A stretch of DNA of 64,000 bases, taken from IMG/VR virus record IMGVR_UViG_3300029429_000001, positions 29,965-93,964 of that record, one strand, 5' to 3'. A program made the position numbers and the translations under genes. This DNA comes from a virus. Positions 1 through 64,000 of the stretch are shown piece by piece (within the stretch, counting starts at the first letter, position 1; the number at the start of each line of letters is the position of its first letter). The notes under the pieces are model-generated. The model saw nothing but the letters and a program-made list of their open reading frames with translations. It ran no database searches and was not told where the DNA came from.

Positions 1-187
1 CCCGTTCGATTTCAATTTGTGCCTGGTAGGATTCGACACTGGCCTGCAGGTCTTCATTGGCAAGCACTAGGCCGGCGTTATCAGATACATGGCCGGCGAT
101 CGTTTGCTGTTGGCTCTCAAACAGCGAGTACAGGCCGTAAGCCATACCCGCCAGCATAAGAACCAGGACTAATACAAAACGGATCAT
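1..187 (-). CDS. putative i-spanin (Rz-like), 3' end outside window
   Basis: Read by hand: ATG overlaps the endolysin stop (TAATG). MIRFVLVLVLMLAGMAYGLYSLFESQQQ...LANEDLQASVESYQAQIEIER is an N-terminal TM helix plus coiled coil, directly after the endolysin. Confidence 0.65.
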   Translation of the reverse strand, partial: MIRFVLVLVLMLAGMAYGLYSLFESQQQTIAGHVSDNAGLVLANEDLQASVESYQAQIEIER

Positions 188-780
188 TAGCCCTGCCCCT
201 TCAACAACAGGTAAAAGCCACTAATGCCCTTAACGTAGTTAATGGTTTCAACACTATGAAAACCGGTTATCTCAGGGAGGCATTTGATAATGCAGGCATA
301 CAGTGAGGGCATACCGCACTGCTTTTGAGCCTTAAGGAGGTTGCCGGCTCCAGCGTTGTAAGATGCAAGGCCTAGGGCTTTACGATCGCTGGCGGGTCTT
401 GGGCTGGTCCAGAAAGACTCCCGGCCGGCCTGGTAGAATGCCGCAGCCATGATGTTGGCGGTCGGGTCGAATGGATCTATATGGCAGATAAGTAACGGCT
501 GACAGATATCGGCCCACGTTGCCGGCATGATCTGGCCTAAGCCCCGGGCCCCAACAGGCGATACAGCACCAGGTTTAAGCCGGCTTTCCTGTATCAATTG
601 TGCCTTTAACCAATCGCAGTCCTGGCCAATAAGAAAACGGCGCGACTGCTTACAGATCTCAGCATCATATTTGTCTGTGTATCCGCCAGCACTGGCCTTG
701 ATCGATATCGCCAGGCTTAGCATCATGGCCAGGAGAATGGCCAGCACAAACCAAGCGACGGTATCAGACTTGATCCTCAT
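187..780 (-). CDS. endolysin, SLT-family lytic transglycosylase with N-terminal signal
   Basis: QES catalytic motif, AVSPVGARGLGQIMPATW and ALGLASYNAG motifs; hydrophobic N-terminus ending ASA. Confidence 0.9.
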   Translation of the reverse strand: MRIKSDTVAWFVLAILLAMMLSLAISIKASAGGYTDKYDAEICKQSRRFLIGQDCDWLKAQLIQESRLKPGAVSPVGARGLGQIMPATWADICQPLLICHIDPFDPTANIMAAAFYQAGRESFWTSPRPASDRKALGLASYNAGAGNLLKAQKQCGMPSLYACIIKCLPEITGFHSVETINYVKGISGFYLLLKGQG

Positions 781-789
781 GCCTATCCC

Positions 790-1065
790 CTATGACGAAC
801 TGAGCAGGAAGGCAGCAAATATCAAGATCGCCGGATAGCGTATGCAGTAGTAATACCCCAGCACTCGCATTGGCTGGTAATGGCTTTGGTCGTTAGCCTT
901 GGCCTTTGTGATTACGATTTCACGCCAGGCGTTAAACCCACCATCCGATCGCTTATCCATCCAGCTCAATAGGAAGTGGATACCCATAGAGGCCACCAGG
1001 AACAAGGTGAGCTTAATCAGCATTGAGATAAGCGCGGTCGAAGTCATAAGCTCAAGATTAAGCAT
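790..1065 (-). CDS. putative holin (two TM helices)
   Basis: Small, two hydrophobic segments, immediately upstream of the endolysin; ATG at 1065 overlaps the end of the upstream gene. Confidence 0.55.
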   Translation of the reverse strand: MLNLELMTSTALISMLIKLTLFLVASMGIHFLLSWMDKRSDGGFNAWREIVITKAKANDQSHYQPMRVLGYYYCIRYPAILIFAAFLLSSS

Positions 1066-1597
1066 GGTCAGCACTCCCCAATACATCCGCATAGGCAGCG
1101 ATGGCGGGCTCTGCTTTGTAGTAGCAAGGGGATTTCAGGACCTTGCCTTTCTTATAGAATTTTTGGCCGATCGTTTGATCTTTAGCAGAGATGAATACAA
1201 TTAAACCGCTATTGGCCTGGACCTGTTCAGTCTTAATGCCACGCCCGGAGAAATGAACAAGGGCTTGCTCCACTTCCGCCGCACTGGCGCAAAATTTAGA
1301 GTCATTGGAATCACAAACCAGGTCCATCACCACATCAGGATCAAACCCTAGACGGCGCATGGCCTCAGCTGAGGTAAAAATAAGATCCGCCAGCTCTTTT
1401 ACTGCAGCAACAGTATCAACACGCAAGGCGTCGGTTTCAGTTGTGGTCTCCACAAACTCTTCAGATACAAAGGCCATTTGAGTGGCTAAGGCCGCAAGAT
1501 CAGGGGTGCCAAGGGGTTTGTGGCTGTTTCCCGCGTCCTCATTCCATTGAACCGCTCTAGCTAAAGTAGATGGTGCGTGCGCTTGGTTGGTGTGCAT
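1058..1597 (-). CDS. MazG-like (all-alpha) nucleotide pyrophosphohydrolase
   Basis: EEFVE...KELADL metal-binding motif, V.DSN.SK and GKVLKS motifs. Confidence 0.82.
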   Translation of the reverse strand: MHTNQAHAPSTLARAVQWNEDAGNSHKPLGTPDLAALATQMAFVSEEFVETTTETDALRVDTVAAVKELADLIFTSAEAMRRLGFDPDVVMDLVCDSNDSKFCASAAEVEQALVHFSGRGIKTEQVQANSGLIVFISAKDQTIGQKFYKKGKVLKSPCYYKAEPAIAAYADVLGSADHA

Positions 1598-1677
1598 TCA
1601 GTGCCCTTAGAATCTTGTAATTATTACAATGTTAGGTAACATTGGCCCCGTTCGCGCCTCAGCGAACTACAAGCCGC

Positions 1678-1724
1678 ACGCTATCACAGATCGTTTTCGC
1701 AAAAACAACAGGCGAATGTGTGTT
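1678..1724 (-). promoter_or_regulatory. putative late promoter (lysis operon)
   Basis: AACACACATTCG-N29-TAGCGT; same spacing as four other copies. Confidence 0.75.
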
Positions 1725-1734
1725 ATTACTGAGG

Positions 1735-1751
1735 CATGCACAAGGTGCACA
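1735..1751. promoter_or_regulatory. degenerate operator CATGCA-N5-TGCACA
   Basis: Near match to the TGTGCA-N5-TGCACA palindrome found at other promoter regions. Confidence 0.45.
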
Positions 1752-1773
1752 TAATTACTGAATTGCAGGCATG

Positions 1774-1801
1774 AAAAAGGCCGCACTAAGCGACCTTTTT
1801 T
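1774..1801. terminator. intrinsic terminator-like hairpin
   Basis: AAAAAGGCCGC-ACTAA-GCGACCTTTTTT. Confidence 0.5.
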
Positions 1802-1904
1802 AATGAAATACTGTAACTGTCTCCCCCTGGGTTAACGGCCCTAGGGAGAATCAAGTGTGAACTGGAGCGCGATAATCGATGACTAGAACCGCAAGAGAAC
1901 AAAC

Positions 1905-2207
1905 ATGACCCATAACCGAATGTTACGGCAGCCCAGCAATGGTACCCAGCATGGTCCACAAGATCAAACCCGCCACATCAATAACGCATATCTAATTGCC
2001 TACATGGCAAAGTTAAACTTCACTGCTGAGCGCATGGCCGATATCGCGATGTGTTCCCAAAGCTCAATAGAAGGCTATCGATCGAGTCCAGGCACTAGCC
2101 GGTACCAGGTACTAAAAAATAAGAACCTGGTCTTTATCGATACCATGATCATAGCTGGCAGATTCGCTACCAAAGAACGCCTGGCAGAAATTAAGGCCGG
2201 CGCATGA
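1905..2207 (+). CDS. putative HTH DNA-binding protein
   Basis: TAERMADIAMCSQSSIEGYR resembles an XRE-type HTH. Confidence 0.5.
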   Translation: MTHNRMLRQPSNGTQHGPQDQTRHINNAYLIAYMAKLNFTAERMADIAMCSQSSIEGYRSSPGTSRYQVLKNKNLVFIDTMIIAGRFATKERLAEIKAGA

Positions 2208-2590
2208 ATGACCACGCCAGCATCGATATCATAGGCCTCACAATGGGGGGCGACGCTATGATCATGATCACGGACTTAGGCCTAGATGATCATCTAACCG
2301 CCATGGATGATATAGAAAATATTATCCCTCAAGCGATCGACGGTTTACCCGATGGCCTGCCTGGCGTGATTTTGATCGCTGTAAAAACCAGCCTTGGCAT
2401 CTGGCACGGCATTAGGACTGACAAAAATTATGACTTCCTGGGCTTTGTGGACCTGCTAGCTCAGCCACCAGGCGGCTTATCCAATCACCAGCTTGGCCAC
2501 TTCCTATTTTCACAGCAAAAAATGCTTGAGATTGCATGCCGGGCAAACGAGGAAAACTCAGACATAAGCCCGGATCGAGTACTTCACTAA
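2204..2590 (+). CDS. hypothetical protein
   Basis: ATGA overlap with the upstream gene. Confidence 0.7.
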   Translation: MNDHASIDIIGLTMGGDAMIMITDLGLDDHLTAMDDIENIIPQAIDGLPDGLPGVILIAVKTSLGIWHGIRTDKNYDFLGFVDLLAQPPGGLSNHQLGHFLFSQQKMLEIACRANEENSDISPDRVLH

Positions 2591-2591
2591 C

Positions 2592-2837
2592 ATGTACGAA
2601 TCCACAACCTCTCAAGTCAGGAAAGAAAAGGTAAAGAAAATCTGCCTTATGGAACCTGAGGAAATTGAGGAGACGGTGGCATACAGATTGGGAATAGTCA
2701 GATCCGCCCAAGGTGGCAAGCTCCATCCCCGTCCTGAGCGTATGACCAAATTCATGTTTAGCCTTTTTAGGTGCGGCTATCTCGATGAAGAAATGGCCAA
2801 AAACGAGATTAAACAGCGCAGAAAATCGCGCCACTAG
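2592..2837 (+). CDS. hypothetical protein
   Basis: Tight operon packing. Confidence 0.65.
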   Translation: MYESTTSQVRKEKVKKICLMEPEEIEETVAYRLGIVRSAQGGKLHPRPERMTKFMFSLFRCGYLDEEMAKNEIKQRRKSRH

Positions 2838-2846
2838 GTAATAACC

Positions 2847-3125
2847 ATGAGTCAATCGGATCGACAAAAAGCCCTGGATCGACAGGCGGCCCTGAAGGTC
2901 ATTAAAAAACCCATCAAGTGCACTGAGGATATCGTGTCGATCGCCAAGCGAGAGGGCGCCTTTGTGGTCCTGAAGAAAGAGCGGCAGCTAGTGGAATGGG
3001 CCATGAAAGCAGTCAAGCGAGGCGTGCTCAAACAGATTGCCCATCGTAGTTATGGGGACCATATACGTTTTGAGCCCGAATTCACCACCACCGATACAGG
3101 GGGTAAAAATTATGCCTGGTATTAA
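2847..3125 (+). CDS. hypothetical basic protein
   Basis: Tight operon packing, AGGT RBS. Confidence 0.65.
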   Translation: MSQSDRQKALDRQAALKVIKKPIKCTEDIVSIAKREGAFVVLKKERQLVEWAMKAVKRGVLKQIAHRSYGDHIRFEPEFTTTDTGGKNYAWY

Positions 3126-3444
3126 TCCCCTAGCGATCGGCCTAAGCGACGATGAGATTTTTATCCTGGGCAGGCCTAATTATTCCTGTGCGAGGATCGC
3201 GCAGATACTTATCGCCGCCGATATGTACAAAAACAAAGAGCGCCGGGCAGAATACGAGCAAGCTGTATTTATTCACTGGTCACAAAAGCTATTGAAAAAG
3301 CACGGTAAGAATTGGCGCAAAGAGGCATCGATAATTATAGAGCAGTGCGAAAACAGAATTGAAGCCAAGCGCCAGGTGGCAGAAAAGAAATCGCTCCAGG
3401 CAGAAAAAAGCCCGGCACCAGGCCAGGCTAACCAAACTCACTAA
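3112..3444 (+). CDS. hypothetical protein
   Basis: ATG at 3112 follows an AGGGG RBS. Confidence 0.65.
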   Translation: MPGINPLAIGLSDDEIFILGRPNYSCARIAQILIAADMYKNKERRAEYEQAVFIHWSQKLLKKHGKNWRKEASIIIEQCENRIEAKRQVAEKKSLQAEKSPAPGQANQTH

Positions 3445-3788
3445 ACCGGCTGCAATTCCCGGGGGAGCTCCGACAGGGGTACTCCCCTATTGTATTCATC
3501 ACCAGGGGAATACTGTTCCGCCCATAGTGGACCCTTCCTAACAATAAAATCCTCGGGCTCATTCATAAGCGCGTCAAACACGTTATAAGCCCCTTTAGCC
3601 TCGGCAAGGGTACCAAAGCAATAGCGATAGCTGTAACCGCCCTTGGTGATCCCCACAATAAGCCCTATCGTATAGGCAAAGCGGTATAAGCAGCATAAAT
3701 GGCCATCCACCACCTTAAAATCGTAATACCCCCACTTAGAGTGGAACTCCAGCTCTTCAGCTGGTACGTCTTCAATCCCCTGGTACAT
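3441..3788 (-). CDS. hypothetical phage protein
   Basis: Last gene of the leftward early operon. Confidence 0.65.
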   Translation of the reverse strand: MYQGIEDVPAEELEFHSKWGYYDFKVVDGHLCCLYRFAYTIGLIVGITKGGYSYRYCFGTLAEAKGAYNVFDALMNEPEDFIVRKGPLWAEQYSPGDEYNRGVPLSELPRELQPV

Positions 3789-3987
3789 CAGCTTTAAACC
3801 CGTTGTAAGTTTTGGATTTCTCTATGCAGCCGGCATTGTCATTACAATAGCGCACGTTTTCTAAAAGCATGCCTACAGGCAATCCATTCTCAGCACTGCG
3901 ATCATGAGTGACCACACCGATTTTATTGTCTGGTCGAGTGACCCCGCAGAGATGGCACGTCCAGGTCATAGTGCTAGGATCAAACAT
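3772..3987 (-). CDS. small Cys-rich protein, possibly Zn-binding
   Basis: WTCHLC...RYCNDNAGC; ATG at 3987. Confidence 0.6.
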   Translation of the reverse strand: MFDPSTMTWTCHLCGVTRPDNKIGVVTHDRSAENGLPVGMLLENVRYCNDNAGCIEKSKTYNGFKADVPGD

Positions 3988-4204
3988 CGCTAATACCCAG
4001 CCCCCAAAATAAGAACTGAAACGCGACACCGGTACCCAAAATGGCACAGATCCAGAATACCGGGTTAAACAGAAAACTATCGGCACGCTTCAAATTGAGA
4101 TCGCGCACCACCTCTATCACTGCCATGTGTTCATCCCACAGGATTTCAATCTCTTCAGCAGTGGCACCCTCGGGTATTTTTGGTGCTGGCGGGTATTTTT
4201 TCAT
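3980..4204 (-). CDS. small membrane protein
   Basis: C-terminal TM helix. Confidence 0.6.
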   Translation of the reverse strand: MKKYPPAPKIPEGATAEEIEILWDEHMAVIEVVRDLNLKRADSFLFNPVFWICAILGTGVAFQFLFWGLGISDV

Positions 4205-4275
4205 TCTTCGATCTCATGTGGTGATACCAAAAAACCGCAATAAAGCGGTTTAGTGTTTTACATTAACGGTATGCG

Positions 4276-4512
4276 TTAGCCTTGAAAGTCTTGAATATAG
4301 GACCGGTACCACTTGCGACAAATAGCCTCAAAGTCGGCTTGAATGTCACCAGCATAAGATAACGTGCTGCCCATAGTTCCGCCGCCGCTGCATATTTGCT
4401 TGCCTAGCGTGCCTGGAGCGCCGTTTAGATCGGCGTATATATATTCGCTTCCAGGGCGGGAAAACGTGATTTTCTTATCAAGTTTTTTGCTGGAAATAAT
4501 TAGATCATCCAT
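4276..4512 (-). CDS. hypothetical phage protein
   Basis: GAGGA RBS, operon position. Confidence 0.65.
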   Translation of the reverse strand: MDDLIISSKKLDKKITFSRPGSEYIYADLNGAPGTLGKQICSGGGTMGSTLSYAGDIQADFEAICRKWYRSYIQDFQG

Positions 4513-4516
4513 GTTA

Positions 4517-4837
4517 CTAATCCTCTTTAGGTTTGTTTTGGTACCTGGTTTTTATCACAACTGGCGTCAATACGACCGCAAAGCCCCCTCCACGAAATAC
4601 CCTCTCAAGCGTATCGGATTGGGGAGCGTATGCCCTGCCACTTTCAGCCGGCGTAAGATCTTTTATACGGGCAATTGTGGTAGCAGACAACCCGGTCATA
4701 TCGGACAACTGGGTATCTTTAGCATCCATATTATTCAACATATCGGAGGCGATCTCCTTAAATCCTCGGGTCGAATTTCCGCCAGCGTTAAGATTCATTT
4801 TCTTGTTAAACGCAGCTGTAAAAGGATTACTTGCCAT
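4517..4837 (-). CDS. XRE-family HTH protein
   Basis: DTQLSDMTGLSATTIARI...PQSDTLERV. Confidence 0.7.
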   Translation of the reverse strand: MASNPFTAAFNKKMNLNAGGNSTRGFKEIASDMLNNMDAKDTQLSDMTGLSATTIARIKDLTPAESGRAYAPQSDTLERVFRGGGFAVVLTPVVIKTRYQNKPKED

Positions 4838-5285
4838 TTTTTAGCTCCTCTTCTTGCGCGTCCAGCTGGGCAAGGTAAACCCCTATAGTCGTGTGAACAT
4901 TCCGCAGGACTTGAATGTGTTCCGCGCCGGCTTTCATGATTGACGATATCACTTCGACTGCCATCGCATTCTGAGTGGTCATCTTAATTGCGGGCGCTTT
5001 AGTAGTGGCCGGCAATGAACTAGCCAATGACGCTTCGATTTCTGGCACGGTCTCGACAGTATCACGGTGACTATTGAGCCATTTTTTACCGCTGGCGGTT
5101 AGCGCGTAAACAAAACCGTCATGACCTTTCACCTTTTTTTTGCTCGCATGTTTTGCGCCAAACAATCGATACAGTAATGCAGAGGTAGGAATACCCTTGG
5201 CGGTAAAACCAGATTTTTCGCGCAATTCAGGGGAGGTGCACGGGCCGTGCTGTTCTAATAATGCTGCCATCGATACTAATTTCAT
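4827..5285 (-). CDS. putative winged-helix DNA-binding protein
   Basis: GPCTSPEL...FVYALTASGKKWL wing motif. Confidence 0.55.
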   Translation of the reverse strand: MKLVSMAALLEQHGPCTSPELREKSGFTAKGIPTSALLYRLFGAKHASKKKVKGHDGFVYALTASGKKWLNSHRDTVETVPEIEASLASSLPATTKAPAIKMTTQNAMAVEVISSIMKAGAEHIQVLRNVHTTIGVYLAQLDAQEEELKNGK

Positions 5286-5332
5286 TTTGTTTTGTCTTTT
5301 CTAATAAGTTGTTAATTGAAAATTGAAAATTG

Positions 5333-5527
5333 CTAAGCTTCGGCTTGGGCTGCAGCCTTTAGTGCTACAGCACCCGCCAGCATGCAATCAAACTTTGGGC
5401 GATCATCTATAAACCAATCGTGTAGCGTTCTAACCCTCACTGTTGAAATCTCAGCCATCTCAGCCAGGCTTTTAAGCCCAGCCTCCTTAGCAATATCAGC
5501 TGGACCCTTTTGTCCACTATTCGCCAT
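5333..5527 (-). CDS. small HTH-like phage protein
   Basis: AGLKSLAEMAEISTVRVRTLHDW. Confidence 0.6.
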   Translation of the reverse strand: MANSGQKGPADIAKEAGLKSLAEMAEISTVRVRTLHDWFIDDRPKFDCMLAGAVALKAAAQAEA

Positions 5528-5897
5528 TATTCGATTCCTTCAATAACGTCATAAATTTAGATTCCACATACTCAATGTACCCGTCATCCTCAGTTGAACT
5601 AATCGGCAACTTAAGAGCAGTAACCAGATCAAAAATAAATACCACTTGCTCATCGTGAGCTTTCCAGGCCTGGGCATTGGCCAAGGTAAGTATGGGCTGC
5701 AGGGATGCCAAGATTTTCTCTAAGCTGGATTCCACAAATTCAACCAGGGCCGTAGCACTATCCGCGTTATCCAAAGAGCACGGCACGTTTTGACCCGTGA
5801 TTAGATTGACGGCAAAAACGAATTTCTCATCGTCTTTTTCGTATTCCCAAGCATTGGCCATTGTCAGTGCGGGCTGTATTTGGTTTTTATAGGTCAT
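5517..5897 (-). CDS. hypothetical protein with internal duplication
   Basis: IQPALTMANA..FVFAVNLIT..EFVES recurs as LQPILTLANA..VVFIFDLVT..EYVES. Confidence 0.65.
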   Translation of the reverse strand: MTYKNQIQPALTMANAWEYEKDDEKFVFAVNLITGQNVPCSLDNADSATALVEFVESSLEKILASLQPILTLANAQAWKAHDEQVVFIFDLVTALKLPISSTEDDGYIEYVESKFMTLLKESNNGE

Positions 5898-5939
5898 GGT
5901 AAAACTCCTTTTAGTGGGGCCGGAGCCCCTGGTGACAGG

Positions 5940-6386
5940 TTACTTGCGTTTGGCAGCTATAGATTGGCATCGCTTGCAGTAACCATCACCGCCTTGGGGT
6001 TCTATGTCGGCCCCCGTCTCCTTGAAGCTTGGCAATGAAACGCCGCACAGAGTTACCTCATCACAATCGTATTCCATGATATGCGACTTAGAAAAATTGA
6101 TTGGGCGACTGTTTTCATCAAAGAAATTCCAGCCAACGCTACAAAAATCAGGCTTATCAATTTTTTCAACTTCGGGCGCAGAGTCGAAAACAGGATCATT
6201 AGTCACCTTCATTTCTTCTAAAAGCCACCCAGGCAGGTTAGGCGTCTGTTCATTGGGAGTAATACTGATAACGGTCTTGTCATCGTTTTCCAAGTAGCCA
6301 GTTAATTGGCCCTGGTCTAAAACCGTTGCTGTGTAAGTGTGGTCAGTGTACTTAATATCCACATACAAATTAGGCGTGCTATTCAT
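5940..6386 (-). CDS. hypothetical protein with C-terminal Zn finger
   Basis: GGAG RBS before ATG 6386; H...TLCG...CKRC. Confidence 0.6.
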   Translation of the reverse strand: MNSTPNLYVDIKYTDHTYTATVLDQGQLTGYLENDDKTVISITPNEQTPNLPGWLLEEMKVTNDPVFDSAPEVEKIDKPDFCSVGWNFFDENSRPINFSKSHIMEYDCDEVTLCGVSLPSFKETGADIEPQGGDGYCKRCQSIAAKRK

Positions 6387-6480
6387 CGTTTTTGCTCCAT
6401 TAGTGCCAGGGCCGTTAACCCTGTCCATGGATCTAAATATACGCGGTATTTGCATATTTACAAGCTTTTCATGATATTTA

Positions 6481-6497
6481 TGTGCATATGCTGCACA
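6481..6497. promoter_or_regulatory. operator TGTGCA-N5-TGCACA
   Basis: Perfect arms, upstream of the leftward operon starting at 6386. Confidence 0.65.
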
Positions 6498-6659
6498 CAC
6501 ACACTTTAGCCAGGCACAAAAAAGGGCCTCCAAAGAGACCCTATAAAAAATAGAAGGTATAAAAAATAGAGGGTATAACCGACAAGCCCTCCCCTTCACA
6601 ATTTGGGCAGCCGTACCGGTCCCCCTCGTTATCATGCTCGTAGTCACAGAATGGGCAGA

Positions 6660-6977
6660 TCATCGCCTGGATACCTTCCAGATATCGCCCTGGAGCTCAT
6701 CAATCGTCATCATGAGCTCATGCTTTTTATCCCACAATTTGTTGCCCATCTGCTCTTTAAGCAAAGCCATTAGCTTTTTCTCTTCAACTGCAAGCGGGCC
6801 AATGACCTCAGATAATTTCTCGTAGTCATCTTTATGAGCATCCCGGGCTTCCAGGGCTTTTTTGTGAAGCTCACCAATTTCGGCAGCCGGCGATCGCGCT
6901 ATCTTTTCTTCTAAAACCGCCAGCTTTTTTTTAAGCCTGGCGATCTCTTTATTAATCAGATCTAACGTGGCGCTCAT
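6660..6977 (-). CDS. coiled-coil hypothetical protein
   Basis: ATGA overlap, heptad pattern. Confidence 0.7.
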   Translation of the reverse strand: MSATLDLINKEIARLKKKLAVLEEKIARSPAAEIGELHKKALEARDAHKDDYEKLSEVIGPLAVEEKKLMALLKEQMGNKLWDKKHELMMTIDELQGDIWKVSRR

Positions 6978-7339
6978 TGGCCGCTCACGACGCTAACCCC
7001 ATCGACAACCTGGTTCCAGTACAGCTGCCTATATAAATTTTCGGCGGTAATGGCAACTTCATCCTCGCCATATTCAAGCACCATATCGCCATAATGAACC
7101 TCAAAAACAAGAGGCATGGCATGGCCAATAATGCTAACCACTTTCCCTTGTTTTACATTGGGCTTAAATACGATCGAGGCAGAATAAAAAGCAGCCTCAT
7201 GCTGTAGCATCTCACCACGCTCAAGCGTGAAATTAGCAGCGTCGCCACCAAGTGCATTATTTATGGCAACCATCAGCAACTCGTCGTATTGCTCCGGAGT
7301 GCGATTGGCTAGCTCTTCATCAACTGGGAATTCAGACAT
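6974..7339 (-). CDS. acidic hypothetical protein
   Basis: Overlaps both neighbours. Confidence 0.7.
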   Translation of the reverse strand: MSEFPVDEELANRTPEQYDELLMVAINNALGGDAANFTLERGEMLQHEAAFYSASIVFKPNVKQGKVVSIIGHAMPLVFEVHYGDMVLEYGEDEVAITAENLYRQLYWNQVVDGVSVVSGQ

Positions 7340-7784
7340 TAATTAATACCTCGCTTTCATTGCGGCGATTGAAATATGCAAACACCTCACTGGCATCAAT
7401 AACCAGAGTGGCAATTCCGCGCCGGCCATCCAGGGTGAATTTCTCAGCCACCTTGCGATCCAGGGTCCAGGAGATAGACGTGTCCAGTTCTTCGACCGTG
7501 TTATAGGCGCGGTAAATAGTCAGATTACCTTTAAGCCGGCGCCAGGCTTTACGCTCGCTGCCTTTCATAATCTTGTGGGAGTTTTTACGATCGGAACGTA
7601 ACAGGCGCAGCCATAAATCTTGCTGCAGGACCGTGCCACCGAATTTCCAGAGCGAGCCTAGGGTATTCCAGTAAGTAGAATCATCCTGCAGGTAGCGGTG
7701 CTTTTGAAAAAAGTACTGAGCCATCTCATGATCTTCGAGTTCAAGCATCGCATCTATAAATTTAGAGTCGTTTTGATTCGCCAT
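7332..7784 (-). CDS. putative ADP-ribosyltransferase-fold protein
   Basis: IYRA...ISWTLD...NESEV matches the R-S-E ART pattern. Confidence 0.55.
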   Translation of the reverse strand: MANQNDSKFIDAMLELEDHEMAQYFFQKHRYLQDDSTYWNTLGSLWKFGGTVLQQDLWLRLLRSDRKNSHKIMKGSERKAWRRLKGNLTIYRAYNTVEELDTSISWTLDRKVAEKFTLDGRRGIATLVIDASEVFAYFNRRNESEVLINV

Positions 7785-7875
7785 TTAGGTACCGCCGTAA
7801 TCGCCTGAGGGATCTAATACGCACTTGAATGCGCGCTATTGTTTTGGATCGTCGCTTTTGCTTTACCCGGGACAC
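7762..7875 (-). CDS. putative 37-aa Arg-rich microprotein
   Basis: GTG 1 nt after the acb2 stop; MSRVKQKRRSKTIARIQVRIRSLRRLRRYLNGESKRL fills the gap between genes. Confidence 0.4.
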   Translation of the reverse strand: MSRVKQKRRSKTIARIQVRIRSLRRLRRYLNGESKRL

Positions 7876-7876
7876 G

Positions 7877-8101
7877 CTACCACTCGGTAGGCTGGGAAAC
7901 GGCCCGCGTCATCCAACTAAGGCCTTGCTGCAGATTAGTTTTGGCCAGGCTAACTGCGCCCTGGTCGAGACCGCTAAGACTTTCCAGCATCTCAATATGA
8001 GCCTTTAATGATTTCCCCAGTTCTTTACCTGAGTTCATTAGATCTATTTGTTTTTGACTAAGATCACCATAGCCACTTATTTGCTTATGCTGGTTATCCA
8101 T
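7877..8101 (-). CDS. acb2: Acb2-like anti-CBASS cyclic-nucleotide sponge
   Basis: MDNQHKQISGY.DLSQ..IDLMN..KELG...AKTNLQQG...RAVSQP closely follows Acb2; GGAG RBS. Confidence 0.85.
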   Translation of the reverse strand: MDNQHKQISGYGDLSQKQIDLMNSGKELGKSLKAHIEMLESLSGLDQGAVSLAKTNLQQGLSWMTRAVSQPTEW

Positions 8102-8590
8102 TGTCACTCCAAAAAAAAGGCCCTAAGGCCATTTAATTATGTATTTGGTTGGCCTTCTCTTTCACCACTGGCGAAGGCCTCACCAGCTAAGACTGCCATC
8201 CAAATAACAGCCCTAATTAGTACTGCCCATACAGGCAGCTAGAAATACCGCGGCTAGGTCATTTTTAAGGGAACAAATAAAACCCAACGTGAATGCCCAC
8301 ACGCTCTAACGAGGCCCAATTGTAGGAAAGCCTCTATAACAAGAATTCTTTAAAATTCGTTACCGGTTACGCTGTCCGGACACTGGCAATGGCAGAGTAT
8401 AAAAATACCCTCAAATCCAACCAGTCGATTTATCAGGCTAATAACTTGCCCTTACTCACAGCCTTTTTAAGGACCGCTACAGGACTTCCCCCGTGGCCAA
8501 CATTTTATTTTCATAACACTAAACATCAGTACAATTGAGTTTAAGTTATTGCCAGTTAGTGACTGGCAGCACATACCTACAAGGGTATTC

Positions 8591-8664
8591 TGGAGCGGCA
8601 AGCGGGAATCGAACCCGCGTCATCAGCTTGGAAGGCTGAGGTTCTGCCATTGGACCATTGCCGC
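8591..8664 (-). tRNA. tRNA-Gly (TCC)
   Basis: GCGGCAA acceptor stem, TTCCAAG anticodon loop, GGTTCGATTCC T-arm, encoded CCA. Confidence 0.95.
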
Positions 8665-8751
8665 AAATTCTATTTTTTCATAATGCGATTTATTAAATCG
8701 TCGGTAGCCTGCCGTGCTGCTTTCTCCACCTGGGCTTCACGCTTTTTCTCT

Positions 8752-9036
8752 TTAATTCTCGACCTGCCTAGGAAACCCGACCGGTATTGCTTTTCTGGCT
8801 TCATCATTGTTTTTCTTCTTAACGTACTTACGCATTTCGCCCTGCAGGTAAGTATTTGCATGGCCCCGCCTGTCCGGATTTTCTTTATCTAAATAAATCA
8901 GTTCGTACCTGGCCGAAACTTCGGCTTTACGCTCCAGGGGTATGGCCGACATTCGACCTAAAACAAATTTTTTGTCACTGTCTTTGCCCCTGGAATGGTA
9001 GAACCTGGGGTAGTCCGTATGCCGCTCTTTAGCCAC
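8752..9036 (-). CDS. hypothetical basic protein
   Basis: GTG start abuts the upstream stop codon. Confidence 0.6.
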   Translation of the reverse strand: MAKERHTDYPRFYHSRGKDSDKKFVLGRMSAIPLERKAEVSARYELIYLDKENPDRRGHANTYLQGEMRKYVKKKNNDEARKAIPVGFPRQVEN

Positions 9037-9222
9037 TTAAAACGGATGCCAATGAACCACTGCCGCGAAATGTGCCAGGCTCGCAAGCTGCGCCGGCAAG
9101 TGCCAGCCCCGGCGCCCTTCCGGAAACATATTCGTTAATCCGCAAAATCCGATAAGGGTGAAAACCAACCACATCGAAAAACCGAGCCAAAATCCCCACC
9201 CTATACCCTGTAAAGCTTCCAT
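9037..9222 (-). CDS. small two-TM membrane protein
   Basis: GAGG RBS; hydrophobic. Confidence 0.6.
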   Translation of the reverse strand: MEALQGIGWGFWLGFSMWLVFTLIGFCGLTNMFPEGRRGWHLPAQLASLAHFAAVVHWHPF

Positions 9223-9256
9223 CTTTCAAACCTCTAAATGCGAATGATTCTCATTC

Positions 9257-9847
9257 TCAAAACGGAATATCATCATCAAAATCATCAAACGAATTGCTTG
9301 GCTGGGCTTGTGGTGCGGCCTGTGGCGCTGCCGGTGCCTGCTGAGTGTGGCGCGGCTGCTGCTGTGGCGCCTGCTGAGGCTGAGCATATTGCTGGGCCGG
9401 TTGCTGTCGCTGAGCAGGTTGCTGATACGCTGGCTGCTGCTGAGGTGCGGCTGGTTGCTGATAAGCCGGCTGCTGTTGCGGCGCCTGGTACCCGCCCTGG
9501 TTATCGGCAGGACGGCTATCAAGCATGGTCATTTCATTAGCGATGATTTTAGTGCTGTATCGCTTAATGCCGTCTTTTTCGTATTCGTCGGTGCGCAGCT
9601 TGCCTTCGATGTAACACTTGCTGCCTTTTTTCAGGTACTCGCCAATGATCTCAGCCAGGCGGCCAAACGCTTCTACGCGGTGCCATTCGGTTTTATCTAC
9701 CTGTTGGCCTGTGTTCTTATCTTTATAGCCCTCATCAGTTGCCAGGCTCATGCTGACTACCGCGTTACCATTGGGCAGAAATCGCATTTCAGGATCACGG
9801 CCCAATGTGCCGATCAAAATCATTTTATTAATAGACCCTCGGGCCAT
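9257..9847 (-). CDS. ssb: single-stranded DNA-binding protein
   Basis: [17 protein letters not shown] fold, TEWHRV, Q/P-rich linker, DFDDDIPF tail. Confidence 0.97.
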
Positions 9848-9872
9848 AATCACTCTCCTCAAAAATTAAAAC

Positions 9873-10187
9873 GGGTTGACGGCCGTATTAATGGCCTCCC
9901 GGCCTCCTGTGTTAAGCCGGTCGGTTCCGTCAACCCATAGCAATGAACTCAAACCCCAGGCTAATTTCTTCAGCCTCTCACCCTAGGTAGCGGGTGATTC
10001 AATTTGTTTTCAGGTCCGAACCCATTGCTATGGATTGAAATGAATTGGCCGCATCAATCCCAAACACAGGCCCCCCGCTGAAAACCTGTAAGGGCCGGCC
10101 AACTCATAAAGGAGAATTATTGGGCGGTCGGCGGTTTGGGTCGGTTGTGGTTGCCGGTACCCTGTGAGAGGTAGGCCCGGATTATTC
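9873..10187. ncRNA. cluster of structured RNA (or ssDNA) elements upstream of ssb
   Basis: Four consecutive inverted-repeat domains, two of them three-way junctions; no ORF. Confidence 0.5.
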
Positions 10188-10329
10188 ACGGTTGACTCAG
10201 ATTGCAATTGCCAAAAACTCTCGTTTATAAGCCCTAAGCTGCCACTAGCAATAGCTCAGGTAATTCATTCATTTATCTATTCTCATCGATCAGCCCAACT
10301 AGACAGATCGCGTCATTCTACAGGATAAA

Positions 10330-10390
10330 AATACCGATTAAACCTCTAAATAGTATTGATATGGTATTAAAACGATATCTTTTTGATACT
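10330..10390. repeat. 11-bp-phased RRTAYY array A
   Basis: Hexamers at 10330, 10352, 10363, 10374, 10385 (degenerate at 10341). Confidence 0.75.
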
Positions 10391-10394
10391 TTTG

Positions 10395-11018
10395 TCAGTT
10401 AACCGATTTCATGACTGAGCCCGATCTTTCAACGTCATCACAGCAAGCAAATAGCACATTACCTATTGAGGGGTGCATGAGCCTGGCGACTCGATCGAGC
10501 ACTTCGAGTTTAATCTCGCTGGAGAATTCACCTGCCGGTACCGGCATCATGACGCTCTCAAATTTCTTGAGCGCTGCCTCTAAATCTGCCGGGATCAAAC
10601 TAACCTCAGAGCTATTTTGCTTGGACATATCGACTTCCTTTTTAGCTGGTTCTGAAGTCTTGAATGCGACCTCTCTTGGCCGGACTGTACTCTTAATAAT
10701 TACCGGTGCCGGCGCGGCCTTTTTAGGCTGCACTTTCTTGGCTGGCTGTACTTTTTTGATTGGCTGTTTTTTCTTTGCCGGCGCGATCTTGGCTGGCGGC
10801 TCTTTCGGACCTGGACCTATGGGATTGGTACTCAGTACTTCACCCAGGATATAAACCCTGCCGACTTTCATTAATTTCCCCTCATGAACAAGGGTCCTAA
10901 TGGTCATGCTGACTTCTTCACGGGATTCGGTCATATCCGTGCTTTCGTAAATACCCAGGGATGCCAGGCCCAAACTGGATTCTTTAACCGCGGCTATAAT
11001 TTCTTCATCTAGGGTCAT
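10395..11018 (-). CDS. hypothetical protein with N-terminal wHTH-like domain and K/P/A linker
   Basis: ATGA overlap at 11018; EVSMTIRTLVHEGKLMKVG. Confidence 0.65.
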   Translation of the reverse strand: MTLDEEIIAAVKESSLGLASLGIYESTDMTESREEVSMTIRTLVHEGKLMKVGRVYILGEVLSTNPIGPGPKEPPAKIAPAKKKQPIKKVQPAKKVQPKKAAPAPVIIKSTVRPREVAFKTSEPAKKEVDMSKQNSSEVSLIPADLEAALKKFESVMMPVPAGEFSSEIKLEVLDRVARLMHPSIGNVLFACCDDVERSGSVMKSVN

Positions 11019-11662
11019 GGATTCACCTGGCACAATTCCAGGGGATCTGTGCCCAGGCGCAAACCTTTAACGGCCGTCCGGATCTCATCAAACATCAACT
11101 GAAACGATTCTCTAGGCTTGCCCTCTTCATTGTGTACATCTATGAAAACAACATCAGGATAATCATCTGGGTTAATGTAATACCGGGAATCCTTAGCGCG
11201 CTTTTCGGTTGCCTCATACGAGTAGCCGTCCCGAAACACTCGGACCACGATCACGCTATTACCCGGCGCCTTATTGGCTACCACTGCCAGCTCTTCATTA
11301 AATCCAAGATCACTATAAGCGGCGCCATTAACCGCCCTCATGGATTCCCTGCAAACAGACTCAGCAAAGTAGCCTTGGCCAAAATTGGGTTTAATGAATG
11401 TTTCTGCAATCAAGATCTGCAGGCTGCGGCAGCTATGGCCGAGCAATTGAGGTCTAACTAATTCTTTATCTTCACGGTACCACTCCTCCCACTGCCCCTG
11501 ACCTAAGCCAGTAAGTGCCAGGCAGAGATTAATTACCTGCGCCTTGAATTCAAAAGCACTGGCATGAGTGGCATCCACCAGCATGGCGACCAAAGTATCT
11601 TTGCCGGCACTAGGGGGCGCATTAAATGCGATATGGATTCCAGCGAGGCTAAACGGTTTCAT
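11015..11662 (-). CDS. deoxynucleoside monophosphate kinase
   Basis: P-loop NAPPSAGKDT, SDLGFNEE, DSRYY typical of phage dNMP kinases. Confidence 0.8.
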   Translation of the reverse strand: MKPFSLAGIHIAFNAPPSAGKDTLVAMLVDATHASAFEFKAQVINLCLALTGLGQGQWEEWYREDKELVRPQLLGHSCRSLQILIAETFIKPNFGQGYFAESVCRESMRAVNGAAYSDLGFNEELAVVANKAPGNSVIVVRVFRDGYSYEATEKRAKDSRYYINPDDYPDVVFIDVHNEEGKPRESFQLMFDEIRTAVKGLRLGTDPLELCQVNP

Positions 11663-12551
11663 TTTTAGCCATCGACGCCGCTAGGGCTTTATCCAGGCCG
11701 CCCATTGAGGTAGTTAGATCGTTTAAGAATTGCGAGATCCAGGCGAGAAATACGCCGAATTCATGGTAAAAACGGGACTCTTGATCTTCACCAGGCAGGC
11801 TATCGTCATCGCCAATAGACTTGATCGATTTCATTACCAGGTCACTATCCAGCTTAAACGTGACCATTTCACGCCAGCTAACCTTGGCGCTCTGCACTAA
11901 AAAGCCGTCATCTAAGGCCTGTCTAACCAGGTCGGATTTAACCTCAATGTCACTAGATGAAAACTTACCGCCCTCTTCATCCTCAAAAGCCAATTGGTTA
12001 ATCATTTCAAAATCAGGGGGAGTCTCATCAGATAACCAGTGTGTCATCTCATGGGCTGGATCTCGCTCAGTTCTGGGCAGGCTGACAGCCAGGGAGCCCA
12101 GTGTTTCGCGTAAATAAGCTGTTATGTCATCCGCCAGCACTCCGGAGGAACACATAACCAACAGGCGGCCGTCGCGATTCATGATCACAACGGGAACAAT
12201 CGTATTTTTTACCCAGGACTGGGGCAGTAACTCAAGAATAAGCTCTTCTTTCATTTGCATTCGCAGCTTGCGGCTAGGCTTAAACCCTTCCCGCTCTTCA
12301 AAAGCTTCAAGTTTTTCCTGCAGAAAATCACTAACAACACTGGCGGGCAATAAGCGCTTTTGCTGCTTAAACATGATCAACTGGCAGTTACTTTGCTCAA
12401 TAACAAAGCTAGAACCAGGTAACGGCGGTACCCAGCCTTGAGACACTTGCTGGGTTTTTTCGCAGGGAGCGAATTTTTTAGATTCTATTTTTTCTTCTGG
12501 TAAAACTATCTGTCCCTTGGACACATACCAGATACAACTTTTCGCCTGCAT
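11649..12551 (-). CDS. rdgC: recombination-associated protein RdgC
   Basis: FAPC...SQGWVPP, LLPASVV, LLPQ, LRETLGSL motifs; start probably ATG 12551. Confidence 0.92.
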   Translation of the reverse strand: MQAKSCIWYVSKGQIVLPEEKIESKKFAPCEKTQQVSQGWVPPLPGSSFVIEQSNCQLIMFKQQKRLLPASVVSDFLQEKLEAFEEREGFKPSRKLRMQMKEELILELLPQSWVKNTIVPVVIMNRDGRLLVMCSSGVLADDITAYLRETLGSLAVSLPRTERDPAHEMTHWLSDETPPDFEMINQLAFEDEEGGKFSSSDIEVKSDLVRQALDDGFLVQSAKVSWREMVTFKLDSDLVMKSIKSIGDDDSLPGEDQESRFYHEFGVFLAWISQFLNDLTTSMGGLDKALAASMAKNETV

Positions 12552-12698
12552 TGCCGTTACTCTGCAAAATTCATTAATACCCAATGGACCATCTAATCCA
12601 TCGGATCACGCACTAAAGCGCATAGGTGGTTAGCTCAGATCGGTTTTCACCACAAAAAAAGATCTTACTGCTGGGTATGAGCTAACCCCTATGAACTC

Positions 12699-13037
12699 TC
12701 ACCTGGTTTGTTTTACCAGGGACAAAACTATTACAACCGCCAGCATCAAGCTTGCTGACACCTCATGGTGGTTTGCTGCCCCATGATGGAATAACGCCAT
12801 CGCCACCAGGCAGATAAAACCCTTACCCATGATCGTTGAAGACTTAGCCGGCAGATTAAATTCAAAGCGCCCTTTCAAAAGCCCTTCAACCACGCCAAAC
12901 AATATAACCGCACATAGCAATGAGAGGCCTGCTGGCCAATGGACAATGAGCAGACTTAAGACAATGACGCCAAAAACCGCCATGAGTACCGCTGCCGGGT
13001 CTTCAAAGCTCCCCGAAAACCTGTTTAACCATTTCAT
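12699..13037 (-). CDS. multi-TM membrane protein
   Basis: About four hydrophobic helices. Confidence 0.65.
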   Translation of the reverse strand: MKWLNRFSGSFEDPAAVLMAVFGVIVLSLLIVHWPAGLSLLCAVILFGVVEGLLKGRFEFNLPAKSSTIMGKGFICLVAMALFHHGAANHHEVSASLMLAVVIVLSLVKQTR

Positions 13038-13073
13038 TTACTGAGCCTCAAAATAGATAACGGTATAAGTACC

Positions 13074-13571
13074 TTAAATCCTTATCCAGCCTCGGGCGAT
13101 CAATGCGGCCTCCAGCTGCGGGTATATCAGGCCTTTCGTGACCATATCGGAATCTGCACGCATCAGGGCTATACCAGCCATCACAGCGTGATTACCCTTC
13201 TCACAGTCCCGTTGATAGCCATCAGGCGTTAAGTGCCCGCTAATCGCCGTAGAACCGTCTTTACGCTTTTGCCCATGGTTTCTAGTGCCACCATCGACTT
13301 CGAGCGCCAGCCTGTAATCAGGCCAGTAAAAATCTAGTCTCCATTTCCGAGTATCATGAAACTTAAACTCGGAAATCGGACCAGGGAGGTTTAAGGCCCT
13401 CAGATCCCTAAGGAACCGAAGTTCAAGAGGTGATCTGGTTTTTTTATTTAGCCTAGGGTGTTTGGCAGTTCCGTTTTTTGAACCTGAAACATTGCGGTGC
13501 TTCGATTCTGGAATTTTGACTTTGCCTGAAGAGATGAGCATATCCAGCTCAGCTTGCTTCAATCGAGTCAT
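13074..13571 (-). CDS. DUF559/Vsr-like PD-(D/E)XK endonuclease
   Basis: EFKFHDTRKWRLDFYWP...LEVDGG...RDCEKGN. Confidence 0.82.
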   Translation of the reverse strand: MTRLKQAELDMLISSGKVKIPESKHRNVSGSKNGTAKHPRLNKKTRSPLELRFLRDLRALNLPGPISEFKFHDTRKWRLDFYWPDYRLALEVDGGTRNHGQKRKDGSTAISGHLTPDGYQRDCEKGNHAVMAGIALMRADSDMVTKGLIYPQLEAALIARGWIRI

Positions 13572-13612
13572 GCCTTAAACCTCATTGGTCGATTTGAGAA
13601 GCATACCGGAAG

Positions 13613-13629
13613 TGTGCATGTGTTGCACA
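13613..13629. promoter_or_regulatory. operator TGTGCA-N5-TGCACA
   Basis: Perfect arms upstream of the long leftward operon. Confidence 0.65.
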
Positions 13630-13789
13630 CGGTCTATTTGACAGGAATTGTATTTATTGATTACTGATTATTTTATATACATTGAAACTTGCGAAGGGGT
13701 TGAGGCAAGGGGAGGGTTAAAATTTAGGACTAAAAAGGATTAAAAAGGAGGGGATTACGCTAAAATGGCTACAGGCCCCGTGGTTACTG

Positions 13790-14148
13790 GGTGTATAACT
13801 TTCAATCCTACCGCAAAGCATCCACCTTTCCTACCGCAAAACTACTGGATAGCCTACTCCAAAACATCCAGCAAACCTACCGCGTAGCATTCACTGTATG
13901 TATAACCCGAGCAGTTACGCACAGCTTAATCACAATGTTCTCCACAGAAAATGGGGGTAACTGGCTAATATTCATATCCTGGTGCCAGTTATCCACGCTA
14001 AATCCAGCAAACCTACCGCAAAGCATCTAGGCAATTTGGTTATATACAGTAGTTTTTTGATCAATAAACACTCCCCTACCGCAAAACATCCAGCAAACCT
14101 ACCGCAAAACATCCTGCATTTTGGCGGTTACTAACAGGTTTATGCACA
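13790..14148. other. iteron plasmid origin (18-bp iterons plus DnaA boxes)
   Basis: CCTACCGCAAAACATCCA-like iterons at 13807, 13830, 13853, 13876, 14012, 14075, 14098; DnaA-box-like TTCTCCACA 13938, TTATCCACG 13989, TTATATACA 14040, TTATGCACA 14140. Confidence 0.85.
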
Positions 14149-14444
14149 AACAAAAGACTAAAAAACCTTTAAGTAAATGTCATATAACACATTAAAGGAG
14201 GCTTAAAGCGTCAAATAATAGGGTCGGTTTATAGCTGAATTAGGGATTTCAGTGGCACACTGAGGTCGTCTATTCTGCTCTAAATCGATCAAACAACCGA
14301 TAGGGCGTTAGGCTAAACTACTACTTTAGTGCTGGATTATGACTTTGCAGTATAAGACTTAAGAAGAGCATACCCTGCAGGCCCCTAAACATAGGGGGGC
14401 TTGTGCTGGAATTCGTAGTAAGACCATCAGGAATGGAGCGTCGC

Positions 14445-14596
14445 ACTATCAATAAGTTGATAGTGGCACTACACCCGCTCGAAGGGGGACTATCAAAAAG
14501 TTGATAACGCCACTACGAAACCTCGATACGGGACTATCAATAAGTTGATAGTCCCGAGCTAATATATTAACCTGCCATTATCAGTTAATTGATAAT
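14445..14596. repeat. four 20-bp palindromes at a 44-bp period upstream of repL
   Basis: ACTATCAATAAGTTGATAGT-like units at 14445, 14489, 14533, 14577. Confidence 0.85.
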
Positions 14597-14608
14597 GAGA
14601 CGCTTAAT

Positions 14609-15166
14609 ATGTCAACGACAACCCCAAGACATGAAATAAACCCCTTTCTAGTGGGAATGGACGTAACCGTAGGGTCCTCACAGGTTAGAATCTCCACTCT
14701 TGGTAAAGATGATAACATCATGATTAACCAGTCCACAGGAGAGGTCACAGGCACTCACATAGTGGCGAGAAAGAAGATAGACAAGACTAAATTTGTTAAA
14801 ACCTTCGCAGATTACATTTCTTTTACATTCGACTTAACAAAAGCAGGCAATAAGGCCTTGCGAGTAGTCATGTGGGCCATTAAAGAGAACGCGATAGGAA
14901 AGGACCAGGTTGTTCTAGATAAGTACACTCATGAAGCTTTCATGAGCCACCACAGCGACCAAGAACCGCCGTTAGTCCTGAGTAAGCCTACATTTGGGCG
15001 GGGGCTTGGTGAATTAGAAAAAGCCAAGATTATCGCAAAAGCTAAACGCATTGGAACTTACTTTATTAATCCAAACTGCATATTTAATGGCGATCGTGTG
15101 GCGTTCACAACGATCCTAGAAAACAGCAATAGTGACGATACCCAATCACAAGGATCACTGATATAG
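14609..15166 (+). CDS. repL: RepL-family replication/maintenance protein
   Basis: NPF...TGEV...FVK.F, wHTH TFGRGLGELEKAKII, YFINPNCIFNGDR motif. Confidence 0.82.
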   Translation: MSTTTPRHEINPFLVGMDVTVGSSQVRISTLGKDDNIMINQSTGEVTGTHIVARKKIDKTKFVKTFADYISFTFDLTKAGNKALRVVMWAIKENAIGKDQVVLDKYTHEAFMSHHSDQEPPLVLSKPTFGRGLGELEKAKIIAKAKRIGTYFINPNCIFNGDRVAFTTILENSNSDDTQSQGSLI

Positions 15167-15208
15167 CTGCATGTGGCGGGCTTATTAGGCCGTAACCCGC
15201 CCTGCATT

Positions 15209-15257
15209 CCTACCGCAAAACATCCAGCCCCAAAGCATTCCTACCGCAAAACATCCA
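15209..15257. repeat. two more 18-bp iterons
   Basis: CCTACCGCAAAACATCCA at 15209 and 15240. Confidence 0.85.
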
Positions 15258-15305
15258 GGGCATAATCGCCAGGCAAAAAAATAGAGGCTTAAAGCCTCTT
15301 ATTTA

Positions 15306-16439
15306 CTACGCGAACTGTATCTCATCGGTTTCTGGCTCCATGGCCTTATCTGGCTTAGGTAACTTGCCTGGACTCCATTTCTTGGCTTTCTTCATTTCCT
15401 TAAGCCCCCTGGCATCGTCTAGCCAGTGTTTCGTCTTAACCCTGCCTGTAAAGTCTTTATGAGCCCATACAGTGACGATTCGATCTTCTATCTTGGTGCG
15501 ACCGCCTAGGCCACTAACCTTAGCCGTTTTATTTTCGATATTGTATGCGCGGATAACATTGTTTTTCTTAAGGTCCTCCAGGGCCATTTTCAACTTACCC
15601 CAACTCTTGCTCGGGTTTTTTTCATAAAACCCAATACAGCTGTTTTCAAGATATTTCCTGGCCGCAAAATTGTATTGAGTTTTATGGCCGGCCTGGCGGA
15701 ATTTATAACTTAGGGTCTTTATCAGGTCTATTGCTAGATCTTCATTGAGCTTGCCCTGCAGCTCAATGTCATGAGCACAGTAATCACCTAGTGCAATGTC
15801 GCGAGCAAACGCCCAGTGAAATTCGCAATAACTTTTTGATTCCCGATCAGCCCTGTACATTTGTGCTGTGATCAGAGTTAGGTTGCTAATGCGCGTATTA
15901 ACATTGGAGTGCGTAGCAGCATCAGAATTTTGAGCCATCATAGGCAGGTCAATCGAGCTTCTAGCCAGTGTGTTTAGGGACTCTCGGATCTGCGCTACAG
16001 AATATTTCGTATCGAATATGTCCATAATCACGGTCCTAATTCCCTGGAGCGTAAAGGTAACGCCGATCTGGAGTTTATCCTTTTTCGGTACTGCGGCGCC
16101 TTGAGATGCCAGGTAGGCCAGAGCATCCTCCACCCTATCCTCTCGTATGCTGGGGTTGCGGATTACATCTGATTTAACGGAGACGCCATTAACCATCTTT
16201 GTAATAGGTATTATCGCCGCACTCACACTGTATTCAATAGGACCATCAGGGCCCTTAAATTCACGGTATTGAATATGATTGCCATTGGCACGGCGAAAAA
16301 CGCGCTTAGTTAACTGGCTATACATGCCCGTTATATTGGTCAGGCTATCTGCTTTTTCTTCAGCCAGCCCTAGGTTGGTGAAAATATTTAGCTGGCGCTC
16401 AAAATCATCAACCACAACTGGCAGATTATTACCCGGCAT
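15306..16439 (-). CDS. repA: plasmid replication initiator (RepA-like)
   Basis: PSIREDRVEDALAYLA...GVTFTL...YSVAQIRESL resembles large-plasmid initiators; adjacent to iterons. Confidence 0.72.
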   Translation of the reverse strand: MPGNNLPVVVDDFERQLNIFTNLGLAEEKADSLTNITGMYSQLTKRVFRRANGNHIQYREFKGPDGPIEYSVSAAIIPITKMVNGVSVKSDVIRNPSIREDRVEDALAYLASQGAAVPKKDKLQIGVTFTLQGIRTVIMDIFDTKYSVAQIRESLNTLARSSIDLPMMAQNSDAATHSNVNTRISNLTLITAQMYRADRESKSYCEFHWAFARDIALGDYCAHDIELQGKLNEDLAIDLIKTLSYKFRQAGHKTQYNFAARKYLENSCIGFYEKNPSKSWGKLKMALEDLKKNNVIRAYNIENKTAKVSGLGGRTKIEDRIVTVWAHKDFTGRVKTKHWLDDARGLKEMKKAKKWSPGKLPKPDKAMEPETDEIQFA

Positions 16440-16998
16440 CCTTAAACTCCTTTATTGATTCTGGTGGCGCCAATAGGCAAGTGGTTTCAAGTACAGAGAA
16501 GCCGGCCATGCGCAGCATCTTTTCCCATAGAAGGAATTGAATACCTGGACCATGATTTTTAAAATAGTTATAGAAGACACGACGGCGAAAACCAGTTTTT
16601 AAAGCAAGTTGAATAACTGGGATTTCTTCTCCTTCCGGAGTCAAAAGCATTTCTTTAAGCGCTCTTACTTGGTGGCCGGTAGGTGGCGCCCAAACAGATC
16701 CAGACTCCATAAGAGTCGTATCCGGATTACACCAGATAGAAAAACGTCGTTGCTTGTTTTTTTCACGGAAATAAAGAGGGGTATTTTTAACTTCCCCCTG
16801 GATATTCAATAGAGCGTCGGGCACTTCAGGGTGATTCGACTTAACGATTAAACGGCAGGGATCGATTTCTGAAGAGGCTAGCGCATATCGTAAATAGCGC
16901 TTTTCGGCTTTTACAGGGTCACTTGTTTCAACGAGAGCGTGTTTTACTCCTGGTGACTCAAGGTATTCTTTGTATATTTCTATGTTGTTGTTATTCAA
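16429..16998 (-). CDS. protein with C-terminal KorC-like HTH
   Basis: WAPPTGHQVRAL...IQFLLWEKMLRMAG resembles IncP KorC. Confidence 0.55.
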   Translation of the reverse strand: MNNNNIEIYKEYLESPGVKHALVETSDPVKAEKRYLRYALASSEIDPCRLIVKSNHPEVPDALLNIQGEVKNTPLYFREKNKQRRFSIWCNPDTTLMESGSVWAPPTGHQVRALKEMLLTPEGEEIPVIQLALKTGFRRRVFYNYFKNHGPGIQFLLWEKMLRMAGFSVLETTCLLAPPESIKEFKDAG

Positions 16999-17045
16999 TG
17001 TCTAAACTCCGGCATGAGTTTTATAGCGGTTTGCAGGGTACTCTA

Positions 17046-17062
17046 TGTGCAACAGGTGCACA
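17046..17062. promoter_or_regulatory. operator TGTGCA-N5-TGCACA
   Basis: Perfect arms upstream of the korC-like/repA operon. Confidence 0.65.
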
Positions 17063-17085
17063 ATAAAGCCCCTTAATTAACAGCC

Positions 17086-17625
17086 CTAATCTAGGACCAT
17101 CTCCTTGTCTGATGGCGGCTCACCATCTAATCCATCTATCGCTTGATCCACTTTCTCTTTATCACAATGAGACAATTGCTCTTTCACAGAGTGCATTTGC
17201 TTGTTGTTTATATAGAGAGAGTCGAAAGTTTTGTTTCTTTTATTGATCAAGTGCTTTTGAAGAAACACCAGGGCAATTGTTCTTAGGTCCTCTCGCTCTT
17301 CCAGGTCAGGGAAAAATTTATTCCTCGATATGGACAGATAGGCCCGTGATGGGCTGTTTTCTTCTCGCTTAGCCGATTCACCATCAACCGTAACCCATAG
17401 GCGATTATTACGTTTTTTTAGAAATCTATGTATCAGCTGGCGAGCGTAAGAGTGGTTAGGCTGATTTTTACGATTCAAAATACCGTAACTAACAGCCAAG
17501 TCTTTAACCGACACTTCAGTATGATGAAGGTATATGTAGGACATTATCTTGCTTGTATCTTCATCGTAAGATCGATTCACACGATTCCTATTTTCGTCTA
17601 TTGAATTAATTACATCGTCACTCAT
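17086..17625 (-). CDS. hypothetical protein, possibly DNA-binding
   Basis: GGAG RBS; wHTH-like N-terminal half. Confidence 0.65.
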   Translation of the reverse strand: MSDDVINSIDENRNRVNRSYDEDTSKIMSYIYLHHTEVSVKDLAVSYGILNRKNQPNHSYARQLIHRFLKKRNNRLWVTVDGESAKREENSPSRAYLSISRNKFFPDLEEREDLRTIALVFLQKHLINKRNKTFDSLYINNKQMHSVKEQLSHCDKEKVDQAIDGLDGEPPSDKEMVLD

Positions 17626-17654
17626 TAAACTTTGCTCCAGGGCCCGTTAAGCCC

Positions 17655-18191
17655 TTAACTTCCCATCGCCAGTGCCAGGTATCCGACCCGGACGCGGTGA
17701 GTCTTACAATACTGGGCAAATTCCTTAACAACCCCTCTAAATCTACCTCCGGCATGCTCGGAGTGATCCAAGTACTTCCTGCTTTTTATCCCACAATATG
17801 TACAAAGCCAGTCCCGGGAATAAGCTTCCCAGCGTCGAGATAGTGGCAATTTAGAATGAACGGCAAAGCTTTCGCCCTGCTCAATATCAACCCCTTTGGC
17901 CCCTGCCTTAGCTTGTAAAAACTGATGAAACGCGGCATCTCTACACATTTGACCTGCTGTAGCGGTATAAGCACCACCAACAACATCGCCGTCATAATTA
18001 GCCAGCATCAAGCTCGCCTCTATGATCATTTTTCGAGAGTCTTTAGCATCGCCTAACATTTTGGCCGTCTCTTCAGTCACCTGAAACGATGCCCGGTAAG
18101 TTATGCCGTTAGCGTTGCTTACCGATATTTTTGGTCGGTAAAGGGCGACGGTAATGGGGCTGCCAATGCTATCTAGCGGGTTTGCGCTCAT
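17655..18191 (-). CDS. conserved phage hypothetical protein
   Basis: AGQMCRD..FHQFL...CGIKSRKYLDH motif seen in phage proteins. Confidence 0.65.
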   Translation of the reverse strand: MSANPLDSIGSPITVALYRPKISVSNANGITYRASFQVTEETAKMLGDAKDSRKMIIEASLMLANYDGDVVGGAYTATAGQMCRDAAFHQFLQAKAGAKGVDIEQGESFAVHSKLPLSRRWEAYSRDWLCTYCGIKSRKYLDHSEHAGGRFRGVVKEFAQYCKTHRVRVGYLALAMGS

Positions 18192-18215
18192 ACGTTTACA
18201 TTACTCGCTTTTGAG

Positions 18216-18232
18216 TGTGCATTCATTACACA
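18216..18232. promoter_or_regulatory. operator TGTGCA-N5-TACACA (one mismatch)
   Basis: Intergenic, upstream of the gene starting at 18191. Confidence 0.5.
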
Positions 18233-18249
18233 CCTCATTGTGTGAATGT

Positions 18250-18555
18250 TCAAGCTTTAACCGTCAATATCTCATCTGAGATGCCATCTAATACAGCCTG
18301 GCCCAGGTCGGTTATACGGTACTTCTTTGCTACCCGGCCCCTACCGCCTACAGGTGGCGTGCCGGTCTCTAAAATTTCCTCAAACTTTAACAGCCTTTTA
18401 AAAGCGTCGTCGCGAGATTCCCTACTCATACCTGCATTAGATAGCCGCTTTGTTATTGCCGATAGATTACACTCGGCATCCATTAACATGTACAGAATGT
18501 TAAAATCTACTTTGTTTACAGGCTTTTTTGGATTTCGCTTTGCTTTAGAAACCAA
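18250..18555 (-). CDS. winged-helix transcription regulator
   Basis: DDAFKRLLK...GRGRVAKKYRITDLG wing motif. Confidence 0.7.
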   Translation of the reverse strand: MVSKAKRNPKKPVNKVDFNILYMLMDAECNLSAITKRLSNAGMSRESRDDAFKRLLKFEEILETGTPPVGGRGRVAKKYRITDLGQAVLDGISDEILTVKA

Positions 18556-18620
18556 TTTCCGCCCCCTTATACTGGTGAGTGAAAAGCAAGGTAGTTGCTT
18601 TTCCTGGCGGCAATTCTACC

Positions 18621-18662
18621 AGAAAGAAATAAGAAAGAAATAAGAAAGAAACAAGAAAAAAC
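18621..18662. repeat. 11-bp tandem repeat AGAAAGAAATA, about 4 copies
   Basis: Read directly in the divergent promoter region. Confidence 0.8.
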
Positions 18663-18746
18663 ACAGGATTAATACTTGATATGCGTGCGACCCTAGATTA
18701 GGATTCGCATATTCGGATTAACGGACGAATAACAAAATAGGACAAA

Positions 18747-19910
18747 ATGATGACTATTGAATACCCCCAGGCCTCAATCTCTGAGGTGTGCACCAGGTTC
18801 ACAGATCTTGGCATTGAGATTAAACCCGCTTACCGCTTTGCCGGTGGCCGCCCTCTTCCCAATTGGCTTAACAATGAAGGCCGCGCAATTCCAGGTATTT
18901 ACTACGGCCTACCTAATGACTCCTATCACAAGATTGAAGGCCTGAGCTCATCAATGCTCAAGACGTTCGTGCTGGATTCAGAGGCGCACTATGATGCCAA
19001 GTACAACAAGCCAGATATCTATCATCTAAACCAGGATGAAAAGCGCCCGGACCATTTCACGGCAGGTGATCTTATTCACGCCCTTATTCTGGAGCCCTGG
19101 AGCGTCTTAAAACGCTATTACCGTGATCACACTAAATCAGAATTCCCTGGTGCCCTGGTTACTGACCCGCAAATAAAAGCAGCATTAAAGGAGGCCGGCG
19201 AACCACAAACAATAGGCGGCGAGAAAAAAGCCGATCGCATTGCACGCCTAATGGATATCAATCCAGATACGGTTGTATGGGATTGGGAGCTGCAAAAGCT
19301 GGCGGATGCCAACGAGGGTAAAACCGCTATTAAGGGCGGTATATGGGATTGCGCCCACCTGGCTTACAAAGCATTCCTGGAACGCCAGGAGGCTACCGAT
19401 TGGATCGATCACGCTAATGGCCTGTCTGAGCTATCCATAATCGCAGAGTGCCCACACACAGGCATGATAGTGCGCTGCCGTCCTGACTTTACTCTTTTGC
19501 TACCGGTCATGGATAACCTCAGGTATCCGCCTTTAATGGTTGACGTTAAGAGTGCCAACTCAGCTAGCCCGGAAAAATTCGCACGCTCCATTGGCGATTT
19601 TGGCTATCACCTGCAGCAGGCTTTTTATGAATACGTTTTTAAGCTGGCCACTGGTACCGCTCCTTTTGATTTTGGTTTTGTGGTGGCTGAATTTGAAAAG
19701 GCCTCGATTGTCGAGACCATAAAAATAGACAAGGCCACCATGAAACTTACCAGGGCCAGTCTTATTCCTGCGCTTAAAAAATTAAAGCACTGCTACGACG
19801 TTAATCAATGGGCAGGCTATACATCCGGAGGCGTAACAGAATTAAGCGTCGCACCATGGGCATTAAAACGCTTACCGGTAGATATGACTGAGCTAGAGGC
19901 CGTGGCATGA
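18747..19910 (+). CDS. recE: RecE/exonuclease VIII-like PD-(D/E)XK nuclease
   Basis: YH...LSSSMLK, GDLIHALILEP, RCRPD, VDVKS, FGYHLQQAFY. Confidence 0.9.
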   Translation: MMTIEYPQASISEVCTRFTDLGIEIKPAYRFAGGRPLPNWLNNEGRAIPGIYYGLPNDSYHKIEGLSSSMLKTFVLDSEAHYDAKYNKPDIYHLNQDEKRPDHFTAGDLIHALILEPWSVLKRYYRDHTKSEFPGALVTDPQIKAALKEAGEPQTIGGEKKADRIARLMDINPDTVVWDWELQKLADANEGKTAIKGGIWDCAHLAYKAFLERQEATDWIDHANGLSELSIIAECPHTGMIVRCRPDFTLLLPVMDNLRYPPLMVDVKSANSASPEKFARSIGDFGYHLQQAFYEYVFKLATGTAPFDFGFVVAEFEKASIVETIKIDKATMKLTRASLIPALKKLKHCYDVNQWAGYTSGGVTELSVAPWALKRLPVDMTELEAVA

Positions 19911-20866
19911 GTTATATGCAGCCGGCCGTCATAACCAAGGAAGTAGCTGAGCAAAACATACTTACTTCATTTCAGACGATCGATAATGCCAAGGGACAAT
20001 TTGAGCTGGTGGCTAATGCTTATGGCCAAATGGCTTTTGCTCATGAAGCTGAATTCGCCAAGCAAATAATCCAGCGCTCTTATACTGGGGTACCCAACAA
20101 AGACAAGTTTTCACTTGTTTGTTGTACCCAGCAAAGCATCTATAACGCCGTTGCCCAGGTAGCGGATCTGGGTTTAAGCCTAAACCCAAAACTGGACCAC
20201 GCTTATCTATTGCCCAGGCGTAACACTCACACTGGCGACCTGGAGTGCACCCTGGAGCCGTCTTATAAAGGTTTGATCCACCTGGCAATAGAAGGCGGCG
20301 CCATTAGCCATGTGACCGCCACCGTCGTTAACAAGGCGGATGTAGACAGCGGGGCGTTTGTATATAACGGCCCCAGTGCTGAGGCTGTTTTTAAAGGTAT
20401 TGATCCATTCAATCCGCCCACTGAAGCCGGTATTTATGGCGCCATCTGTACGGCTCACCTTATCGGCGGGGGAGTGATCACCACCATCATGAATAGGGCC
20501 GACATTAACCAGGCCCGAGAAGGCGCAAACAATAGTAAAGCTTGGAAAATTTGGTTTTCAGAGATGGCCATTAAATCCTGCATACGCCGGGCATCAAAGT
20601 TATGGCCAAAGCCTACCAGGGACACTCGCTTTATTGGCGCCATCGATGCCCTCAATAAATTAGATAATGCTGAGCACTTCCAAACGGCCGCTAATGAGCC
20701 GGTAATTATGCAAGACGTGACCACGCCAGCCATCGCCAGCACAAGTGATACAGCCCAGGACCGGCCGGCAGTAATGAACCTTGAGGACCTAACCAAGCGC
20801 CTAGCTCAAAATAAAAGAAACAGAGCAAACCCTGAAAAAACTATTTACGTGAACACTGCAATTTAA
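19907..20866 (+). CDS. recT: RecT-family ssDNA annealing protein
   Basis: GLSLNP...AYLLPR...SYKGLIHLA...EMAIKSCIRRASKLWP. Confidence 0.92.
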   Translation: MSYMQPAVITKEVAEQNILTSFQTIDNAKGQFELVANAYGQMAFAHEAEFAKQIIQRSYTGVPNKDKFSLVCCTQQSIYNAVAQVADLGLSLNPKLDHAYLLPRRNTHTGDLECTLEPSYKGLIHLAIEGGAISHVTATVVNKADVDSGAFVYNGPSAEAVFKGIDPFNPPTEAGIYGAICTAHLIGGGVITTIMNRADINQAREGANNSKAWKIWFSEMAIKSCIRRASKLWPKPTRDTRFIGAIDALNKLDNAEHFQTAANEPVIMQDVTTPAIASTSDTAQDRPAVMNLEDLTKRLAQNKRNRANPEKTIYVNTAI

Positions 20867-20879
20867 CGGAGCGCAGACG

Positions 20880-22898
20880 ATGACATTTTTTGATCCAGAG
20901 CAATACAAAGCAGATCAGTTTTTAGTGATGACGGCATTTAATAAAATGCTGGCCGGCACTGAAGATTTTCCCATTGAATTTACGGACCCGGACGGCAATG
21001 AAACACTGGCATACATTGGCCAGGGCAAAGCCTATCAAGCCGGCGAGCTTGCTGGTTTTTGTGCTGAGCTTAAGGCGCTGGACCCTGAAACAGGGGAGGT
21101 ATTAAGCCTGCCGGTTGATTTTGTAAAGATATGCGAGGTACCCGAGGTAGCTGAGCCACCAGCCCAGGAAACAAAACAGGCAGCATCTAAAATTGCAGCT
21201 GAGCTTGTGACTGCAGCAACAAAGGCAGCGGCCGGCACCGTCAAAATTGCAGGGGTTGACCTTACACCCGCCAGCCAACTTAAACGCCCTAAGGCGGCCG
21301 CTAAGCCCAAGATTGAACCAGTACAGCCAGAGCCAAAGAAAGCTAAGCTTGTGGCCGTAGAAGGGCAGGGGACCACCCCCAAAGCCACCCCCAAGGCTGA
21401 AGTCGCACCCTTAACGGTTAATGAGCCGCTAGTGCTGGCGGATATCCCAGCCGAGACCAATGACAGCGACACCAGGCGCATTACCAGCCTTAAAATCACT
21501 AACATCATGGGCATAGATGAAATGCTCATACCCTTAAACGGAGTGGCCACCTTTGTTGAAGGCGGGAACGGGCAGGGTAAAACGTCGGCCCTAAAAGCTG
21601 CCCAGGCGGTAATCGGAGGCGGGTACCCTGCAGAGTTAATCCGTAATGGCGCCGAATCCGGAGAGGTTGTACTGGTAATGGATGATAAATCCACCGTGCG
21701 CAAACTCATCTCTCACAAGAAAAGCAGCACCACCATCGTTAAAGATGAAGCCGGCAAAAAAATAAACGCTCCTCAGAAATTCCTAAACACGTTATTCGAT
21801 AGCGTCGCCGTGGACCCGCGGGCGTTTCTTGATTCCAATGCTAAAAAGCAAGTACAGCTAATGCTCGAAGCCTCGCCTATGAGCCTGACTGTAGAGCAAG
21901 CTGCCCAGGTAGCCGAAGTGGCGCCAGAGGTGGATCTGACAGAGCACCCACTCTACGCCCTGGATTCAGCAATCAAATATATCAATGCCGATCGCACCCA
22001 AACCAATGCTGACATTCGATCCCAGGAAGCTTTTAGAGGCCGGATTAAAGATGGCCTAGCAGAACAAGAGGGCGATACCACTAAGGACCTGGACGGCCTA
22101 AACGAGAGTTTGGCCACAGAAAAAGACAAACTAAATAAGGTCCACCAGGTTTGCAATGATGATACCAATACCATCAGAGAGGAAGCGGATAAAAACAAGC
22201 ATGAAATCAGCCTGGAAAACGCCGATGAAATCGAAAAGCTACAGGACAATAAACGCGAGCTCGAGCAAGAAATAGAATCACTCCAGCAAAGAGCGGCCAA
22301 CCTGGCTCAAGAGGCGGCGCTCATTCAGGCTAAGTGCGATAGCAAGGCTAATGAAAATATCCCTCGCCTGGAAGCGATCACGGCCAAAATGGGAACCGAC
22401 ATATCAAACCGCAACGCTGCCGCCATGGTCGAGCAAAATTCCCTAGAAAATGAAATTGCAGCTATTGAGCGTAACATTCATAACTACAGCCACTATCAAC
22501 GTAGCCTGGATAATATCGCCGGATATGACGCAGAAATTAAGGAATCAAAGGACCTTAAAAATAGCCTGGATAGCCACCTGGAATTGATCCAAAAGATTAA
22601 ATCAGAGATCTTAAAATCCATCCCCATAGACGGCCTGGAAGTGACTGAAGAGGGCATATTCCATGGGGGCGTTAAATTCTCTCTACTCAATACAGCCATG
22701 AAAGCCAACATCGCGATCAAGGTGGCCGTCATGCGCCTGGACCAAAACCCGGACGCTGTACGCCTGGTAATAGTGGACGGTCTCGAGTCGATGGATAGCG
22801 GTACCATTCACGCACTCATTGACGCTGCAGCCCATCAAAATGTACAGATATTCGGTGCCAGGACCACAGACAACGAACTAGCCATAACCCACCACTAA
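20880..22898 (+). CDS. SbcC/RecN-like coiled-coil ATPase with N-terminal extension
   Basis: Walker A GGNGQGKTS, long coiled coil, Walker B IVDGLESMD. Confidence 0.85.
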   Translation: MTFFDPEQYKADQFLVMTAFNKMLAGTEDFPIEFTDPDGNETLAYIGQGKAYQAGELAGFCAELKALDPETGEVLSLPVDFVKICEVPEVAEPPAQETKQAASKIAAELVTAATKAAAGTVKIAGVDLTPASQLKRPKAAAKPKIEPVQPEPKKAKLVAVEGQGTTPKATPKAEVAPLTVNEPLVLADIPAETNDSDTRRITSLKITNIMGIDEMLIPLNGVATFVEGGNGQGKTSALKAAQAVIGGGYPAELIRNGAESGEVVLVMDDKSTVRKLISHKKSSTTIVKDEAGKKINAPQKFLNTLFDSVAVDPRAFLDSNAKKQVQLMLEASPMSLTVEQAAQVAEVAPEVDLTEHPLYALDSAIKYINADRTQTNADIRSQEAFRGRIKDGLAEQEGDTTKDLDGLNESLATEKDKLNKVHQVCNDDTNTIREEADKNKHEISLENADEIEKLQDNKRELEQEIESLQQRAANLAQEAALIQAKCDSKANENIPRLEAITAKMGTDISNRNAAAMVEQNSLENEIAAIERNIHNYSHYQRSLDNIAGYDAEIKESKDLKNSLDSHLELIQKIKSEILKSIPIDGLEVTEEGIFHGGVKFSLLNTAMKANIAIKVAVMRLDQNPDAVRLVIVDGLESMDSGTIHALIDAAAHQNVQIFGARTTDNELAITHH

Positions 22899-22958
22899 AT
22901 ACTAATAAAGTATCATTTCGGTATCTTTTCAATACTTATATAGGGTTGAATAGATATC
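22898..22958. repeat. 11-bp-phased RRTAYY array B
   Basis: Hexamers at 22898, 22909, 22920, 22931, 22953 (degenerate at 22942). Confidence 0.75.
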
Positions 22959-23034
22959 GAATTGGGGCTTTTACCCTTCTATTTTTCTCCCGTTGCTGTT
23001 ACCGTTCGCAAATTACTTGATACAGGTTTCCAGC

Positions 23035-23364
23035 ATGAGCCAAGACGAAAACACCCTACTTCCATGGGAAAGCAACACCCACGATCGCAGTTTTGATGCT
23101 GATTCAGGGAAAACGGCTAACGCCGATATTAGCCAATATGACATTGAGTGTATTAAGATCCTATCAGCTGCAAAACAGCAAAGTCGTATATCATACATAG
23201 CCAATGCGATCAGGCAGAGCATCCAAGCTGATGTGGACGCACTGATTGAAAAAATCGGCATGGATGGCGTTAGACGGCATTACTCTCAAATATTGCTTAA
23301 AGAAGAAGAAAAACAGGAAAAAAAAGTAGCCAGGGCCAAAAAGAAAGCCCAGCAGCAACAATAA
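23035..23364 (+). CDS. putative ribbon-helix-helix (centromere-binding-like) protein
   Basis: PWE motif, then strand KTANADIS, helix QYDIECIKILS and helix SRISYIANAIRQSI; charged C-terminal tail. Confidence 0.55.
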   Translation: MSQDENTLLPWESNTHDRSFDADSGKTANADISQYDIECIKILSAAKQQSRISYIANAIRQSIQADVDALIEKIGMDGVRRHYSQILLKEEEKQEKKVARAKKKAQQQQ

Positions 23365-23380
23365 AAAATAAGGGAGCGTC

Positions 23381-24457
23381 ATGACTTATCTAATGCATAG
23401 ACTTGCAAGCCTAATGACCGTTGCTGGATTGGGTCTTTGCCTATTCTCGCTATCGCTCTCTGCAATTGTATTCAGCTCAATTAGTAACGAACTCCACTAC
23501 AAAATTATCTATAGCGGTTCAGCGATTTTGCTGGAGATCATAAAGTTCGGCCTAGTCCCCTTTACCTTGTATTTTTATTTTAAAGGCAAGAAAATCGTCG
23601 CTGGATTTATTGCGATTGGCTTTATTTGCCTAATGGCTGTTTCGGTTATTGCCAGCATCGCCGGCCTTAATAAAGGCAGCAATAACATGGATAAAGGGTA
23701 TCAAGAGGCTATAGCCGCTAAGGCAAGTATCACCGCCAAGATTACCAGACTGGAAGGCATGATCGACTCGCGAGACAAAGAAATTCTGTTTTACCAGGGC
23801 GAGGAAAGGATCAAGTCCGAGGTGGTATCGCGCCGAGCGGCAAACACCCAAGACTTAGCCGAGATTGACAACTTAATTATAGATCGGGCGGCCATCGTTG
23901 TTCCGGATCGGTCAGCCCTACTCCAAGGCATAGATGCCGTAAGCTCAATGATTAATGTCGAATCCACAGGAGATAGCAAGGCCATAGTGTATGCCGCATT
24001 CTCAGCGATTATAGAAATATTTGGTGCTTTAGCGCTGGCGGTTGGAGAAATTATATTCGCAGCCCGAAAAGAAGAAAAAACCGTCGCAGAAAAAAGGGCC
24101 TCAGTCGAGGCCGTTGCTGCAGATGAACGCCGTTATTCTCATGAGAAAGAACTGGCACACATTGATAAAGAAAAGGCGGTTGCCATAGCCACAGGTTCAG
24201 CAACTCGATCACTAACAGCCACCAGCTCACCAACAGCCACCAGTTCAGCGCCCACTAAAAAGAAAGCCCAGGTAATCCCCCTGGTAGTTCCTGAGGCACC
24301 ACCGGAGGTCAAGGGACCTGCAGATAAGATCATAGCCGAGATAAAACTGGCTATTGAAGAATTCAGAGTAAGCAACCCACCAAAAGCTAGAGAGATAAGC
24401 GCCCTAGGGTATCCTTCATCCGTGGCAAGGCAAGCCGAGCGTTATTTCCAGGGCTAA
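23381..24457 (+). CDS. membrane protein (3 TM, coiled coil, TM, cytoplasmic tail with possible HTH)
   Basis: Hydropathy pattern read by eye; GGGAG RBS. Confidence 0.75.
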   Translation: MTYLMHRLASLMTVAGLGLCLFSLSLSAIVFSSISNELHYKIIYSGSAILLEIIKFGLVPFTLYFYFKGKKIVAGFIAIGFICLMAVSVIASIAGLNKGSNNMDKGYQEAIAAKASITAKITRLEGMIDSRDKEILFYQGEERIKSEVVSRRAANTQDLAEIDNLIIDRAAIVVPDRSALLQGIDAVSSMINVESTGDSKAIVYAAFSAIIEIFGALALAVGEIIFAARKEEKTVAEKRASVEAVAADERRYSHEKELAHIDKEKAVAIATGSATRSLTATSSPTATSSAPTKKKAQVIPLVVPEAPPEVKGPADKIIAEIKLAIEEFRVSNPPKAREISALGYPSSVARQAERYFQG

Positions 24458-24575
24458 TCACCCTGTTTTTTTTAATCCAGGTATAGACCTAATAACCCTA
24501 CAAAATATGTGGGCTGCTGTGTGCACACTCTTTTTCTTTTAAGTGCGTGTTAATCAGGGGTTTTATGAGTATAGC

Positions 24576-24592
24576 TGTGCAATAAATGCACA
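24576..24592. promoter_or_regulatory. operator TGTGCA-N5-TGCACA
   Basis: Perfect arms in a convergent intergenic region. Confidence 0.6.
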
Positions 24593-24598
24593 CAAGAT

Positions 24599-24628
24599 AA
24601 AAAAGGGTCTTTATTAGACCCTTTTTTT
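24599..24628. terminator. bidirectional intrinsic terminator
   Basis: AAAAAAGGGTCT-TTATT-AGACCC followed by a T run. Confidence 0.75.
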
Positions 24629-24634
24629 ATTTGC

Positions 24635-25663
24635 TTATGAGAATTGATTGCTACGCATGTTGGTGCGCTTGTTAAACAGGGCAGGGGAGCTGGCAACCGG
24701 CGCCTTACCATTTGCGTCATCAAGGATCACCTCGGGAGCATCCGCTTCAAACTTAGCGCGTTTAACGCCAGCCTTTTGGATGGTAACGAATAGTCCAGCC
24801 ATGGCAGTAGGGCAGCCATCCAGGATTAAATCCTTAGTTTCCTGGTCCAGTCCACCCACACCCAGAGTATTCTCAACGCTATCAAGGATCTGCTGGCGTA
24901 AACCTTTTTCCTTTTCAATGGCGCTTTCAAGTACTGCGATCGCTTCAACCTTTTGAGTTAGCTCATCACGGGCACTGGCGAACTCACGTTCAACACCATC
25001 CAGTACAGCCTGGCCAAAAGCGGCAGCCTCTAATTCAGACTTGTAGGCCTCAGCTTCTTCGATGGCCTGGCCCTGGAACTGGAGTAGGGTAGCAGCACTG
25101 TCATCAGAGTTAAGGCCGGCAGCCATTAGGCTATCCAGGATAAGTTTATCCTGCTCACCATCGGCATCATCCAGGATGTAGCCGCGATTTTCGGCAAACA
25201 ACGGGTTACGAACATAATCAAAGCCCTTGAAGGAATCCAGGATGGTATTCATCCCCTTTTTACCACCGCCACAAGCCCAGCTAAAGCCGCCTACCTTAGA
25301 ATTGTGCATACCCAAGGCCTTCTTGCCTTCGTCGTTATCAAGGATCTGCTGGATGTGTCTCAGGTTGCCCATGGAGTCCAGCTCCAGGGTAGTGGTCACG
25401 TTAGACGGTACCGCATCAAAAACACCAACGGCGCCGCCAACTTTAACTAGGCTCTTTTCTTCAGGATCGAGACCGATAAATTTACGGACACCATGGCCAA
25501 AATAACCAACGATTTCGCGCAATTTCAGGCTTTCTTGCACCTGGTTACTATCAAGGACACGGCGTACATTATCTAAAATGTAATTCCGTTTCTGGCCGGT
25601 AAACTGGCGGCCACTATCCAAAATATTAAATTTACAGTCGATCTCATGCAGTACGGTAGCCAT
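24635..25663 (-). CDS. pro: P1 Pro-like prohead processing protease
   Basis: GRQFTG..RNY, GYFGHG.R, PSNVT, GGFSWA, GFDYV.NP; directly after the portal, as in P1. Confidence 0.85.
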   Translation of the reverse strand: MATVLHEIDCKFNILDSGRQFTGQKRNYILDNVRRVLDSNQVQESLKLREIVGYFGHGVRKFIGLDPEEKSLVKVGGAVGVFDAVPSNVTTTLELDSMGNLRHIQQILDNDEGKKALGMHNSKVGGFSWACGGGKKGMNTILDSFKGFDYVRNPLFAENRGYILDDADGEQDKLILDSLMAAGLNSDDSAATLLQFQGQAIEEAEAYKSELEAAAFGQAVLDGVEREFASARDELTQKVEAIAVLESAIEKEKGLRQQILDSVENTLGVGGLDQETKDLILDGCPTAMAGLFVTIQKAGVKRAKFEADAPEVILDDANGKAPVASSPALFNKRTNMRSNQFS

Positions 25664-27369
25664 TAGGCCTCCTCATTTTCTTCGGGTAGGATCTCGGAAA
25701 GAATGCCGTATACAGCACTCCTCAAGTGGGGGTCTTGCTGTGTAAAGGGGGTAGTCGCGGAATCAAAGATAGGCGGCTTGGCTGGGGCGGCAGGGGGGCC
25801 ACCAGGGGCACCATCACCACCACCATCGCCGGCAGGTGCACCCTTAGACTTAACGGCCTTATATTCTTCTTCAGTCATGCCCAGGCGCGTCACCAATATA
25901 TGGCGAACGTATGCGCCCCGGTCCACTTCCTGCCACTCAGGGTCCATGGTTTGAACAACTGTAATTTCCATGGTGGCGGAATTTAGTTTCGACTCGAACG
26001 CGGCCTGCTCTTCACGTTCAACTGCAGTGGCCGTGCTATTAAATACAATTTTCCAGGGGAGCTCACCTGGATAGACCTTGCCGGTTTTCTTAAATAAATG
26101 GAGCTCAGCTAGCTCGTTCATTGTGTCTGCAGCAACAGAGCGAACCGAGTTTGCATAGGCGCCGGCCATTAAGGAGACTTGAAAAAATCCGCCGTCGCCT
26201 AATCCGCCAGACAAGTCTTCAGTAAAACCAAATAAAGCTTTGTCGATTCCCAGAGACGCGGCCAACAAAGACACACGAAAATGCATATCCTCGATGTGCG
26301 CAATATCAACAGGGTTAACTTCGGTTTGAATTCCGATCTCGCCAGTAACGGGAATAATCACGTTTTCTACACTGGTCCTGGCGCCGGTCTCGTATTCTTT
26401 ACGCTTGCGCTTGGATTTTTTGGAGCGGAATAGATTTACTACCTGGCCATAGTATTTAGCGGCTGCAGTGGGCGTCTGGTTCCCCGTGTTAACAGTGATA
26501 AAACGCTCTTTGCGGCCTGCTTTCTCCCTGGCGATATCCAGCGATCGCATTGCCTTGCGTAATGATATGTACGGCTCATAAACCGTCTCAAATAGGGACC
26601 GGCCATAATTCTGGCTTTCGATTGGGTCCTCGTTATCCGTGTCATCAGAGCGGATATCGAAGCGTAATTTATCCTTCCAAACTGGCTCCAGTTTTTGGTC
26701 TATATCCAGGGATTCCATCTTAAAAGCGATGAATTTCCAGGGCTCAAAAAGCTGATAGGTGCCATTACTATGGGTTTCAATATCTGTTTTATGCAGATAG
26801 CCCACGGTATTGCCGGCCACTTCATATTCTTTTATCTGGCTGGGGTTGGTATAGAAGTCATTGCGAATAGAAGTGATACCAATGCCGTCTGTAACATTGG
26901 GGCGCACATAGCAGACACCGTTTTTAATTGCGGCATACATCCACTTACGAATATTTTTGTTAAATAGTTGCTGCAGGTCTTCACGGAGAATTTTAGCCTC
27001 GGGCGTTTCCTTTTCGCCAATAGACTCAAACCTTAGGATTTCGCCACTCTCAGTCTTAGGCGCCAGGGCGTTATTGAGGTGGTGATTTAAGGCTGTATCA
27101 ATGATGGGATCTTTCGCCATCATATCGTAGCAGTGGTACCGGTCCAGGCGATTGTCTGGCAGTAGATACTCGCTAGACAGGTACTCATCAACATCAAAAA
27201 TGTCTTGAGATACGTTCCGGAATAGTTCGTTTAATACATGGTGGGTATTGAAGCCATCGAACGGGGGCAGCTCAGAGGATGCCTGTGACAGGTCCACATC
27301 CTTACCAAACCCGTAGCGCCCCCAGAGGGCCTTAGCCTTACTTGCTTTCTTTTTTTCAGCCATGACCAC
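25663..27369 (-). CDS. prt: portal protein (P1 Prt-like)
   Basis: 568 aa; MAKDPIIDTAL, ESQNYGRS, LGIDKALFG..LSGGLGDGGF. Confidence 0.88.
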   Translation of the reverse strand: MVMAEKKKASKAKALWGRYGFGKDVDLSQASSELPPFDGFNTHHVLNELFRNVSQDIFDVDEYLSSEYLLPDNRLDRYHCYDMMAKDPIIDTALNHHLNNALAPKTESGEILRFESIGEKETPEAKILREDLQQLFNKNIRKWMYAAIKNGVCYVRPNVTDGIGITSIRNDFYTNPSQIKEYEVAGNTVGYLHKTDIETHSNGTYQLFEPWKFIAFKMESLDIDQKLEPVWKDKLRFDIRSDDTDNEDPIESQNYGRSLFETVYEPYISLRKAMRSLDIAREKAGRKERFITVNTGNQTPTAAAKYYGQVVNLFRSKKSKRKRKEYETGARTSVENVIIPVTGEIGIQTEVNPVDIAHIEDMHFRVSLLAASLGIDKALFGFTEDLSGGLGDGGFFQVSLMAGAYANSVRSVAADTMNELAELHLFKKTGKVYPGELPWKIVFNSTATAVEREEQAAFESKLNSATMEITVVQTMDPEWQEVDRGAYVRHILVTRLGMTEEEYKAVKSKGAPAGDGGGDGAPGGPPAAPAKPPIFDSATTPFTQQDPHLRSAVYGILSEILPEENEEA

Positions 27370-27392
27370 ACAACTTAATAATAATGCCGGCC

Positions 27393-27439
27393 AGTCTATG
27401 GGGTCAGAGGGGAGGGTTTTGTGCCGTCGAATGTGTGTT
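27393..27439 (-). promoter_or_regulatory. putative late promoter (prt-pro)
   Basis: AACACACATTCG-N29-TAGACT. Confidence 0.8.
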
Positions 27440-27758
27440 ATTGCCCTGGCTGGATTTTTACGTTTTATAGACTAAGCTTTTAGTAGTGACCATTGATTAA
27501 GGGAGGTTATAGGGGCGTTTTTTCAGTCGTTGGGGGATTGCGGGATAGGGCCGTGCTCCAGAGGCGTAGAATTGCCCCTGGAAGGGTATATCTATTCAAT
27601 CGATCAATACCCTCCCCTATACATGAATTTCCGATAAATATCTATACCGGAAATTCAAATTATCGGGATAATAGGGGGGTTGGGTTTGTTTCAGGCATAA
27701 AAAAACCGGCACTTGGCCGGTCATTAATCGAACTATTAGGAATTACCGAATAGTTGAA

Positions 27759-27995
27759 CTATCCGGAATTTCCGGGCAGTTGGGCTTGCTCCCTTTTAGC
27801 CTCCACCAGTTCTACCAGGCGTTTATATTCCACCCGGTTTAACTGCGGCTTTTCGTACAATTTAAGGCGCTCTTGATCTGCCTTAAGGTCCCTGTTTTCC
27901 CGTTGAAGCTCTGCTATTTGTTTCCGATATTTGGCCAGGGTCCGGCTATATGCGTTGTGCTCGCACGTCCCCTCAGCACATTTTTGTTGGGCCAT
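27759..27995 (-). CDS. hypothetical coiled-coil protein
   Basis: Abuts the ulx stop codon. Confidence 0.6.
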   Translation of the reverse strand: MAQQKCAEGTCEHNAYSRTLAKYRKQIAELQRENRDLKADQERLKLYEKPQLNRVEYKRLVELVEAKREQAQLPGNSG

Positions 27996-28418
27996 TTAGC
28001 TCTTCACATAGTCCATCACGGCAATGACAGATTCCATCTCACGGTCCTCTAAAATGTAATCGACGGTCTCGCCATTACCTACCGGCAACACATAGCGATT
28101 ATTGCCAAAATTATTAGGGATACGGTCCAGTGATATCAACATGCCGGCCGCCACATAAAGGTAATCATCCGGGTAAAACTCGCCCAAACTACCCTCGTAA
28201 TTGTCGCCAAATTCATGGCCCATGGCATTAAGCAGCTCTTTAATTTTCCACCAGTAAGGACCAAAAGATCTATAGCGGGTCGGCTCTTTTTTGAGCTGGG
28301 CAGCGATACCATTGGGACCATCCAGGACCAATTTCAGCCACGCCACCCGGTCCTCATTTGCGCCATCAGCCGCCAGCGCATCGTCAATATCGCCCACGCT
28401 TATCGTTTCAAATTTCAT
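27996..28418 (-). CDS. ulx: P1 Ulx-like protein
   Basis: LKKEPTRYRSFGPYWW.IK.LL motif; position after darB. Confidence 0.75.
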   Translation of the reverse strand: MKFETISVGDIDDALAADGANEDRVAWLKLVLDGPNGIAAQLKKEPTRYRSFGPYWWKIKELLNAMGHEFGDNYEGSLGEFYPDDYLYVAAGMLISLDRIPNNFGNNRYVLPVGNGETVDYILEDREMESVIAVMDYVKS

Positions 28419-28470
28419 GCTGTTTATCTCTAATATTGGGATATCGGCAAAGATACCCTAAAAATTCATT

Positions 28471-28553
28471 AATACCTAATTGGTATCATTTCAATATCAA
28501 AACAATACCGAATTAATATCATTTAAGTATCAATTCGGTATCGTATAGATATT
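28471..28553. repeat. 11-bp-phased RRTAYY array C (8 units)
   Basis: AATACC 28471, GGTATC 28482, AATATC 28493, AATACC 28504, AATATC 28515, AGTATC 28526, GGTATC 28537, GATATT 28548. Confidence 0.88.
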
Positions 28554-28562
28554 TATAGGGTT

Positions 28563-31500
28563 TTACCTATCCAGTAACTCAAGATAGTATTTAACGTCCG
28601 ATTCAATGTCGCTGACAGGCGTTAGCGTAATATCCTCGTTAGGCCTGCCCACAAACTTACTCAAAGTTTTAGGCCAGAAATACAGCCCTGCCCCCTTATG
28701 AGAAAGCTTGAACCTGGCGGCGATTTCCTTGCCGTTGTCACCCCTGGAAATATCTTTCTGTGTGGCCCCTTCCAGCTTGATATATTTCCCGGCCGGGAAT
28801 TTTTTACCCTTAACAGTTTTCTTATTCCTGCCAGTGTAATCAAGGTACTCCCATTCCCGAGTAATGATCTCAGCATCAAGTCCATGACGCGCAAAGCCAG
28901 CCTTTTGCTCAGCACTCAATACAGCGCCTCCCTCGGCTGCAAAAGCTTCCTGAGCGGCCTTAGATTTCGCTTCGATCTCTTCACGCTCAACAGCATCAGC
29001 CGCCTCTTTAAGTGCCCTGGCTTTTTCAGTCTCAACTCGTTCGGCTTCCCTGGCCTCGGCTGCCTCACGGTTTAGTCGTTCCCCCCTGGTAATGGATGCC
29101 TGGCTGCGATAGCCGGTCATCAGTCGAGTCTCAATTCTTTCTATGCCGATCACGATATCGTCGTAGTTGTCATAGCCCTCTTTGTGGACACTTTCAAGAT
29201 ACATGCGCAGAGGCACCTCATAACGCTCAATCATGCCTTCAGAGCGCCAGTTAACATCCTCAAGAAGCCATTTATAAAGCGCCTCACGATCCACCAGCAC
29301 TTCATCATCAAGGCCATTAACAAATTCAGTGAAGGCCTTGTCATATTCGCCGCCAGCCTCGGATATATCCTTAATCTTAAATTCTTCGTTATAGCGAGCC
29401 ATGTAATTCTCGCCGCCAACATAGGCCTTAAGGAAGGATAGAAGCTTTGCGTTGTTTGAGCCGGCGCCGAAACTTTCACGGGCCAGTTCCAGGGCTTTAG
29501 TCACGATCACGTCGTTACCGGGCTCAGGGAATACCACCTTGCCAAAATTTCGCTCATTCAAGGGCATATCATAGTAGGTGCCAAACTGAACAACCCCCTT
29601 ACCATCAAACAGAAACATGGACCCACTCGAGATGGATTCAATATCCCCATACTTAACAAGATCATCCTTTGAAAATTTATTAATGTAGGAATAAATTTCA
29701 TTGCCGTTTAATTGAGCAATCTCAACCTCAAGCTCAAGCTCAGGGCTTGCCGCAATCGGTTTCCAGGCTGCAGGCCACTTATTAAACGGTACACTGTAAT
29801 TTTCGCGTGCATTGCCATTGATCTTATTTGTTACCCAGTAGTCTCCGGATACACGGCTAATGGAAATGGTCTCCATACCCATATTAATGGAGCCAACGCT
29901 ATAAACGGCATGGCCATCGAAGTCGTTATCTTTTTGCTTAAAGGGCACGATCCGTACATAGCAGCCGGCATACAGCGCAAAGTTCATATTTCTAGGGGAT
30001 ATTACCTCCTCAGGGTTATCCAGCACTTCACGGCTAAATGGCAATACATCCCGGGCTTCTAGCTTAGATTTTTGACTGGCCAGGCGACGCTCTAAACGCC
30101 CTCTTTCGCTTTCAATCTTGGCTTTTGCGTCACTGACTAGCTTGGTCAATGGCTCATAACGCGGATTATCTTCGGTCATTACTCCCAAGGCTCTCTCGAT
30201 CTCCTCCAGGGAGCTATAGCCGATCAGCTTGCCATTGTAATCCCGTCTGGTTGTATAGGGCTTGCTGGCTTCCTGCATCTCGCCTTCAACGGTATACACA
30301 ATGTTCTTTAGTGCCCGGGCAGTTTTGGATAGACCCGCCAGCTGGGTTAATGCGCTTTTCTCCTTCATAACCCGGTCTTTTTCGACCTTGATTGCCGTCA
30401 TCTTATCGAGTCGAGCCTGGTAGGCCTCCTCACCTAATGTCAGGCGCATAAGTTCAGCAGATGCCTCGCTCGCAGCGTCCGGGTTTTCCATCTTGGCCTG
30501 GTCGCTTTTCATGATCTGGCCAATCCAGTTGGCTTTCGCTTTGAGAGATCCTAGGCGGTTAATATCCATAGACCCTTTGGCAACATAGTAATAAACGTCA
30601 ACATGGGACCTGGTATTACCCTGGCGCACGCCACGGCCGTTCCTTTGCTGGATACTCGCTGGAGTCCAGGGGAGTGTTAGGTGGTGAATGGCGCTAGTGC
30701 CTTTCTGCAGGTTTACCCCTACTTCCGCTTTTTGATTGGCAATGATGAATTTGAAATCGCCGCGGTTGTAAGAATCTGCAATCGCCTGCAGGTCCTCAGG
30801 TTTGCCGGCAGTGGTCGCGTTAATGATGGCAATTTCAGATTTCTTAAGCGAGGTGCTAGCCAGCAGGACACGCATTAACTTGCCGTGCTCACGTTTTTCC
30901 TCAGTGAAAACTATCTGCTTGCCCTTATCGTCAATGTGCTTTTTGATATTATCAATAAGCCTGGCGTATTTACCTGATATCGGATGCGATACCGTGTCCA
31001 TCAGCTTGGAAAATTTACCCATCTCCAGGCGTTTAACCACCGCGTCTTCAAACTCGTAAGGAAGTACGAATTGAACCAGTTTACCCTTACGCTCTAGCGG
31101 TATGGTTTCATCACGCTTAATGCTGACATTAACCTGCTTTTCTTTTTCCGGGTCGTATCGTTTGCCGGTAATGGACATTGGAATGCCCGTTGATAGCAGA
31201 TCTTTTACCAGGGCTTCATGCTTGGCCGGGAACCGGAAAGTCATCTGCTTGTAAAATAAATCTACATCCGTTGTGGCCTGCTCCATCTGCCGCATGATGG
31301 AAAAAATAGGCTTGATCGGTAGTGGCTGGCCATCCTCATCGAAGAGATCTGCATTCTCCGGATCACTCATGGACAGAATGGTTAACTCCAGCTCTTCTCT
31401 AAGGGTCGCGTAGATCTCCGTTTGCTCAGGGTCCAGATCGACCTCGGGCTGGTGCTCCACGGCCTCAGGTGGATTAATGCCATTATCGAATTTTACTTCT

Positions 31501-34500
31501 TTTGCGGTTTTCACCACGGCAAAACGATTAAACAGGTTTCTCAGGGCGGTTAAGTTTTCAAAACCAACAATGCCTTCTACCGATACCATCTCACCTGATA
31601 ACTTTTGAACGTCAACGCTGCCCTTGCTGGCGAATACCTCAACAAAATCGTCAGGGGTTTTAACGCCCATACGCTCCATTTCGGACATATCTGTAACCAG
31701 GGAAAGCGCGTTGTACACTTCGATGGGGCTGTTTGTGATAGGCGTCGCTGTCAACATCACAGGACCACGGCCGTTATTGCTGTCTTTTAAGTGACCCATC
31801 TTTATGGCCATATCGGTGCCGCGTGCACTGGCATCGGTTGCCGCTAGATATTTAAGCCCGCGTGTTTCTGAGGCTTCATAAATATTCTTATAATTATGCG
31901 CTTCATCCACAACGACCGTATCAAAACGTAAATCCTCGTAATACGGGAATGTGGCATTTTTAGTAGTGCCGTCGTTATCGTATTTCTCCTGCCATTTAGA
32001 TAATTTTTGAGCTTCTTTGTAATCAAAGCCCGGCTTATCTTTATCTTTGGCAGAATCCTTTTTGATTTTCTTGCGTTCTTTTTCGCTATAACCGGCTGCC
32101 GACATTAAGTAATCGGTAGCAGATCCATTGGAAAGCATTTCGTTTTCAACCATGCCGGCTGTGTACTCACTCATGGTCTCCGGGCGTAATGGGATAAGCC
32201 CAAACTGCGGCTGACTCATAACGAAAACTTTTTTATTGCTTTGCGTTGCTGCCCACAACTTGGTTTTGATTTCTTCAGGCGTGTCCTCTTTTATAACGTC
32301 CTGAAAAATCAGTTTGCCGTTAATCTTTTTCTGCTCAGGGCTTCCGTCCGGGTTTTTGTTTTCGGTATAGACAGGCTCTTGCTGCACTTCACCGTCATCA
32401 CCATAAACCGGGCTAATGCCGATAAACTGGTAATGGTCCAGGGACTTATGAATGGCACGGGCTTCGTGATACCAATTTGCAAGTACGGACTTGGGAACAA
32501 CAATGGCTGAGCGATTGGAGCGGCCGTTCTGGATATTGTATTGAATAAGTGCCAGGGCCGTGAACGTCTTACCCAGGCCAACATCTAGGCCAATAATACC
32601 TTTGCCGTCATCCGATATACGGCGCACGGTAGAGTTTTGAAAACCATGGGGCGCGATATCACCAGATAAGTTTTCCAGGCCTAGTACTGCCTCGGAATAA
32701 TTAACTGGCATGTGCGTGTTGAACGTCGCGTTGTATTGCTCAGCAATCAATCCAGACTCTTCATGCTCTCGCATAAAATCATTAAACTGGGTAATAAGGT
32801 CGCTTAACGTGTCGCGATATTCTGCAGCATTGGCGCCAAGCATTTTGGACCCGCCTTTAATTTTCCGCCACTCACCATCTTTATCAAAAGCGAACCCACG
32901 GTTTAAATGCTTGAGTAATTGCTGATCGAATAATTTAGGGGCGGTACCCGTGTGAGCCCAGCGCTTTGTCTCCTTATCGTAGAAAAACGGATAGCCTGCC
33001 AGGTCCATAAACTCTTCAATGTATTTTGGATTGGTCCACTTGTCGGTAAATTTAAGGTTTACATCCTTGAGCTCAGTGAATGGGCGATTTTTTAGAATGT
33101 AATCGCGCTGGTAATTGAACTTGGCTTTTTTCCTCATATCGCTTTCATTGCGAATCAAGACATTCAATTGCTGCAGTTTTTTGTACAGGTCTCCGGAGAG
33201 GTAATGCTCCATTGTCATCACATTGCCACTAGACGTTAATGCGATGCCTTCATTATCCAGCAGCTCGCGAATATCCGTCATAGGTGGCAGGCCGTCATAC
33301 AGGTCTAATACCGTATATGGGCTAACATCCAATTGGATCGTTTGAGCTGTCAGGTAATGAATGATCGATACCGGGTCGGTCGAGTCGTAGACAGGTACCG
33401 TGCTGCTTTCTACTTCACCGCGCAGTAATGCGTTATAGCCGCCGCTCTTTTGAACTGAGGCCTGGTACTGCATCCAGTCGCGTGCATTCGTAGAATTGCG
33501 CTTAACTTTGGCCTTGTGCGGGTTGCCGTGCTGGTGGATCTCTTTTGAAACGATGGCCTGGACAATCTCCAGCTGCTCGCCGTCGTTTTCTCCTTTTTGC
33601 ATGGCGAATGAATCACGGGCGATTACCTGACCAATCAATGAACCGCGCCACGCGATTTCCTGAAGGGGTCCATCTACCTCACCACCAAACAAAAACGCCG
33701 CGTTAGCTTGTGGGAACTCTCTGAGAAGCATTTTAGGCCAGGTCTTATTAACCGCCTGCACTTGATCATAAGACAAGGTTAAACAGCCTTCAGGCGTTTT
33801 AAGCTGATCTCTAAGCTGGTCCATGGACTCGGCGCCAAACTTGTACTCATCCAGGGAGTTTAGATCCAAGTTGAAATTAACAGATACCCACTTGCCGTTT
33901 TCTAATTCGTGCTGCACTCCGTTGATCGTTTGCGAATCGCCTTCAGTGTATTGAGGCAAATTAACCTCGGCACTCTCCAGGGCAGCCCAATCGATACGAG
34001 AATCAAATTTAGTGCCCAGTGCTTTACGAATCGCTGCCTGTTTCTCTTGCTCAGATCCATCAAACGCTACTACTAATCGCTTGCGCTGTTCGCCCACCAT
34101 GGATTGCGCACCCAGTAGGTATTTTTTGCCGGCGCCAATAAACCAATTACCCTGGATAAACTCGTTATAAAATACTTTGGTTTCTTCCAGTAGCTCAGGA
34201 TCAGCAGCTTTTATTTTTTCCAATAAATCCTTAGGGTGTTTCTTGAGTAAAATCACGTCCACCGGCACTTCGGTACCGTGCTGGCCCTTTTTAAAAGTTT
34301 TGGAAGGCATGCGAACGGCGCCCAAAAATTCGGCTTTGCGGCTGATTTCACGGCGAAACTGAGTAAAGCCCTTGGACTTGCGATCAACCACCCGAGTAGG
34401 AATAAGCAGACCCACCAGGCCGCCATAACGGACCTTATCGATAGAGCGCACAATAAAATATTGCTCCAGGGTTAAATCTTCGCGATCGGCATAGGCCGGG

Positions 34501-35441
34501 TCACGGCTTCTTAACGGCCTGCTATTTGAAAAAGGCACGTTACCGATGATCGCATCCAGGCTGTGATCCGGCATGCTGGCGGCTTGCTCTTCAAACGATA
34601 GGTTGTCCACGTCATCGTCAGGGTTTAACAGGTTGCATACTTTAGAGCTGATATTGCTGAGCTCACTGGCCACCACTTTGGTTTTAGCCGGCTTGGTACC
34701 CAGAAACACTCCGGACCCACACGACGGCTCACCAACAGATCCGCCGTTAAATCCGTTTTTCTTGAGCATTTCCCAAGTGGATTCCGCGGCATGCTGAGGC
34801 GTGTAATATTCTGTTTCGCTATTCTCTGATTTCAAACCACCGCGGCCGGTATAGGATGCCAACAGGTCGCGCTCTTCACTCGTTAGAACATGACTAGCAT
34901 CTATACTATCGATTAGCTGAATTACCCGGGCGTTTAGCTTTTCACGGGCAACGACGGCTTGGCCGGCTTTAACGCCAAAATCGAGACTCTTCTCCTGCTC
35001 ATTTGCTGCGAGGTCATCGATGGCGTCGAAAAATATCTCTTCAATCTCATCAAAACTATCCGCCCCTTTTATCATGGCTTCAAATTCTGCCAGGTCGGCA
35101 GCGTCTAAGATGGTGCCCGGGTTGCGGTCCAATATAGGCTCTTCTTTGTGGCGAACCGTTTTGCCGGCACCGGTAGTGGCGATTTCTGAGACCTCCTCAT
35201 AATCCATGTAGCCATCCACAGGAACGGCCTTCCAGGCGCTAGAATCCATCACATAGCTAAAGTCATGAGGGCTCATGGTTTTCAGCTCGATAGGCTTGCC
35301 CTGGAGGCCATGGGCCACATCAAGCAATGCCTGTAGTTCATCCACCTCTATACCAGGGCCGTCAATACTCGCCCCCGAATCATCAAATATTACTGAGACC
35401 GTCTCCCCGGACAGGGGAGATTTTGCATGAAACTTAATCAT
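28563..35441 (-). CDS. darB: DarB: N6-adenine methyltransferase plus SNF2-type helicase anti-restriction protein
   Basis: EYYTP, EPSCGSG, GNVPF (MTase); DVGLGKT, VVDEAHNYKN, LTATP, GVNLQ, QRNGRGVRQGN (helicase). Confidence 0.93.
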   Translation of the reverse strand: MIKFHAKSPLSGETVSVIFDDSGASIDGPGIEVDELQALLDVAHGLQGKPIELKTMSPHDFSYVMDSSAWKAVPVDGYMDYEEVSEIATTGAGKTVRHKEEPILDRNPGTILDAADLAEFEAMIKGADSFDEIEEIFFDAIDDLAANEQEKSLDFGVKAGQAVVAREKLNARVIQLIDSIDASHVLTSEERDLLASYTGRGGLKSENSETEYYTPQHAAESTWEMLKKNGFNGGSVGEPSCGSGVFLGTKPAKTKVVASELSNISSKVCNLLNPDDDVDNLSFEEQAASMPDHSLDAIIGNVPFSNSRPLRSRDPAYADREDLTLEQYFIVRSIDKVRYGGLVGLLIPTRVVDRKSKGFTQFRREISRKAEFLGAVRMPSKTFKKGQHGTEVPVDVILLKKHPKDLLEKIKAADPELLEETKVFYNEFIQGNWFIGAGKKYLLGAQSMVGEQRKRLVVAFDGSEQEKQAAIRKALGTKFDSRIDWAALESAEVNLPQYTEGDSQTINGVQHELENGKWVSVNFNLDLNSLDEYKFGAESMDQLRDQLKTPEGCLTLSYDQVQAVNKTWPKMLLREFPQANAAFLFGGEVDGPLQEIAWRGSLIGQVIARDSFAMQKGENDGEQLEIVQAIVSKEIHQHGNPHKAKVKRNSTNARDWMQYQASVQKSGGYNALLRGEVESSTVPVYDSTDPVSIIHYLTAQTIQLDVSPYTVLDLYDGLPPMTDIRELLDNEGIALTSSGNVMTMEHYLSGDLYKKLQQLNVLIRNESDMRKKAKFNYQRDYILKNRPFTELKDVNLKFTDKWTNPKYIEEFMDLAGYPFFYDKETKRWAHTGTAPKLFDQQLLKHLNRGFAFDKDGEWRKIKGGSKMLGANAAEYRDTLSDLITQFNDFMREHEESGLIAEQYNATFNTHMPVNYSEAVLGLENLSGDIAPHGFQNSTVRRISDDGKGIIGLDVGLGKTFTALALIQYNIQNGRSNRSAIVVPKSVLANWYHEARAIHKSLDHYQFIGISPVYGDDGEVQQEPVYTENKNPDGSPEQKKINGKLIFQDVIKEDTPEEIKTKLWAATQSNKKVFVMSQPQFGLIPLRPETMSEYTAGMVENEMLSNGSATDYLMSAAGYSEKERKKIKKDSAKDKDKPGFDYKEAQKLSKWQEKYDNDGTTKNATFPYYEDLRFDTVVVDEAHNYKNIYEASETRGLKYLAATDASARGTDMAIKMGHLKDSNNGRGPVMLTATPITNSPIEVYNALSLVTDMSEMERMGVKTPDDFVEVFASKGSVDVQKLSGEMVSVEGIVGFENLTALRNLFNRFAVVKTAKEVKFDNGINPPEAVEHQPEVDLDPEQTEIYATLREELELTILSMSDPENADLFDEDGQPLPIKPIFSIMRQMEQATTDVDLFYKQMTFRFPAKHEALVKDLLSTGIPMSITGKRYDPEKEKQVNVSIKRDETIPLERKGKLVQFVLPYEFEDAVVKRLEMGKFSKLMDTVSHPISGKYARLIDNIKKHIDDKGKQIVFTEEKREHGKLMRVLLASTSLKKSEIAIINATTAGKPEDLQAIADSYNRGDFKFIIANQKAEVGVNLQKGTSAIHHLTLPWTPASIQQRNGRGVRQGNTRSHVDVYYYVAKGSMDINRLGSLKAKANWIGQIMKSDQAKMENPDAASEASAELMRLTLGEEAYQARLDKMTAIKVEKDRVMKEKSALTQLAGLSKTARALKNIVYTVEGEMQEASKPYTTRRDYNGKLIGYSSLEEIERALGVMTEDNPRYEPLTKLVSDAKAKIESERGRLERRLASQKSKLEARDVLPFSREVLDNPEEVISPRNMNFALYAGCYVRIVPFKQKDNDFDGHAVYSVGSINMGMETISISRVSGDYWVTNKINGNARENYSVPFNKWPAAWKPIAASPELELEVEIAQLNGNEIYSYINKFSKDDLVKYGDIESISSGSMFLFDGKGVVQFGTYYDMPLNERNFGKVVFPEPGNDVIVTKALELARESFGAGSNNAKLLSFLKAYVGGENYMARYNEEFKIKDISEAGGEYDKAFTEFVNGLDDEVLVDREALYKWLLEDVNWRSEGMIERYEVPLRMYLESVHKEGYDNYDDIVIGIERIETRLMTGYRSQASITRGERLNREAAEAREAERVETEKARALKEAADAVEREEIEAKSKAAQEAFAAEGGAVLSAEQKAGFARHGLDAEIITREWEYLDYTGRNKKTVKGKKFPAGKYIKLEGATQKDISRGDNGKEIAARFKLSHKGAGLYFWPKTLSKFVGRPNEDITLTPVSDIESDVKYYLELLDR

Positions 35442-35449
35442 TAAATTAC

Positions 35450-38320
35450 CTAGTTGTTTTCGGATTGGATGGAACTCTTGAGGGGGGTGCTGGCGTTGAA
35501 TCCGCCGTGCACATGAGTAGGCTCATAAAATGAACTGGCCCTTTTTTCAATACGGGCTTTATCGAAGGTTCCTGAGCCCATCAGCAGCTCCTCCATGGCC
35601 ACAAGGGTCGTGATCTCAGTGTTTTCAAGGGTCGCTATATGTATGTCATTAGCGTCTTGGTGTTTGCGTATAGAGGACAAGCCACCGGTCTTGTCCAGTA
35701 AGAGCTCAATTTCCACGCCTGGGGACACATCAAACGAATGGGAGAATTCATAGTTAGTTTCTTCAACTACAACCTGGCCACCGGCTATCATGGATTTCCA
35801 ATGGCTTAGCAGCTGCTCGCGATAGTTTTTTGATTGGTCGAGTTTGCTGTGTTCATCGACTGAAAATTCGCGCTCCTCTTCAGTAACACCCGCCAGCAGC
35901 CCCATCATGAATTCAAAGGCTTCCGGGTCTTTGTGCTGCAGAGTGGCGGCTCGGGCTGGTGTGGACAGCTCTTGAGTGAGCATGGTGAAAATCTCGGTAA
36001 AGCCGTCCTTGTAAACTTTGCCCTGGTAGGCATTTACAAAGTTATCCTTAAACGCTATTTCAGTGTCTTTGTAGTTTTTGTTGTTATTAAGAACACTCAG
36101 CTTTTCGGGCTCAGTTTCTCCGGACTCGGCCGCACGGCGCCTTAGGAATGAATTGGCGCCGGCCTTGATCCTCGGGTTATTTTCGAGAATGTGGGTTAGC
36201 TCATGGAAGGTGGTACCACGTTCAACGCCGGTCCCCAGGTTGTATCTGTACGCCGGCACATTAGCGCTCGCTCGGACCTTCTTACCTCGCTTTTCTGGCG
36301 GGAAATAATCCACGGTCAAATAGGGAATGGCTCCATGGCATAGTTGGTAGAAATCAGCCACATCTTGTTTAAATTTCTTAAGCCCACGATCTCGCTTAAT
36401 TACCTTGAGGGCGGCCGGCTCGATCGTTATTGAGCCGGCCCATTTTTTAGCCTGCTTATCGGTTATAGGGCTAAGGGCAACTACTCCCTTTATTAGCTCT
36501 TCACCGGCTGCAGCTAATTTCTTTCGAGGCTCATTTTTGGCTTCCCGCAAGGCATCAAAAGCGAGCTCCTTAACCCTCCTCATCTCGGCCCATTCTTCGA
36601 GAGAGATATCATCCGCCCCATCACCATAAGCGGCATCATTTACCTTTTTCTTGGCAGCCTCATAGGCGATGTACTCGGGCAATTTTTGGAGCTTGTCGAA
36701 GTCGCCACGGTCGTTAATATCCCCCATGATCGTGGTTATATTTTCGGCTGCCAGGCCTTTTAGATATGCCCCGTCCTGGTCCAGACGTTTGAGCCCAAGT
36801 GTCTGCATTGCCCCCCTGGAATCCTGGAAAATATCGCCTTCAGATCCTTCCTTCATTCGCTCGATAGCCGCCTCAATTAGGGCGTTTTTATCATCGTCAA
36901 TTTGGGCGGATAGCAGCTGGTTAGGGTTGTTTTCTTTTAGGTATCTAAGGGCGGTCGAGATCGATGCCAGGCTCGATTGCTCATCAAGAACAGTGGCCAG
37001 GGCTTCATTGCTTTTGGCGTCCTTGATATCGGCCACAGACAGGTTTGAAAGGAATAAGCGCTTAACACTGGCCATGGTAGAAAGTATTAAAACAGCCCCA
37101 GAAAAGCCCCGTTTTGATACTAATTTGATACCGTTTGAGGATCTATCTAGTATTGTTTCGGTATTTTCCTCTAAAGTGACCTCGGACCACTCAGTGTTGA
37201 CACCATCGAGAATAAGGACTAAATTTGGGTTGTTGGACTCGGAGTTATGCACTAAGTCAGCCGCGTTTCCTCGCTTATGCTTGAGAGACTGTAATGGGAA
37301 TGCCTGCGCCCCCTCCGAGTCCAATAACACCTCTGTTTCATGTTCCCTGTTTTCACCATTCCCATAGTCAGCCGGGACTAGAAAACCATTCCAAACCAAT
37401 GCCCCTTTTTTAACCGAAACATTCAGTGGAAATGCAGCGTGCGTTTTATCCTTTGATACCCTCATGCCGGACTCAAGCATAAGGACACCTGAGGTATGTG
37501 GATGCCTAGGATCTGTGTTTGTGTAAACCCTGCCATCGATCGGCTTTGATCGAGATCCCTTTAGAAGATTGACCAGCTTCCGAACATCCTGCCTATGCCG
37601 AAGATAAATATGTGCAAGCTGGGAACCTGTAACAAAAAGATCTCGCTTCCCTGAAAATCCAGGGTTAAGTTTTGCCAACTTCTTAACTACGGTGGGAGAC
37701 AATCGCCCCAGCCTAAACACTGGAGACTTGTCTTTTCTCTTCTCAATTTTCATCAATGCAGATCGACTCCTGCCCTCGATGAAACTGAAGTATTCGGCCA
37801 AGCTCAAACGAGACTGAGCGGAATCTAGGACCTGGCTTGGAACATCCAGTACCCCCACCACGGCGCGCACTAGGGATTTAAACTCCTCGATAGGCATGGC
37901 CACGATCGGACCTAAAAATAATGGGTTATCGTACTGGGCAAGGTAGGCATCCCGGGCAGCTTGCTCGGATGAAAAGCCCAACATAACTTTATCTTCATCG
38001 TAATATTCTGGGCATGCGCAGCGTGCCGGCACAGACTCGCAATTAGGGCAGGAATCCCCAGGCCACTTGCTCACCTTTTCAATGGCGTGCTGTTTAACAA
38101 TGTAGGCATATTCGGCTTTGCGATCGGGACCGATATAAACGTCTAAGGCTTCCCCATCATTGCCAAGGGCGCCGCCGCGGATATAGCCATAATCCCACTT
38201 CATTTCTATTTCCCAATCCTGGCCATGAGGATCGGTGCCGGCGCGGATATCGCCTTGCTGATTTTCGATGGCTATGGATAAGCCCTGGAATGAATAACTG
38301 TCTTGCAGAGTAAAAGTCAT
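35450..38320 (-). CDS. polyvalent protein: inorganic pyrophosphatase domain, possible PBECR-type nuclease, HExxH metallopeptidase
   Basis: IAIEN..G..R.G.D..G..W...DYGYI...DGEALDVYIG...DEDKVMLGF; LAHIYLRH; FHELTHILE. Confidence 0.75.
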   Translation of the reverse strand: MTFTLQDSYSFQGLSIAIENQQGDIRAGTDPHGQDWEIEMKWDYGYIRGGALGNDGEALDVYIGPDRKAEYAYIVKQHAIEKVSKWPGDSCPNCESVPARCACPEYYDEDKVMLGFSSEQAARDAYLAQYDNPLFLGPIVAMPIEEFKSLVRAVVGVLDVPSQVLDSAQSRLSLAEYFSFIEGRSRSALMKIEKRKDKSPVFRLGRLSPTVVKKLAKLNPGFSGKRDLFVTGSQLAHIYLRHRQDVRKLVNLLKGSRSKPIDGRVYTNTDPRHPHTSGVLMLESGMRVSKDKTHAAFPLNVSVKKGALVWNGFLVPADYGNGENREHETEVLLDSEGAQAFPLQSLKHKRGNAADLVHNSESNNPNLVLILDGVNTEWSEVTLEENTETILDRSSNGIKLVSKRGFSGAVLILSTMASVKRLFLSNLSVADIKDAKSNEALATVLDEQSSLASISTALRYLKENNPNQLLSAQIDDDKNALIEAAIERMKEGSEGDIFQDSRGAMQTLGLKRLDQDGAYLKGLAAENITTIMGDINDRGDFDKLQKLPEYIAYEAAKKKVNDAAYGDGADDISLEEWAEMRRVKELAFDALREAKNEPRKKLAAAGEELIKGVVALSPITDKQAKKWAGSITIEPAALKVIKRDRGLKKFKQDVADFYQLCHGAIPYLTVDYFPPEKRGKKVRASANVPAYRYNLGTGVERGTTFHELTHILENNPRIKAGANSFLRRRAAESGETEPEKLSVLNNNKNYKDTEIAFKDNFVNAYQGKVYKDGFTEIFTMLTQELSTPARAATLQHKDPEAFEFMMGLLAGVTEEEREFSVDEHSKLDQSKNYREQLLSHWKSMIAGGQVVVEETNYEFSHSFDVSPGVEIELLLDKTGGLSSIRKHQDANDIHIATLENTEITTLVAMEELLMGSGTFDKARIEKRASSFYEPTHVHGGFNASTPLKSSIQSENN

Positions 38321-38346
38321 GACGCACGCCGATATATTATCCAGGC

Positions 38347-38393
38347 ATGCTAGCGGTATCTGCAGGGGGGAATTGAACCGGCGAAAGTGTGTT
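38347..38393 (-). promoter_or_regulatory. putative late promoter (956-aa gene and darB)
   Basis: AACACACTTTCG-N29-TAGCAT. Confidence 0.8.
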
Positions 38394-38439
38394 TCTTACA
38401 GGCATAAAAAAACCCCTTTCGGGGTCGCTTAAATAGCCT

Positions 38440-38697
38440 TTAATTTCTCCGGGCCAGATCGGTGATTAACCCGACAGCAGAGTTTAAATCATGACCACCT
38501 TGGGGCTCATCGCATACCGCAATAAGGTATTGCCCTGCCCCCTTGGTAACGATCGCAAGCGCCAGGCTATCAGCCGTTAATCGCTCGCCATTTTCAGACA
38601 CGATAACGCCTTCAATGCCGGCGCTATCCAGGGCAGCTTTTAAACGCTGGCCATCTTTTGCATACTCTTCATTTGAAACAGTCATAACAGAATCCAT
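38440..38697 (-). CDS. hypothetical protein
   Basis: ORF between two CCCC-GAAA-GGGG hairpins. Confidence 0.55.
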   Translation of the reverse strand: MDSVMTVSNEEYAKDGQRLKAALDSAGIEGVIVSENGERLTADSLALAIVTKGAGQYLIAVCDEPQGGHDLNSAVGLITDLARRN

Positions 38698-38719
38698 GAG
38701 CCCCTTTCGGGGCTTCTTA

Positions 38720-39037
38720 TTAAGCGGCCATATTGGCCTTGTAGTAATCGATTACAGGCTGTTTGATCTGGTCCACAGTGCCCTCCTCCTTTTTGACGAT
38801 ATCCTCTACCAGTTCGATAAAGGGTACCGGGTCATAATGGGTAAACTTACCCGCCAGCAACTCATCAAGACGGGTCAACACCTTGTCAACTTTAGCCTTC
38901 AAAGCCGCCAGCGCATCCATCATGGTTTTTTGCAGGGTACGGCGCTCCTTACGAACTACCCCAGGGACCACTAGGGCCTCCAGGGAGTTCATAACTACTT
39001 TCTGGTGTGCACGTCTCTCTTTCCTGGATAAGGCCAT
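38720..39037 (-). CDS. hxr: P1 Hxr-like protein
   Basis: LLAGKF...FI..V...DQIKQ....KAN.AA C-terminus; position after ddrB. Confidence 0.6.
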   Translation of the reverse strand: MALSRKERRAHQKVVMNSLEALVVPGVVRKERRTLQKTMMDALAALKAKVDKVLTRLDELLAGKFTHYDPVPFIELVEDIVKKEEGTVDQIKQPVIDYYKANMAA

Positions 39038-42000
39038 TACAGACTCCCCGCGGCTGCCGATAACAACTCAGTTAGCTTGTCAGTAGCCTGGTTCAATAGA
39101 TCATCAAACTCTTCAACGCGGCCGGCCTTTTCCAGGACCTCTTCCACTTCCTCCAGGATCTTGTCAAATTCAACGTGGTCGGTTTCTTCACCAGCAACCA
39201 AACCGTTTAATTGATCGATTGCCACCTGCTCAGGGTTTTGGGTTTCAGGATCAACCACCGGGGCCGACTCAGAGCCTTTTAGCTTTTCAAGTAAAACCTT
39301 CACCGGCTTCCCTTCCATTCTTGAAATTTGAGCGCCAAGTACTCCGGCTAATTTTTCCAGGTCCGGGTAATCCTCTCGATATGTGTCAGCATAATCATTG
39401 TCAATTAGCGCAGCATCGACAATCTGCCTTAAGGTTGCAGGGACAACCACAATCGCATTGTCATCAAAATTATTTGAGATCATTTTAATGGCTGGACCGT
39501 CTGTTCTTGGGTCTATTGCTACCCAATACTGGCCTCTTGGCCCTGGCCCTGTAGCGTAATCATCACCAACTAGCGGTCTAGGCGCATTGAAAAGAATCCA
39601 ATCCTTATTTAGACCATCAGGAATTTCTGATTCATAAATACCGTCAGCATCAAGTATTTGCTGATAGGTATTTAATGCGGCATGGCCAGGCTCGGGATTA
39701 ACCTCAGGTACCGGCTCAGGGACCACCTCAGGCTCCGGAGCTCCACCGGTCAATAGGTCCGGCTGCATATCATCGCTGCCGAAATTTACATCAAGCTTGG
39801 TACCCACACGGTTTAAGATATCGGATAACGTAACCGGTACCGGCTCGCCAAACATATCGGCTACTGCCAGGCGGTTTCTAATCAGCTCAGCATTCACCTC
39901 AAGTGCCATTAATTTAAAGGCCTCAGCAAGGCGGGCAGATGAACGGCCGTTTTCGCTAATGAATATGGCCAGTGCTGCAGTGCTCGGATCAATATCACCA
40001 AACAAGCCCTGTTGCTTAATCAATTCCTTAATATCGTGCCCATCACGACGTGCCTGGCGTATCAGCTCAGTGGCGCCAGTAAGGGCCGACATAGCTTCCT
40101 GGTCTAAGCTCGTTTCAATACCATCAGCTAGGCCTGAACCCATTTGATCGGCCGCGTCTGCAGACAGTGCACGCATCTCAATGAAAGCCGGCGCAGCGTT
40201 ATTCATGGCCTTGATAATGTTCTTTTGCTCATCGGTTGTTTCTTCAACAGACAAAGCAATTAAACGCTCATCATTAAAGGCCTTGGCAAAAACAGCCGCT
40301 TGCATACGGATCTGGGCAGCCTGGTTAGGTTGGCCATCCGCAGTCATTAATGAGCTCGCATCATTGCCGCCGATCGCTTGCATAAACTTGCTAACAAACG
40401 AACGGTTTGAAGCCGCCAGCAGATCGCCAGATTCACTAGGCTCAAAAACATACATCATGGCATCGTCAATGGCTTGGGCATCCGTCTTGGCAGTTTCAAG
40501 TGGGCTCATTGCCTGCAGGTCCGATTTGTTTGCTTCCTTGGCAAATTGAACACGATCAAGCTCAGTGATACGTTCGCGCACCAGGATTGGGTCCTCCATT
40601 CCTTCGATCATTTCAGCTTTTAAACCAAACTTGGCAGCGTTAGCAATTATCCAGGCGCGATACTCGTCTGCATTGCCTTCCTTGTATGCTTTTTTAATGG
40701 CCATGGTACGGCCGTTGCCAGATTCCACGGCATTATCACCGCCAACGATCGGAGCACCCTGAGAGGCATTCACACTGTCGCCAAGGTGCTTAGGCTTAAG
40801 ATTGGTCGAGATGGTTTGCACTTGAGCAATGCTGCCGGCGCGTGTGCGATCGCGAGGCTGTAATTCGCTTGGGAATTCCGGGTTAATGGTGCCGTCGGTA
40901 TTGTTTGAGGCCTTCAGCTTTTTAGCTTCGATCACCTTAAACTTGGTATCCACTTCGGTACCCATGGCGGTATCAACCTGGCTAAGTGCGCCCAATGGAG
41001 TCTCATAGCGAGGACCCGCGGCCACCTTAGGGCTTTGCAGTTCGCTAACTTGCTCGATAACACCATCAAGATCAAAAATGTCAGTACTAAAGCCTGCACC
41101 TGTAATCATGTACTTACCGCTACCCTGGGGAATGATTTTTAAATCATTCAACTGAGGCAGTTCAATAGAATTACCCAACAAGGCCTCTTGTACCTGCAGG
41201 CCTTCCGCCTTAAGAGCTTTAACCAGGGCTGTATTATCGGTACCGCCGAATCCAGTCTCAGGCTTTTTGCTAGCCAGCTTTTTAAAGCCAAACTTACCAA
41301 TAATATCCAAGATAGATAACCCCTTAGGATCGCCGCCGTAATCCTGATCATAAAGCAGCTCACCTTTAATTTGCCCCTCAGCTGTGAAACGGGTCTTGCC
41401 ATCATTACCGGCAGGTCGGAAATTAATCTCATTTTCCCCCTCGCCCACAACGTAAAGACTATTTTCCATAATCGTTACATGACGAACGGCTGCAAACTTT
41501 TCGATAGTAGCGGCATCAAGCTCCATTTTTTGATTCCGACTTTCTTTTTCTGCCTTAGCTTTATCCTTCTCAGGCGTAGCCACAGCCAGCATCTCTTCAG
41601 CCTTTGTAATCAAGTCATCAACATCAACACCAGGTTCAGTTAAATCAAATTCAACTTTAGTTTCGCCAGCCTTAATACTGAAAATAGGCACAGGGAACAT
41701 ATCGCCCTGGTACTTAACCAATACGCCGGCATTAAACGCCATGGCATCGCCGCCAACATACTGATCACGTTCGCCACTGGTCATGGAAAAACCAATTTCA
41801 TCTAACTGGTTCATTACCTGGATGTACAGATACTCGAAAATGGTTTCCGTGTACTGAATGAAATCTCTATTCGCCATGTAACCAGCGAAAGACATACCGG
41901 CCTTGCGAGCCTTGGCTAAATCATTCATCACCTCTTCAGGTAATTCTAGGTCCTGTATCGGTCCAGGAATTAAAGACATATCAAGCTCTACATCCTCGCC

Positions 42001-44019
42001 TTCACGCTCCTCAATAAACACAACCCGGGCCCCTTGGGACAGTAGGGTTAACTCTAAGCTTTGCCCTTTAGGCATTGTTAACTGATATACATGCGAGTTA
42101 TTGCGAGGGTTAGAATGGAATGACGCTGAATTTTCTTGCAGTACTGGGTATGCCCAGGCGATATTGCCCTGGCTAAGTACAGCAGGTAGCGCTAAATCCA
42201 AAGCTTCCCAGGCGCCGGTAGAGGAATCAAAACTGCCTTCTCTTTTAGCCTGGTTTGGTAAACCCTTGATCCATGCAACAAGCTCAGCCTCGCGAGATCC
42301 AGCCTCACCGCCTTCACCATCCGTATCAATACCCTTAATCTGGCCTAGTGTTTTAGGGGTCCAGTAAAGATCGATTTCAAAAGAAGGGCTATTCACCATC
42401 TCTTCAATTGAGATATAACCAAGCTCAGCACCCTGCCCCAGATTACCCAAACCAAAGGCCTGCTTAACGCCGCCTTCTACATCCTTCTCAGTGATATGGC
42501 GATCTATTGAGCTGGAGAAATAGTGAAGGTATGCCACGGCTTTATCGCCCATACCATCCTGGCCATACGTCTCAGGCATGCCATCGATGGTAGCCTTGAG
42601 TTCAAGCATTTTTTCAGCCATACCCTCGCGCTCATCACCTTTACGGAGCATATCCGCAATAACCGGGCGCTGGCCCTTTGGTATAAAGTGCATGATCGCC
42701 AGCATGGCATCCTTGCCCTTTTGGACCACGCTTTTTTCTTCCGGCTTATCACCATTAGAGGCTGGCTTGGCCTGGAGATTCAGCCTGGCCAGGTCTTCCT
42801 GGTAAACCTTGTCCATGCCGGCGATTGGCTTCACGGTGCCTATTAATTTGTGATCTGGATGGGGCGCGTCTATGCGTTTTTCTAGGTTGGCGTAAGAACC
42901 GCCGACGTTACTTAACCAAACAGTTTCGCCGTCGCTATCCAGGTCCACCAACTTAACCTTTTCGTTCATCCACTTGTGGGTGTACTCAATTTCTAGGGTG
43001 CTGTCCTCGCGCTCTTCTGCCCAGAGTCTAAAATCCAAGTCATGAAAGCGAGCGGCGCCGATATTATCAGCAGCTTTGGCCAGAGAGGTTTTGATCTGGT
43101 ATGCAATCTCTTCGTCGTGCCCCGAATTCTCTTCAATAAACTTGGCAAAACCAGGGCGCATATCGGCCGGTACCGTAGACAATAAGAATACTACGTCCGG
43201 GTTTTGCAGCATTTTAACGGTGCCGTTTTTAATGCCGTGTCGGTGCATATAACTGGCGATGGCTTTTTCATATTGGGCCACGTCGCCAGCAGCCCCAGGC
43301 AAGCGTCCTAAAATAGCGTCAACCTCGGCTAATTCATCCGGAGACATTTTGCCCTCAGCTTTCAGGGTTTTAAGCTCGTTAATCGAATAGGCCGGGATTT
43401 TACCCAGTACGTCCGGCTCACCACCTTGAGATTCAATGTAAGCTTCCATCTCGGCAGATAACCCTTTCTGGGCAGCAAAGCCACGCCACTTTTCAAGGTT
43501 GGCAAAGTGCATAGAAATACTGCGGAAATTCTCATTGAAAATTTGCGCGGCATCCATGCTATTACTGCCCCGAATATCGATAGCATTCTGCAATGAACTG
43601 GCAATGGTGCCTAAGGCCTGCAGGGTATTATCAATTTTTACTTTTATGCCCTTGGGAATATCGGCCTCCGGAGCAACTTCAGGAAAACGGCTAGCGTAAA
43701 TCTGGCCAATCATATCAAGCTGCAATTCGTACTTTTGCGGCAGTGTGCCGGCAGCCTTGGCGCCGTTTAATAAGTCCAGCGCAGCCTTGAGCTCTTCCTG
43801 AGATACCTTGTAAGAATTGATAGTGGCCGCGGCATCGATCGCAACCAGGTTATCATTGCCACCCACAACAGTAAGCCCTGGCTTGCCGGCGAGCTCTGCT
43901 TTCATTCCATCTATTTCAATCTGAATTTTTGCTTTAGTATCTTCATCAGTTACTTCTAACTTCCGATCACTAAATGTCTTAATATTTTTTAATAAATCTA
44001 ACTTACTTTTACGATCCAC
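39037..44019 (-). CDS. ddrB: DdrB-like polyvalent protein (DUF2958-like domain plus ddrB-ParB domain)
   Basis: LQPRDRTR...GAPIVG...VESGNGRTMAI; LHYF...QAFGL...ELGYISIEE...DLYW. Start is GTG 44019 or 44058. Confidence 0.8.
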   Translation of the reverse strand: MDRKSKLDLLKNIKTFSDRKLEVTDEDTKAKIQIEIDGMKAELAGKPGLTVVGGNDNLVAIDAAATINSYKVSQEELKAALDLLNGAKAAGTLPQKYELQLDMIGQIYASRFPEVAPEADIPKGIKVKIDNTLQALGTIASSLQNAIDIRGSNSMDAAQIFNENFRSISMHFANLEKWRGFAAQKGLSAEMEAYIESQGGEPDVLGKIPAYSINELKTLKAEGKMSPDELAEVDAILGRLPGAAGDVAQYEKAIASYMHRHGIKNGTVKMLQNPDVVFLLSTVPADMRPGFAKFIEENSGHDEEIAYQIKTSLAKAADNIGAARFHDLDFRLWAEEREDSTLEIEYTHKWMNEKVKLVDLDSDGETVWLSNVGGSYANLEKRIDAPHPDHKLIGTVKPIAGMDKVYQEDLARLNLQAKPASNGDKPEEKSVVQKGKDAMLAIMHFIPKGQRPVIADMLRKGDEREGMAEKMLELKATIDGMPETYGQDGMGDKAVAYLHYFSSSIDRHITEKDVEGGVKQAFGLGNLGQGAELGYISIEEMVNSPSFEIDLYWTPKTLGQIKGIDTDGEGGEAGSREAELVAWIKGLPNQAKREGSFDSSTGAWEALDLALPAVLSQGNIAWAYPVLQENSASFHSNPRNNSHVYQLTMPKGQSLELTLLSQGARVVFIEEREGEDVELDMSLIPGPIQDLELPEEVMNDLAKARKAGMSFAGYMANRDFIQYTETIFEYLYIQVMNQLDEIGFSMTSGERDQYVGGDAMAFNAGVLVKYQGDMFPVPIFSIKAGETKVEFDLTEPGVDVDDLITKAEEMLAVATPEKDKAKAEKESRNQKMELDAATIEKFAAVRHVTIMENSLYVVGEGENEINFRPAGNDGKTRFTAEGQIKGELLYDQDYGGDPKGLSILDIIGKFGFKKLASKKPETGFGGTDNTALVKALKAEGLQVQEALLGNSIELPQLNDLKIIPQGSGKYMITGAGFSTDIFDLDGVIEQVSELQSPKVAAGPRYETPLGALSQVDTAMGTEVDTKFKVIEAKKLKASNNTDGTINPEFPSELQPRDRTRAGSIAQVQTISTNLKPKHLGDSVNASQGAPIVGGDNAVESGNGRTMAIKKAYKEGNADEYRAWIIANAAKFGLKAEMIEGMEDPILVRERITELDRVQFAKEANKSDLQAMSPLETAKTDAQAIDDAMMYVFEPSESGDLLAASNRSFVSKFMQAIGGNDASSLMTADGQPNQAAQIRMQAAVFAKAFNDERLIALSVEETTDEQKNIIKAMNNAAPAFIEMRALSADAADQMGSGLADGIETSLDQEAMSALTGATELIRQARRDGHDIKELIKQQGLFGDIDPSTAALAIFISENGRSSARLAEAFKLMALEVNAELIRNRLAVADMFGEPVPVTLSDILNRVGTKLDVNFGSDDMQPDLLTGGAPEPEVVPEPVPEVNPEPGHAALNTYQQILDADGIYESEIPDGLNKDWILFNAPRPLVGDDYATGPGPRGQYWVAIDPRTDGPAIKMISNNFDDNAIVVVPATLRQIVDAALIDNDYADTYREDYPDLEKLAGVLGAQISRMEGKPVKVLLEKLKGSESAPVVDPETQNPEQVAIDQLNGLVAGEETDHVEFDKILEEVEEVLEKAGRVEEFDDLLNQATDKLTELLSAAAGSL

Positions 44020-44079
44020 AATAAAACCCTTATAAATACAGTGTAAAAGGTCGCGCACATATCGGCGCGACCGGACAAA

Positions 44080-46050
44080 TTAAAGTTTTTCAACTATGTA
44101 ATTAAATAATTTGTCCCATGCCTCGCCCACTTCACCATCAACATCGGCAACAGCTCTTAGTCGCTCCAGCAATGTCATTTGGTTTTCATACTGCCAGCTA
44201 GCCGCTTCCTTCAGCTGCCAAAGACTGGCCACCTTGGGACCATCTATTTCATACCAACGGTTCATTGCGTTCTCTGCGTAGCGCAGTGCATCGTCAGCCT
44301 TTTCAAGATCGTCTTTGGTAGCTTTGTAGCAGAATGAAGCGATTAGCTTGTTAGCGGGCTCTACCAGGCTTTGGATCATATCTACCCGTGCAAACTCATC
44401 GTTTGAATAGCCTGATCTTTCAGTGCGAAAAATCACGGTATCGATAAGGTCCCGGTACTCTTTAAGCGCAAGCTCTTCAGTGCCCTCTTTGCCCCAATCG
44501 AAAATATCTTCACCATATTTCTTAGCGAAAATAGTTTTCATTTTAGTGCGCAGCTTCCACACGCCATTGCCGCCAGCGATAACCTGCTTAGGCGCCATAT
44601 CCCCATACTCCTGGATGAAATCCAGTGCACGGTCCACAGCATTAAATTGGCCGGCTTTGTGAGCTCGCTTGATCGCTTTCACGATATACCCGGAGTACAT
44701 GGATCTGGGGTATTCACCCTCGGCTCCGGTATCCGTTAGATAAACCTGCATAAAGTTATCAGCCATTATCTTGGCAAGAACAGCCCAGCCGGCCATATCG
44801 GTAGCCTCTTGGACACGTTCGATAAACTTAAGCAGCATCGGTTTATCTATATCAAGATTGCCCACCATCTTTCCCTGGACCGTCTCGTTTTCATTGAGCT
44901 CCCGGGTAACATTTTGGCCCTTGGCCAGGCTTTCTATATCTTGATTGGCCGATTGCCAGTTTTTACCTAACAGCATGTTCAGCAGGTTTTCACCGGCCGT
45001 TGTCAGCTTGTTTTTATTTAGGTATTTGGCGTCTGTGTTTAGCTGGTCCCGTACCGCGTCAAAATCAGATAGGCCTAGCTTGCGGGCTTTTTCTTTGCGG
45101 AACTTTGCGGTAGTGGTGCCAGTAATAAACAAGGCGATGAATTGCACGACGGTCATGCCCATAGCTTCCAGGCGCGCCATGATAGATTTCTCATCTTTCA
45201 CATCGGGCTCAGGGTCCGGTACCACTTTGGCCTTGGCGTCTTCGACTCGTTTCTGCAGATCCGCCAGCTGTTTGGTCAGTTCATCATTAAGGTCATAGGC
45301 CACGTCAATGCGTCGGTCGCTATCTAACTTAAAGTTCTTATTCCACTCAGTGGATTCGTCTTTATCAGCAATAGATTTCTCTAAATCGCCAATTTCATTG
45401 CCCAGGCTAACTTTTTGCTCTTGAGCACTGGCCAGGGCTTCTTTATCTGATGCCATGCCTTCTTGGCGCTCAGTAAACTTAGCTGTATTGGCCGCTACTA
45501 GCTGAGCAACGCGATTACCTAAAGTATTAAGGGCAATGTCCACCAGGCCGTTATTGTCCGTCTCAGGACTCATCCAGGCCGTAACGTCGCGAGAGTTCAA
45601 TAACCAACGAAAACCAATCAAGGTATCGTCTTTGGTGATTTTTTCGGGATCACCATCGGGCGCGTGAAATACCACACTGATTGACTGGCCATCCGACAAC
45701 GGGAACTTAACCGTTAACGTACCGATCATGCCGTTTTTACGAGGCTTGCCTATTTCTGGCTCCAGGACTTTGATTGCAGGTCCCGCTTTACCCATAGAGG
45801 TATTAAAGGCGCGCTGCAGGGCTCGCATTTTTCGGCTTAATCGAGAATTTTCTACCACGATGGAATCGAGAATAAACTGGTGCATGAGCTCGCCACCAAA
45901 GGCGCTATCCAAAACATCCAGGGAATTATCTTCAAACGCTGCGTGCGGGTCATCGCCCTCAGACATTGCCGCGGTGAATGCCGCTATATGCTCCGGAGAA
46001 AACCCAACATTAGGGCCGTCTACAAAGTTGTTAATTTTTAAACCTTTCAC
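44080..46050 (-). CDS. darA: DarA anti-restriction/head protein
   Basis: DarA_N motif LSDGQSISVVFHAPDGDP..I...DTLIGFRWLLNSRDVT. Confidence 0.88.
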   Translation of the reverse strand: MKGLKINNFVDGPNVGFSPEHIAAFTAAMSEGDDPHAAFEDNSLDVLDSAFGGELMHQFILDSIVVENSRLSRKMRALQRAFNTSMGKAGPAIKVLEPEIGKPRKNGMIGTLTVKFPLSDGQSISVVFHAPDGDPEKITKDDTLIGFRWLLNSRDVTAWMSPETDNNGLVDIALNTLGNRVAQLVAANTAKFTERQEGMASDKEALASAQEQKVSLGNEIGDLEKSIADKDESTEWNKNFKLDSDRRIDVAYDLNDELTKQLADLQKRVEDAKAKVVPDPEPDVKDEKSIMARLEAMGMTVVQFIALFITGTTTAKFRKEKARKLGLSDFDAVRDQLNTDAKYLNKNKLTTAGENLLNMLLGKNWQSANQDIESLAKGQNVTRELNENETVQGKMVGNLDIDKPMLLKFIERVQEATDMAGWAVLAKIMADNFMQVYLTDTGAEGEYPRSMYSGYIVKAIKRAHKAGQFNAVDRALDFIQEYGDMAPKQVIAGGNGVWKLRTKMKTIFAKKYGEDIFDWGKEGTEELALKEYRDLIDTVIFRTERSGYSNDEFARVDMIQSLVEPANKLIASFCYKATKDDLEKADDALRYAENAMNRWYEIDGPKVASLWQLKEAASWQYENQMTLLERLRAVADVDGEVGEAWDKLFNYIVEKL

Positions 46051-46664
46051 AGTGTGTCCTCCAGGGCGTCTATCTGGCTGTATAGCGAATCGTTATTTGC
46101 TTGAATATTCCTAAGGGAGGTATCACTGCTACGTTTTGAGTACATGGCGTCCTCAAGATTCAGCCTCGCCGCCGTCTCCTTCTCCACCAGCTCCTCTTTA
46201 CGGGCTAATAGTGGGGCAATGCTGGCGGTTAGGTCTTCAAGTCGCTTGCGCACGGTCAGGGCACGTTTACGAGGCGTAGAAGTGGTTTTTTCCTGCTTCT
46301 CAGCAAGCTTGGCTAGTTTCTCATCGAATTTGGGCTGATTTTTACGGACCATGGCGGCCAATTCTTTGGCTATGGACGTGATATCGCCCTTAGCCCGGAG
46401 TGGCACCACGCGATTATTCAGACGAACCTGGAATACCGCCCCTTGCGCCGTCACCTGGAGCATTATGGTTTGGCCATTGCGCAAAATTATCAGCGCTTTT
46501 TTAGTCTGGACCCCACTTGCCCGGGTTGGCTTGTTGGACCCCTCGACTCCGATCACACCAATTTTATGGCGTTTTAATGCTTTAACGAGTGGTTCTAAGC
46601 CAGTTTCATTAAACTGATCATAGTCCCACTTCGCATACGATTCTCTTGGCATGAGTGCCCCCAA
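46047..46664 (-). CDS. hdf: Hdf (homologue of DarA fragment)
   Basis: DYDQFNETGL, SGVQTK, GQTI.LQV..QGAVFQVRLNNRVVP; immediately upstream of darA. Confidence 0.8.
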   Translation of the reverse strand: MGALMPRESYAKWDYDQFNETGLEPLVKALKRHKIGVIGVEGSNKPTRASGVQTKKALIILRNGQTIMLQVTAQGAVFQVRLNNRVVPLRAKGDITSIAKELAAMVRKNQPKFDEKLAKLAEKQEKTTSTPRKRALTVRKRLEDLTASIAPLLARKEELVEKETAARLNLEDAMYSKRSSDTSLRNIQANNDSLYSQIDALEDTL

Positions 46665-46680
46665 ATTTAATTACCAGGGG

Positions 46681-46727
46681 AGTCTATGGGATAGGCTAGG
46701 CGGGAAATGAACCGTTGAAAGTGTGTT
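46681..46727 (-). promoter_or_regulatory. putative late promoter (hdf-darA operon)
   Basis: AACACACTTTCA-N29-TAGACT. Confidence 0.8.
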
Positions 46728-46741
46728 AAGTGGGGATATGT

Positions 46742-46874
46742 AAAACGCTCAGAAATACAGAAAAGATTCAGGAATATGAAAAACGCTCAGGAATACGAAA
46801 AAGGTTCAGAAATATGAAATTTACTTAGAAATATGGGATTCACTTAAAAATATGAAAATCGCTTAAAAATATAG
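46742..46874. repeat. seven tandem degenerate 19-bp repeats
   Basis: Units at 46742, 46761, 46780, 46799, 46818, 46837, 46856; consensus about AAAACGCTCAGAAATATGA. Confidence 0.88.
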
Positions 46875-46883
46875 AATTCCCAT

Positions 46884-46920
46884 AAAAAAAGGCAGGCCAG
46901 CGTTGCCGCTAACCTGCCCC
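46884..46920 (-). terminator. intrinsic terminator
   Basis: GGCAGGTTAGCG-GCAA-CGCTGGCCTGCC followed by T7. Confidence 0.75.
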
Positions 46921-46977
46921 CTTCAGGCAGACAAAGACTTTAATCAATACCCATCCTAGACTGATTAAGTTTTACAC

Positions 46978-47370
46978 TTAATTAGCGGCTAATTCAACCT
47001 TAACGCCGGCTAAACCATTTTCTTTATCGCCCCAATAGATTGCATATTCCATGGGTAAATTTTTAGTCTTGCCGGTCGTATCCATTACCGTCACGTCTGC
47101 AGAGCAAGTGCGGATCTCTCGCTTGGTAAGATAATTTGTTTCGGCCACGTTATTTAATTTGCTGGCGGATATTTTAGAGATGGCCAGTACTGGTATCTCA
47201 TTGGCCGATTCAATGGCCAGGCCTTCAATGCCTGAGTGATCACACGCCGGGATTACCAGGGCAGTATTAAACACACCCAATTCATTCGCTTTATAGCCGC
47301 CAATTGCGACAGCAACGACTAGGGAAATCCCCATAATTTGCTTAAACGAGGCTTTCTTTTTATCGGTCAT
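46978..47370 (-). CDS. membrane-anchored periplasmic protein (moron-like)
   Basis: N-terminal TM helix, two Cys; own TGGACA-16-TATAGT promoter and terminator. Confidence 0.65.
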   Translation of the reverse strand: MTDKKKASFKQIMGISLVVAVAIGGYKANELGVFNTALVIPACDHSGIEGLAIESANEIPVLAISKISASKLNNVAETNYLTKREIRTCSADVTVMDTTGKTKNLPMEYAIYWGDKENGLAGVKVELAAN

Positions 47371-47455
47371 TCTTTAACTCCTTGGCATAAATTGCCAAGG
47401 AACTATAACTAACTAAAAAGTACTGTCCAGAGCAAGGCACTGAAAAATATTATTG

Positions 47456-47953
47456 TTAGCCAGTCGTATTGATTGGGAACTCAATATAACAATGCACTTC
47501 GGTACCGGATTCCGGCAGCACAAAGTCCGGCAGTTTAACCAGGGCATGAGATAAATTGCCGTTACTGTCCTCGAGGTAAAGGGTTGATTGGTTGTAAGGG
47601 GCGATGGCCACGCCGTCTGGCATTTCCGCACCAGGAGGCATGACACCACCTACCGTCGCCGGCATAACGCACTTAATCAAAAGCTTACCATTCGACCATT
47701 GCATATCGCTTGGCTGTAAATCGCGAGTGTAAAAAACACCGGTACCATTGCCCAGGTCGCCAGTAAAACCAGGATCGGTTTTTTTGCGCGCCAAGGGCAT
47801 GGCTTGAACGGTTTTAGTTGCCACATCCACCAGCAAGGGCTCATGCCCTAAGTGGAATTTTACGATCTTGTATTGCTCGGAAACTAGGCCGCCCATGGCA
47901 GGGCCCACGCCTTCTACGCAAGCGGTTAAGGTTCGTGCTATTAAGTAACTCAT
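47456..47953 (-). CDS. tail fibre attachment protein, P1 gpR-like (tentative)
   Basis: YKIVKFHLG and PYNQSTLYLEDSNG resemble gpR; has its own late promoter. Confidence 0.45.
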   Translation of the reverse strand: MSYLIARTLTACVEGVGPAMGGLVSEQYKIVKFHLGHEPLLVDVATKTVQAMPLARKKTDPGFTGDLGNGTGVFYTRDLQPSDMQWSNGKLLIKCVMPATVGGVMPPGAEMPDGVAIAPYNQSTLYLEDSNGNLSHALVKLPDFVLPESGTEVHCYIEFPINTTG

Positions 47954-47980
47954 AAGATGGTCTCAGATTAATCTAAGGCC

Positions 47981-48027
47981 ATCCTAGAGAAGTGCTGGCG
48001 GTTCGAGTGAACCCTCGAAAGTGTGTT
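47981..48027 (-). promoter_or_regulatory. putative late promoter
   Basis: AACACACTTTCG-N29-TAGGAT. Confidence 0.8.
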
Positions 48028-48210
48028 TTAACTCCAGTACTGCACGCTTGCCTTCTTCTCGCCCACTATCGCGACGTTATCCAACCCCCCTGCTCCCATT
48101 ATCTGGGTAGGGCTAACAGCAGCAAACTGAAAGGCGCCTCTACGAAAGGCAAGTTTTCCAACCGTCGCTTCCATCTTAACCGAGTATCCCAAGGATGTAG
48201 GTGTATACAT
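48028..48210 (-). CDS. small tail-associated hypothetical protein
   Basis: End of the tail fibre operon. Confidence 0.55.
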   Translation of the reverse strand: MYTPTSLGYSVKMEATVGKLAFRRGAFQFAAVSPTQIMGAGGLDNVAIVGEKKASVQYWS

Positions 48211-48212
48211 AA

Positions 48213-49133
48213 TCAGACCCCTTCAATGAGCACGCAATTCTTATTGTTAACGGCGGCGCTAAGGCTAAGTAATAGCAGACTCTTGCCACTAACATTAAGC
48301 ATTGCACCCATTTCCGCCGATGAAAAACCGAGTCTAGGTTGATATATATTTTTAATAGGAATATCACTTCCCATGATGGCTGCAGAAAACGTCAAAGGGT
48401 GAACGGGCATTCCGTAGCTTCCATCTTCTAATTCCACTGGAAAGGAAGTGGAGGTGCCAGTTTGCGTCGTGGTGGCAGCCATACCTGCACACAGGTGAGA
48501 TACTCCGGTCAATTTAGTAGTCACTAAGACACTACCATTACTACCGGTATTGCTTTCGACATGGTTAGGGTTGACATAAGAAGCAGTCATTTCTAACGCC
48601 CAAAGCATATCTGCAGCGTTATCGTATTTATGGACTGTCGAGTTTTCTACTTCATGTAACTCTGTAATCACGGTTGATTCATATCCATCCGACCTGGTAA
48701 CGAAGGCCAAAGTGTCGGTTACACCTATATAAAATACTGAACCTGCCTCGTCGAACTCTAGGTTAGCAAAGTTAGAAGTGCTGGTGGATGTATGGCCATA
48801 GGCCGGGTCAACGAATGCACCCTCAACATAATCACGGCAAACTGATAGTCGAAGAAGACCAGCATCGGTGCCGATCAAACTTATCATTGTTTTATGTCCA
48901 GGGAACTCACTATGATCTCTGGAGACAACCGCGTCCGTCCCGTCATTAACCACCATAGTAAACTCTCTACCTGGCGTTATAGGTAAGCTTCCGTCCATCA
49001 CCTGACAGTTACCTGCCTGTAGGTTGGCTGACAAGTTAGCGGGATCTGTTTCACCGCAAAGTATCTTTGCAACGTCACTTTTTACGTCGGCTGCAGTGTG
49101 ACCTAAGGCCGCTATTGTATATCTAAAAAGCAT
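48213..49133 (-). CDS. beta-rich virion/tail-associated protein
   Basis: Follows the fibre gene; S/T/G-rich. Confidence 0.6.
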   Translation of the reverse strand: MLFRYTIAALGHTAADVKSDVAKILCGETDPANLSANLQAGNCQVMDGSLPITPGREFTMVVNDGTDAVVSRDHSEFPGHKTMISLIGTDAGLLRLSVCRDYVEGAFVDPAYGHTSTSTSNFANLEFDEAGSVFYIGVTDTLAFVTRSDGYESTVITELHEVENSTVHKYDNAADMLWALEMTASYVNPNHVESNTGSNGSVLVTTKLTGVSHLCAGMAATTTQTGTSTSFPVELEDGSYGMPVHPLTFSAAIMGSDIPIKNIYQPRLGFSSAEMGAMLNVSGKSLLLLSLSAAVNNKNCVLIEGV

Positions 49134-49156
49134 AATTCATTTTCTCTTTTAATTAG

Positions 49157-52100
49157 TTACGAGGTGGCGTAAGTGAAGAATTTAATGTTTAAGTCGCTGC
49201 CGGGATTGGTGGTGCCTACCCGCGTGATATTTACAGATACAACATCGGTTACAAGCAATGACAAGCCCAGCTTATTTATCTCTACTGAGCTTTGACCTGG
49301 TGACAAAGCCAAAGTGTGACTGAGCAAACCGTTAACCATTATGTTCATTAGCAAACTATCTCCCACTGGTGGAGTGTTTACATGAGCGGTTGCCTTAAAC
49401 ACTTCTATGGAGCTGTCAGGGCTCCACATAGCGGTACCTACTGACACGCTTAGCGCCCCAGTGTGGTGAAATTCCGTCACCTTAACAGTGTCTAGCGATA
49501 CTGCCGGGACCTCTACCTTGCTTATATTTCCAGGATAGGAACCGGCTACTATTTCCGCCCCAGTATTAATCTCATCGTCGCTTAGAATTTCACCGACAAT
49601 AAAGGTTTCACCAGTCGCCAATTGCAGCGTACTACCCACCACGCCAAGGCTACCAATGCCTGGTGCTGCCACTGTTGCAATGCCAGGCACTACCTCAGTC
49701 GTTAATGGGTATTCAGAGCGGATAGAATTACCCACAACATGTAGCACGTTATTAGCAATAACCGCTCCAAGTGTGCTGCCATTTTGCATGGTGGTAGCAA
49801 ACTGAGCTATGTAGTCCAGGTCCTTATTGAACTGGAACCATTCACCGCCCTCGAATGCCCAGAAACTATTACCGTCCCATACTATTTTGCTCGGGTAGGT
49901 CATTCCTGCCGGGGCGACCTCCTTAACAAGTAGGCCTGTCGTAGAATCTATCTTCTTAATTTTTCCATCGGCATCGGTACAGATGTAAATGTAGTCATCC
50001 ACAACAACAAGACCACCACCACTACTACCCGTCAGTATGCTTGCATCACTAGTGATTACAGTCATACCACTTAAGTCAGGATTGAATGAGATCAACTGAT
50101 CAGAACTTGATCCGAAAGAAACAAACCTGCCGTTGCTTAATTTACCTAGCCCGTACAAGTTATCATCAAGTGACGCTGTTGAAGCAGATCGCTCCAGTAC
50201 ATTCCATGAAGAATCCAACTTAAAGATCTGATCAGCGACTGTATTTGTAAGCCAATAAAACTCCCCATCCCAGAATATACCACCTGTATTTAGGGATTCA
50301 GTCGTAGCTACAGGTCCCGGAGTCGTTCCAATTCCTGTAACTATTGTCTGGCTGTCAACGACAGCAGGACCAGGAATAGCGGCCTTAGCGAATAAAGAAG
50401 TATCTATCGCCTCTCCTGAGCCATACACACGCTCTATATTTCCGCTCACACTTTCTGTGGCCAAAACCTCAAGCGTCGATACCGTATTAGCATCAAGTAT
50501 GGAATCCACCAGCAGCTCTTTGCCATCACCCAGTTTTATGGTTTTACCTGGAGCGGTGAAGCTTCCGAGACCGGAATTTTCTACCGTGTATATACCTGGC
50601 ACGCTGGTGTATCCAGATGGCGCTACTTTTTGTATTTCAGTTTTGGTGCCGAAGTAATAATCACTTTCAACCTTAATAGCTATCCCTGAAAAAGAAGGGA
50701 TATTACTACCTACTGAGAATATTTGGCCGCCGTCTAAATCTACCTGAATAACGGTAGAGGTATTAATTGGCACGATAAGCAAATAGTGACCATCAAAAGT
50801 TACTGCAGCTATATCATTAGCTGTGGCTGAACTTACATTCGTTGTTTTAACTTTAGCCGCCGAAGCTAAATCAATTGTATGAATGTCCGAACCTACTGCC
50901 ACATACAAGTGAGAGTTAACTACTCCCATACAATCTATACCAGTAAGAACTGAAGACTCAGAGTACAGCGTATTAACAAAATCACCCGCATGAGAAACGG
51001 AAATTATTGTATTGGTAGACGCTCTATAAAATATGAAGTTACCGTCATAATACCCAAGCCCTATAAGTAAATTACTCTCTGATACAGTAAGAACGGAAAC
51101 CACTACACCTGTAGCCACCCAAGACGCATCAAACTGCACTATTTCCATATTTGTTGTGTTGTATACCCAAAAATCAGACCCGTCCCAACAACCACCTGAT
51201 ACGTTGCCAGATCCAGTAGTCATCGCTATCGAAGAACCGGAAGATGCCAATCCAGCTGGCACAGCCAATGGGGCAGTAAGAGCAGGTCCAGCCGACATGG
51301 CGAGAAGAGACGTGTCTACCGCCTCTCCTGAGCCGCCTAATTCAACTAGCTTGTGTGACTTGGTAGCTTCATCCCAAACATAGGTATAACCGTCCTCAGC
51401 AGCCGTAGGCACTGGCAGGCCGCCAACATCAGAAAGCTGGCGGATAGCCGGGTTGTTTACTCGTGCAATCGCACCGGCAATAGCCCCTGTAGTCAAAGCA
51501 TCCGAAGTAATAACTTCCCCGCTCGAGACAAGCTCAGAAATTACAAACTCTTCACCGTTACCCAAAAGCACCTTGTCATTTACAGAAAAAATATCTGCCA
51601 GGCCAGGTGCCTTAATGGTCCAAGATCCACCAACAGCAACATAGGTCGCATCCAGCCTATAAATGTTGGTGGCAGAGTTATACGAAAAGGGCGTTTCCCA
51701 GAAAGAGGAGCCGTCCCAAATACGGGTATTAACCGCACGCATACCCGACAGCGTTTCTATAAAATTAAAATCTGCGTCATAACGATGAGTGCTGGTGGAG
51801 CCAGATACCCAGATGTTAGTGCCATCCCAGGTAATAGAATCGGGACTGGTACCAGTTTGATCAGCGATACTAAACGAGTCTATAAACGTGCCGTCTATAT
51901 GAATGCGGTGAACTTCTCCTGTGTGCCGTATGGTGTGTACAACATCATTAGAAACGGCTATCCCGTATACCGCACCAAGGCCATCTATCAGTTGTGATAA
52001 CTGGATATCAGAGACGGCCCCTGTTTGGCTATCAACTATAAACGAGGAAAGTTTGTTACTCTTAGTTGCGTAAAATCTGCCCTCATGCCATGTAAGGCAT

Positions 52101-55100
52101 CTGTCATCGACTGCGGTATAGGCGTCGCCAGCAGACACGGTAACGCCCGTCTCATTCCACTGCGCGTCAAACTGGGTTAGATGGTGATCAGACCAATCGT
52201 GTAGCCAAAAGTGCTCGCCATCCCAACAACCACCCCAAGCATCCCCGTAAGCGCCGGAACCTTGAGGGGCCACAATGGTATCGTTCTTAACCAGACCATC
52301 GACTTGGGCTGTGCTGGTTACTTCAGCCGGACCCGCAACTGCGCCAGCCTTAAAAAGAGCAGTGTCTACTGGGGCGGCTAATTCGACTAGCTTGTGTGAC
52401 TTGGTAGCTTCATCCCAAACATAGGCATAGCCATCCTCAGCAGCCGTAGGCACTGGCATGCCGGCAACATCAGATAACTTACGGATAACCGGGTTTCTAG
52501 AAAACTTTATATCGCCATTAACGGTGCCAGTACTAAGCAGGTCATTGGTCAGAACCTTATCGCTACCCACAACCTCAGCTACATAGAAACTTTCACCATT
52601 AGCCAGGATGACGTTAGTAGAAATATCGGAACGCTCGCCTATTCCCGGAGCTTCTACTGTCCAGCTACCGCCAATATCCGAATAGATTGCCGGGGCCTTA
52701 AATATGCTGGTAGCGCTTTTTCCGAGCATCCAAAAGTCAGAATCATCGAAACAAAAACCGGTCATTTTTGCCATGCCACCCGGAACAGTTTCAATAAAAT
52801 TAAAGTCACTGTCATAGCGACCAATAGTAGTATTAAAATCCCCTCCTGCTAACCAGAAACTATAACCATCCCACGCGATACCATAAGGGTAGTTACCAGT
52901 CACAGCACTAACGTCATACGTTTCAATTAAAGCGCCATCTAACGTGTAACGATGTGCGGTTTTACTGTACGCGGTTACGATTATGCAGTTAGAGCCAACT
53001 GAGATACCGTAGGCGCTACTTATCGCCAGGTCTCCAATAACGGTAGCGTTTACCATTGCGTTATCGCCATCTAACTCAAAAGTAGCCAGGCCGGCGCTAG
53101 ATTGGACGTAGAATTTGCCGGCACTAAAATCAATACCTCTGCCATCGGCAATGCTACTAATATCGACTGAAACCCCTGTAGGAACCCAATCAGCATCATA
53201 CTGATACATGGTTTTAGGGGTCCATGGGATCATCCAAAAATGCGTGCCATCCCAACATATACCCCAGCAATTGTCTCTGCCTGTCAGTGTCGCGAAAGCG
53301 GAAGCCTCCTTAGTAAGCCCTGTTATCTCTGCAGTGGTAGAAACTATCGCAGGACCAGCGATAGCCGATTTAGCGAATCTAGAAACATCTACCGGGGCGG
53401 CTAATTCAACTAACTTATGAGACTGCGAATCCTCATCCCAAACATAACCATAACCATCCTCAGCAGCCGTAGGCACTGGCATGCCGGCAACATCAGAAAG
53501 CTTACGAATAATTGGATCGGCTTCTAAGGTAATATCACCCAACACCTCCCCAAGGGTTAGCACATCGGTAGTGGAAACCTGGCCGGTACCCTTCCCCTCT
53601 ATGGCAAACGTCTCACCATTCGCTAGCTGGATAATGGAACCCACCCCACCAAAGCTATCTATGCCCTCAGCTTTAACGACATACTGCCCAGCAATCTCAG
53701 TAAAGGAAGGCGCTAGCTGTGTATTTGTGCCGACATCAACATGCCATAGGTATTCTCCGTCAAAGACTAATGAGTCTGAAAGCCGGTGAGCCGAATTAGA
53801 AACACTCTTAACGAAATTAAAATCTGCATCCCAGAAGTAAAGGGAATCACTGGTCGTACCGCATAATACAAAGTGAGTACCTGTCCAGAAAATACGCTTG
53901 TTATGGTAGTACGGAGTAGACGTGTCTACGGTCCGTATGAGCGTACCGTCCATATCATGAATTCTAGTTATAGGACCATCAACCGCGTACAGCAAGCCAT
54001 TGACCACTTCAATGTCCTCTGGCGATCCGTCAGTGGCAAACACATCTACGGTAACTGTATCGGCGGCTGTAAATCTGCGTAATGAATTTGAGACACCGGT
54101 AAAGCCAATAAAAAAGGAACCGGTCCACGCTATTGAACTTATTCCGTATAAGGCAGTGCCACCCCCCACATCTATTTCTACACCCGTCTCAACCCAGTCC
54201 TTGTCAAACTGCACTATAAGGTTAACTGTTTGATCTATGACCCAAAAATGCGTGCCATCCCAAGTAGCGCCATAGGGATTGCCGAGGCCGTGCGAGACAG
54301 TTAGGCCGCTAGCAGAAAAGTTTGAAATTTCCTTGCCTAATTCCACCTCTGCCGGTCCAGGCAGCGCAGCTTTCACAAAACCATCAAGAAGACTAAGATC
54401 GGAAATATCAGAAAGCTGGCGGATAATTGGATCGTTTTTCTTTTCCAAATCCCCCGCTATAGATCCAAGTGTTACCACGTCTTTAGTGATTACTTGCCCG
54501 GAGCCTAAAATGGAATCGACAATAAAAGATTCGCCGTTACCCAGCTTAACTTCAGAATAAACCCCAGCTAAATCACCTATACCAGGCGCAGCCACAATGG
54601 TTACTCCTGCTACCGGAGAGAATGTAGCGGTAATATCGACCAGATACCGATCGCTTCTGATCGCTAAGAGCTTCGAGCCTGTCCACGTCAAGCCTGCCAT
54701 GCCGGTCGGGTTTGTAGTTGACGTTGAAGCAATCAGATTAAGATCTGCATCAAGTCTTTTCCATGATCGAGCGGTCCAATTCTCGTCGTCTGTAACCCAC
54801 CAGCTATTACCAGTCCACGCCATCGCTATTGGAGAGTTCGGAATTCCTGGTTGTACAGCCGTGATTAATTCACCGCTCATGTTAAATTTCTTAACCCAAG
54901 CCTGATAGTGAACGGTATATATAAACCCATTGCGAACAGTAAGGCCGTAGGTGTAGGCCAGATTAGTAGGTCCCACGATAGTTACCTTATTACTAAGGTC
55001 TTTATCCGTGGAGTAAATGCTTCCCGAGCTGCTAGTATCGTAGAAGTAAAATTTACCATCCGTTAAGGCGGCGCGATCTATGGATGAGCCAAACCCAGCA

Positions 55101-56719
55101 AGAGATAACGGCTCACCAATCAGATTTTGATCTGTATCATAATGCGCTAAAACATTATTGCTTGTGTCTAACGTCCAGTAGGTTAAGTCACTGTCATCCC
55201 ACATTATCGAGGCATTACCCTGTGTGAGTTTTGTGAATAACGGGCCCGTTGTTATACCAGTAACCTCAACCTGCAAAGCTACCTCGGCAGGACCAGGTAC
55301 AGCAGACTTAGCGAATTTAGAAGTGTCTACCGGGGCAACTAACAAGTGTGACTGGGTAGCGTCATCCCAAACATAAGAATAACCATCCTCGGCAGGCGTA
55401 GGTATTGGCATGCCACCAACATCAGAAAGCTGGCGGATAATTGGGTTGGCTTCCAGGGTAATGTCACCCAGGACCTCGCCAAGGGTTAGCACGTCGGTAG
55501 TGGAAACCTGGCCGGCACTTTGTCCCTCTACGAGAAAAGATTCGCCGTTCGCCAATAGTATCGAAGAGTCCACCACGCCTAAGGTATCTATGCCTTCGGC
55601 CTTAACGACATATTCGCCTGGCACACCATCATAGGTAAGAGGTAGCCGTTTCGCTTCAGTGTCGGTTACATGCCATAAATCCACCCCATCAAACACCAGG
55701 CTATCATTTGACTTATGTATATCTGTATCAAAAGATTTAACATAGTTGAAATCAGCATCATAGAACCACACGCGACCAACATTGCTACCCGTCGCGACAA
55801 AATGAGTCCCTGTCCAGGTTAGGCTATCCATATATAGGTACTGGCCAGATAAATCCACGTCACGAACGGGAGTACCATCAAGTGTATGAATTCTAACTAA
55901 GTCCGAGGTTAGCGAGTACAGATGCCCGCTCACGACTGCATGATCTTTAGGTCCTAAACCCCCACTAAACACTATGGTACTGGTGCTTGTATCATTAACA
56001 TCAAAGGACACTACATCAGAGTATGAGCCCTTATAACCAATGAAACTGGAACCCGTCCACACGATTGTAGAAAGTGAATGGAGATCTGAACCCCCACTGC
56101 TTATGTCCGCAGTAAACCCTGTAGCCACCCAATTAGAATCGAATTGAATAATGGTATTGCTAGTAGCATCAATTACCCAGAAGTGAGTCCCATCCCAAGC
56201 TGAACCATAGTTATTGTGCGTACCTAGCGCTACAACCTCTCCGGAGTCAGTGAAGCCAGAAATTACCTTGCCTAATTCCACGGTTGCCGGGCCTTTAATG
56301 GTAACAGCAGCTCCACCCGAACCCGCCTCGGGCATGATGAAATCACTCCAAACAACCACGCCATTTGTCACCAGGCCGGTACGGCTTGCAATGATGGTAT
56401 TTTGCGCTTTGCCATCTTCAATATTCGTCTCGGCAAAGAAGGATTGCGCAACATTTCCGCCCTTCATTTTACGAACGATCGCCACGCCGTTAAGGCCTTC
56501 AAGCTCTTCAGGCTTGACGCTTTCGGCGGGTAATTCTGAGCTGGAATAACCCGTTACCATGACCGTCGCGTCATCGATAATTTTGTGTAGGCCATTGCCC
56601 TGGACAATATCGCGACGCGATACCACCTTAGGCGTTAATGGTGGCGCTGGAATAAGAATTTCAGGGGTAAATGAAAACGTATCTTTACCGGTATTAATTC
56701 TGTTGTTAACTACAGTCAT
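49157..56719 (-). CDS. giant modular tail fibre/adhesin with seven beta-propeller-like modules
   Basis: Repeated WDG..FW blades; recurring linker PIIRQLSDV.GMP.PTAAEDGY.YVWDE...GPA. Confidence 0.8.
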   Translation of the reverse strand: MTVVNNRINTGKDTFSFTPEILIPAPPLTPKVVSRRDIVQGNGLHKIIDDATVMVTGYSSSELPAESVKPEELEGLNGVAIVRKMKGGNVAQSFFAETNIEDGKAQNTIIASRTGLVTNGVVVWSDFIMPEAGSGGAAVTIKGPATVELGKVISGFTDSGEVVALGTHNNYGSAWDGTHFWVIDATSNTIIQFDSNWVATGFTADISSGGSDLHSLSTIVWTGSSFIGYKGSYSDVVSFDVNDTSTSTIVFSGGLGPKDHAVVSGHLYSLTSDLVRIHTLDGTPVRDVDLSGQYLYMDSLTWTGTHFVATGSNVGRVWFYDADFNYVKSFDTDIHKSNDSLVFDGVDLWHVTDTEAKRLPLTYDGVPGEYVVKAEGIDTLGVVDSSILLANGESFLVEGQSAGQVSTTDVLTLGEVLGDITLEANPIIRQLSDVGGMPIPTPAEDGYSYVWDDATQSHLLVAPVDTSKFAKSAVPGPAEVALQVEVTGITTGPLFTKLTQGNASIMWDDSDLTYWTLDTSNNVLAHYDTDQNLIGEPLSLAGFGSSIDRAALTDGKFYFYDTSSSGSIYSTDKDLSNKVTIVGPTNLAYTYGLTVRNGFIYTVHYQAWVKKFNMSGELITAVQPGIPNSPIAMAWTGNSWWVTDDENWTARSWKRLDADLNLIASTSTTNPTGMAGLTWTGSKLLAIRSDRYLVDITATFSPVAGVTIVAAPGIGDLAGVYSEVKLGNGESFIVDSILGSGQVITKDVVTLGSIAGDLEKKNDPIIRQLSDISDLSLLDGFVKAALPGPAEVELGKEISNFSASGLTVSHGLGNPYGATWDGTHFWVIDQTVNLIVQFDKDWVETGVEIDVGGGTALYGISSIAWTGSFFIGFTGVSNSLRRFTAADTVTVDVFATDGSPEDIEVVNGLLYAVDGPITRIHDMDGTLIRTVDTSTPYYHNKRIFWTGTHFVLCGTTSDSLYFWDADFNFVKSVSNSAHRLSDSLVFDGEYLWHVDVGTNTQLAPSFTEIAGQYVVKAEGIDSFGGVGSIIQLANGETFAIEGKGTGQVSTTDVLTLGEVLGDITLEADPIIRKLSDVAGMPVPTAAEDGYGYVWDEDSQSHKLVELAAPVDVSRFAKSAIAGPAIVSTTAEITGLTKEASAFATLTGRDNCWGICWDGTHFWMIPWTPKTMYQYDADWVPTGVSVDISSIADGRGIDFSAGKFYVQSSAGLATFELDGDNAMVNATVIGDLAISSAYGISVGSNCIIVTAYSKTAHRYTLDGALIETYDVSAVTGNYPYGIAWDGYSFWLAGGDFNTTIGRYDSDFNFIETVPGGMAKMTGFCFDDSDFWMLGKSATSIFKAPAIYSDIGGSWTVEAPGIGERSDISTNVILANGESFYVAEVVGSDKVLTNDLLSTGTVNGDIKFSRNPVIRKLSDVAGMPVPTAAEDGYAYVWDEATKSHKLVELAAPVDTALFKAGAVAGPAEVTSTAQVDGLVKNDTIVAPQGSGAYGDAWGGCWDGEHFWLHDWSDHHLTQFDAQWNETGVTVSAGDAYTAVDDRCLTWHEGRFYATKSNKLSSFIVDSQTGAVSDIQLSQLIDGLGAVYGIAVSNDVVHTIRHTGEVHRIHIDGTFIDSFSIADQTGTSPDSITWDGTNIWVSGSTSTHRYDADFNFIETLSGMRAVNTRIWDGSSFWETPFSYNSATNIYRLDATYVAVGGSWTIKAPGLADIFSVNDKVLLGNGEEFVISELVSSGEVITSDALTTGAIAGAIARVNNPAIRQLSDVGGLPVPTAAEDGYTYVWDEATKSHKLVELGGSGEAVDTSLLAMSAGPALTAPLAVPAGLASSGSSIAMTTGSGNVSGGCWDGSDFWVYNTTNMEIVQFDASWVATGVVVSVLTVSESNLLIGLGYYDGNFIFYRASTNTIISVSHAGDFVNTLYSESSVLTGIDCMGVVNSHLYVAVGSDIHTIDLASAAKVKTTNVSSATANDIAAVTFDGHYLLIVPINTSTVIQVDLDGGQIFSVGSNIPSFSGIAIKVESDYYFGTKTEIQKVAPSGYTSVPGIYTVENSGLGSFTAPGKTIKLGDGKELLVDSILDANTVSTLEVLATESVSGNIERVYGSGEAIDTSLFAKAAIPGPAVVDSQTIVTGIGTTPGPVATTESLNTGGIFWDGEFYWLTNTVADQIFKLDSSWNVLERSASTASLDDNLYGLGKLSNGRFVSFGSSSDQLISFNPDLSGMTVITSDASILTGSSGGGLVVVDDYIYICTDADGKIKKIDSTTGLLVKEVAPAGMTYPSKIVWDGNSFWAFEGGEWFQFNKDLDYIAQFATTMQNGSTLGAVIANNVLHVVGNSIRSEYPLTTEVVPGIATVAAPGIGSLGVVGSTLQLATGETFIVGEILSDDEINTGAEIVAGSYPGNISKVEVPAVSLDTVKVTEFHHTGALSVSVGTAMWSPDSSIEVFKATAHVNTPPVGDSLLMNIMVNGLLSHTLALSPGQSSVEINKLGLSLLVTDVVSVNITRVGTTNPGSDLNIKFFTYATS

Positions 56720-56733
56720 GCTTATTTATCCGC

Positions 56734-58860
56734 CTAAACTTCGTCATTCGACATTAAAATTTTCAACTTGGCCGTGCGCTCAATAACAGCACCAGGTAAT
56801 GCCAGGGTCCGTTGCTCATAGCGACCATCAGAGCGCAATACTGTCAGCTCGATTTCAGAGTCGCTTTTCCACTTCAACGCGAGAATGATGGATTCTGCAT
56901 CATTCAGGTCCATCCAAAGTTGACCGTCGAATGTGTTCTCTGCGATATAGGGAGTGGAAGCCAGGCTAAGTTTGTTTACAGGGGTATCCACTGGACCGGA
57001 GTGTGTGGTGCGTACTTCCAGGCTGCCGATCTCATCACCGATGGCCACGCCATCAAAAGTCAGCTGGTGAACCACTAAAATAGCGGTCGCACCCGTGCGT
57101 CCTGGTCTTACCTCAATGGACCAATCCCCCGGGAAATCCGATTCCATTTCCAGCTCTTGAGCGGGATTAGAATCAAGGTCCACAGAGATCGTCATACCAT
57201 CGCCATCGATCGCGCCGGCAAAAGCTGGAGCATAGACATTGGCATCCCGAAACCCTGGAGCCTCAGCATTCGCATTGGCGCCCCCGGCGATAACCTGGAT
57301 CTTGTCCAGTTCAAGCCTGAGCGTGCGCCCGGACACAAAGCCGGCCTCAGCCTTGCCCTCTTCAATGTCAGCACCAGTCACAACATAGGAAGCGCTCACA
57401 CGGTCCTGAATGGCCTTTAAAATAGTCTTGCCCGAGATAGTGCCCTGAGCACTGGAGCCGGCCGTGATATCTGCCTCGGATACCTCAGGCAAAGCTTTGC
57501 GCCACTTTGAAGAGGAGGCCATGGCAGATACATAGCCTTCATAGCCGCCAGCACCATAGGCGCCGATCAAAGCAATATCGCCGTATTGAGACAGGGATAG
57601 AGAGCAGCCGAATAGATCACCCCCGGCCGCGTCGATGGATTGGAATATATTAAGTGTGGTGTGCTCCTGGTTAGCATCGATGGCCACTACCGCGCCGGCA
57701 TTGGCTCCCGTCAAAGCGCTTTTACTGGCGCCAATCATCAGAATTTTATTGTCTCCGGACAATGCGAGCTCGGACCCCATCTGCGCATATTCACCCACGC
57801 CAGACTCTTGGATCATGGCTAGATCGGAATACAGGCCGTTAATCTGGCGCTCACCCACATAAACCGCACCAACCTCAGCTAACAGTTCGGTATCGGTATA
57901 GGCGCGCTTAGGGGCTCCCACATAAAGACGTTCGGCATCACTGGATAGCACCACGCCATCACCAAAACATTCACCGGCCACTAGGCCACCATAGGTAAAT
58001 GCTTGGGTTAGGATAAAATCGGTCCCGTTATGGGCATGAAGTTGCACGTTGCCGGCGCCAGAATTTGAACCTGGTGCACCCACGGCCAAAATAAGATCAC
58101 CTGCAGTCACACCAAGCGAAAGCGATTGCCCGAATTTATCGCCATCGGATAGGCCGGCAGGCGCTAGGGTTTGACTGGCCACATAGGTGGTGCCGTTATA
58201 TTTAAAAACCCGGATCTCGCCCTTGCTGTTATTTCGCGCCGGCACGCCCAATACTAACCAGGTGGAATCGCTGGATAATGCGATTGCCTCATAGGGGTTA
58301 TTTGGATGGGTTAAGGTTATGAGCTCGGCGCCATCTTTAAAGACAGTGACAGCCTTAGCGCCGGCCTTAGTGGCCACAACAACACTTAGATCTGCATTGG
58401 CCACCACCAGGCCGCCTAGAAGATCGTTGTTAGCGATGGTATCCGGAGTTAGGTACTTATCGAATACAAAGGTCCCGCCCTCCATTTTCATAGCCGCCAG
58501 CGCGCCCTCATTGCTGCCGGCTGAGCCAGCTTGAGGCATGCCAAAAATAGCCATGGTCCCGTCTTCAGAAATTACACAGCTGCGCCCAAGCTTAGAGGCA
58601 GCCGAATCATCAGCTACCGTCACTCGTTGCTCGGATGCCAAAGCAGACAAGCCAACCTCGGACCCCGAATCCAGCAGAAAAACCTCATCGGTAAATGGCA
58701 GCGATCGCATCACGCCCTTAGCGTTTTCCATGCCCACTTGAGAGGTTAAAACCCGCCCCTCGTCTAGTGTCACCATCACCTCATTGGCGATGGGTTTAGC
58801 CTTGGCGATTTCCGCGTCAGACGAATCTTTTACATACCGTAAACCTAAGCCTTCACTCAT
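56734..58860 (-). CDS. tail protein with FG-GAP (integrin-like) beta-propeller
   Basis: FGQSLSL...LAVGAPG, FGDGVVLS...YVGAP and FGCSLSLS...LIGAYG repeats. Confidence 0.78.
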   Translation of the reverse strand: MSEGLGLRYVKDSSDAEIAKAKPIANEVMVTLDEGRVLTSQVGMENAKGVMRSLPFTDEVFLLDSGSEVGLSALASEQRVTVADDSAASKLGRSCVISEDGTMAIFGMPQAGSAGSNEGALAAMKMEGGTFVFDKYLTPDTIANNDLLGGLVVANADLSVVVATKAGAKAVTVFKDGAELITLTHPNNPYEAIALSSDSTWLVLGVPARNNSKGEIRVFKYNGTTYVASQTLAPAGLSDGDKFGQSLSLGVTAGDLILAVGAPGSNSGAGNVQLHAHNGTDFILTQAFTYGGLVAGECFGDGVVLSSDAERLYVGAPKRAYTDTELLAEVGAVYVGERQINGLYSDLAMIQESGVGEYAQMGSELALSGDNKILMIGASKSALTGANAGAVVAIDANQEHTTLNIFQSIDAAGGDLFGCSLSLSQYGDIALIGAYGAGGYEGYVSAMASSSKWRKALPEVSEADITAGSSAQGTISGKTILKAIQDRVSASYVVTGADIEEGKAEAGFVSGRTLRLELDKIQVIAGGANANAEAPGFRDANVYAPAFAGAIDGDGMTISVDLDSNPAQELEMESDFPGDWSIEVRPGRTGATAILVVHQLTFDGVAIGDEIGSLEVRTTHSGPVDTPVNKLSLASTPYIAENTFDGQLWMDLNDAESIILALKWKSDSEIELTVLRSDGRYEQRTLALPGAVIERTAKLKILMSNDEV

Positions 58861-58866
58861 AAAATA

Positions 58867-59826
58867 TTACTCCTGGCCATTGCCTAAATTGGTTGAATTT
58901 GTACTAATTTCTTGCCCGTCACCCAGCTGTTTAACAATGCCTGGAGCCACTTGCCCATCACCTAACTGACCACTTAACTCGAGACGGTGAATTGGTTCGT
59001 ACACGATCGTTAAGCCGTCATTAGCATTAAGGGGTTTATCTACCGGCCAAAAATCCAGACTGACAGCATCCACCAGCATGAAATCGTCTTGTGCGTACAC
59101 GTCCATGGTGTCCACAGTGCCCTTATCAATCTTGGGGAACATGATCACATTGGTATCGATGGGCAGCTGAGCCTGGTTAGGTCCGGACGGGTTGACCACA
59201 TTGGGGAGGTAGGCGCCACTGGCATTGATCGCCAGATCGTTAAAGGTGACACTCAAAATAAATCGAATGCCGTCATAGACAATATGTAGCGGGATAATTC
59301 GATCTAACTGCCCGCTAATAATGCTCGTAATTTCTGCTTGGCTTATATCCGCCTCAAGCATTGAGCGCACATCTATTTTGTAAAAGCCTCGAGACGTTAT
59401 AAAGAAATCCGCCAGGTCTTCACCAAACTCATCTATCTGGGTTTTAGTGCGCAAAGAGCCTATGTCATAGGTCCCGGAGATAGGGCTGTAATATGGATTC
59501 CACTTAGCATCCAAACCAACAAACGAACGCTGCAGCATGGCCTCCATAGGAATCGATGTAGTTTTAAATTTAAGGTCCCCGCGGCGCCATAAAATCGAAA
59601 GCGGCTTCGATGTGGCATCGTTCCACTCGACGTTAAACACATCGCCGGCTTCCTCGATCATTAAATCAAGGTCCTCATCGTCTGCCGTAAAAATACTACG
59701 GCGCCGTTCCTGGCGCGCAATGCGATCAAAATAGTGTTGGAACAACTCGTCGAAACACTCGATTAGTTCCTGCCATATAGGCTCTTTTTTAAGAGCCTCA
59801 GGCAGGCGATCTGCCAGGAATCCCAT
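58867..59826 (-). CDS. baseplate protein (P1 gp16-like)
   Basis: Synteny after bplA; RRSIFTADDEDLD, IIPLHIVYDG. Confidence 0.7.
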   Translation of the reverse strand: MGFLADRLPEALKKEPIWQELIECFDELFQHYFDRIARQERRRSIFTADDEDLDLMIEEAGDVFNVEWNDATSKPLSILWRRGDLKFKTTSIPMEAMLQRSFVGLDAKWNPYYSPISGTYDIGSLRTKTQIDEFGEDLADFFITSRGFYKIDVRSMLEADISQAEITSIISGQLDRIIPLHIVYDGIRFILSVTFNDLAINASGAYLPNVVNPSGPNQAQLPIDTNVIMFPKIDKGTVDTMDVYAQDDFMLVDAVSLDFWPVDKPLNANDGLTIVYEPIHRLELSGQLGDGQVAPGIVKQLGDGQEISTNSTNLGNGQE

Positions 59827-61337
59827 TAGCTATACCCCAGAATAATTTTTTTATTCTCAGGCAAAATAACCTCGCCAGATAACACGTACTTGGATTTATC
59901 GAGATAGATAAAATGCTTTTTATTGTCTATGGCAGTAGTGCCAGTCAGGATGATTTCCACGTCAAAATCCTGGTCGAATATGTTAAGTTTTCTCAAATAT
60001 TCATAGATATCACGCTTTAGTGGCTGCCTTTTTTCTGCCTTGGAATCCTGGCCATACTTCTCGAAAAGCATTCCTTCAATGGCTTTTTCAGCACTCGAAA
60101 GGTCCCAGCTGCGCGGTACGGTACCGGTAATCTGTACATCAAAAATTCCAGTAACAGGCGGGACCATTACAAATTCTTTATTGAGCTGGGGGATTGCATC
60201 AAGGGCCGCACTTATCCGATCGGAAATAGGCGGCAGGATACTGCTCGGGTCCAGGGGATTACCGTCATCGATAGCAGCCTGCACCGCCGCCGCCTGGATT
60301 TCATCCTGAGGATCATAGGCAGCCACATATATTTTATTTACGAACTCGCGACTTAATCCGGACTCCATCACCTCTTGATCTCTCTCCCCCCAGAAACTAA
60401 CCCACGTCATATTGGGGAATTTGCCATTCAGGAAAAAACTATAATCCTCTCCCCACACATGCTCTTCATCAAAAGTTTCGTAATACAGCGAGTTTTTACG
60501 GATCGATTCAAGGTCCTCTTGGGCGGCGCCGCCACTGATGGTGGTTTGAACCACAAAATCATAATTGGGGTAGTTGCCCACGGGCTTTAATTTTTCATTA
60601 GCGATTAAGGTGGATTCACCGGCCGTTAAATGAAGGGTAACGCGCACCACATCACCAACCTGCAATTGCTTACCTACAATGCCGGTACCGAATCGCACGC
60701 CAAACGAATCTGAAGTGGTATAGAACTCATCGTAAACCTTGCTATCAGAGCTAGCGTTTCGCAGCCGGCGAGACAATGTAAAAGGCTCGAATCCGGCGCC
60801 CGCCTGGTTCACCTCGACAAAAATCTCAGCTATTCGCGGGCTGAATTCTTTCGGCAAAATCACCTCATGGAACGGGCTAGAAGTGACCACCTCCTCTTCA
60901 ATGGACGTGATTTCTATTTGACTAACAGCCACATAACCCACACTGGTACCCGGATCAAATTTAACGGTGTCTTGGGTCAGGTAGGAAACAGAGCCGCCAG
61001 ATAAAAGCGGGATATCGCGGGCCAGGTCATAATTGGCTGCGGCCTTATCCGTTACCTTGAGTATGCCAATAGAGGGCCGGGGCTTTCTTGGGGTATATTG
61101 TCGATCCTCAGATTTCGCCAGGACCGATGATCGATGAATAGCAGAATGTAAATGGCTTTCACGCTCCACACTATCGGCGCGATGGTGGGCAGCCACGCTT
61201 AAGTGGGCACCAAACGCCGCCATAGTATCTACCAGCGGATCATTCAAAGCCGCCTTAAGATTGGGTTTGTTGGACGCGATCTTTAAGAAGAGCGCCTTTG
61301 TGGATTCAATGTCTGTAAAATTGGTATCAGTAGTCAC
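59826..61337 (-). CDS. bplA: baseplate wedge protein (BplA / baseplate-J-like)
   Basis: HRSSVLAKSEDRQYTPRK, VRFGTG..GK, ISGGAAQEDLESIR, VWGEDY. Confidence 0.82.
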   Translation of the reverse strand: MTTDTNFTDIESTKALFLKIASNKPNLKAALNDPLVDTMAAFGAHLSVAAHHRADSVERESHLHSAIHRSSVLAKSEDRQYTPRKPRPSIGILKVTDKAAANYDLARDIPLLSGGSVSYLTQDTVKFDPGTSVGYVAVSQIEITSIEEEVVTSSPFHEVILPKEFSPRIAEIFVEVNQAGAGFEPFTLSRRLRNASSDSKVYDEFYTTSDSFGVRFGTGIVGKQLQVGDVVRVTLHLTAGESTLIANEKLKPVGNYPNYDFVVQTTISGGAAQEDLESIRKNSLYYETFDEEHVWGEDYSFFLNGKFPNMTWVSFWGERDQEVMESGLSREFVNKIYVAAYDPQDEIQAAAVQAAIDDGNPLDPSSILPPISDRISAALDAIPQLNKEFVMVPPVTGIFDVQITGTVPRSWDLSSAEKAIEGMLFEKYGQDSKAEKRQPLKRDIYEYLRKLNIFDQDFDVEIILTGTTAIDNKKHFIYLDKSKYVLSGEVILPENKKIILGYS

Positions 61338-61732
61338 AATTGCACCTTGCCTGTGTAAGCGGTTACGCCCTGGCTGCCAGGGTAATAAACAGTAAGTGAT
61401 AGGAGGTCGCTCTCAGTGAACTCCCCGCTAATGCCAGTAATCTTTACTGAGGGCATATCGCGTCTAAGCTTGCGAACGGCGAGCATCTGGCTCACCACTA
61501 TTTCATCGTGACCACCTACCCCAAACAAACGAGACTCGAACGGATGCCCCCATCCCGGCCTGCCCTGTAATGCCCCCTCCGGAACAGAGAACCAAAACGC
61601 CAACAAAGACGCGGTAGAGTTACTATCCGCCAGCCGCTTTATTCCAGTTGGGCCCAACTCTAAAAACGGGCTAATTAACTGTGAGTCGGCGCCCTCGCTT
61701 GGCCTATGGAGTAGGCTTGTATCAATACTCAT
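61334..61732 (-). CDS. gp25-like baseplate protein (P1 PmgA-like)
   Basis: WFSVPEG...GRPGWGHP...KLRRDMP; synteny. Confidence 0.7.
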   Translation of the reverse strand: MSIDTSLLHRPSEGADSQLISPFLELGPTGIKRLADSNSTASLLAFWFSVPEGALQGRPGWGHPFESRLFGVGGHDEIVVSQMLAVRKLRRDMPSVKITGISGEFTESDLLSLTVYYPGSQGVTAYTGKVQL

Positions 61733-63852
61733 ATTTTGTCGTGCGCCATTAGGTTGATTAGCTCGCTATCGAACTCAGTAGGAATGACAGGAGGGTTATA
61801 GGCATCTCGGGTACCCGTGCTCGACTTAGCCGGCGCCAGGTCTTTAATCGCTTTAACGATGGGGTCCGTGATGGACTTACTATCCAACTCGGGTTTGACC
61901 TGGACACGTTCAAGTGGGTTTTTAGGCCTGGATTTTTCGGCCGCTTGTTTTGCCTGGAGCTCGGCCTTGGCCACTTGATCAAGGCTGATTTTTTTCACTT
62001 CCGGAGCCGGCGCGATCGGCTCGGCTTCAATCTTTTTAACACTGTCTTCTTTTGTTTTTCTTAGCTCGGAAACACTTACCATTGGCATAGCGTCGCCCTT
62101 GCCATCTTTAGGCATGGACTTGTCGCTTTTCTTGAGTAGATCCTCGGGCTCATCGGCTAAAAAGCCACTGGCCATCTCTCCCACCCATTCACCGGCCTCA
62201 GATCCAGCAATACCGCCAATAGCACCACCAACCAACATACCTATGGGACCCAAGAAAGCACCAAGGGCAGCACCCGTTGCGGCGCCGGCTAAAGCACCAC
62301 CGGCAGTAGCCGCCACTTGAGTCGTTTTCTGGGCAGTATTGAGCTCGTCATCGTCTTTAACGTCGATAAACTTAGAGACACCTGCAGTTAGCGCAGCAAT
62401 GGGACCCCCAATTTTTACCAGCTTGCTTATGCCCGTCATCATGCCGGCGCCAACACCCGCACCAGCACCCAGAATCTTATCCTTAAGGCTTTTTAATAAT
62501 CCCCCTCCACCAAGGGATAAACTACTGCCACCACCACCGCCGTTTTCTTCTATGGCATCGGTTATGGCCGCCGTCTGGTTATCGAGTGAGTCCACCAGGG
62601 CATCGGTTTGTTCATCCTGGATTTCTCTTGCATTGCCCTGTTCAGCCTCGCGAGCTCTTTGCTGAGACTTGCGCCTTTCTACCCCTGCCTTTACAGCACC
62701 AACGGCTCCACCGGCCGTGTTTCTAACATCGCCAACTACTGCCCTGGCTTCACCGGCAACAGCGCCGGCAGCACCTCTAACAGATCGCGCAGCATTGCCC
62801 GCCCCTGTCCTGGTTCTCTGTACTCCGGTACTGATAAAATTCTTGGCAGTGCCATAAGCTTTTTTGGTAGCAGCAATCCCGGCCTTTGCCGACTTGATCG
62901 GATTGCGAATGATTTTGTATGCGCCCTTAACCATCGAGAAGGTTTTTTTAATACCCTTCTTAAGATTCTTAACACCTTTTTTTAAGCTGGCGGTTGCCTC
63001 GTCTATATTGCCAACGCTAGCTAGAATCTGTTTACCCACCATCCAGTCGGCACCAAAAGAAGCCGTTGCGGCAGCATCGGCAACACGCCCACCGACCTCG
63101 ACAGTTTTGGAGCCCTGCAGAGCGCCCAAACCTTCCATAAGTTTTTTAATAACGCCTGGCTTATTTTCCCGTGCACCCTCCTGAGCTTGCTCAGCTGGGC
63201 TTTGTTCATTTCCACTCGGGCCCTGCTCAATATCCGCTCGCTCTTGTCTTGATAGGAATCGGCCACCAGGTCCCCGGAGTGGTGCCACTCTAGCCGGCGC
63301 CGCTTCCATAGATGCCACTGGAGCCGCTTCCATAGATGCCACCCTAGCCGGCGCCGCCTCCTGGTTTGTAGCCTGGGTGCGAACGGCAACAGGTCCGGTA
63401 TCCTGGGGGGCCTGGCTTGAGGTATTTTCTGTGATCGTCTCCGGAGTACTGGTCCTATTAACCCGGGCTATTTCGGCTGGCGGATCAATCGGCGCCGACA
63501 TAGCAGCACTAGGCCGGCGACTTCTTGTGATCACCACGGGGGCCGGGCTATCCTCGAATGGAATAGATCCTCTCCTGGGGCGATCACTGGCCCGAGGCCT
63601 ACGAGAGGCCCTAGGTTCGATATACGGGGGCGCGCTCATGGTCCCAATTGCAGGCTCAGTATTTTCTACTCGAGCCGGCCTAGCTATCGCTTTAGGTGCA
63701 CGGACTTCACGCTTGGTTAGCAGCCTGTAAATGCCGCGCAGCTGGTCCCGTATCGCCTCAAATATCCCGGTATCTTTTTTAGCAGCCTTGCTGAGATCTC
63801 TTGGCTGGGAAATGACCCTAAGATCATCGGGCTTAGTTTTAACGGCTCGCAC
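61729..63852 (-). CDS. tape-measure-like protein (P1 Sit position)
   Basis: GAGGAG RBS plus GTG 63852; Gly/Ala hydrophobic segment GAALGAFLGPIG; synteny. Confidence 0.7.
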   Translation of the reverse strand: MRAVKTKPDDLRVISQPRDLSKAAKKDTGIFEAIRDQLRGIYRLLTKREVRAPKAIARPARVENTEPAIGTMSAPPYIEPRASRRPRASDRPRRGSIPFEDSPAPVVITRSRRPSAAMSAPIDPPAEIARVNRTSTPETITENTSSQAPQDTGPVAVRTQATNQEAAPARVASMEAAPVASMEAAPARVAPLRGPGGRFLSRQERADIEQGPSGNEQSPAEQAQEGARENKPGVIKKLMEGLGALQGSKTVEVGGRVADAAATASFGADWMVGKQILASVGNIDEATASLKKGVKNLKKGIKKTFSMVKGAYKIIRNPIKSAKAGIAATKKAYGTAKNFISTGVQRTRTGAGNAARSVRGAAGAVAGEARAVVGDVRNTAGGAVGAVKAGVERRKSQQRAREAEQGNAREIQDEQTDALVDSLDNQTAAITDAIEENGGGGGSSLSLGGGGLLKSLKDKILGAGAGVGAGMMTGISKLVKIGGPIAALTAGVSKFIDVKDDDELNTAQKTTQVAATAGGALAGAATGAALGAFLGPIGMLVGGAIGGIAGSEAGEWVGEMASGFLADEPEDLLKKSDKSMPKDGKGDAMPMVSVSELRKTKEDSVKKIEAEPIAPAPEVKKISLDQVAKAELQAKQAAEKSRPKNPLERVQVKPELDSKSITDPIVKAIKDLAPAKSSTGTRDAYNPPVIPTEFDSELINLMAHDKI

Positions 63853-64000
63853 GGATTTTCTCCTCAAGGCGCTTATGCAGACTCATAAACTCACTGACCG
63901 GCACAGCGTCTAAACTGGCCAGGTCTTGAGTGGCGAAAAACACCAGATTGGATTTCATTACTTGCCAATCCTTAATAGAGTGAGGGAATAAAGAAGTTGC
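63839..64000 (-). CDS. end of a putative tail assembly chaperone and an overlapping extension frame
   Basis: One frame ends NFFIPSLY* at 63972; an overlapping frame stays open to 63839, just before the tape measure gene. Confidence 0.45.
   Translation of the reverse strand, partial: ATSLFPHSIKDWQVMKSNLVFFATQDLASLDAVPVSEFMSLHKRLEEKIRASR

Follow-up and report, generated by a model that had tools for sequence, protein, structure and literature searches.

Short palindromic hexamers of the form RRTAYY recur on an 11-bp cycle in the DNA of a marine P1-like phage, and one array of them lies directly before a two-gene unit that encodes a small protein (orf109) and a membrane protein (orf358). This arrangement raises the question of which protein the arrays serve and whether the locus takes part in partition. 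All coordinates refer to the window, the whole 64,000-nucleotide stretch analysed, which covers positions 29,965-93,964 of record IMGVR_UViG_3300029429_000001. The phage record itself is 94 kb long and linear, without end repeats, with an estimated completeness of 95%; because the same proteins are also recorded on a 95.6-kb contig, about 1.6 kb of the phage genome may be unseen. Among the sequencing runs listed, the only one to contain the sequence in full is a seawater metagenome, perhaps its source, and none is of RNA. The structural genes and the dar genes are common to P1 and the window phage, whereas homologues of the P1 ParA, ParB, RepA, C1 and Lpa were not found in it, which agrees with the first-pass annotation of a P1-like element that departs from the ParABS system of P1. 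ParA-ParB-parS is a maintenance function of the P1-type phage, as the cassette considered here would be.

Phased hexamer arrays in the window phage

A pattern of three RRTAYY hexamers at 11-bp spacing gave 10 matches in the window, whereas shuffles predict 0.01, and all 10 fell within 10352-10390, 22898-22936 and 28471-28553. Distances between hexamer pairs peaked at 11, 22, 33 and 44 bp, and chaining of the hexamers gave four arrays in all, three intergenic and one intragenic (Table 1). Chains of at least four hexamers numbered 4, while 200 block shuffles produced 0. Pattern matching, chaining and shuffles thus confirmed the exact 11-bp array first described before the two-gene unit; the two more arrays placed at 10330 and 28471 were also recovered, and array 4 was added. 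The first 30 kb of the phage genome hold no such arrays.

Table 1. Features of the arrays and of the orf109-orf358 unit (window positions)
Feature	Position	Strand	Description
Array 1	10330-10390	none	5 RRTAYY hexamers in one 11-bp phase, one unit imperfect; intergenic, between the stop (10395) of a 212-aa minus-strand ORF and orf59/ssb (minus strand)
Array 2	22898-22958	none	5 hexamers: four consecutive, one unit skipped, fifth in phase
TATAGGGTT motif	22939-22947	+	within array 2
orf109	23035-23364	+	ATG start; candidate array-binding protein, 109 aa
orf358	23381-24457	+	four-TM membrane protein, 358 aa; 16 bp after orf109
Terminator-like hairpin and T-run	24449-24465	+	at the end of orf358
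Bidirectional terminator-like hairpin	24599-24627		downstream of the 24449-24465 hairpin
Array 3	28471-28553	none	8 consecutive perfect hexamers
Array 4	37116-37165	none	4 hexamers in phase, steps of 11, 22 and 11 bp

Array 1 has no plus-strand gene after it; it lies 3' of the 212-aa ORF and 5' of ssb, both on the minus strand. Array 2 begins at the stop codon of a 672-aa AAA_23 ATPase gene, and 77 bp separate its end from the orf109 ATG. Its place directly upstream of orf109-orf358 corresponds to the short repeats before the operon in type Ib partition layouts, making it a putative centromere/operator. The second and only other genomic copy of the TATAGGGTT motif is at 28554-28562, abutting array 3, which lies between two minus-strand genes, darB (stop at 28563) and ulx (start at 28418); the position of array 3 is kept in all four relatives. 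Array 4 lies inside a minus-strand gene of 956 aa. None of the three intergenic arrays of the window phage showed a sigma-70-like promoter.

Several identities of the arrays were dropped. P1 pac-type hexamers were considered and set aside, and the same holds for the P1 Lpa late promoters, whose -22 box is of the ACAAGTGACT type, unlike the arrays. Immunity-repressor operators and late promoters were also rejected, as the window phage carries two further sets of cis elements distinct from the arrays, namely TGTGCA-N5-TGCACA palindromes and a 15-mer. If these two sets serve as repressor operators and as late promoters, the arrays would make up a third cis system.

The arrays and a ParA cassette in related phages

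Four related P1-like phage-plasmids (G001-G004), coming from Photobacterium, Vibrio and metagenomes, contain 11, 11, 13 and 7 arrays, respectively, compared with 4 in the window phage (G000) and 0 in both P1 and a more distant relative, G006; shuffles gave about 0. Non-coding DNA, about 9% of the total, holds 31 of the 46 arrays of the five genomes, and the other 15, array 4 among them, are in coding DNA. In all five phages ulx is flanked by arrays. The arrays are a clade trait of marine P1-like phage-plasmids. A pattern search of IMG/VR for arrays brought up mostly unrelated tandem repeats, plus L102.

In G001-G004, a slot by the head-protease gene pro carries an array, then a small ParA ATPase, and then a protein of 106-121 aa. 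The ParA matches Pfam AAA_31, CbiA and MipZ as well as NCBIfam ParA_partition (E 1e-33), and the small Walker-type ParA of type Ib cassettes is present in all four. A replication-initiator-like gene adjoins the cassette in G002-G004 (three of the four relatives), and ori-like iterons and a DnaA box are also found near it in G003. In G001, the best sigma-70-like promoter there, TTGATT-N17-TATAAT with 10/12 matches, overlaps the last two hexamers of the ParA-operon array. An alignment (A5) of the relatives' adaptors with Photobacterium and Vibrio proteins has invariant W, SEK, L-x-E-x-YRE and KHL-x-Q, and a phmmer search with the G001 adaptor against PDB sequences gave chance-level rows only. 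On the sequence evidence, the relatives' slot holds a partition cassette of type Ib, its sites dispersed in the manner of omega. The early assignment of the arrays to the centromere/operator kind used by small adaptors is consistent with the syntenic array that precedes ParA and the 106-121 aa protein in every one of the four relatives.

The slot of the window phage looks different. A CbiA profile found no match at E<=1 in the whole 94-kb record, tblastn with the G001 ParA against it returned E>0.7 only, and ParA, ParB and ParM all went undetected in the 94-kb record (~95% complete); the small Walker-type ParA of type Ib cassettes is lacking here. Because the record is 95% complete, the absence of ParA from the phage is likely, not certain. 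The search of the rest of the genome for parA or parM that the first-pass annotation had called for thus found none, in line with its statement that a membrane protein stands in place of the NTPase partner. The AAA_23 ATPase upstream was dropped as a partition motor, being a widespread phage recombination/repair-type ATPase that adjoins RecT; a related-locus search with this protein in viral, genome and metagenome collections gave nothing.

The slot of the window phage is occupied by orf109, directly 3' of an array. It consists of an acidic N-tail with LLPWE (residues 8-12), a putative RHH core (~25-75) and a Lys-rich C-tail, and in the whole window-phage genome it alone matches the relatives' adaptor, though only weakly (E 0.024 by BLASTP across 25 residues around PWE; E 0.033 and 0.15 by hhalign; none of them significant). 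The hhalign register is common to the PW tail motif, to S-x-K and to the strand that comes next, and orf109 has just the W, the S-x-K and a handful of hydrophobic residues in common with the A5 adaptors. Among the ESM Atlas neighbours of orf109, by features and by structure, all that have a family are RHH (CopG, Arc, DUF6290, TacA). A Pfam search with orf109 found nothing, and Pfam likewise missed the clear strand-helix-helix protein of phage D6; PADLOC and NCBIfam searches were also empty, phmmer against PDB sequences gave chance-level rows only, and a word-index search retrieved orf109 itself only. The RHH-like nature first assigned to orf109 is suggested by the Atlas neighbours; a single-sequence AF2 model (run without an alignment and uninformative) shows one long helix and not strand-helix-helix. 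The fold is probably RHH. Because of the slot position, the shared tail motif and the RHH-like Atlas neighbours, orf109 is the likeliest array binder.

A proposed ParA-less derivative and its alternatives

We give roughly even chances to the reading that the RRTAYY/11-bp arrays are adaptor sites of a type Ib cassette and the window phage is a ParA-less derivative. A clade of marine P1-like phage-plasmids keeps such a cassette (ParA plus adaptor) beside pro. Its small adaptor would bind the arrays cooperatively, and the sites would have been copied around the genome, as for omega in pSM19035 or StbA in R388. From sites copied to several places of the genome it would follow that one adaptor binds the centromere and also represses its own operon and others. 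In the derivative, the array and a very divergent orf109 would have stayed in the slot, the ParA gene would have been lost, and the unrelated membrane-protein gene orf358 would now lie 3' of orf109. We infer that orf109 dimers most probably coat the four arrays, each palindromic hexamer taking one dimer and all dimers sitting on the same side of the helix. In this way orf109 would control its own unit with orf358 as well as the regions of ssb and ulx, and if it had a part in segregation, this would have to do without a phage-encoded NTPase. In this reading orf358 would most plausibly be a co-regulated cargo gene.

The structure of orf358 bears on how this unit should be read. Its hydrophobic segments span residues 8-35, 47-67, 69-99 and 200-229, and because of the KGKK in the 66-72 loop, an N-in topology is suggested. 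The AF2 model (12 homologues, pLDDT 80.6) has a helical hairpin at 97-200, after which one long helix continues to 271; residues 272-313 are a disordered linker, and 314-357 make up an end domain of three helices. The coiled-coil hairpin is predicted to be periplasmic and the C-terminal domain cytoplasmic. A phmmer search retrieved 15 family representatives (P0003-P0017; E down to 2e-53, 9/15 at E<=1e-10), two of them on contigs of about 63 kb, and the members have the full-length layout in common (3TM, hairpin, TM, tail, end domain) with invariant E52, K55, P60 and P175. The membrane protein with a coiled coil that was first annotated is in keeping with this model, the coiled coil being a predicted hairpin, and DNA binding by the possible C-terminal HTH is disfavoured by recognition-helix positions that are often acidic across the family. 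Foldseek of the model against PDB and VIA-wide returned generic helical hairpins, with Z ~10, below the meaningful level for helical proteins. Phage and plasmid sequences gave no hit to orf358 by tblastn or to 22800-24600 by blastn, nothing came from related-locus searches of viral, genome and metagenome collections with the orf358 alignments A1/A2 and P0006, and a word-index search found orf358 itself only. The family is rare and unnamed.

The two genes could also be an addiction, exclusion or cargo operon in which an RHH antitoxin or repressor precedes a membrane effector and the arrays are operators only, with no segregation. The small RHH-like gene first, the larger gene second and the 16-bp gap follow toxin-antitoxin or repressor-cargo order, and several Atlas structural neighbours of orf109 are antitoxins; as general background, omega heads a toxin-antitoxin operon in pSM19035, and membrane proteins are typical superinfection-exclusion cargo. 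However, orf358 has no match in Pfam, NCBIfam, PADLOC or any toxin, defence or exclusion family, a four-TM protein of 358 aa is atypical as a type II toxin, and dispersed multi-hexamer arrays kept with ParA cassettes point to a partition-adaptor lineage. We regard this operon reading as unlikely.

A somewhat lower probability goes to a different binder, either a host factor common to marine gammaproteobacteria or another phage protein, with orf109 merely adjoining one array. The motif is the same in the window phage and its relatives, which would be unexpected if the binder had diverged as far as orf109, whose homology with the relatives' adaptor is not demonstrable, and some clade arrays are intragenic or between convergent genes. 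Against a different binder, the arrays are restricted to phages with the cassette slot and are missing from P1 and G006, a clear promoter is seen at one array only, the one before ParA in G001, and the looser hexamer core of G002-G004 (24-31% CA/TG versus 0-8%) is paired with a different adaptor strand sequence. No other conserved candidate was found either: the small adaptor aside, the conserved clade-specific proteins resemble recombinase, nuclease, transglycosylase and structural proteins, none of them array-binder-like, and both the conserved 212-aa protein (a tyrosine recombinase) and the conserved 165-aa protein (with a nuclease-like motif) were dropped as binders.

We consider it very unlikely that orf109-orf358 functionally replaces ParA as an NTPase-free, membrane-anchored system for segregation or positioning, in which orf109 would coat the arrays and orf358, by its cytoplasmic tail, would tether them to the membrane. 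Such a system would fit the loss of ParA from the relatives' slot while the arrays and the small protein persist, the close spacing of the two genes in a unit closed by terminator-like hairpins, the sizeable cytoplasmic tail with a confident three-helix end domain kept across the family, and the precedent of StbA for NTPase-independent partition. But no connection of the orf358 family with plasmids, centromeres or RHH partners was found, the family is absent from all four array-bearing relatives, and the acidic recognition-helix positions are unlike those of a DNA binder. The segregation role first proposed for orf358 thus loses ground, as no informative family or structure match was obtained for it, and of the predicted co-occurrence in relatives the arrays were found, with ParA and the 106-121 aa protein in place of orf358.

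Equally improbable is a normal type Ib system whose ParA is encoded in a stretch missing from the assembly or comes from the host or a co-resident replicon: the linear, ~95% complete record without end repeats, the 95.6-kb contig and the W-containing tail motif of ParA-linked adaptors kept in orf109 would allow it, yet ParA lies between array and adaptor in 4/4 relatives, where the window phage has only 77 bp, and the G001 region matching the contig ends carries other genes.

Comparison with known partition systems

A partition-type adaptor thus appears to have genome-wide phased arrays in this clade, and some array positions, such as those on both sides of ulx, are kept across it. The window phage offers a natural experiment on whether adaptor and arrays still regulate, or stabilise the element NTPase-free, once the motor is lost, and a way to ask for the role of the co-transcribed orf358.

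The relatives' order of repeat array, ParA (~220 aa) and small protein of C-terminal strand-helix-helix-like form resembles TP228 ParF-ParG-parH and D6 orf60-orf61. The ParA-like orf60 of D6 is 46% identical to the G001 ParA, whereas the D6 region upstream of the cassette is without an RRTAYY array. The window phage differs from these type Ib cassettes in its composition of array, small protein and membrane protein, the ATPase being absent.

The delta/omega system of pSM19035 (Inc18) is similar in its small adaptor (putative here), short contiguous repeats and several dispersed arrays. Its omega/parS arrays overlap several promoters, and through them a single protein acts on the centromere and as a global repressor (PMC9499535). 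The small ParA of G001-G004 matches delta, but the window phage has no delta/ParA equivalent; parS is built of 7-bp heptads, in contrast to palindromic hexamers on an 11-bp cycle, and here the arrays, 4-13 per genome, are carried by P1-like phages of 70-95 kb.

In R388, the StbA sites follow an 11-bp cycle at several promoters, and stability is achieved without an NTPase (bioRxiv 10.1101/2022.04.29.490116). StbA/stbS comprises small arrays at several promoters plus one larger array and needs no plasmid-encoded NTPase (PMC3098194). The window phage likewise has an exact 11-bp cycle, arrays at several sites and no encoded NTPase, a resemblance of layout only. StbA uses an N-terminal HTH to bind 9-bp direct repeats, whereas the repeats here are palindromic hexamers and orf109 looks RHH-like. 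As a P1-type example, the clade would join the omega- and StbA-style coupling of maintenance with gene control, and what is new here is the ParA-less state, in which the arrays and the small protein persist.

Hexamer arrays in a distant P1-type phage

The IMG/VR record from which the window is taken (bases 29965-93964) is linear and 93,964 bp long, with 48% G+C and an estimated completeness of 95%; the only public run containing it in full is a seawater metagenome. Judged by its proteins, this is a distant P1-type phage, with 24-49% identity to P1 for the portal, prohead protease Pro, DarB, Ulx, DdrB, DarA, sheath, capsid, baseplate and PacB. No counterpart of P1 ParA, ParB, RepA, RepL, C1 or Lpa was found among its matches to P1. 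The structural and dar matches agree with the first-pass description of it as P1-like, and the absence of ParA and ParB matches sets it apart from the ParABS system of P1. The sole replication initiator recognized in this phage is a RepL-like gene; the relatives have a different Rep gene adjoining the par cassette. A recombination set (PDDEXK exonuclease-like protein, RecT and an AAA_23 ATPase of a kind common in phages) lies upstream of array 2.

Sets of three RRTAYY hexamers spaced 11 bp apart number 10 in the window versus 0.01 expected and are confined to three places. The phased arrays described before the two-gene unit, at 10330 and at 28471, are thus real, and chaining of hexamers added a fourth, intragenic one. 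Distances between hexamer pairs have sharp maxima at 11, 22, 33 and 44 bp, and no chain of four arose in block shuffles. Array 1 needs correction in that it is not 5' of a + strand gene, being flanked by - strand genes. The sequence TATAGGGTT has only two copies in the 94-kb genome, both on the + strand and inside or edging an array, with downstream genes on opposite strands. Between orf78 and the portal gene lie two inverted repeats, GGGTAT...ATACCC and GAATTTCCG...CGGAAATTC, which are partly made of array-like hexamers; in the relatives that position is occupied by a true array.

Two further sets of elements are distinct from the arrays. TGTGCA-N5-TGCACA palindromes (four perfect and two one-mismatch copies versus 0.17 expected) probably act as operators for the repressor of this phage, forming a regulon apart from the hexamer arrays; one copy sits between two terminator-like hairpins just 3' of orf358. 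The 15-mer AATAACACACATTCG occurs in two identical copies, the second of them 59 bp 5' of the portal start; it is a candidate for a late-promoter element and differs from the P1 Lpa box.

Features of the window's phage and its relatives (window positions unless stated)
Feature	Position	Remarks
Array 1	10330-10390	5 hexamers by chaining; upstream of ssb
Array 2	22898-22958	5 hexamers by chaining
Array 3	28471-28553	8 consecutive hexamers by chaining
Fourth array	37116-37165	intragenic
orf109	23035-23364	109-aa RHH-like protein
orf358	23381-24457	358-aa membrane protein
RepL-family replication protein	14609-15166	Pfam E 2e-9; follows 578 bp of non-coding DNA
165-aa protein, phrog_503	13074-13571	- strand; nuclease-like motif L-A-L-E-V-D-G
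212-aa tyrosine recombinase	genome 23578-24216 (L131:9578-10216)	outside window
tRNA-Gly (TCC)	8591-8664	- strand
TGTGCA-N5-TGCACA, perfect	6481-6497, 13613-13629, 17046-17062, 24576-24592	
TGTGCA-N5-TGCACA, near	18216, 18787	
15-mer AATAACACACATTCG	1713-1727, 27428-27442	- strand
TATAGGGTT	22939-22947, 28554-28562	+ strand
Inverted repeats	27580-27665	
GGGATCT repeats, DnaA box, Rep-like gene	G003, L134 8240-8420 (- strand) and 8564-9448	
Genes with several internal arrays	G003 24714-26305; G002 21267-22384	four arrays within 1.6 kb in G003

Array-bearing relatives and their partition cassettes

The DNA of the window's two-gene locus gave no match in phage or plasmid collections. Scanning IMG/VR with the array pattern in a fixed form mostly returned unrelated tandem repeats, plus one locus, L102, encoding homologues of this phage's Pro, HrdC and 165-aa protein. 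Its source, G001, is a 67-kb genome with terminal repeats and 39% G+C, which is 25-53% identical to the window's phage over most structural genes; one of its proteins is an NCBI Photobacterium toruni entry. Hexamer arrays of the same kind stand at 11 places in it. Aligning the two Pro proteins led to three more relatives, G002-G004 (78-82 kb). With the slightly relaxed core RRYAYY, we counted 4 arrays in the window's phage, 11 in both G001 and G002, 13 in G003 and 7 in G004, none in P1 or the more distant relative G006, and about none in shuffles. The array observation is confirmed and extends to a clade. Of the 46 arrays, 31 fall mostly within non-coding DNA, which makes up roughly 9% of these genomes; ulx has arrays on both sides in every array-bearing phage, and the others are spread round the genome. 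Some long single genes of G002 and G003 contain several arrays, and their coding sequence seems to incorporate the putative binding sites. All five array-bearing phages keep the 165-aa protein, whose 3' end adjoins an array in G001. The tyrosine recombinase (49-53% identity with the relatives) is among the clade's most conserved proteins, is absent from P1 and G006, and could be a dimer resolvase or invertase.

In G001-G004 alike, the array adjoining pro at its 3' end precedes a gene for a 219-220 aa ParA and, after it, one for a 106-121 aa protein, the adaptor. These ParA proteins have above-threshold Pfam hits to AAA_31, CbiA and MipZ (NCBIfam ParA_partition, E 1e-33), and are 54-57% identical to one another, that of G001 being 46% identical to the ParA-like orf60 of phage D6. 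The adaptor's C-terminal half is strongly conserved and reads as strand, helix, helix. The spacer of the best sigma-70-like promoter in G001, TTGATT-N17-TATAAT, contains two hexamers. G002-G004 have a replication-initiator-like gene on the array's other side; the 294-aa Rep-like gene of G003 is separated from the par array by four GGGATCT repeats together with a DnaA box (TGTGGATAA), probably the plasmid origin. From this gene order and the neighboring Rep gene, the layout reads as a type Ib partition cassette adjoining a plasmid replicon. Comparison with these cassettes lends good support to the view of the arrays as centromere-like sites that an RHH-type adaptor would bind.

The slot without ParA

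In the window's phage, array 2 occupies the slot beside pro together with orf109 and orf358. The gap from array 2 to orf109 is just 77 bp, and therefore a ParA remnant has no room. In line with the lack of an NTPase partner noted at first, neither Pfam nor tblastn with the ParA of the relatives (E>0.7) revealed a ParA in the phage's record, and no ParB_N or ParM domain turned up in it.

We lean slightly toward orf109 as the protein binding the arrays. It lies directly 3' of an array, in the slot equivalent to the adaptor's, and its tail motif L-L-P-W-E resembles L-M-P-W-E of the G001 adaptor, in which W is invariant across the family. In hhalign, the tail motif, S-x-K and the following strand share one register, at a non-significant E. 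A tblastn search of this genome with the adaptor hit orf109 alone, and very weakly. The ESM Atlas neighbors of orf109, by features and by structure, are the CopG, Arc, DUF6290 and TacA RHH clusters. Against it count the comparisons with the adaptor (E 0.02-0.15, none significant) and an AF2 model without alignment that gave a single long helix. Pfam, PHROG, PADLOC and NCBIfam assign no family to orf109 or orf358; Pfam is also blank for D6 orf61, a clear strand-helix-helix protein by reading. CA/TG centers make up 24-31% in the relatives with a looser core versus 0-8% in the window's phage and G001, and these relatives also differ in the adaptor strand, which together weakly hint that the adaptor may read the hexamer. 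Other conserved clade-specific proteins were rejected as binders, resembling recombinase, nuclease, transglycosylase and structural proteins.

The gene descriptions held for both orf109 and orf358, the latter having four hydrophobic segments. The positive-inside pattern predicts residues 97-200 in the periplasm and 227-358 in the cytoplasm, and the AF2 model (12 homologues, pLDDT 80.6) combines a helical hairpin with a disordered linker and a three-helix end domain, the last modeled with confidence. Full phmmer scanning recovered 15 representatives sharing this layout, which are rare and come mostly from Logan assemblies; two are on contigs of about 63 kb. Atlas neighbors fall in clusters from Pseudomonadota and phages that are either unnamed or wrongly named "SecY", and structural searches returned generic hairpins only; thus, nothing positive marks orf358 as a partition partner. 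The expected co-occurrence of arrays and gene pair held for the arrays, accompanied in G001-G004 by ParA and the small protein, but not for orf358, which has no homologue in G001-G006. That the membrane protein replaces the NTPase, as first proposed, draws its support from gene order and is improbable. It may instead be cargo under array control, with, for example, an exclusion, addiction or envelope function.

Comparison with known systems

What is new here is a P1-type clade with a palindromic hexamer on an 11-bp cycle, including a ParA-less derivative. The dispersal of putative adaptor-site arrays over the relatives' genomes resembles pSM19035 omega, whose parS arrays lie at several promoters (PMC9499535), and the dispersed repeats on an 11-bp cycle resemble R388 StbA, which has such sites at several promoters and stabilizes its plasmid without an NTPase (bioRxiv 10.1101/2022.04.29.490116).

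Follow-up and report, generated by a model that had tools for sequence, protein, structure and literature searches.

The analysed window, a stretch of 64,000 nt, comes from a virus record of 94 kb whose structural genes are P1-like, the source being a distant relative of phage P1. The Dar system of P1 is the best studied of those in which anti-restriction proteins travel inside the phage head. The gene order is hdf-darA-ddrB-ddrA-orf85, then X-darB-ulx and then prt-pro; all of these are homologues of P1 genes except X, which is only partly homologous. Gene X, the subject of this analysis, encodes a 956-residue product just upstream of the anti-restriction gene darB, and is positioned between ddrA/orf85 and darB, i.e. 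inside the dar operons:

38411..38426, minus strand: terminator-like hairpin with T-run, closing the hdf-darA-ddrB-ddrA-orf85 unit and preceding the late box of X
38374..38393, minus strand: late-promoter-like box AACACACTTTCGCCGGTTCA, 73 nt 5' of the ATG of X
35450..38320, minus strand: gene X (P0001), 956 aa (ORF list and translation)
28563..35441, minus strand: darB, 2292 aa, with SNF2/methylase domains; 34% identity to P1 DarB
27996..28418, minus strand: ulx-like gene, the last of the X-darB-ulx unit (PHROG 1629, E 9e-15; BLASTP to P1 Ulx)
24635..25663, minus strand: pro, prohead protease homologue, 342 aa; 30% identity to P1 Pro, E 7e-37

The start codon of X matches that of its one full-length orthologue, P0002 (37% identity by BLASTP, 41% across the MAFFT alignment), and a gap of 8 nt separates the end of X from the start of darB, in agreement with an earlier note on this DNA that had placed X in front of darB. 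That note had also given X a late promoter of its own, which is supported: AACACACTTTC lies 73 nt 5' of the ATG, with the terminator-like hairpin before it, and belongs to a recurring box, AACACAC[T/A]TTCG, found 63–127 nt 5' of X and of six other late genes or operons (hdf, the portal gene, the capsid gene, a baseplate operon and two further ORFs), on the sense strand at every site. In the 64,000-nt window there are 6 matches to the box against 1.0 expected, a count reached by 0/100 shuffles. The P1 late-promoter consensus AAGTGACTT was not found upstream of X: the putative late box of this phage differs from that of P1, and its positions parallel those of P1 LP23, LPpro, LPdar and LP26. The hairpin-TTTTTATGCC cassette that precedes the late box of X is repeated at 27704-27722, after ulx. 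X opens a late transcription unit, X-darB-ulx, that is bracketed by predicted terminators.

The product of X can be divided as follows, a slash within a motif marking a mapped or proposed cut:

37856..38296, minus strand: InPase (type I inorganic pyrophosphatase-like) domain, aa 9-155 (Pfam PF18823)
38009..38050, minus strand: four-Cys insertion CPNC-x6-CACP, aa 91-104, within the InPase domain (InPase alignment)
37811..37855, minus strand: linker 1, aa 156-170, with VLD/V (157-159) and VLD/S (164-166)
37331..37810, minus strand: middle domain, aa ~171-330, possibly a PBECR-type RNase (ESM Atlas leads)
37136..37330, minus strand: linker 2, aa 331-395, with LLD/S (332-334), ILD/G (370-372) and ILD/R (390-392)
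36554..37135, minus strand: helical region before the peptidase core, aa 396-589, conserved in part in the N-terminal regions of family members
35831..36553, minus strand: zincin-like metallopeptidase of the DdrB-C-type (MPTase), aa 590-830 (AF2, family profile)
35453..35830, minus strand: C-terminal alpha/beta domain, aa 831-956 (pLDDT 50-80)

The pyrophosphatase domain that had been proposed is confirmed by the match of residues 9-155 to the Pfam InPase family (PF18823; 110.9 bits, E 5e-32, against a gathering cut-off of 26.8). Its acidic motifs IEN, DYGYIR, D..E.LDVY and YDEDK are kept across relatives, the predicted metal-binding residues E19, D43, D55, D60 and D108/E109/D110 are invariant in three orthologues, and in alignments more distant InPase domains keep the equivalent motifs. 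The Cys-rich stretch CPNC...CACP, likewise pointed out before, stood up to alignment of InPase domains with and without it: the insert is common to X, P0002, P0008 and the DarB protein of the L005 phage, is partly present in L006 and is absent from the InPase domains of P0003 and L007, so that relative to other InPase domains it aligns as a true insertion and marks a sub-clade.

In case of the middle domain, which had been called nuclease-like, the description comes only from protein-language-model and predicted-structure leads and finds no support in sequence profiles: ESM Atlas feature matches of 0.86-0.90 connect the middle domains of X and its orthologue to PBECR3/2/1 clusters and structure matches at TM 0.57-0.64 to PBECR2 clusters, and we regard this domain as a probable PBECR-type RNase. 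The BECR fold has an N-terminal helix bearing a His, followed by 4-5 strands and a conserved Ser/Thr. H237 is invariant and lies in a predicted helix, with S289, K290 and H294 also conserved; an AF2 model calculated from the two-sequence alignment places four strands after the H237 helix, and at a poor pLDDT of 39.8 this model was kept out of the fold search. Searching X against Pfam at E up to 1 gave no match besides InPase, and the HMMs for PBECR1/2/3 (PF18809, PF18810, PF18812) matched nothing genome-wide at E up to 10. No hit to the middle domain was obtained by tblastn against phages (E up to 1), and two word-seeded searches of a 5.8-billion-protein set, as well as a two-sequence profile run against 151 fetched proteins, returned only one fragment, 80 aa long, from a 91%-identical relative.

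The region carrying HELTH (aa 706-710; window 36191-36205) is, as had been suggested, a metallopeptidase: residues ~590-830 are modelled with confidence as a zincin peptidase (pLDDT 81.9, above 90 over the core), for which metal binding is predicted. Clear zincin matches came from the exhaustive aligner and not from Foldseek, which returned E-values of 0.09-0.5 and hence no PDB match at E up to 0.001: PPEP-3 was matched with Z 9.6 over 156 residues, the catalytic domain of anthrax lethal factor with Z 8.8 and PPEP-2 with Z 8.5, in alignments covering 148-162 residues at rmsd 3.6-4.3. With the M34 zincins (PPEP-1/2/3 and anthrax lethal factor) X shares an HExxH helix that is followed by a Tyr...Glu pair, a resemblance at the level of the fold and not one of family membership, given 11-14% sequence identity and no Pfam match. 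The family counts more than 1300 representatives. At least 90% of the rows of the family alignment have H706, E707 and H710, E776 and Y770 are invariant, and the residues that are either invariant or reach 90% further include E713, Y765, G767 and K768. The label 'M12B reprolysin' carried by the homologue from Xanthomonas phage Rb1 was rejected because the metzincin motif does not fit: HELTHILENNP, compared with HExxHxxGxxH, has Glu at the Gly position and lacks the third His, and there is no M12B Pfam match. Beyond the peptidase, the C-terminal domain is conserved in P0002 and P0008 only and its fold matches are weak (Z 4-5).

It is this peptidase that ties X to the known dar genes. A profile of 152 family members finds P1 DdrB residues 774-989 with E 1.1e-24, and pairwise BLASTP gives E 9e-7 across a region (X residues ~590-810) that includes the HExxH motif, WHELGH/FHELTH; these sequence comparisons make the module of X a homologue of the one at the C-terminus of P1 DdrB, a protein likewise encoded among dar genes. 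The statement that X lacks a counterpart among the P1 dar genes therefore holds for the remainder of the protein only, and for the C-terminal third the description of X as wholly extra is mistaken. Neither X nor P1 DdrB matches the Pfam MPTase-PolyVal family (PF18818; E up to 1 for X). Whereas in P1 DdrB the peptidase module is joined to a DdrB-ParB domain, in this phage the ParB domain resides in a separate 1673-aa protein and the peptidase is joined to InPase and the probable RNase; that this DdrB might also carry a peptidase was considered and rejected, as the module is missing from it.

When the X gene and a block of 24 kb were compared with phages and plasmids by megablast, no close DNA relatives turned up, and a single-sequence pattern scan of viral contigs recovered no relative, whereas an alignment-seeded scan recovered three. 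Apart from one orthologue, neither the domain combination of X nor its position at the head of a darB operon was found elsewhere; P0008 is without the middle domain, and in the L005 phage the InPase domain lies within DarB as a fusion, with 53% identity to X residues 2-172, and the peptidase is a separate 584-aa protein encoded between darA and darB. The locus shows free reshuffling of Dar modules between genes, with the peptidase of DdrB split from ParB and InPase fused to DarB in a relative but not here.

With InPase, a zincin peptidase and a third conserved globular region in one polypeptide, X resembles the polyvalent proteins, which combine several unrelated enzymatic domains per polypeptide and are encoded among late or virion genes; by its sequence X is a polyvalent protein of the phage type. 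The claim that its domain types recur in such proteins is borne out by the list of Iyer et al. (J Bacteriol 2017, PMC5512222), in which InPase, PBECR and the zincin MPTase are all catalogued as parts of polyvalent proteins and InPase and PBECR2 as phage-only domains; since all three were catalogued in 2017, X joins an already known protein class. The same paper already proposed that multi-domain precursors are packaged and their parts released by proteolysis: in this model, proteolysis after delivery frees the domains and the cutter is the peptidase domain itself (PMC5512222). The evidence for X differs in that it points to the prohead protease, not the MPTase.

This evidence concerns the motif [ILVM]LD, which occurs in X at residues 157, 164, 332, 370, 390, 444 and 874, seven times against 1.3 expected from shuffles (P = 2e-4), with five of the seven in inter-domain linkers. 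The earlier observation that LD motifs fall at domain boundaries is upheld by this distribution and by conservation in linker 2 (LLDS, LILDG and [IV]LD[RE]) but not by conservation in linker 1, where GVLDV and QVLDS give way to ..YVHF.. and VMDA in P0002 and the motifs are only partly conserved among orthologues (VMDA, VLKE). All three motifs of linker 2 are kept in P0002, and the ILD/R site also in P0008, within sequence that is otherwise divergent with indels and is modelled at a pLDDT of about 22; the 91%-identical fragment reads ILE/G at the second of these sites. The interpretation of LD motifs as cleavage sites has gained independent support from comparison with cut sites in P1 proteins. 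The P1 capsid protein gp23 has an experimentally mapped cut, MLE/SVAAEM (PMC9024508), and its column in the alignment reads ILD/ST in this phage and VLD/SA in the L005 phage. For P1 DarA a cut at LLE/A (residues 66-68) was inferred, residues 1-69 being missing in the virion structure (PMC12810830), and this site aligns with ILD/S here and ILD/A in L005. Per 1000 aa, [ILVM]LD is found 5.3 times in the head set, a set that is partly post hoc and includes X, and 0.78 times elsewhere (Fisher P = 9e-12); Pro has 11 such motifs in 342 aa, X 7 and the capsid propeptide 3, and the darB product begins with a 165-aa extension holding three. The P1 analogue, [ILVM]LE[SAGN], occurs in Pro, gp23, DarA and gp21. 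Thus, the sites at which the head protease of this phage cuts are probably marked by the hydrophobic-Leu-Asp motif, with the pro product as the candidate processing enzyme.

Taken together, we consider X to be an added polyvalent member of a P1-like set of Dar head cargo, cut by Pro in its linkers, a reading to which we assign a probability of roughly 0.6. Its location among the dar genes makes packaging in the head plausible: X would most likely be loaded into the procapsid alongside the other Dar proteins, and Pro would cut it after Asp at the hydrophobic-Leu-Asp motifs of the two linkers, this motif standing in, in this clade, for the hydrophobic-Leu-Glu of P1. The separated enzymes would then exit the head with the DNA, and a role against host defences may be inferred for them. 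The more specific proposal, that Pro of this clade switched from Glu to Asp before the cut and dices a packaged three-enzyme precursor into injected effectors, is put forward tentatively and in our estimate falls short of an even chance; if true, phage head cargo would here follow a real polyprotein strategy, and one of the pieces would be the peptidase module of DdrB, put to a new use.

We think it unlikely that X is instead processed by its own zincin, acting in cis or on other Dar proteins, with the xLD motifs being docking motifs or chance occurrences. The peptidase motif is intact and conserved family-wide (H706, E707, H710, E776 and Y770), among the hub domains of polyvalent proteins the peptidase is the most common, and autoproteolysis of P1 DdrB by the same module was predicted by Iyer et al. 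(PMC5512222). P1 DdrB, moreover, is reported as processed to about 76 kDa and has no xLE motif at the place that matches this cut, so that the family may be cut by a different protease, perhaps by the peptidase domain itself. Against this, autoprocessing in the peptidase family is a prediction only, whilst xLD aligns exactly with the cuts in P1 DarA and the P1 capsid protein that are ascribed to Pro, and is densest in Pro itself. Cleavage by Pro and self-cleavage by the zincin are in any case mutually compatible.

Similarly improbable, in our view, is an X that is never cut, being either packaged whole or a late factor that stays in the cytoplasm, with the DdrB-type module helping to load DarB into heads whilst the other domains act inside the producing cell. 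This would suit the position of X directly before darB, where the short gap may allow translational coupling, and the N4 virion RNA polymerase has a peptidase domain and yet is packaged unprocessed (PMC5512222). Unlike the DarB of this phage, X also has no obvious N-terminal extension that could serve as a capsid-targeting peptide. An uncut X, however, leaves unexplained the excess of xLD motifs over expectation, their concentration in the linkers and the conservation of three of them across about 60% sequence divergence; relatives, furthermore, spread the modules of X over separately encoded head proteins, which suggests that these modules need not stay joined. Speaking against cutting by Pro, on the other hand, the stand-alone 584-aa peptidase protein of the L005 phage has no xLD motif.

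The predicted head-protease motif and the five predicted cut sites in X make a cheap test possible. If the motif prediction is true, it would provide a sequence rule for the mature head cargo of P1-like phages as well as candidate linkers with which foreign proteins might be brought into capsids, and X itself, with InPase and a probable PBECR-type domain, is a compact natural construct that is handy for testing cargo functions. In T4 and phiKZ, the prohead protease trims the capsid protein, internal cargo and itself at a short motif with an acidic end: the T4 head protease gp21, with gp175 as its phiKZ counterpart, cuts after Glu in L/I-x-E. The motif in this phage differs in ending in Asp followed by a small residue, and the cuts proposed for X would part whole enzyme domains rather than release a targeting peptide.

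Searches of deposited phages and plasmids found no close DNA relative of the virus, whose record (93,964 bp, with the window at 29965-93964) is rated 95% complete. Some two dozen of its proteins have matches in phage P1 at 24-50% identity, including sheath, capsid, portal, Pro, terminase and baseplate proteins and all six Dar proteins, which by protein similarity makes it a distant P1-like phage. The gene under study, here termed X, is an intact open reading frame of 956 aa (35450-38320, minus strand), for which the searched protein sets held a single full-length orthologue (P0002, 37% identity) and a shorter relative lacking the middle third (P0008). An unsupported antisense open reading frame of 232 codons within X (36669-37367, plus strand) is probably spurious. 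The genes are arranged in the following order:

46047-46664, minus strand: hdf, by P1 homology, first in the order
44080-46050, minus strand: darA, by P1 homology
39037-44058, minus strand: DdrB-like gene (1673 aa) with a DdrB-ParB domain
38720-39037, minus strand: DdrA-like gene (105 aa)
38440-38697, minus strand: 85-codon open reading frame
38426-38411, minus strand: terminator-like hairpin and T-run
35450-38320, minus strand: X
28563-35441, minus strand: darB
27996-28418, minus strand: ulx
27722-27704, minus strand: near-identical terminator cassette
25663-27369, minus strand: portal gene
24635-25663, minus strand: pro

The earlier note placed X ahead of darB and behind a late promoter of its own. 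The first point is confirmed by the order X, darB, ulx, with only 8 nt separating X from darB. As to the second, the box AACACACTTTCGCCGGTTCA starts 73 nt upstream of the X ATG, and the shared form AACACAC[T/A]TTCG.CGG, on the sense strand in every case, precedes seven late genes or operons by 63-127 nt: X, hdf, the portal and capsid genes, a baseplate operon and two other open reading frames. Six matches occur in the window against 1.0 expected, a count reached by 0 of 100 shuffles, and the promoter is thus well founded as a motif, making this sequence a candidate late-promoter box. The positions of P1 LPdar, LPpro, LP23 and LP26 correspond to four of the box loci; the P1 box AAGTGACTT is absent here, the box of this phage being different, and BLASTP at E 1e-3 revealed no Lpa homologue. 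X is accordingly placed, by motif and gene order, as the predicted first gene of a late X-darB-ulx unit. The boxes are located as follows:

38383-38393, minus strand: late-promoter-like box
46717-46727, minus strand: late-promoter-like box
48017-48027, minus strand: late-promoter-like box
27429-27439, minus strand: late-promoter-like box
1714-1724, minus strand: late-promoter-like box
5769 and 14990 (G000, outside the window): late-promoter-like boxes

After both terminator hairpins (27704-27722 and 38411-38426) comes one and the same 16-mer, GGTTTTTTTATGCCTG, with a late box just downstream each time, which looks like a repeated terminator-promoter cassette. The 105-aa product of 38720-39037 matches the DdrA-like PHROG 1855 (E 2.4e-9) and, weakly, P1 DdrA (BLASTP E 0.02), and not Hxr; by these matches ddrA is present, positioned after ddrB.

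Residues 9-155 of X match Pfam InPase with 110.9 bits (cut-off 26.8), the acidic motifs being conserved among relatives, and alignment also bears out the claimed Cys-rich insertion: CPNC...CACP (aa 91-104) is a true insertion relative to distant InPase domains without such a stretch, is common to X, P0002, P0008 and a DarB-fused InPase of the related phage contig L005 (IMGVR_UViG_2871215625_000007), and is partial in L006. Iyer et al. suggested that InPase domains remove pyrophosphate or a nucleotide-like signal (PMC5512222).

The middle domain (aa ~171-330) is conserved between X and P0002 (~30% identity), with an invariant AH[IL]YLR in a predicted helix. It was recognised by no profile or BLAST search, and an AF2 model from the two sequences reached a pLDDT of only 39.8. 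Pointers came from the ESM Atlas only, where the domain from X led to PBECR2/PBECR3 clusters (feature match 0.90; structure matches with TM 0.57-0.64), many of which are fusions with MuF head proteins, and that from P0002 to PBECR3/2/1/MuF_C clusters at 0.86-0.89. Within that low-confidence model, four strands come after a first helix bearing a His, which would fit the PBECR description, and PBECR domains have been suggested to cut host or defence RNAs (PMC5512222). We consider a PBECR-type RNase fairly likely: the term "nuclease-like" was a reasonable call that is as yet unproven.

Residues ~590-830 belong to a family of more than 1300 cluster representatives, mostly ~600-aa proteins without any Pfam domain and in some cases fused to InPase, PBECR1 or LPD3. 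Fully or almost fully conserved positions are H706, E707, H710, E713, Y765, G767, K768, Y770 and E776. A model from a 59-sequence alignment (pLDDT 81.9, core >90) gave only weak Foldseek matches, whilst exhaustive structural alignment ranked PPEP-3 first (Z 9.6, 156 aligned, rmsd 3.7), followed by the anthrax lethal-factor catalytic domain (Z 8.8) and PPEP-2 (Z 8.5), with M1 aminopeptidases and thermolysin below (Z 5-6). The model thus shows a zincin fold, M34 membership not being implied, and with the nearly invariant catalytic-motif residues it upholds the metallopeptidase predicted around HELTH. An M12B identity was ruled out, the metzincin motif being absent. Residues 831-956 form a small alpha/beta domain with no convincing structural match.

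The claim that X has no counterpart in the P1 dar set stands for the InPase and middle domains, but not for the peptidase. In BLASTP, the stretch of X from aa 610 to 783 aligns with P1 DdrB aa 783-962, FHELTH/WHELGH included (E 9e-7), and the family profile matches P1 DdrB aa 774-989 (E 1e-24) and, in this genome, X alone. P1 DdrB carries its peptidase at the C-terminus, whereas the 1673-aa DdrB-like protein here has none, its similarity to P1 DdrB being limited to the ParB part (aa 26-428). By homology, therefore, the C-terminal third of X is the DdrB peptidase module relocated to another gene, and the additions to the P1 set are the InPase and middle domains only. In the DdrB-like protein (39037-44058, minus strand), an unrecognised stretch of about 1000 aa lies ahead of the ParB domain.

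Candidate cleavage sites were assessed against P1, the bar marking a known or supposed cut. P1 gp23 is cleaved between E120 and S121 (PMC9024508), in the context TNKAMLE|SVAAEM; the capsid proteins here and in L005 have TNNPILD|ST (pairwise alignment) and SVLD|SAGG at this site. In P1, DarA loses a fragment of ~9 kDa, and its residues 1-69 do not appear in the virion structure (PMC12810830). Opposite P1 TDLLE|AI (residues 66-68) and EIE|A, DarA here has FILD|SI and VLD|S, and L005 DarA ILD|A and VMD|S at the corresponding sites. From these alignments, hydrophobic-Leu-Asp then a small residue is the probable head-protease motif of the clade, with hydrophobic-Leu-Glu in P1, where [ILVM]LE[SAGN] occurs in Pro, gp23, DarA and gp21. 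Counted over 104 open reading frames of the genome, [ILVM]LD is distributed as follows:

Pro (24635-25663, minus strand): 11 in 342 aa, the highest density of all; next residue S, N, D or G
Homologue of P1 gp21: 4 in 236 aa
Capsid protein: 3, none beyond residue 106
DarA: 2, close to the N-terminus in both cases
DarB: 7, three in the N-terminal extension
X: 7, shuffles expecting 1.3 (P = 2e-4)

The head set, chosen partly post hoc and including X, has 5.3 motifs per 1000 aa vs 0.78 in the rest (Fisher P = 9e-12). The density in Pro, with 6 such motifs in L005 Pro, suggests extensive self-cleavage. The gp21 homologue (G000 1484-2194, minus strand, outside the window), whose central part is acidic and whose tail is very basic, is encoded beside the genes for sheath and capsid; P1 gp21, which bears the annotation "baseplate or tail tube", has 2 xLE[GA] motifs. 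The homologue may be processed in the head and not form part of the tail.

The proposed location of LD motifs at domain boundaries holds for five of the seven in X, which lie in two linkers (ending at residues 159, 166, 334, 372 and 392), yet the first-linker motifs are not strictly conserved. LLDS, LILDG and [IV]LD[RE] are kept in P0002 amid divergent, indel-bearing sequence, the last also in P0008, and a 91%-identical fragment has ILE|G, a conservative acidic swap, at the second site of linker 2.

In other phages, prohead proteases are known to trim head cargo. In the mechanism we favour, X would enter the procapsid with the Dar proteins and be cut by Pro in its linkers into a ~17 kDa InPase, a ~19 kDa middle domain and a ~62 kDa piece holding a helical region, the peptidase and the C-terminal domain; the separated pieces would exit the head with the DNA. 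Counting against this, X has no N-terminal targeting extension. Processing by the family's own peptidase stays a live rival to Pro because P1 DdrB is processed where no xLE motif exists; Iyer et al., who called the DdrB module MPTase, proposed that DdrB processes itself (PMC5512222). X may instead have a role limited to aiding the loading of DarB into heads, as is reported for P1 DdrB.

Packaged multi-domain precursors were already conceived in the 2017 polyvalent-protein paper (PMC5512222), in which every domain type of X appears. New are the architecture of X and its Dar-locus position, the splitting apart of the two DdrB modules and the predicted, testable Asp-ending cleavage motif.

DarB aa 1-165 (34947-35441, minus strand) form an N-terminal extension absent from P1 DarB. 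Its xLD motifs lie at aa 39, 103 and 111, and the extension might act as a propeptide that targets the capsid and is then removed. In L005, hdf and darA are followed by a 584-aa protein consisting of the peptidase alone, then by DarB, ulx, portal and pro, with no ParB-type ddrB between darA and darB. Its DarB (10231-17265; 2344 aa) contains a fused InPase (aa 114-284) that is 53% identical to X aa 2-172 and bears the matching 4-Cys insert, so that L005 represents, as judged from gene content, a third arrangement of these modules.
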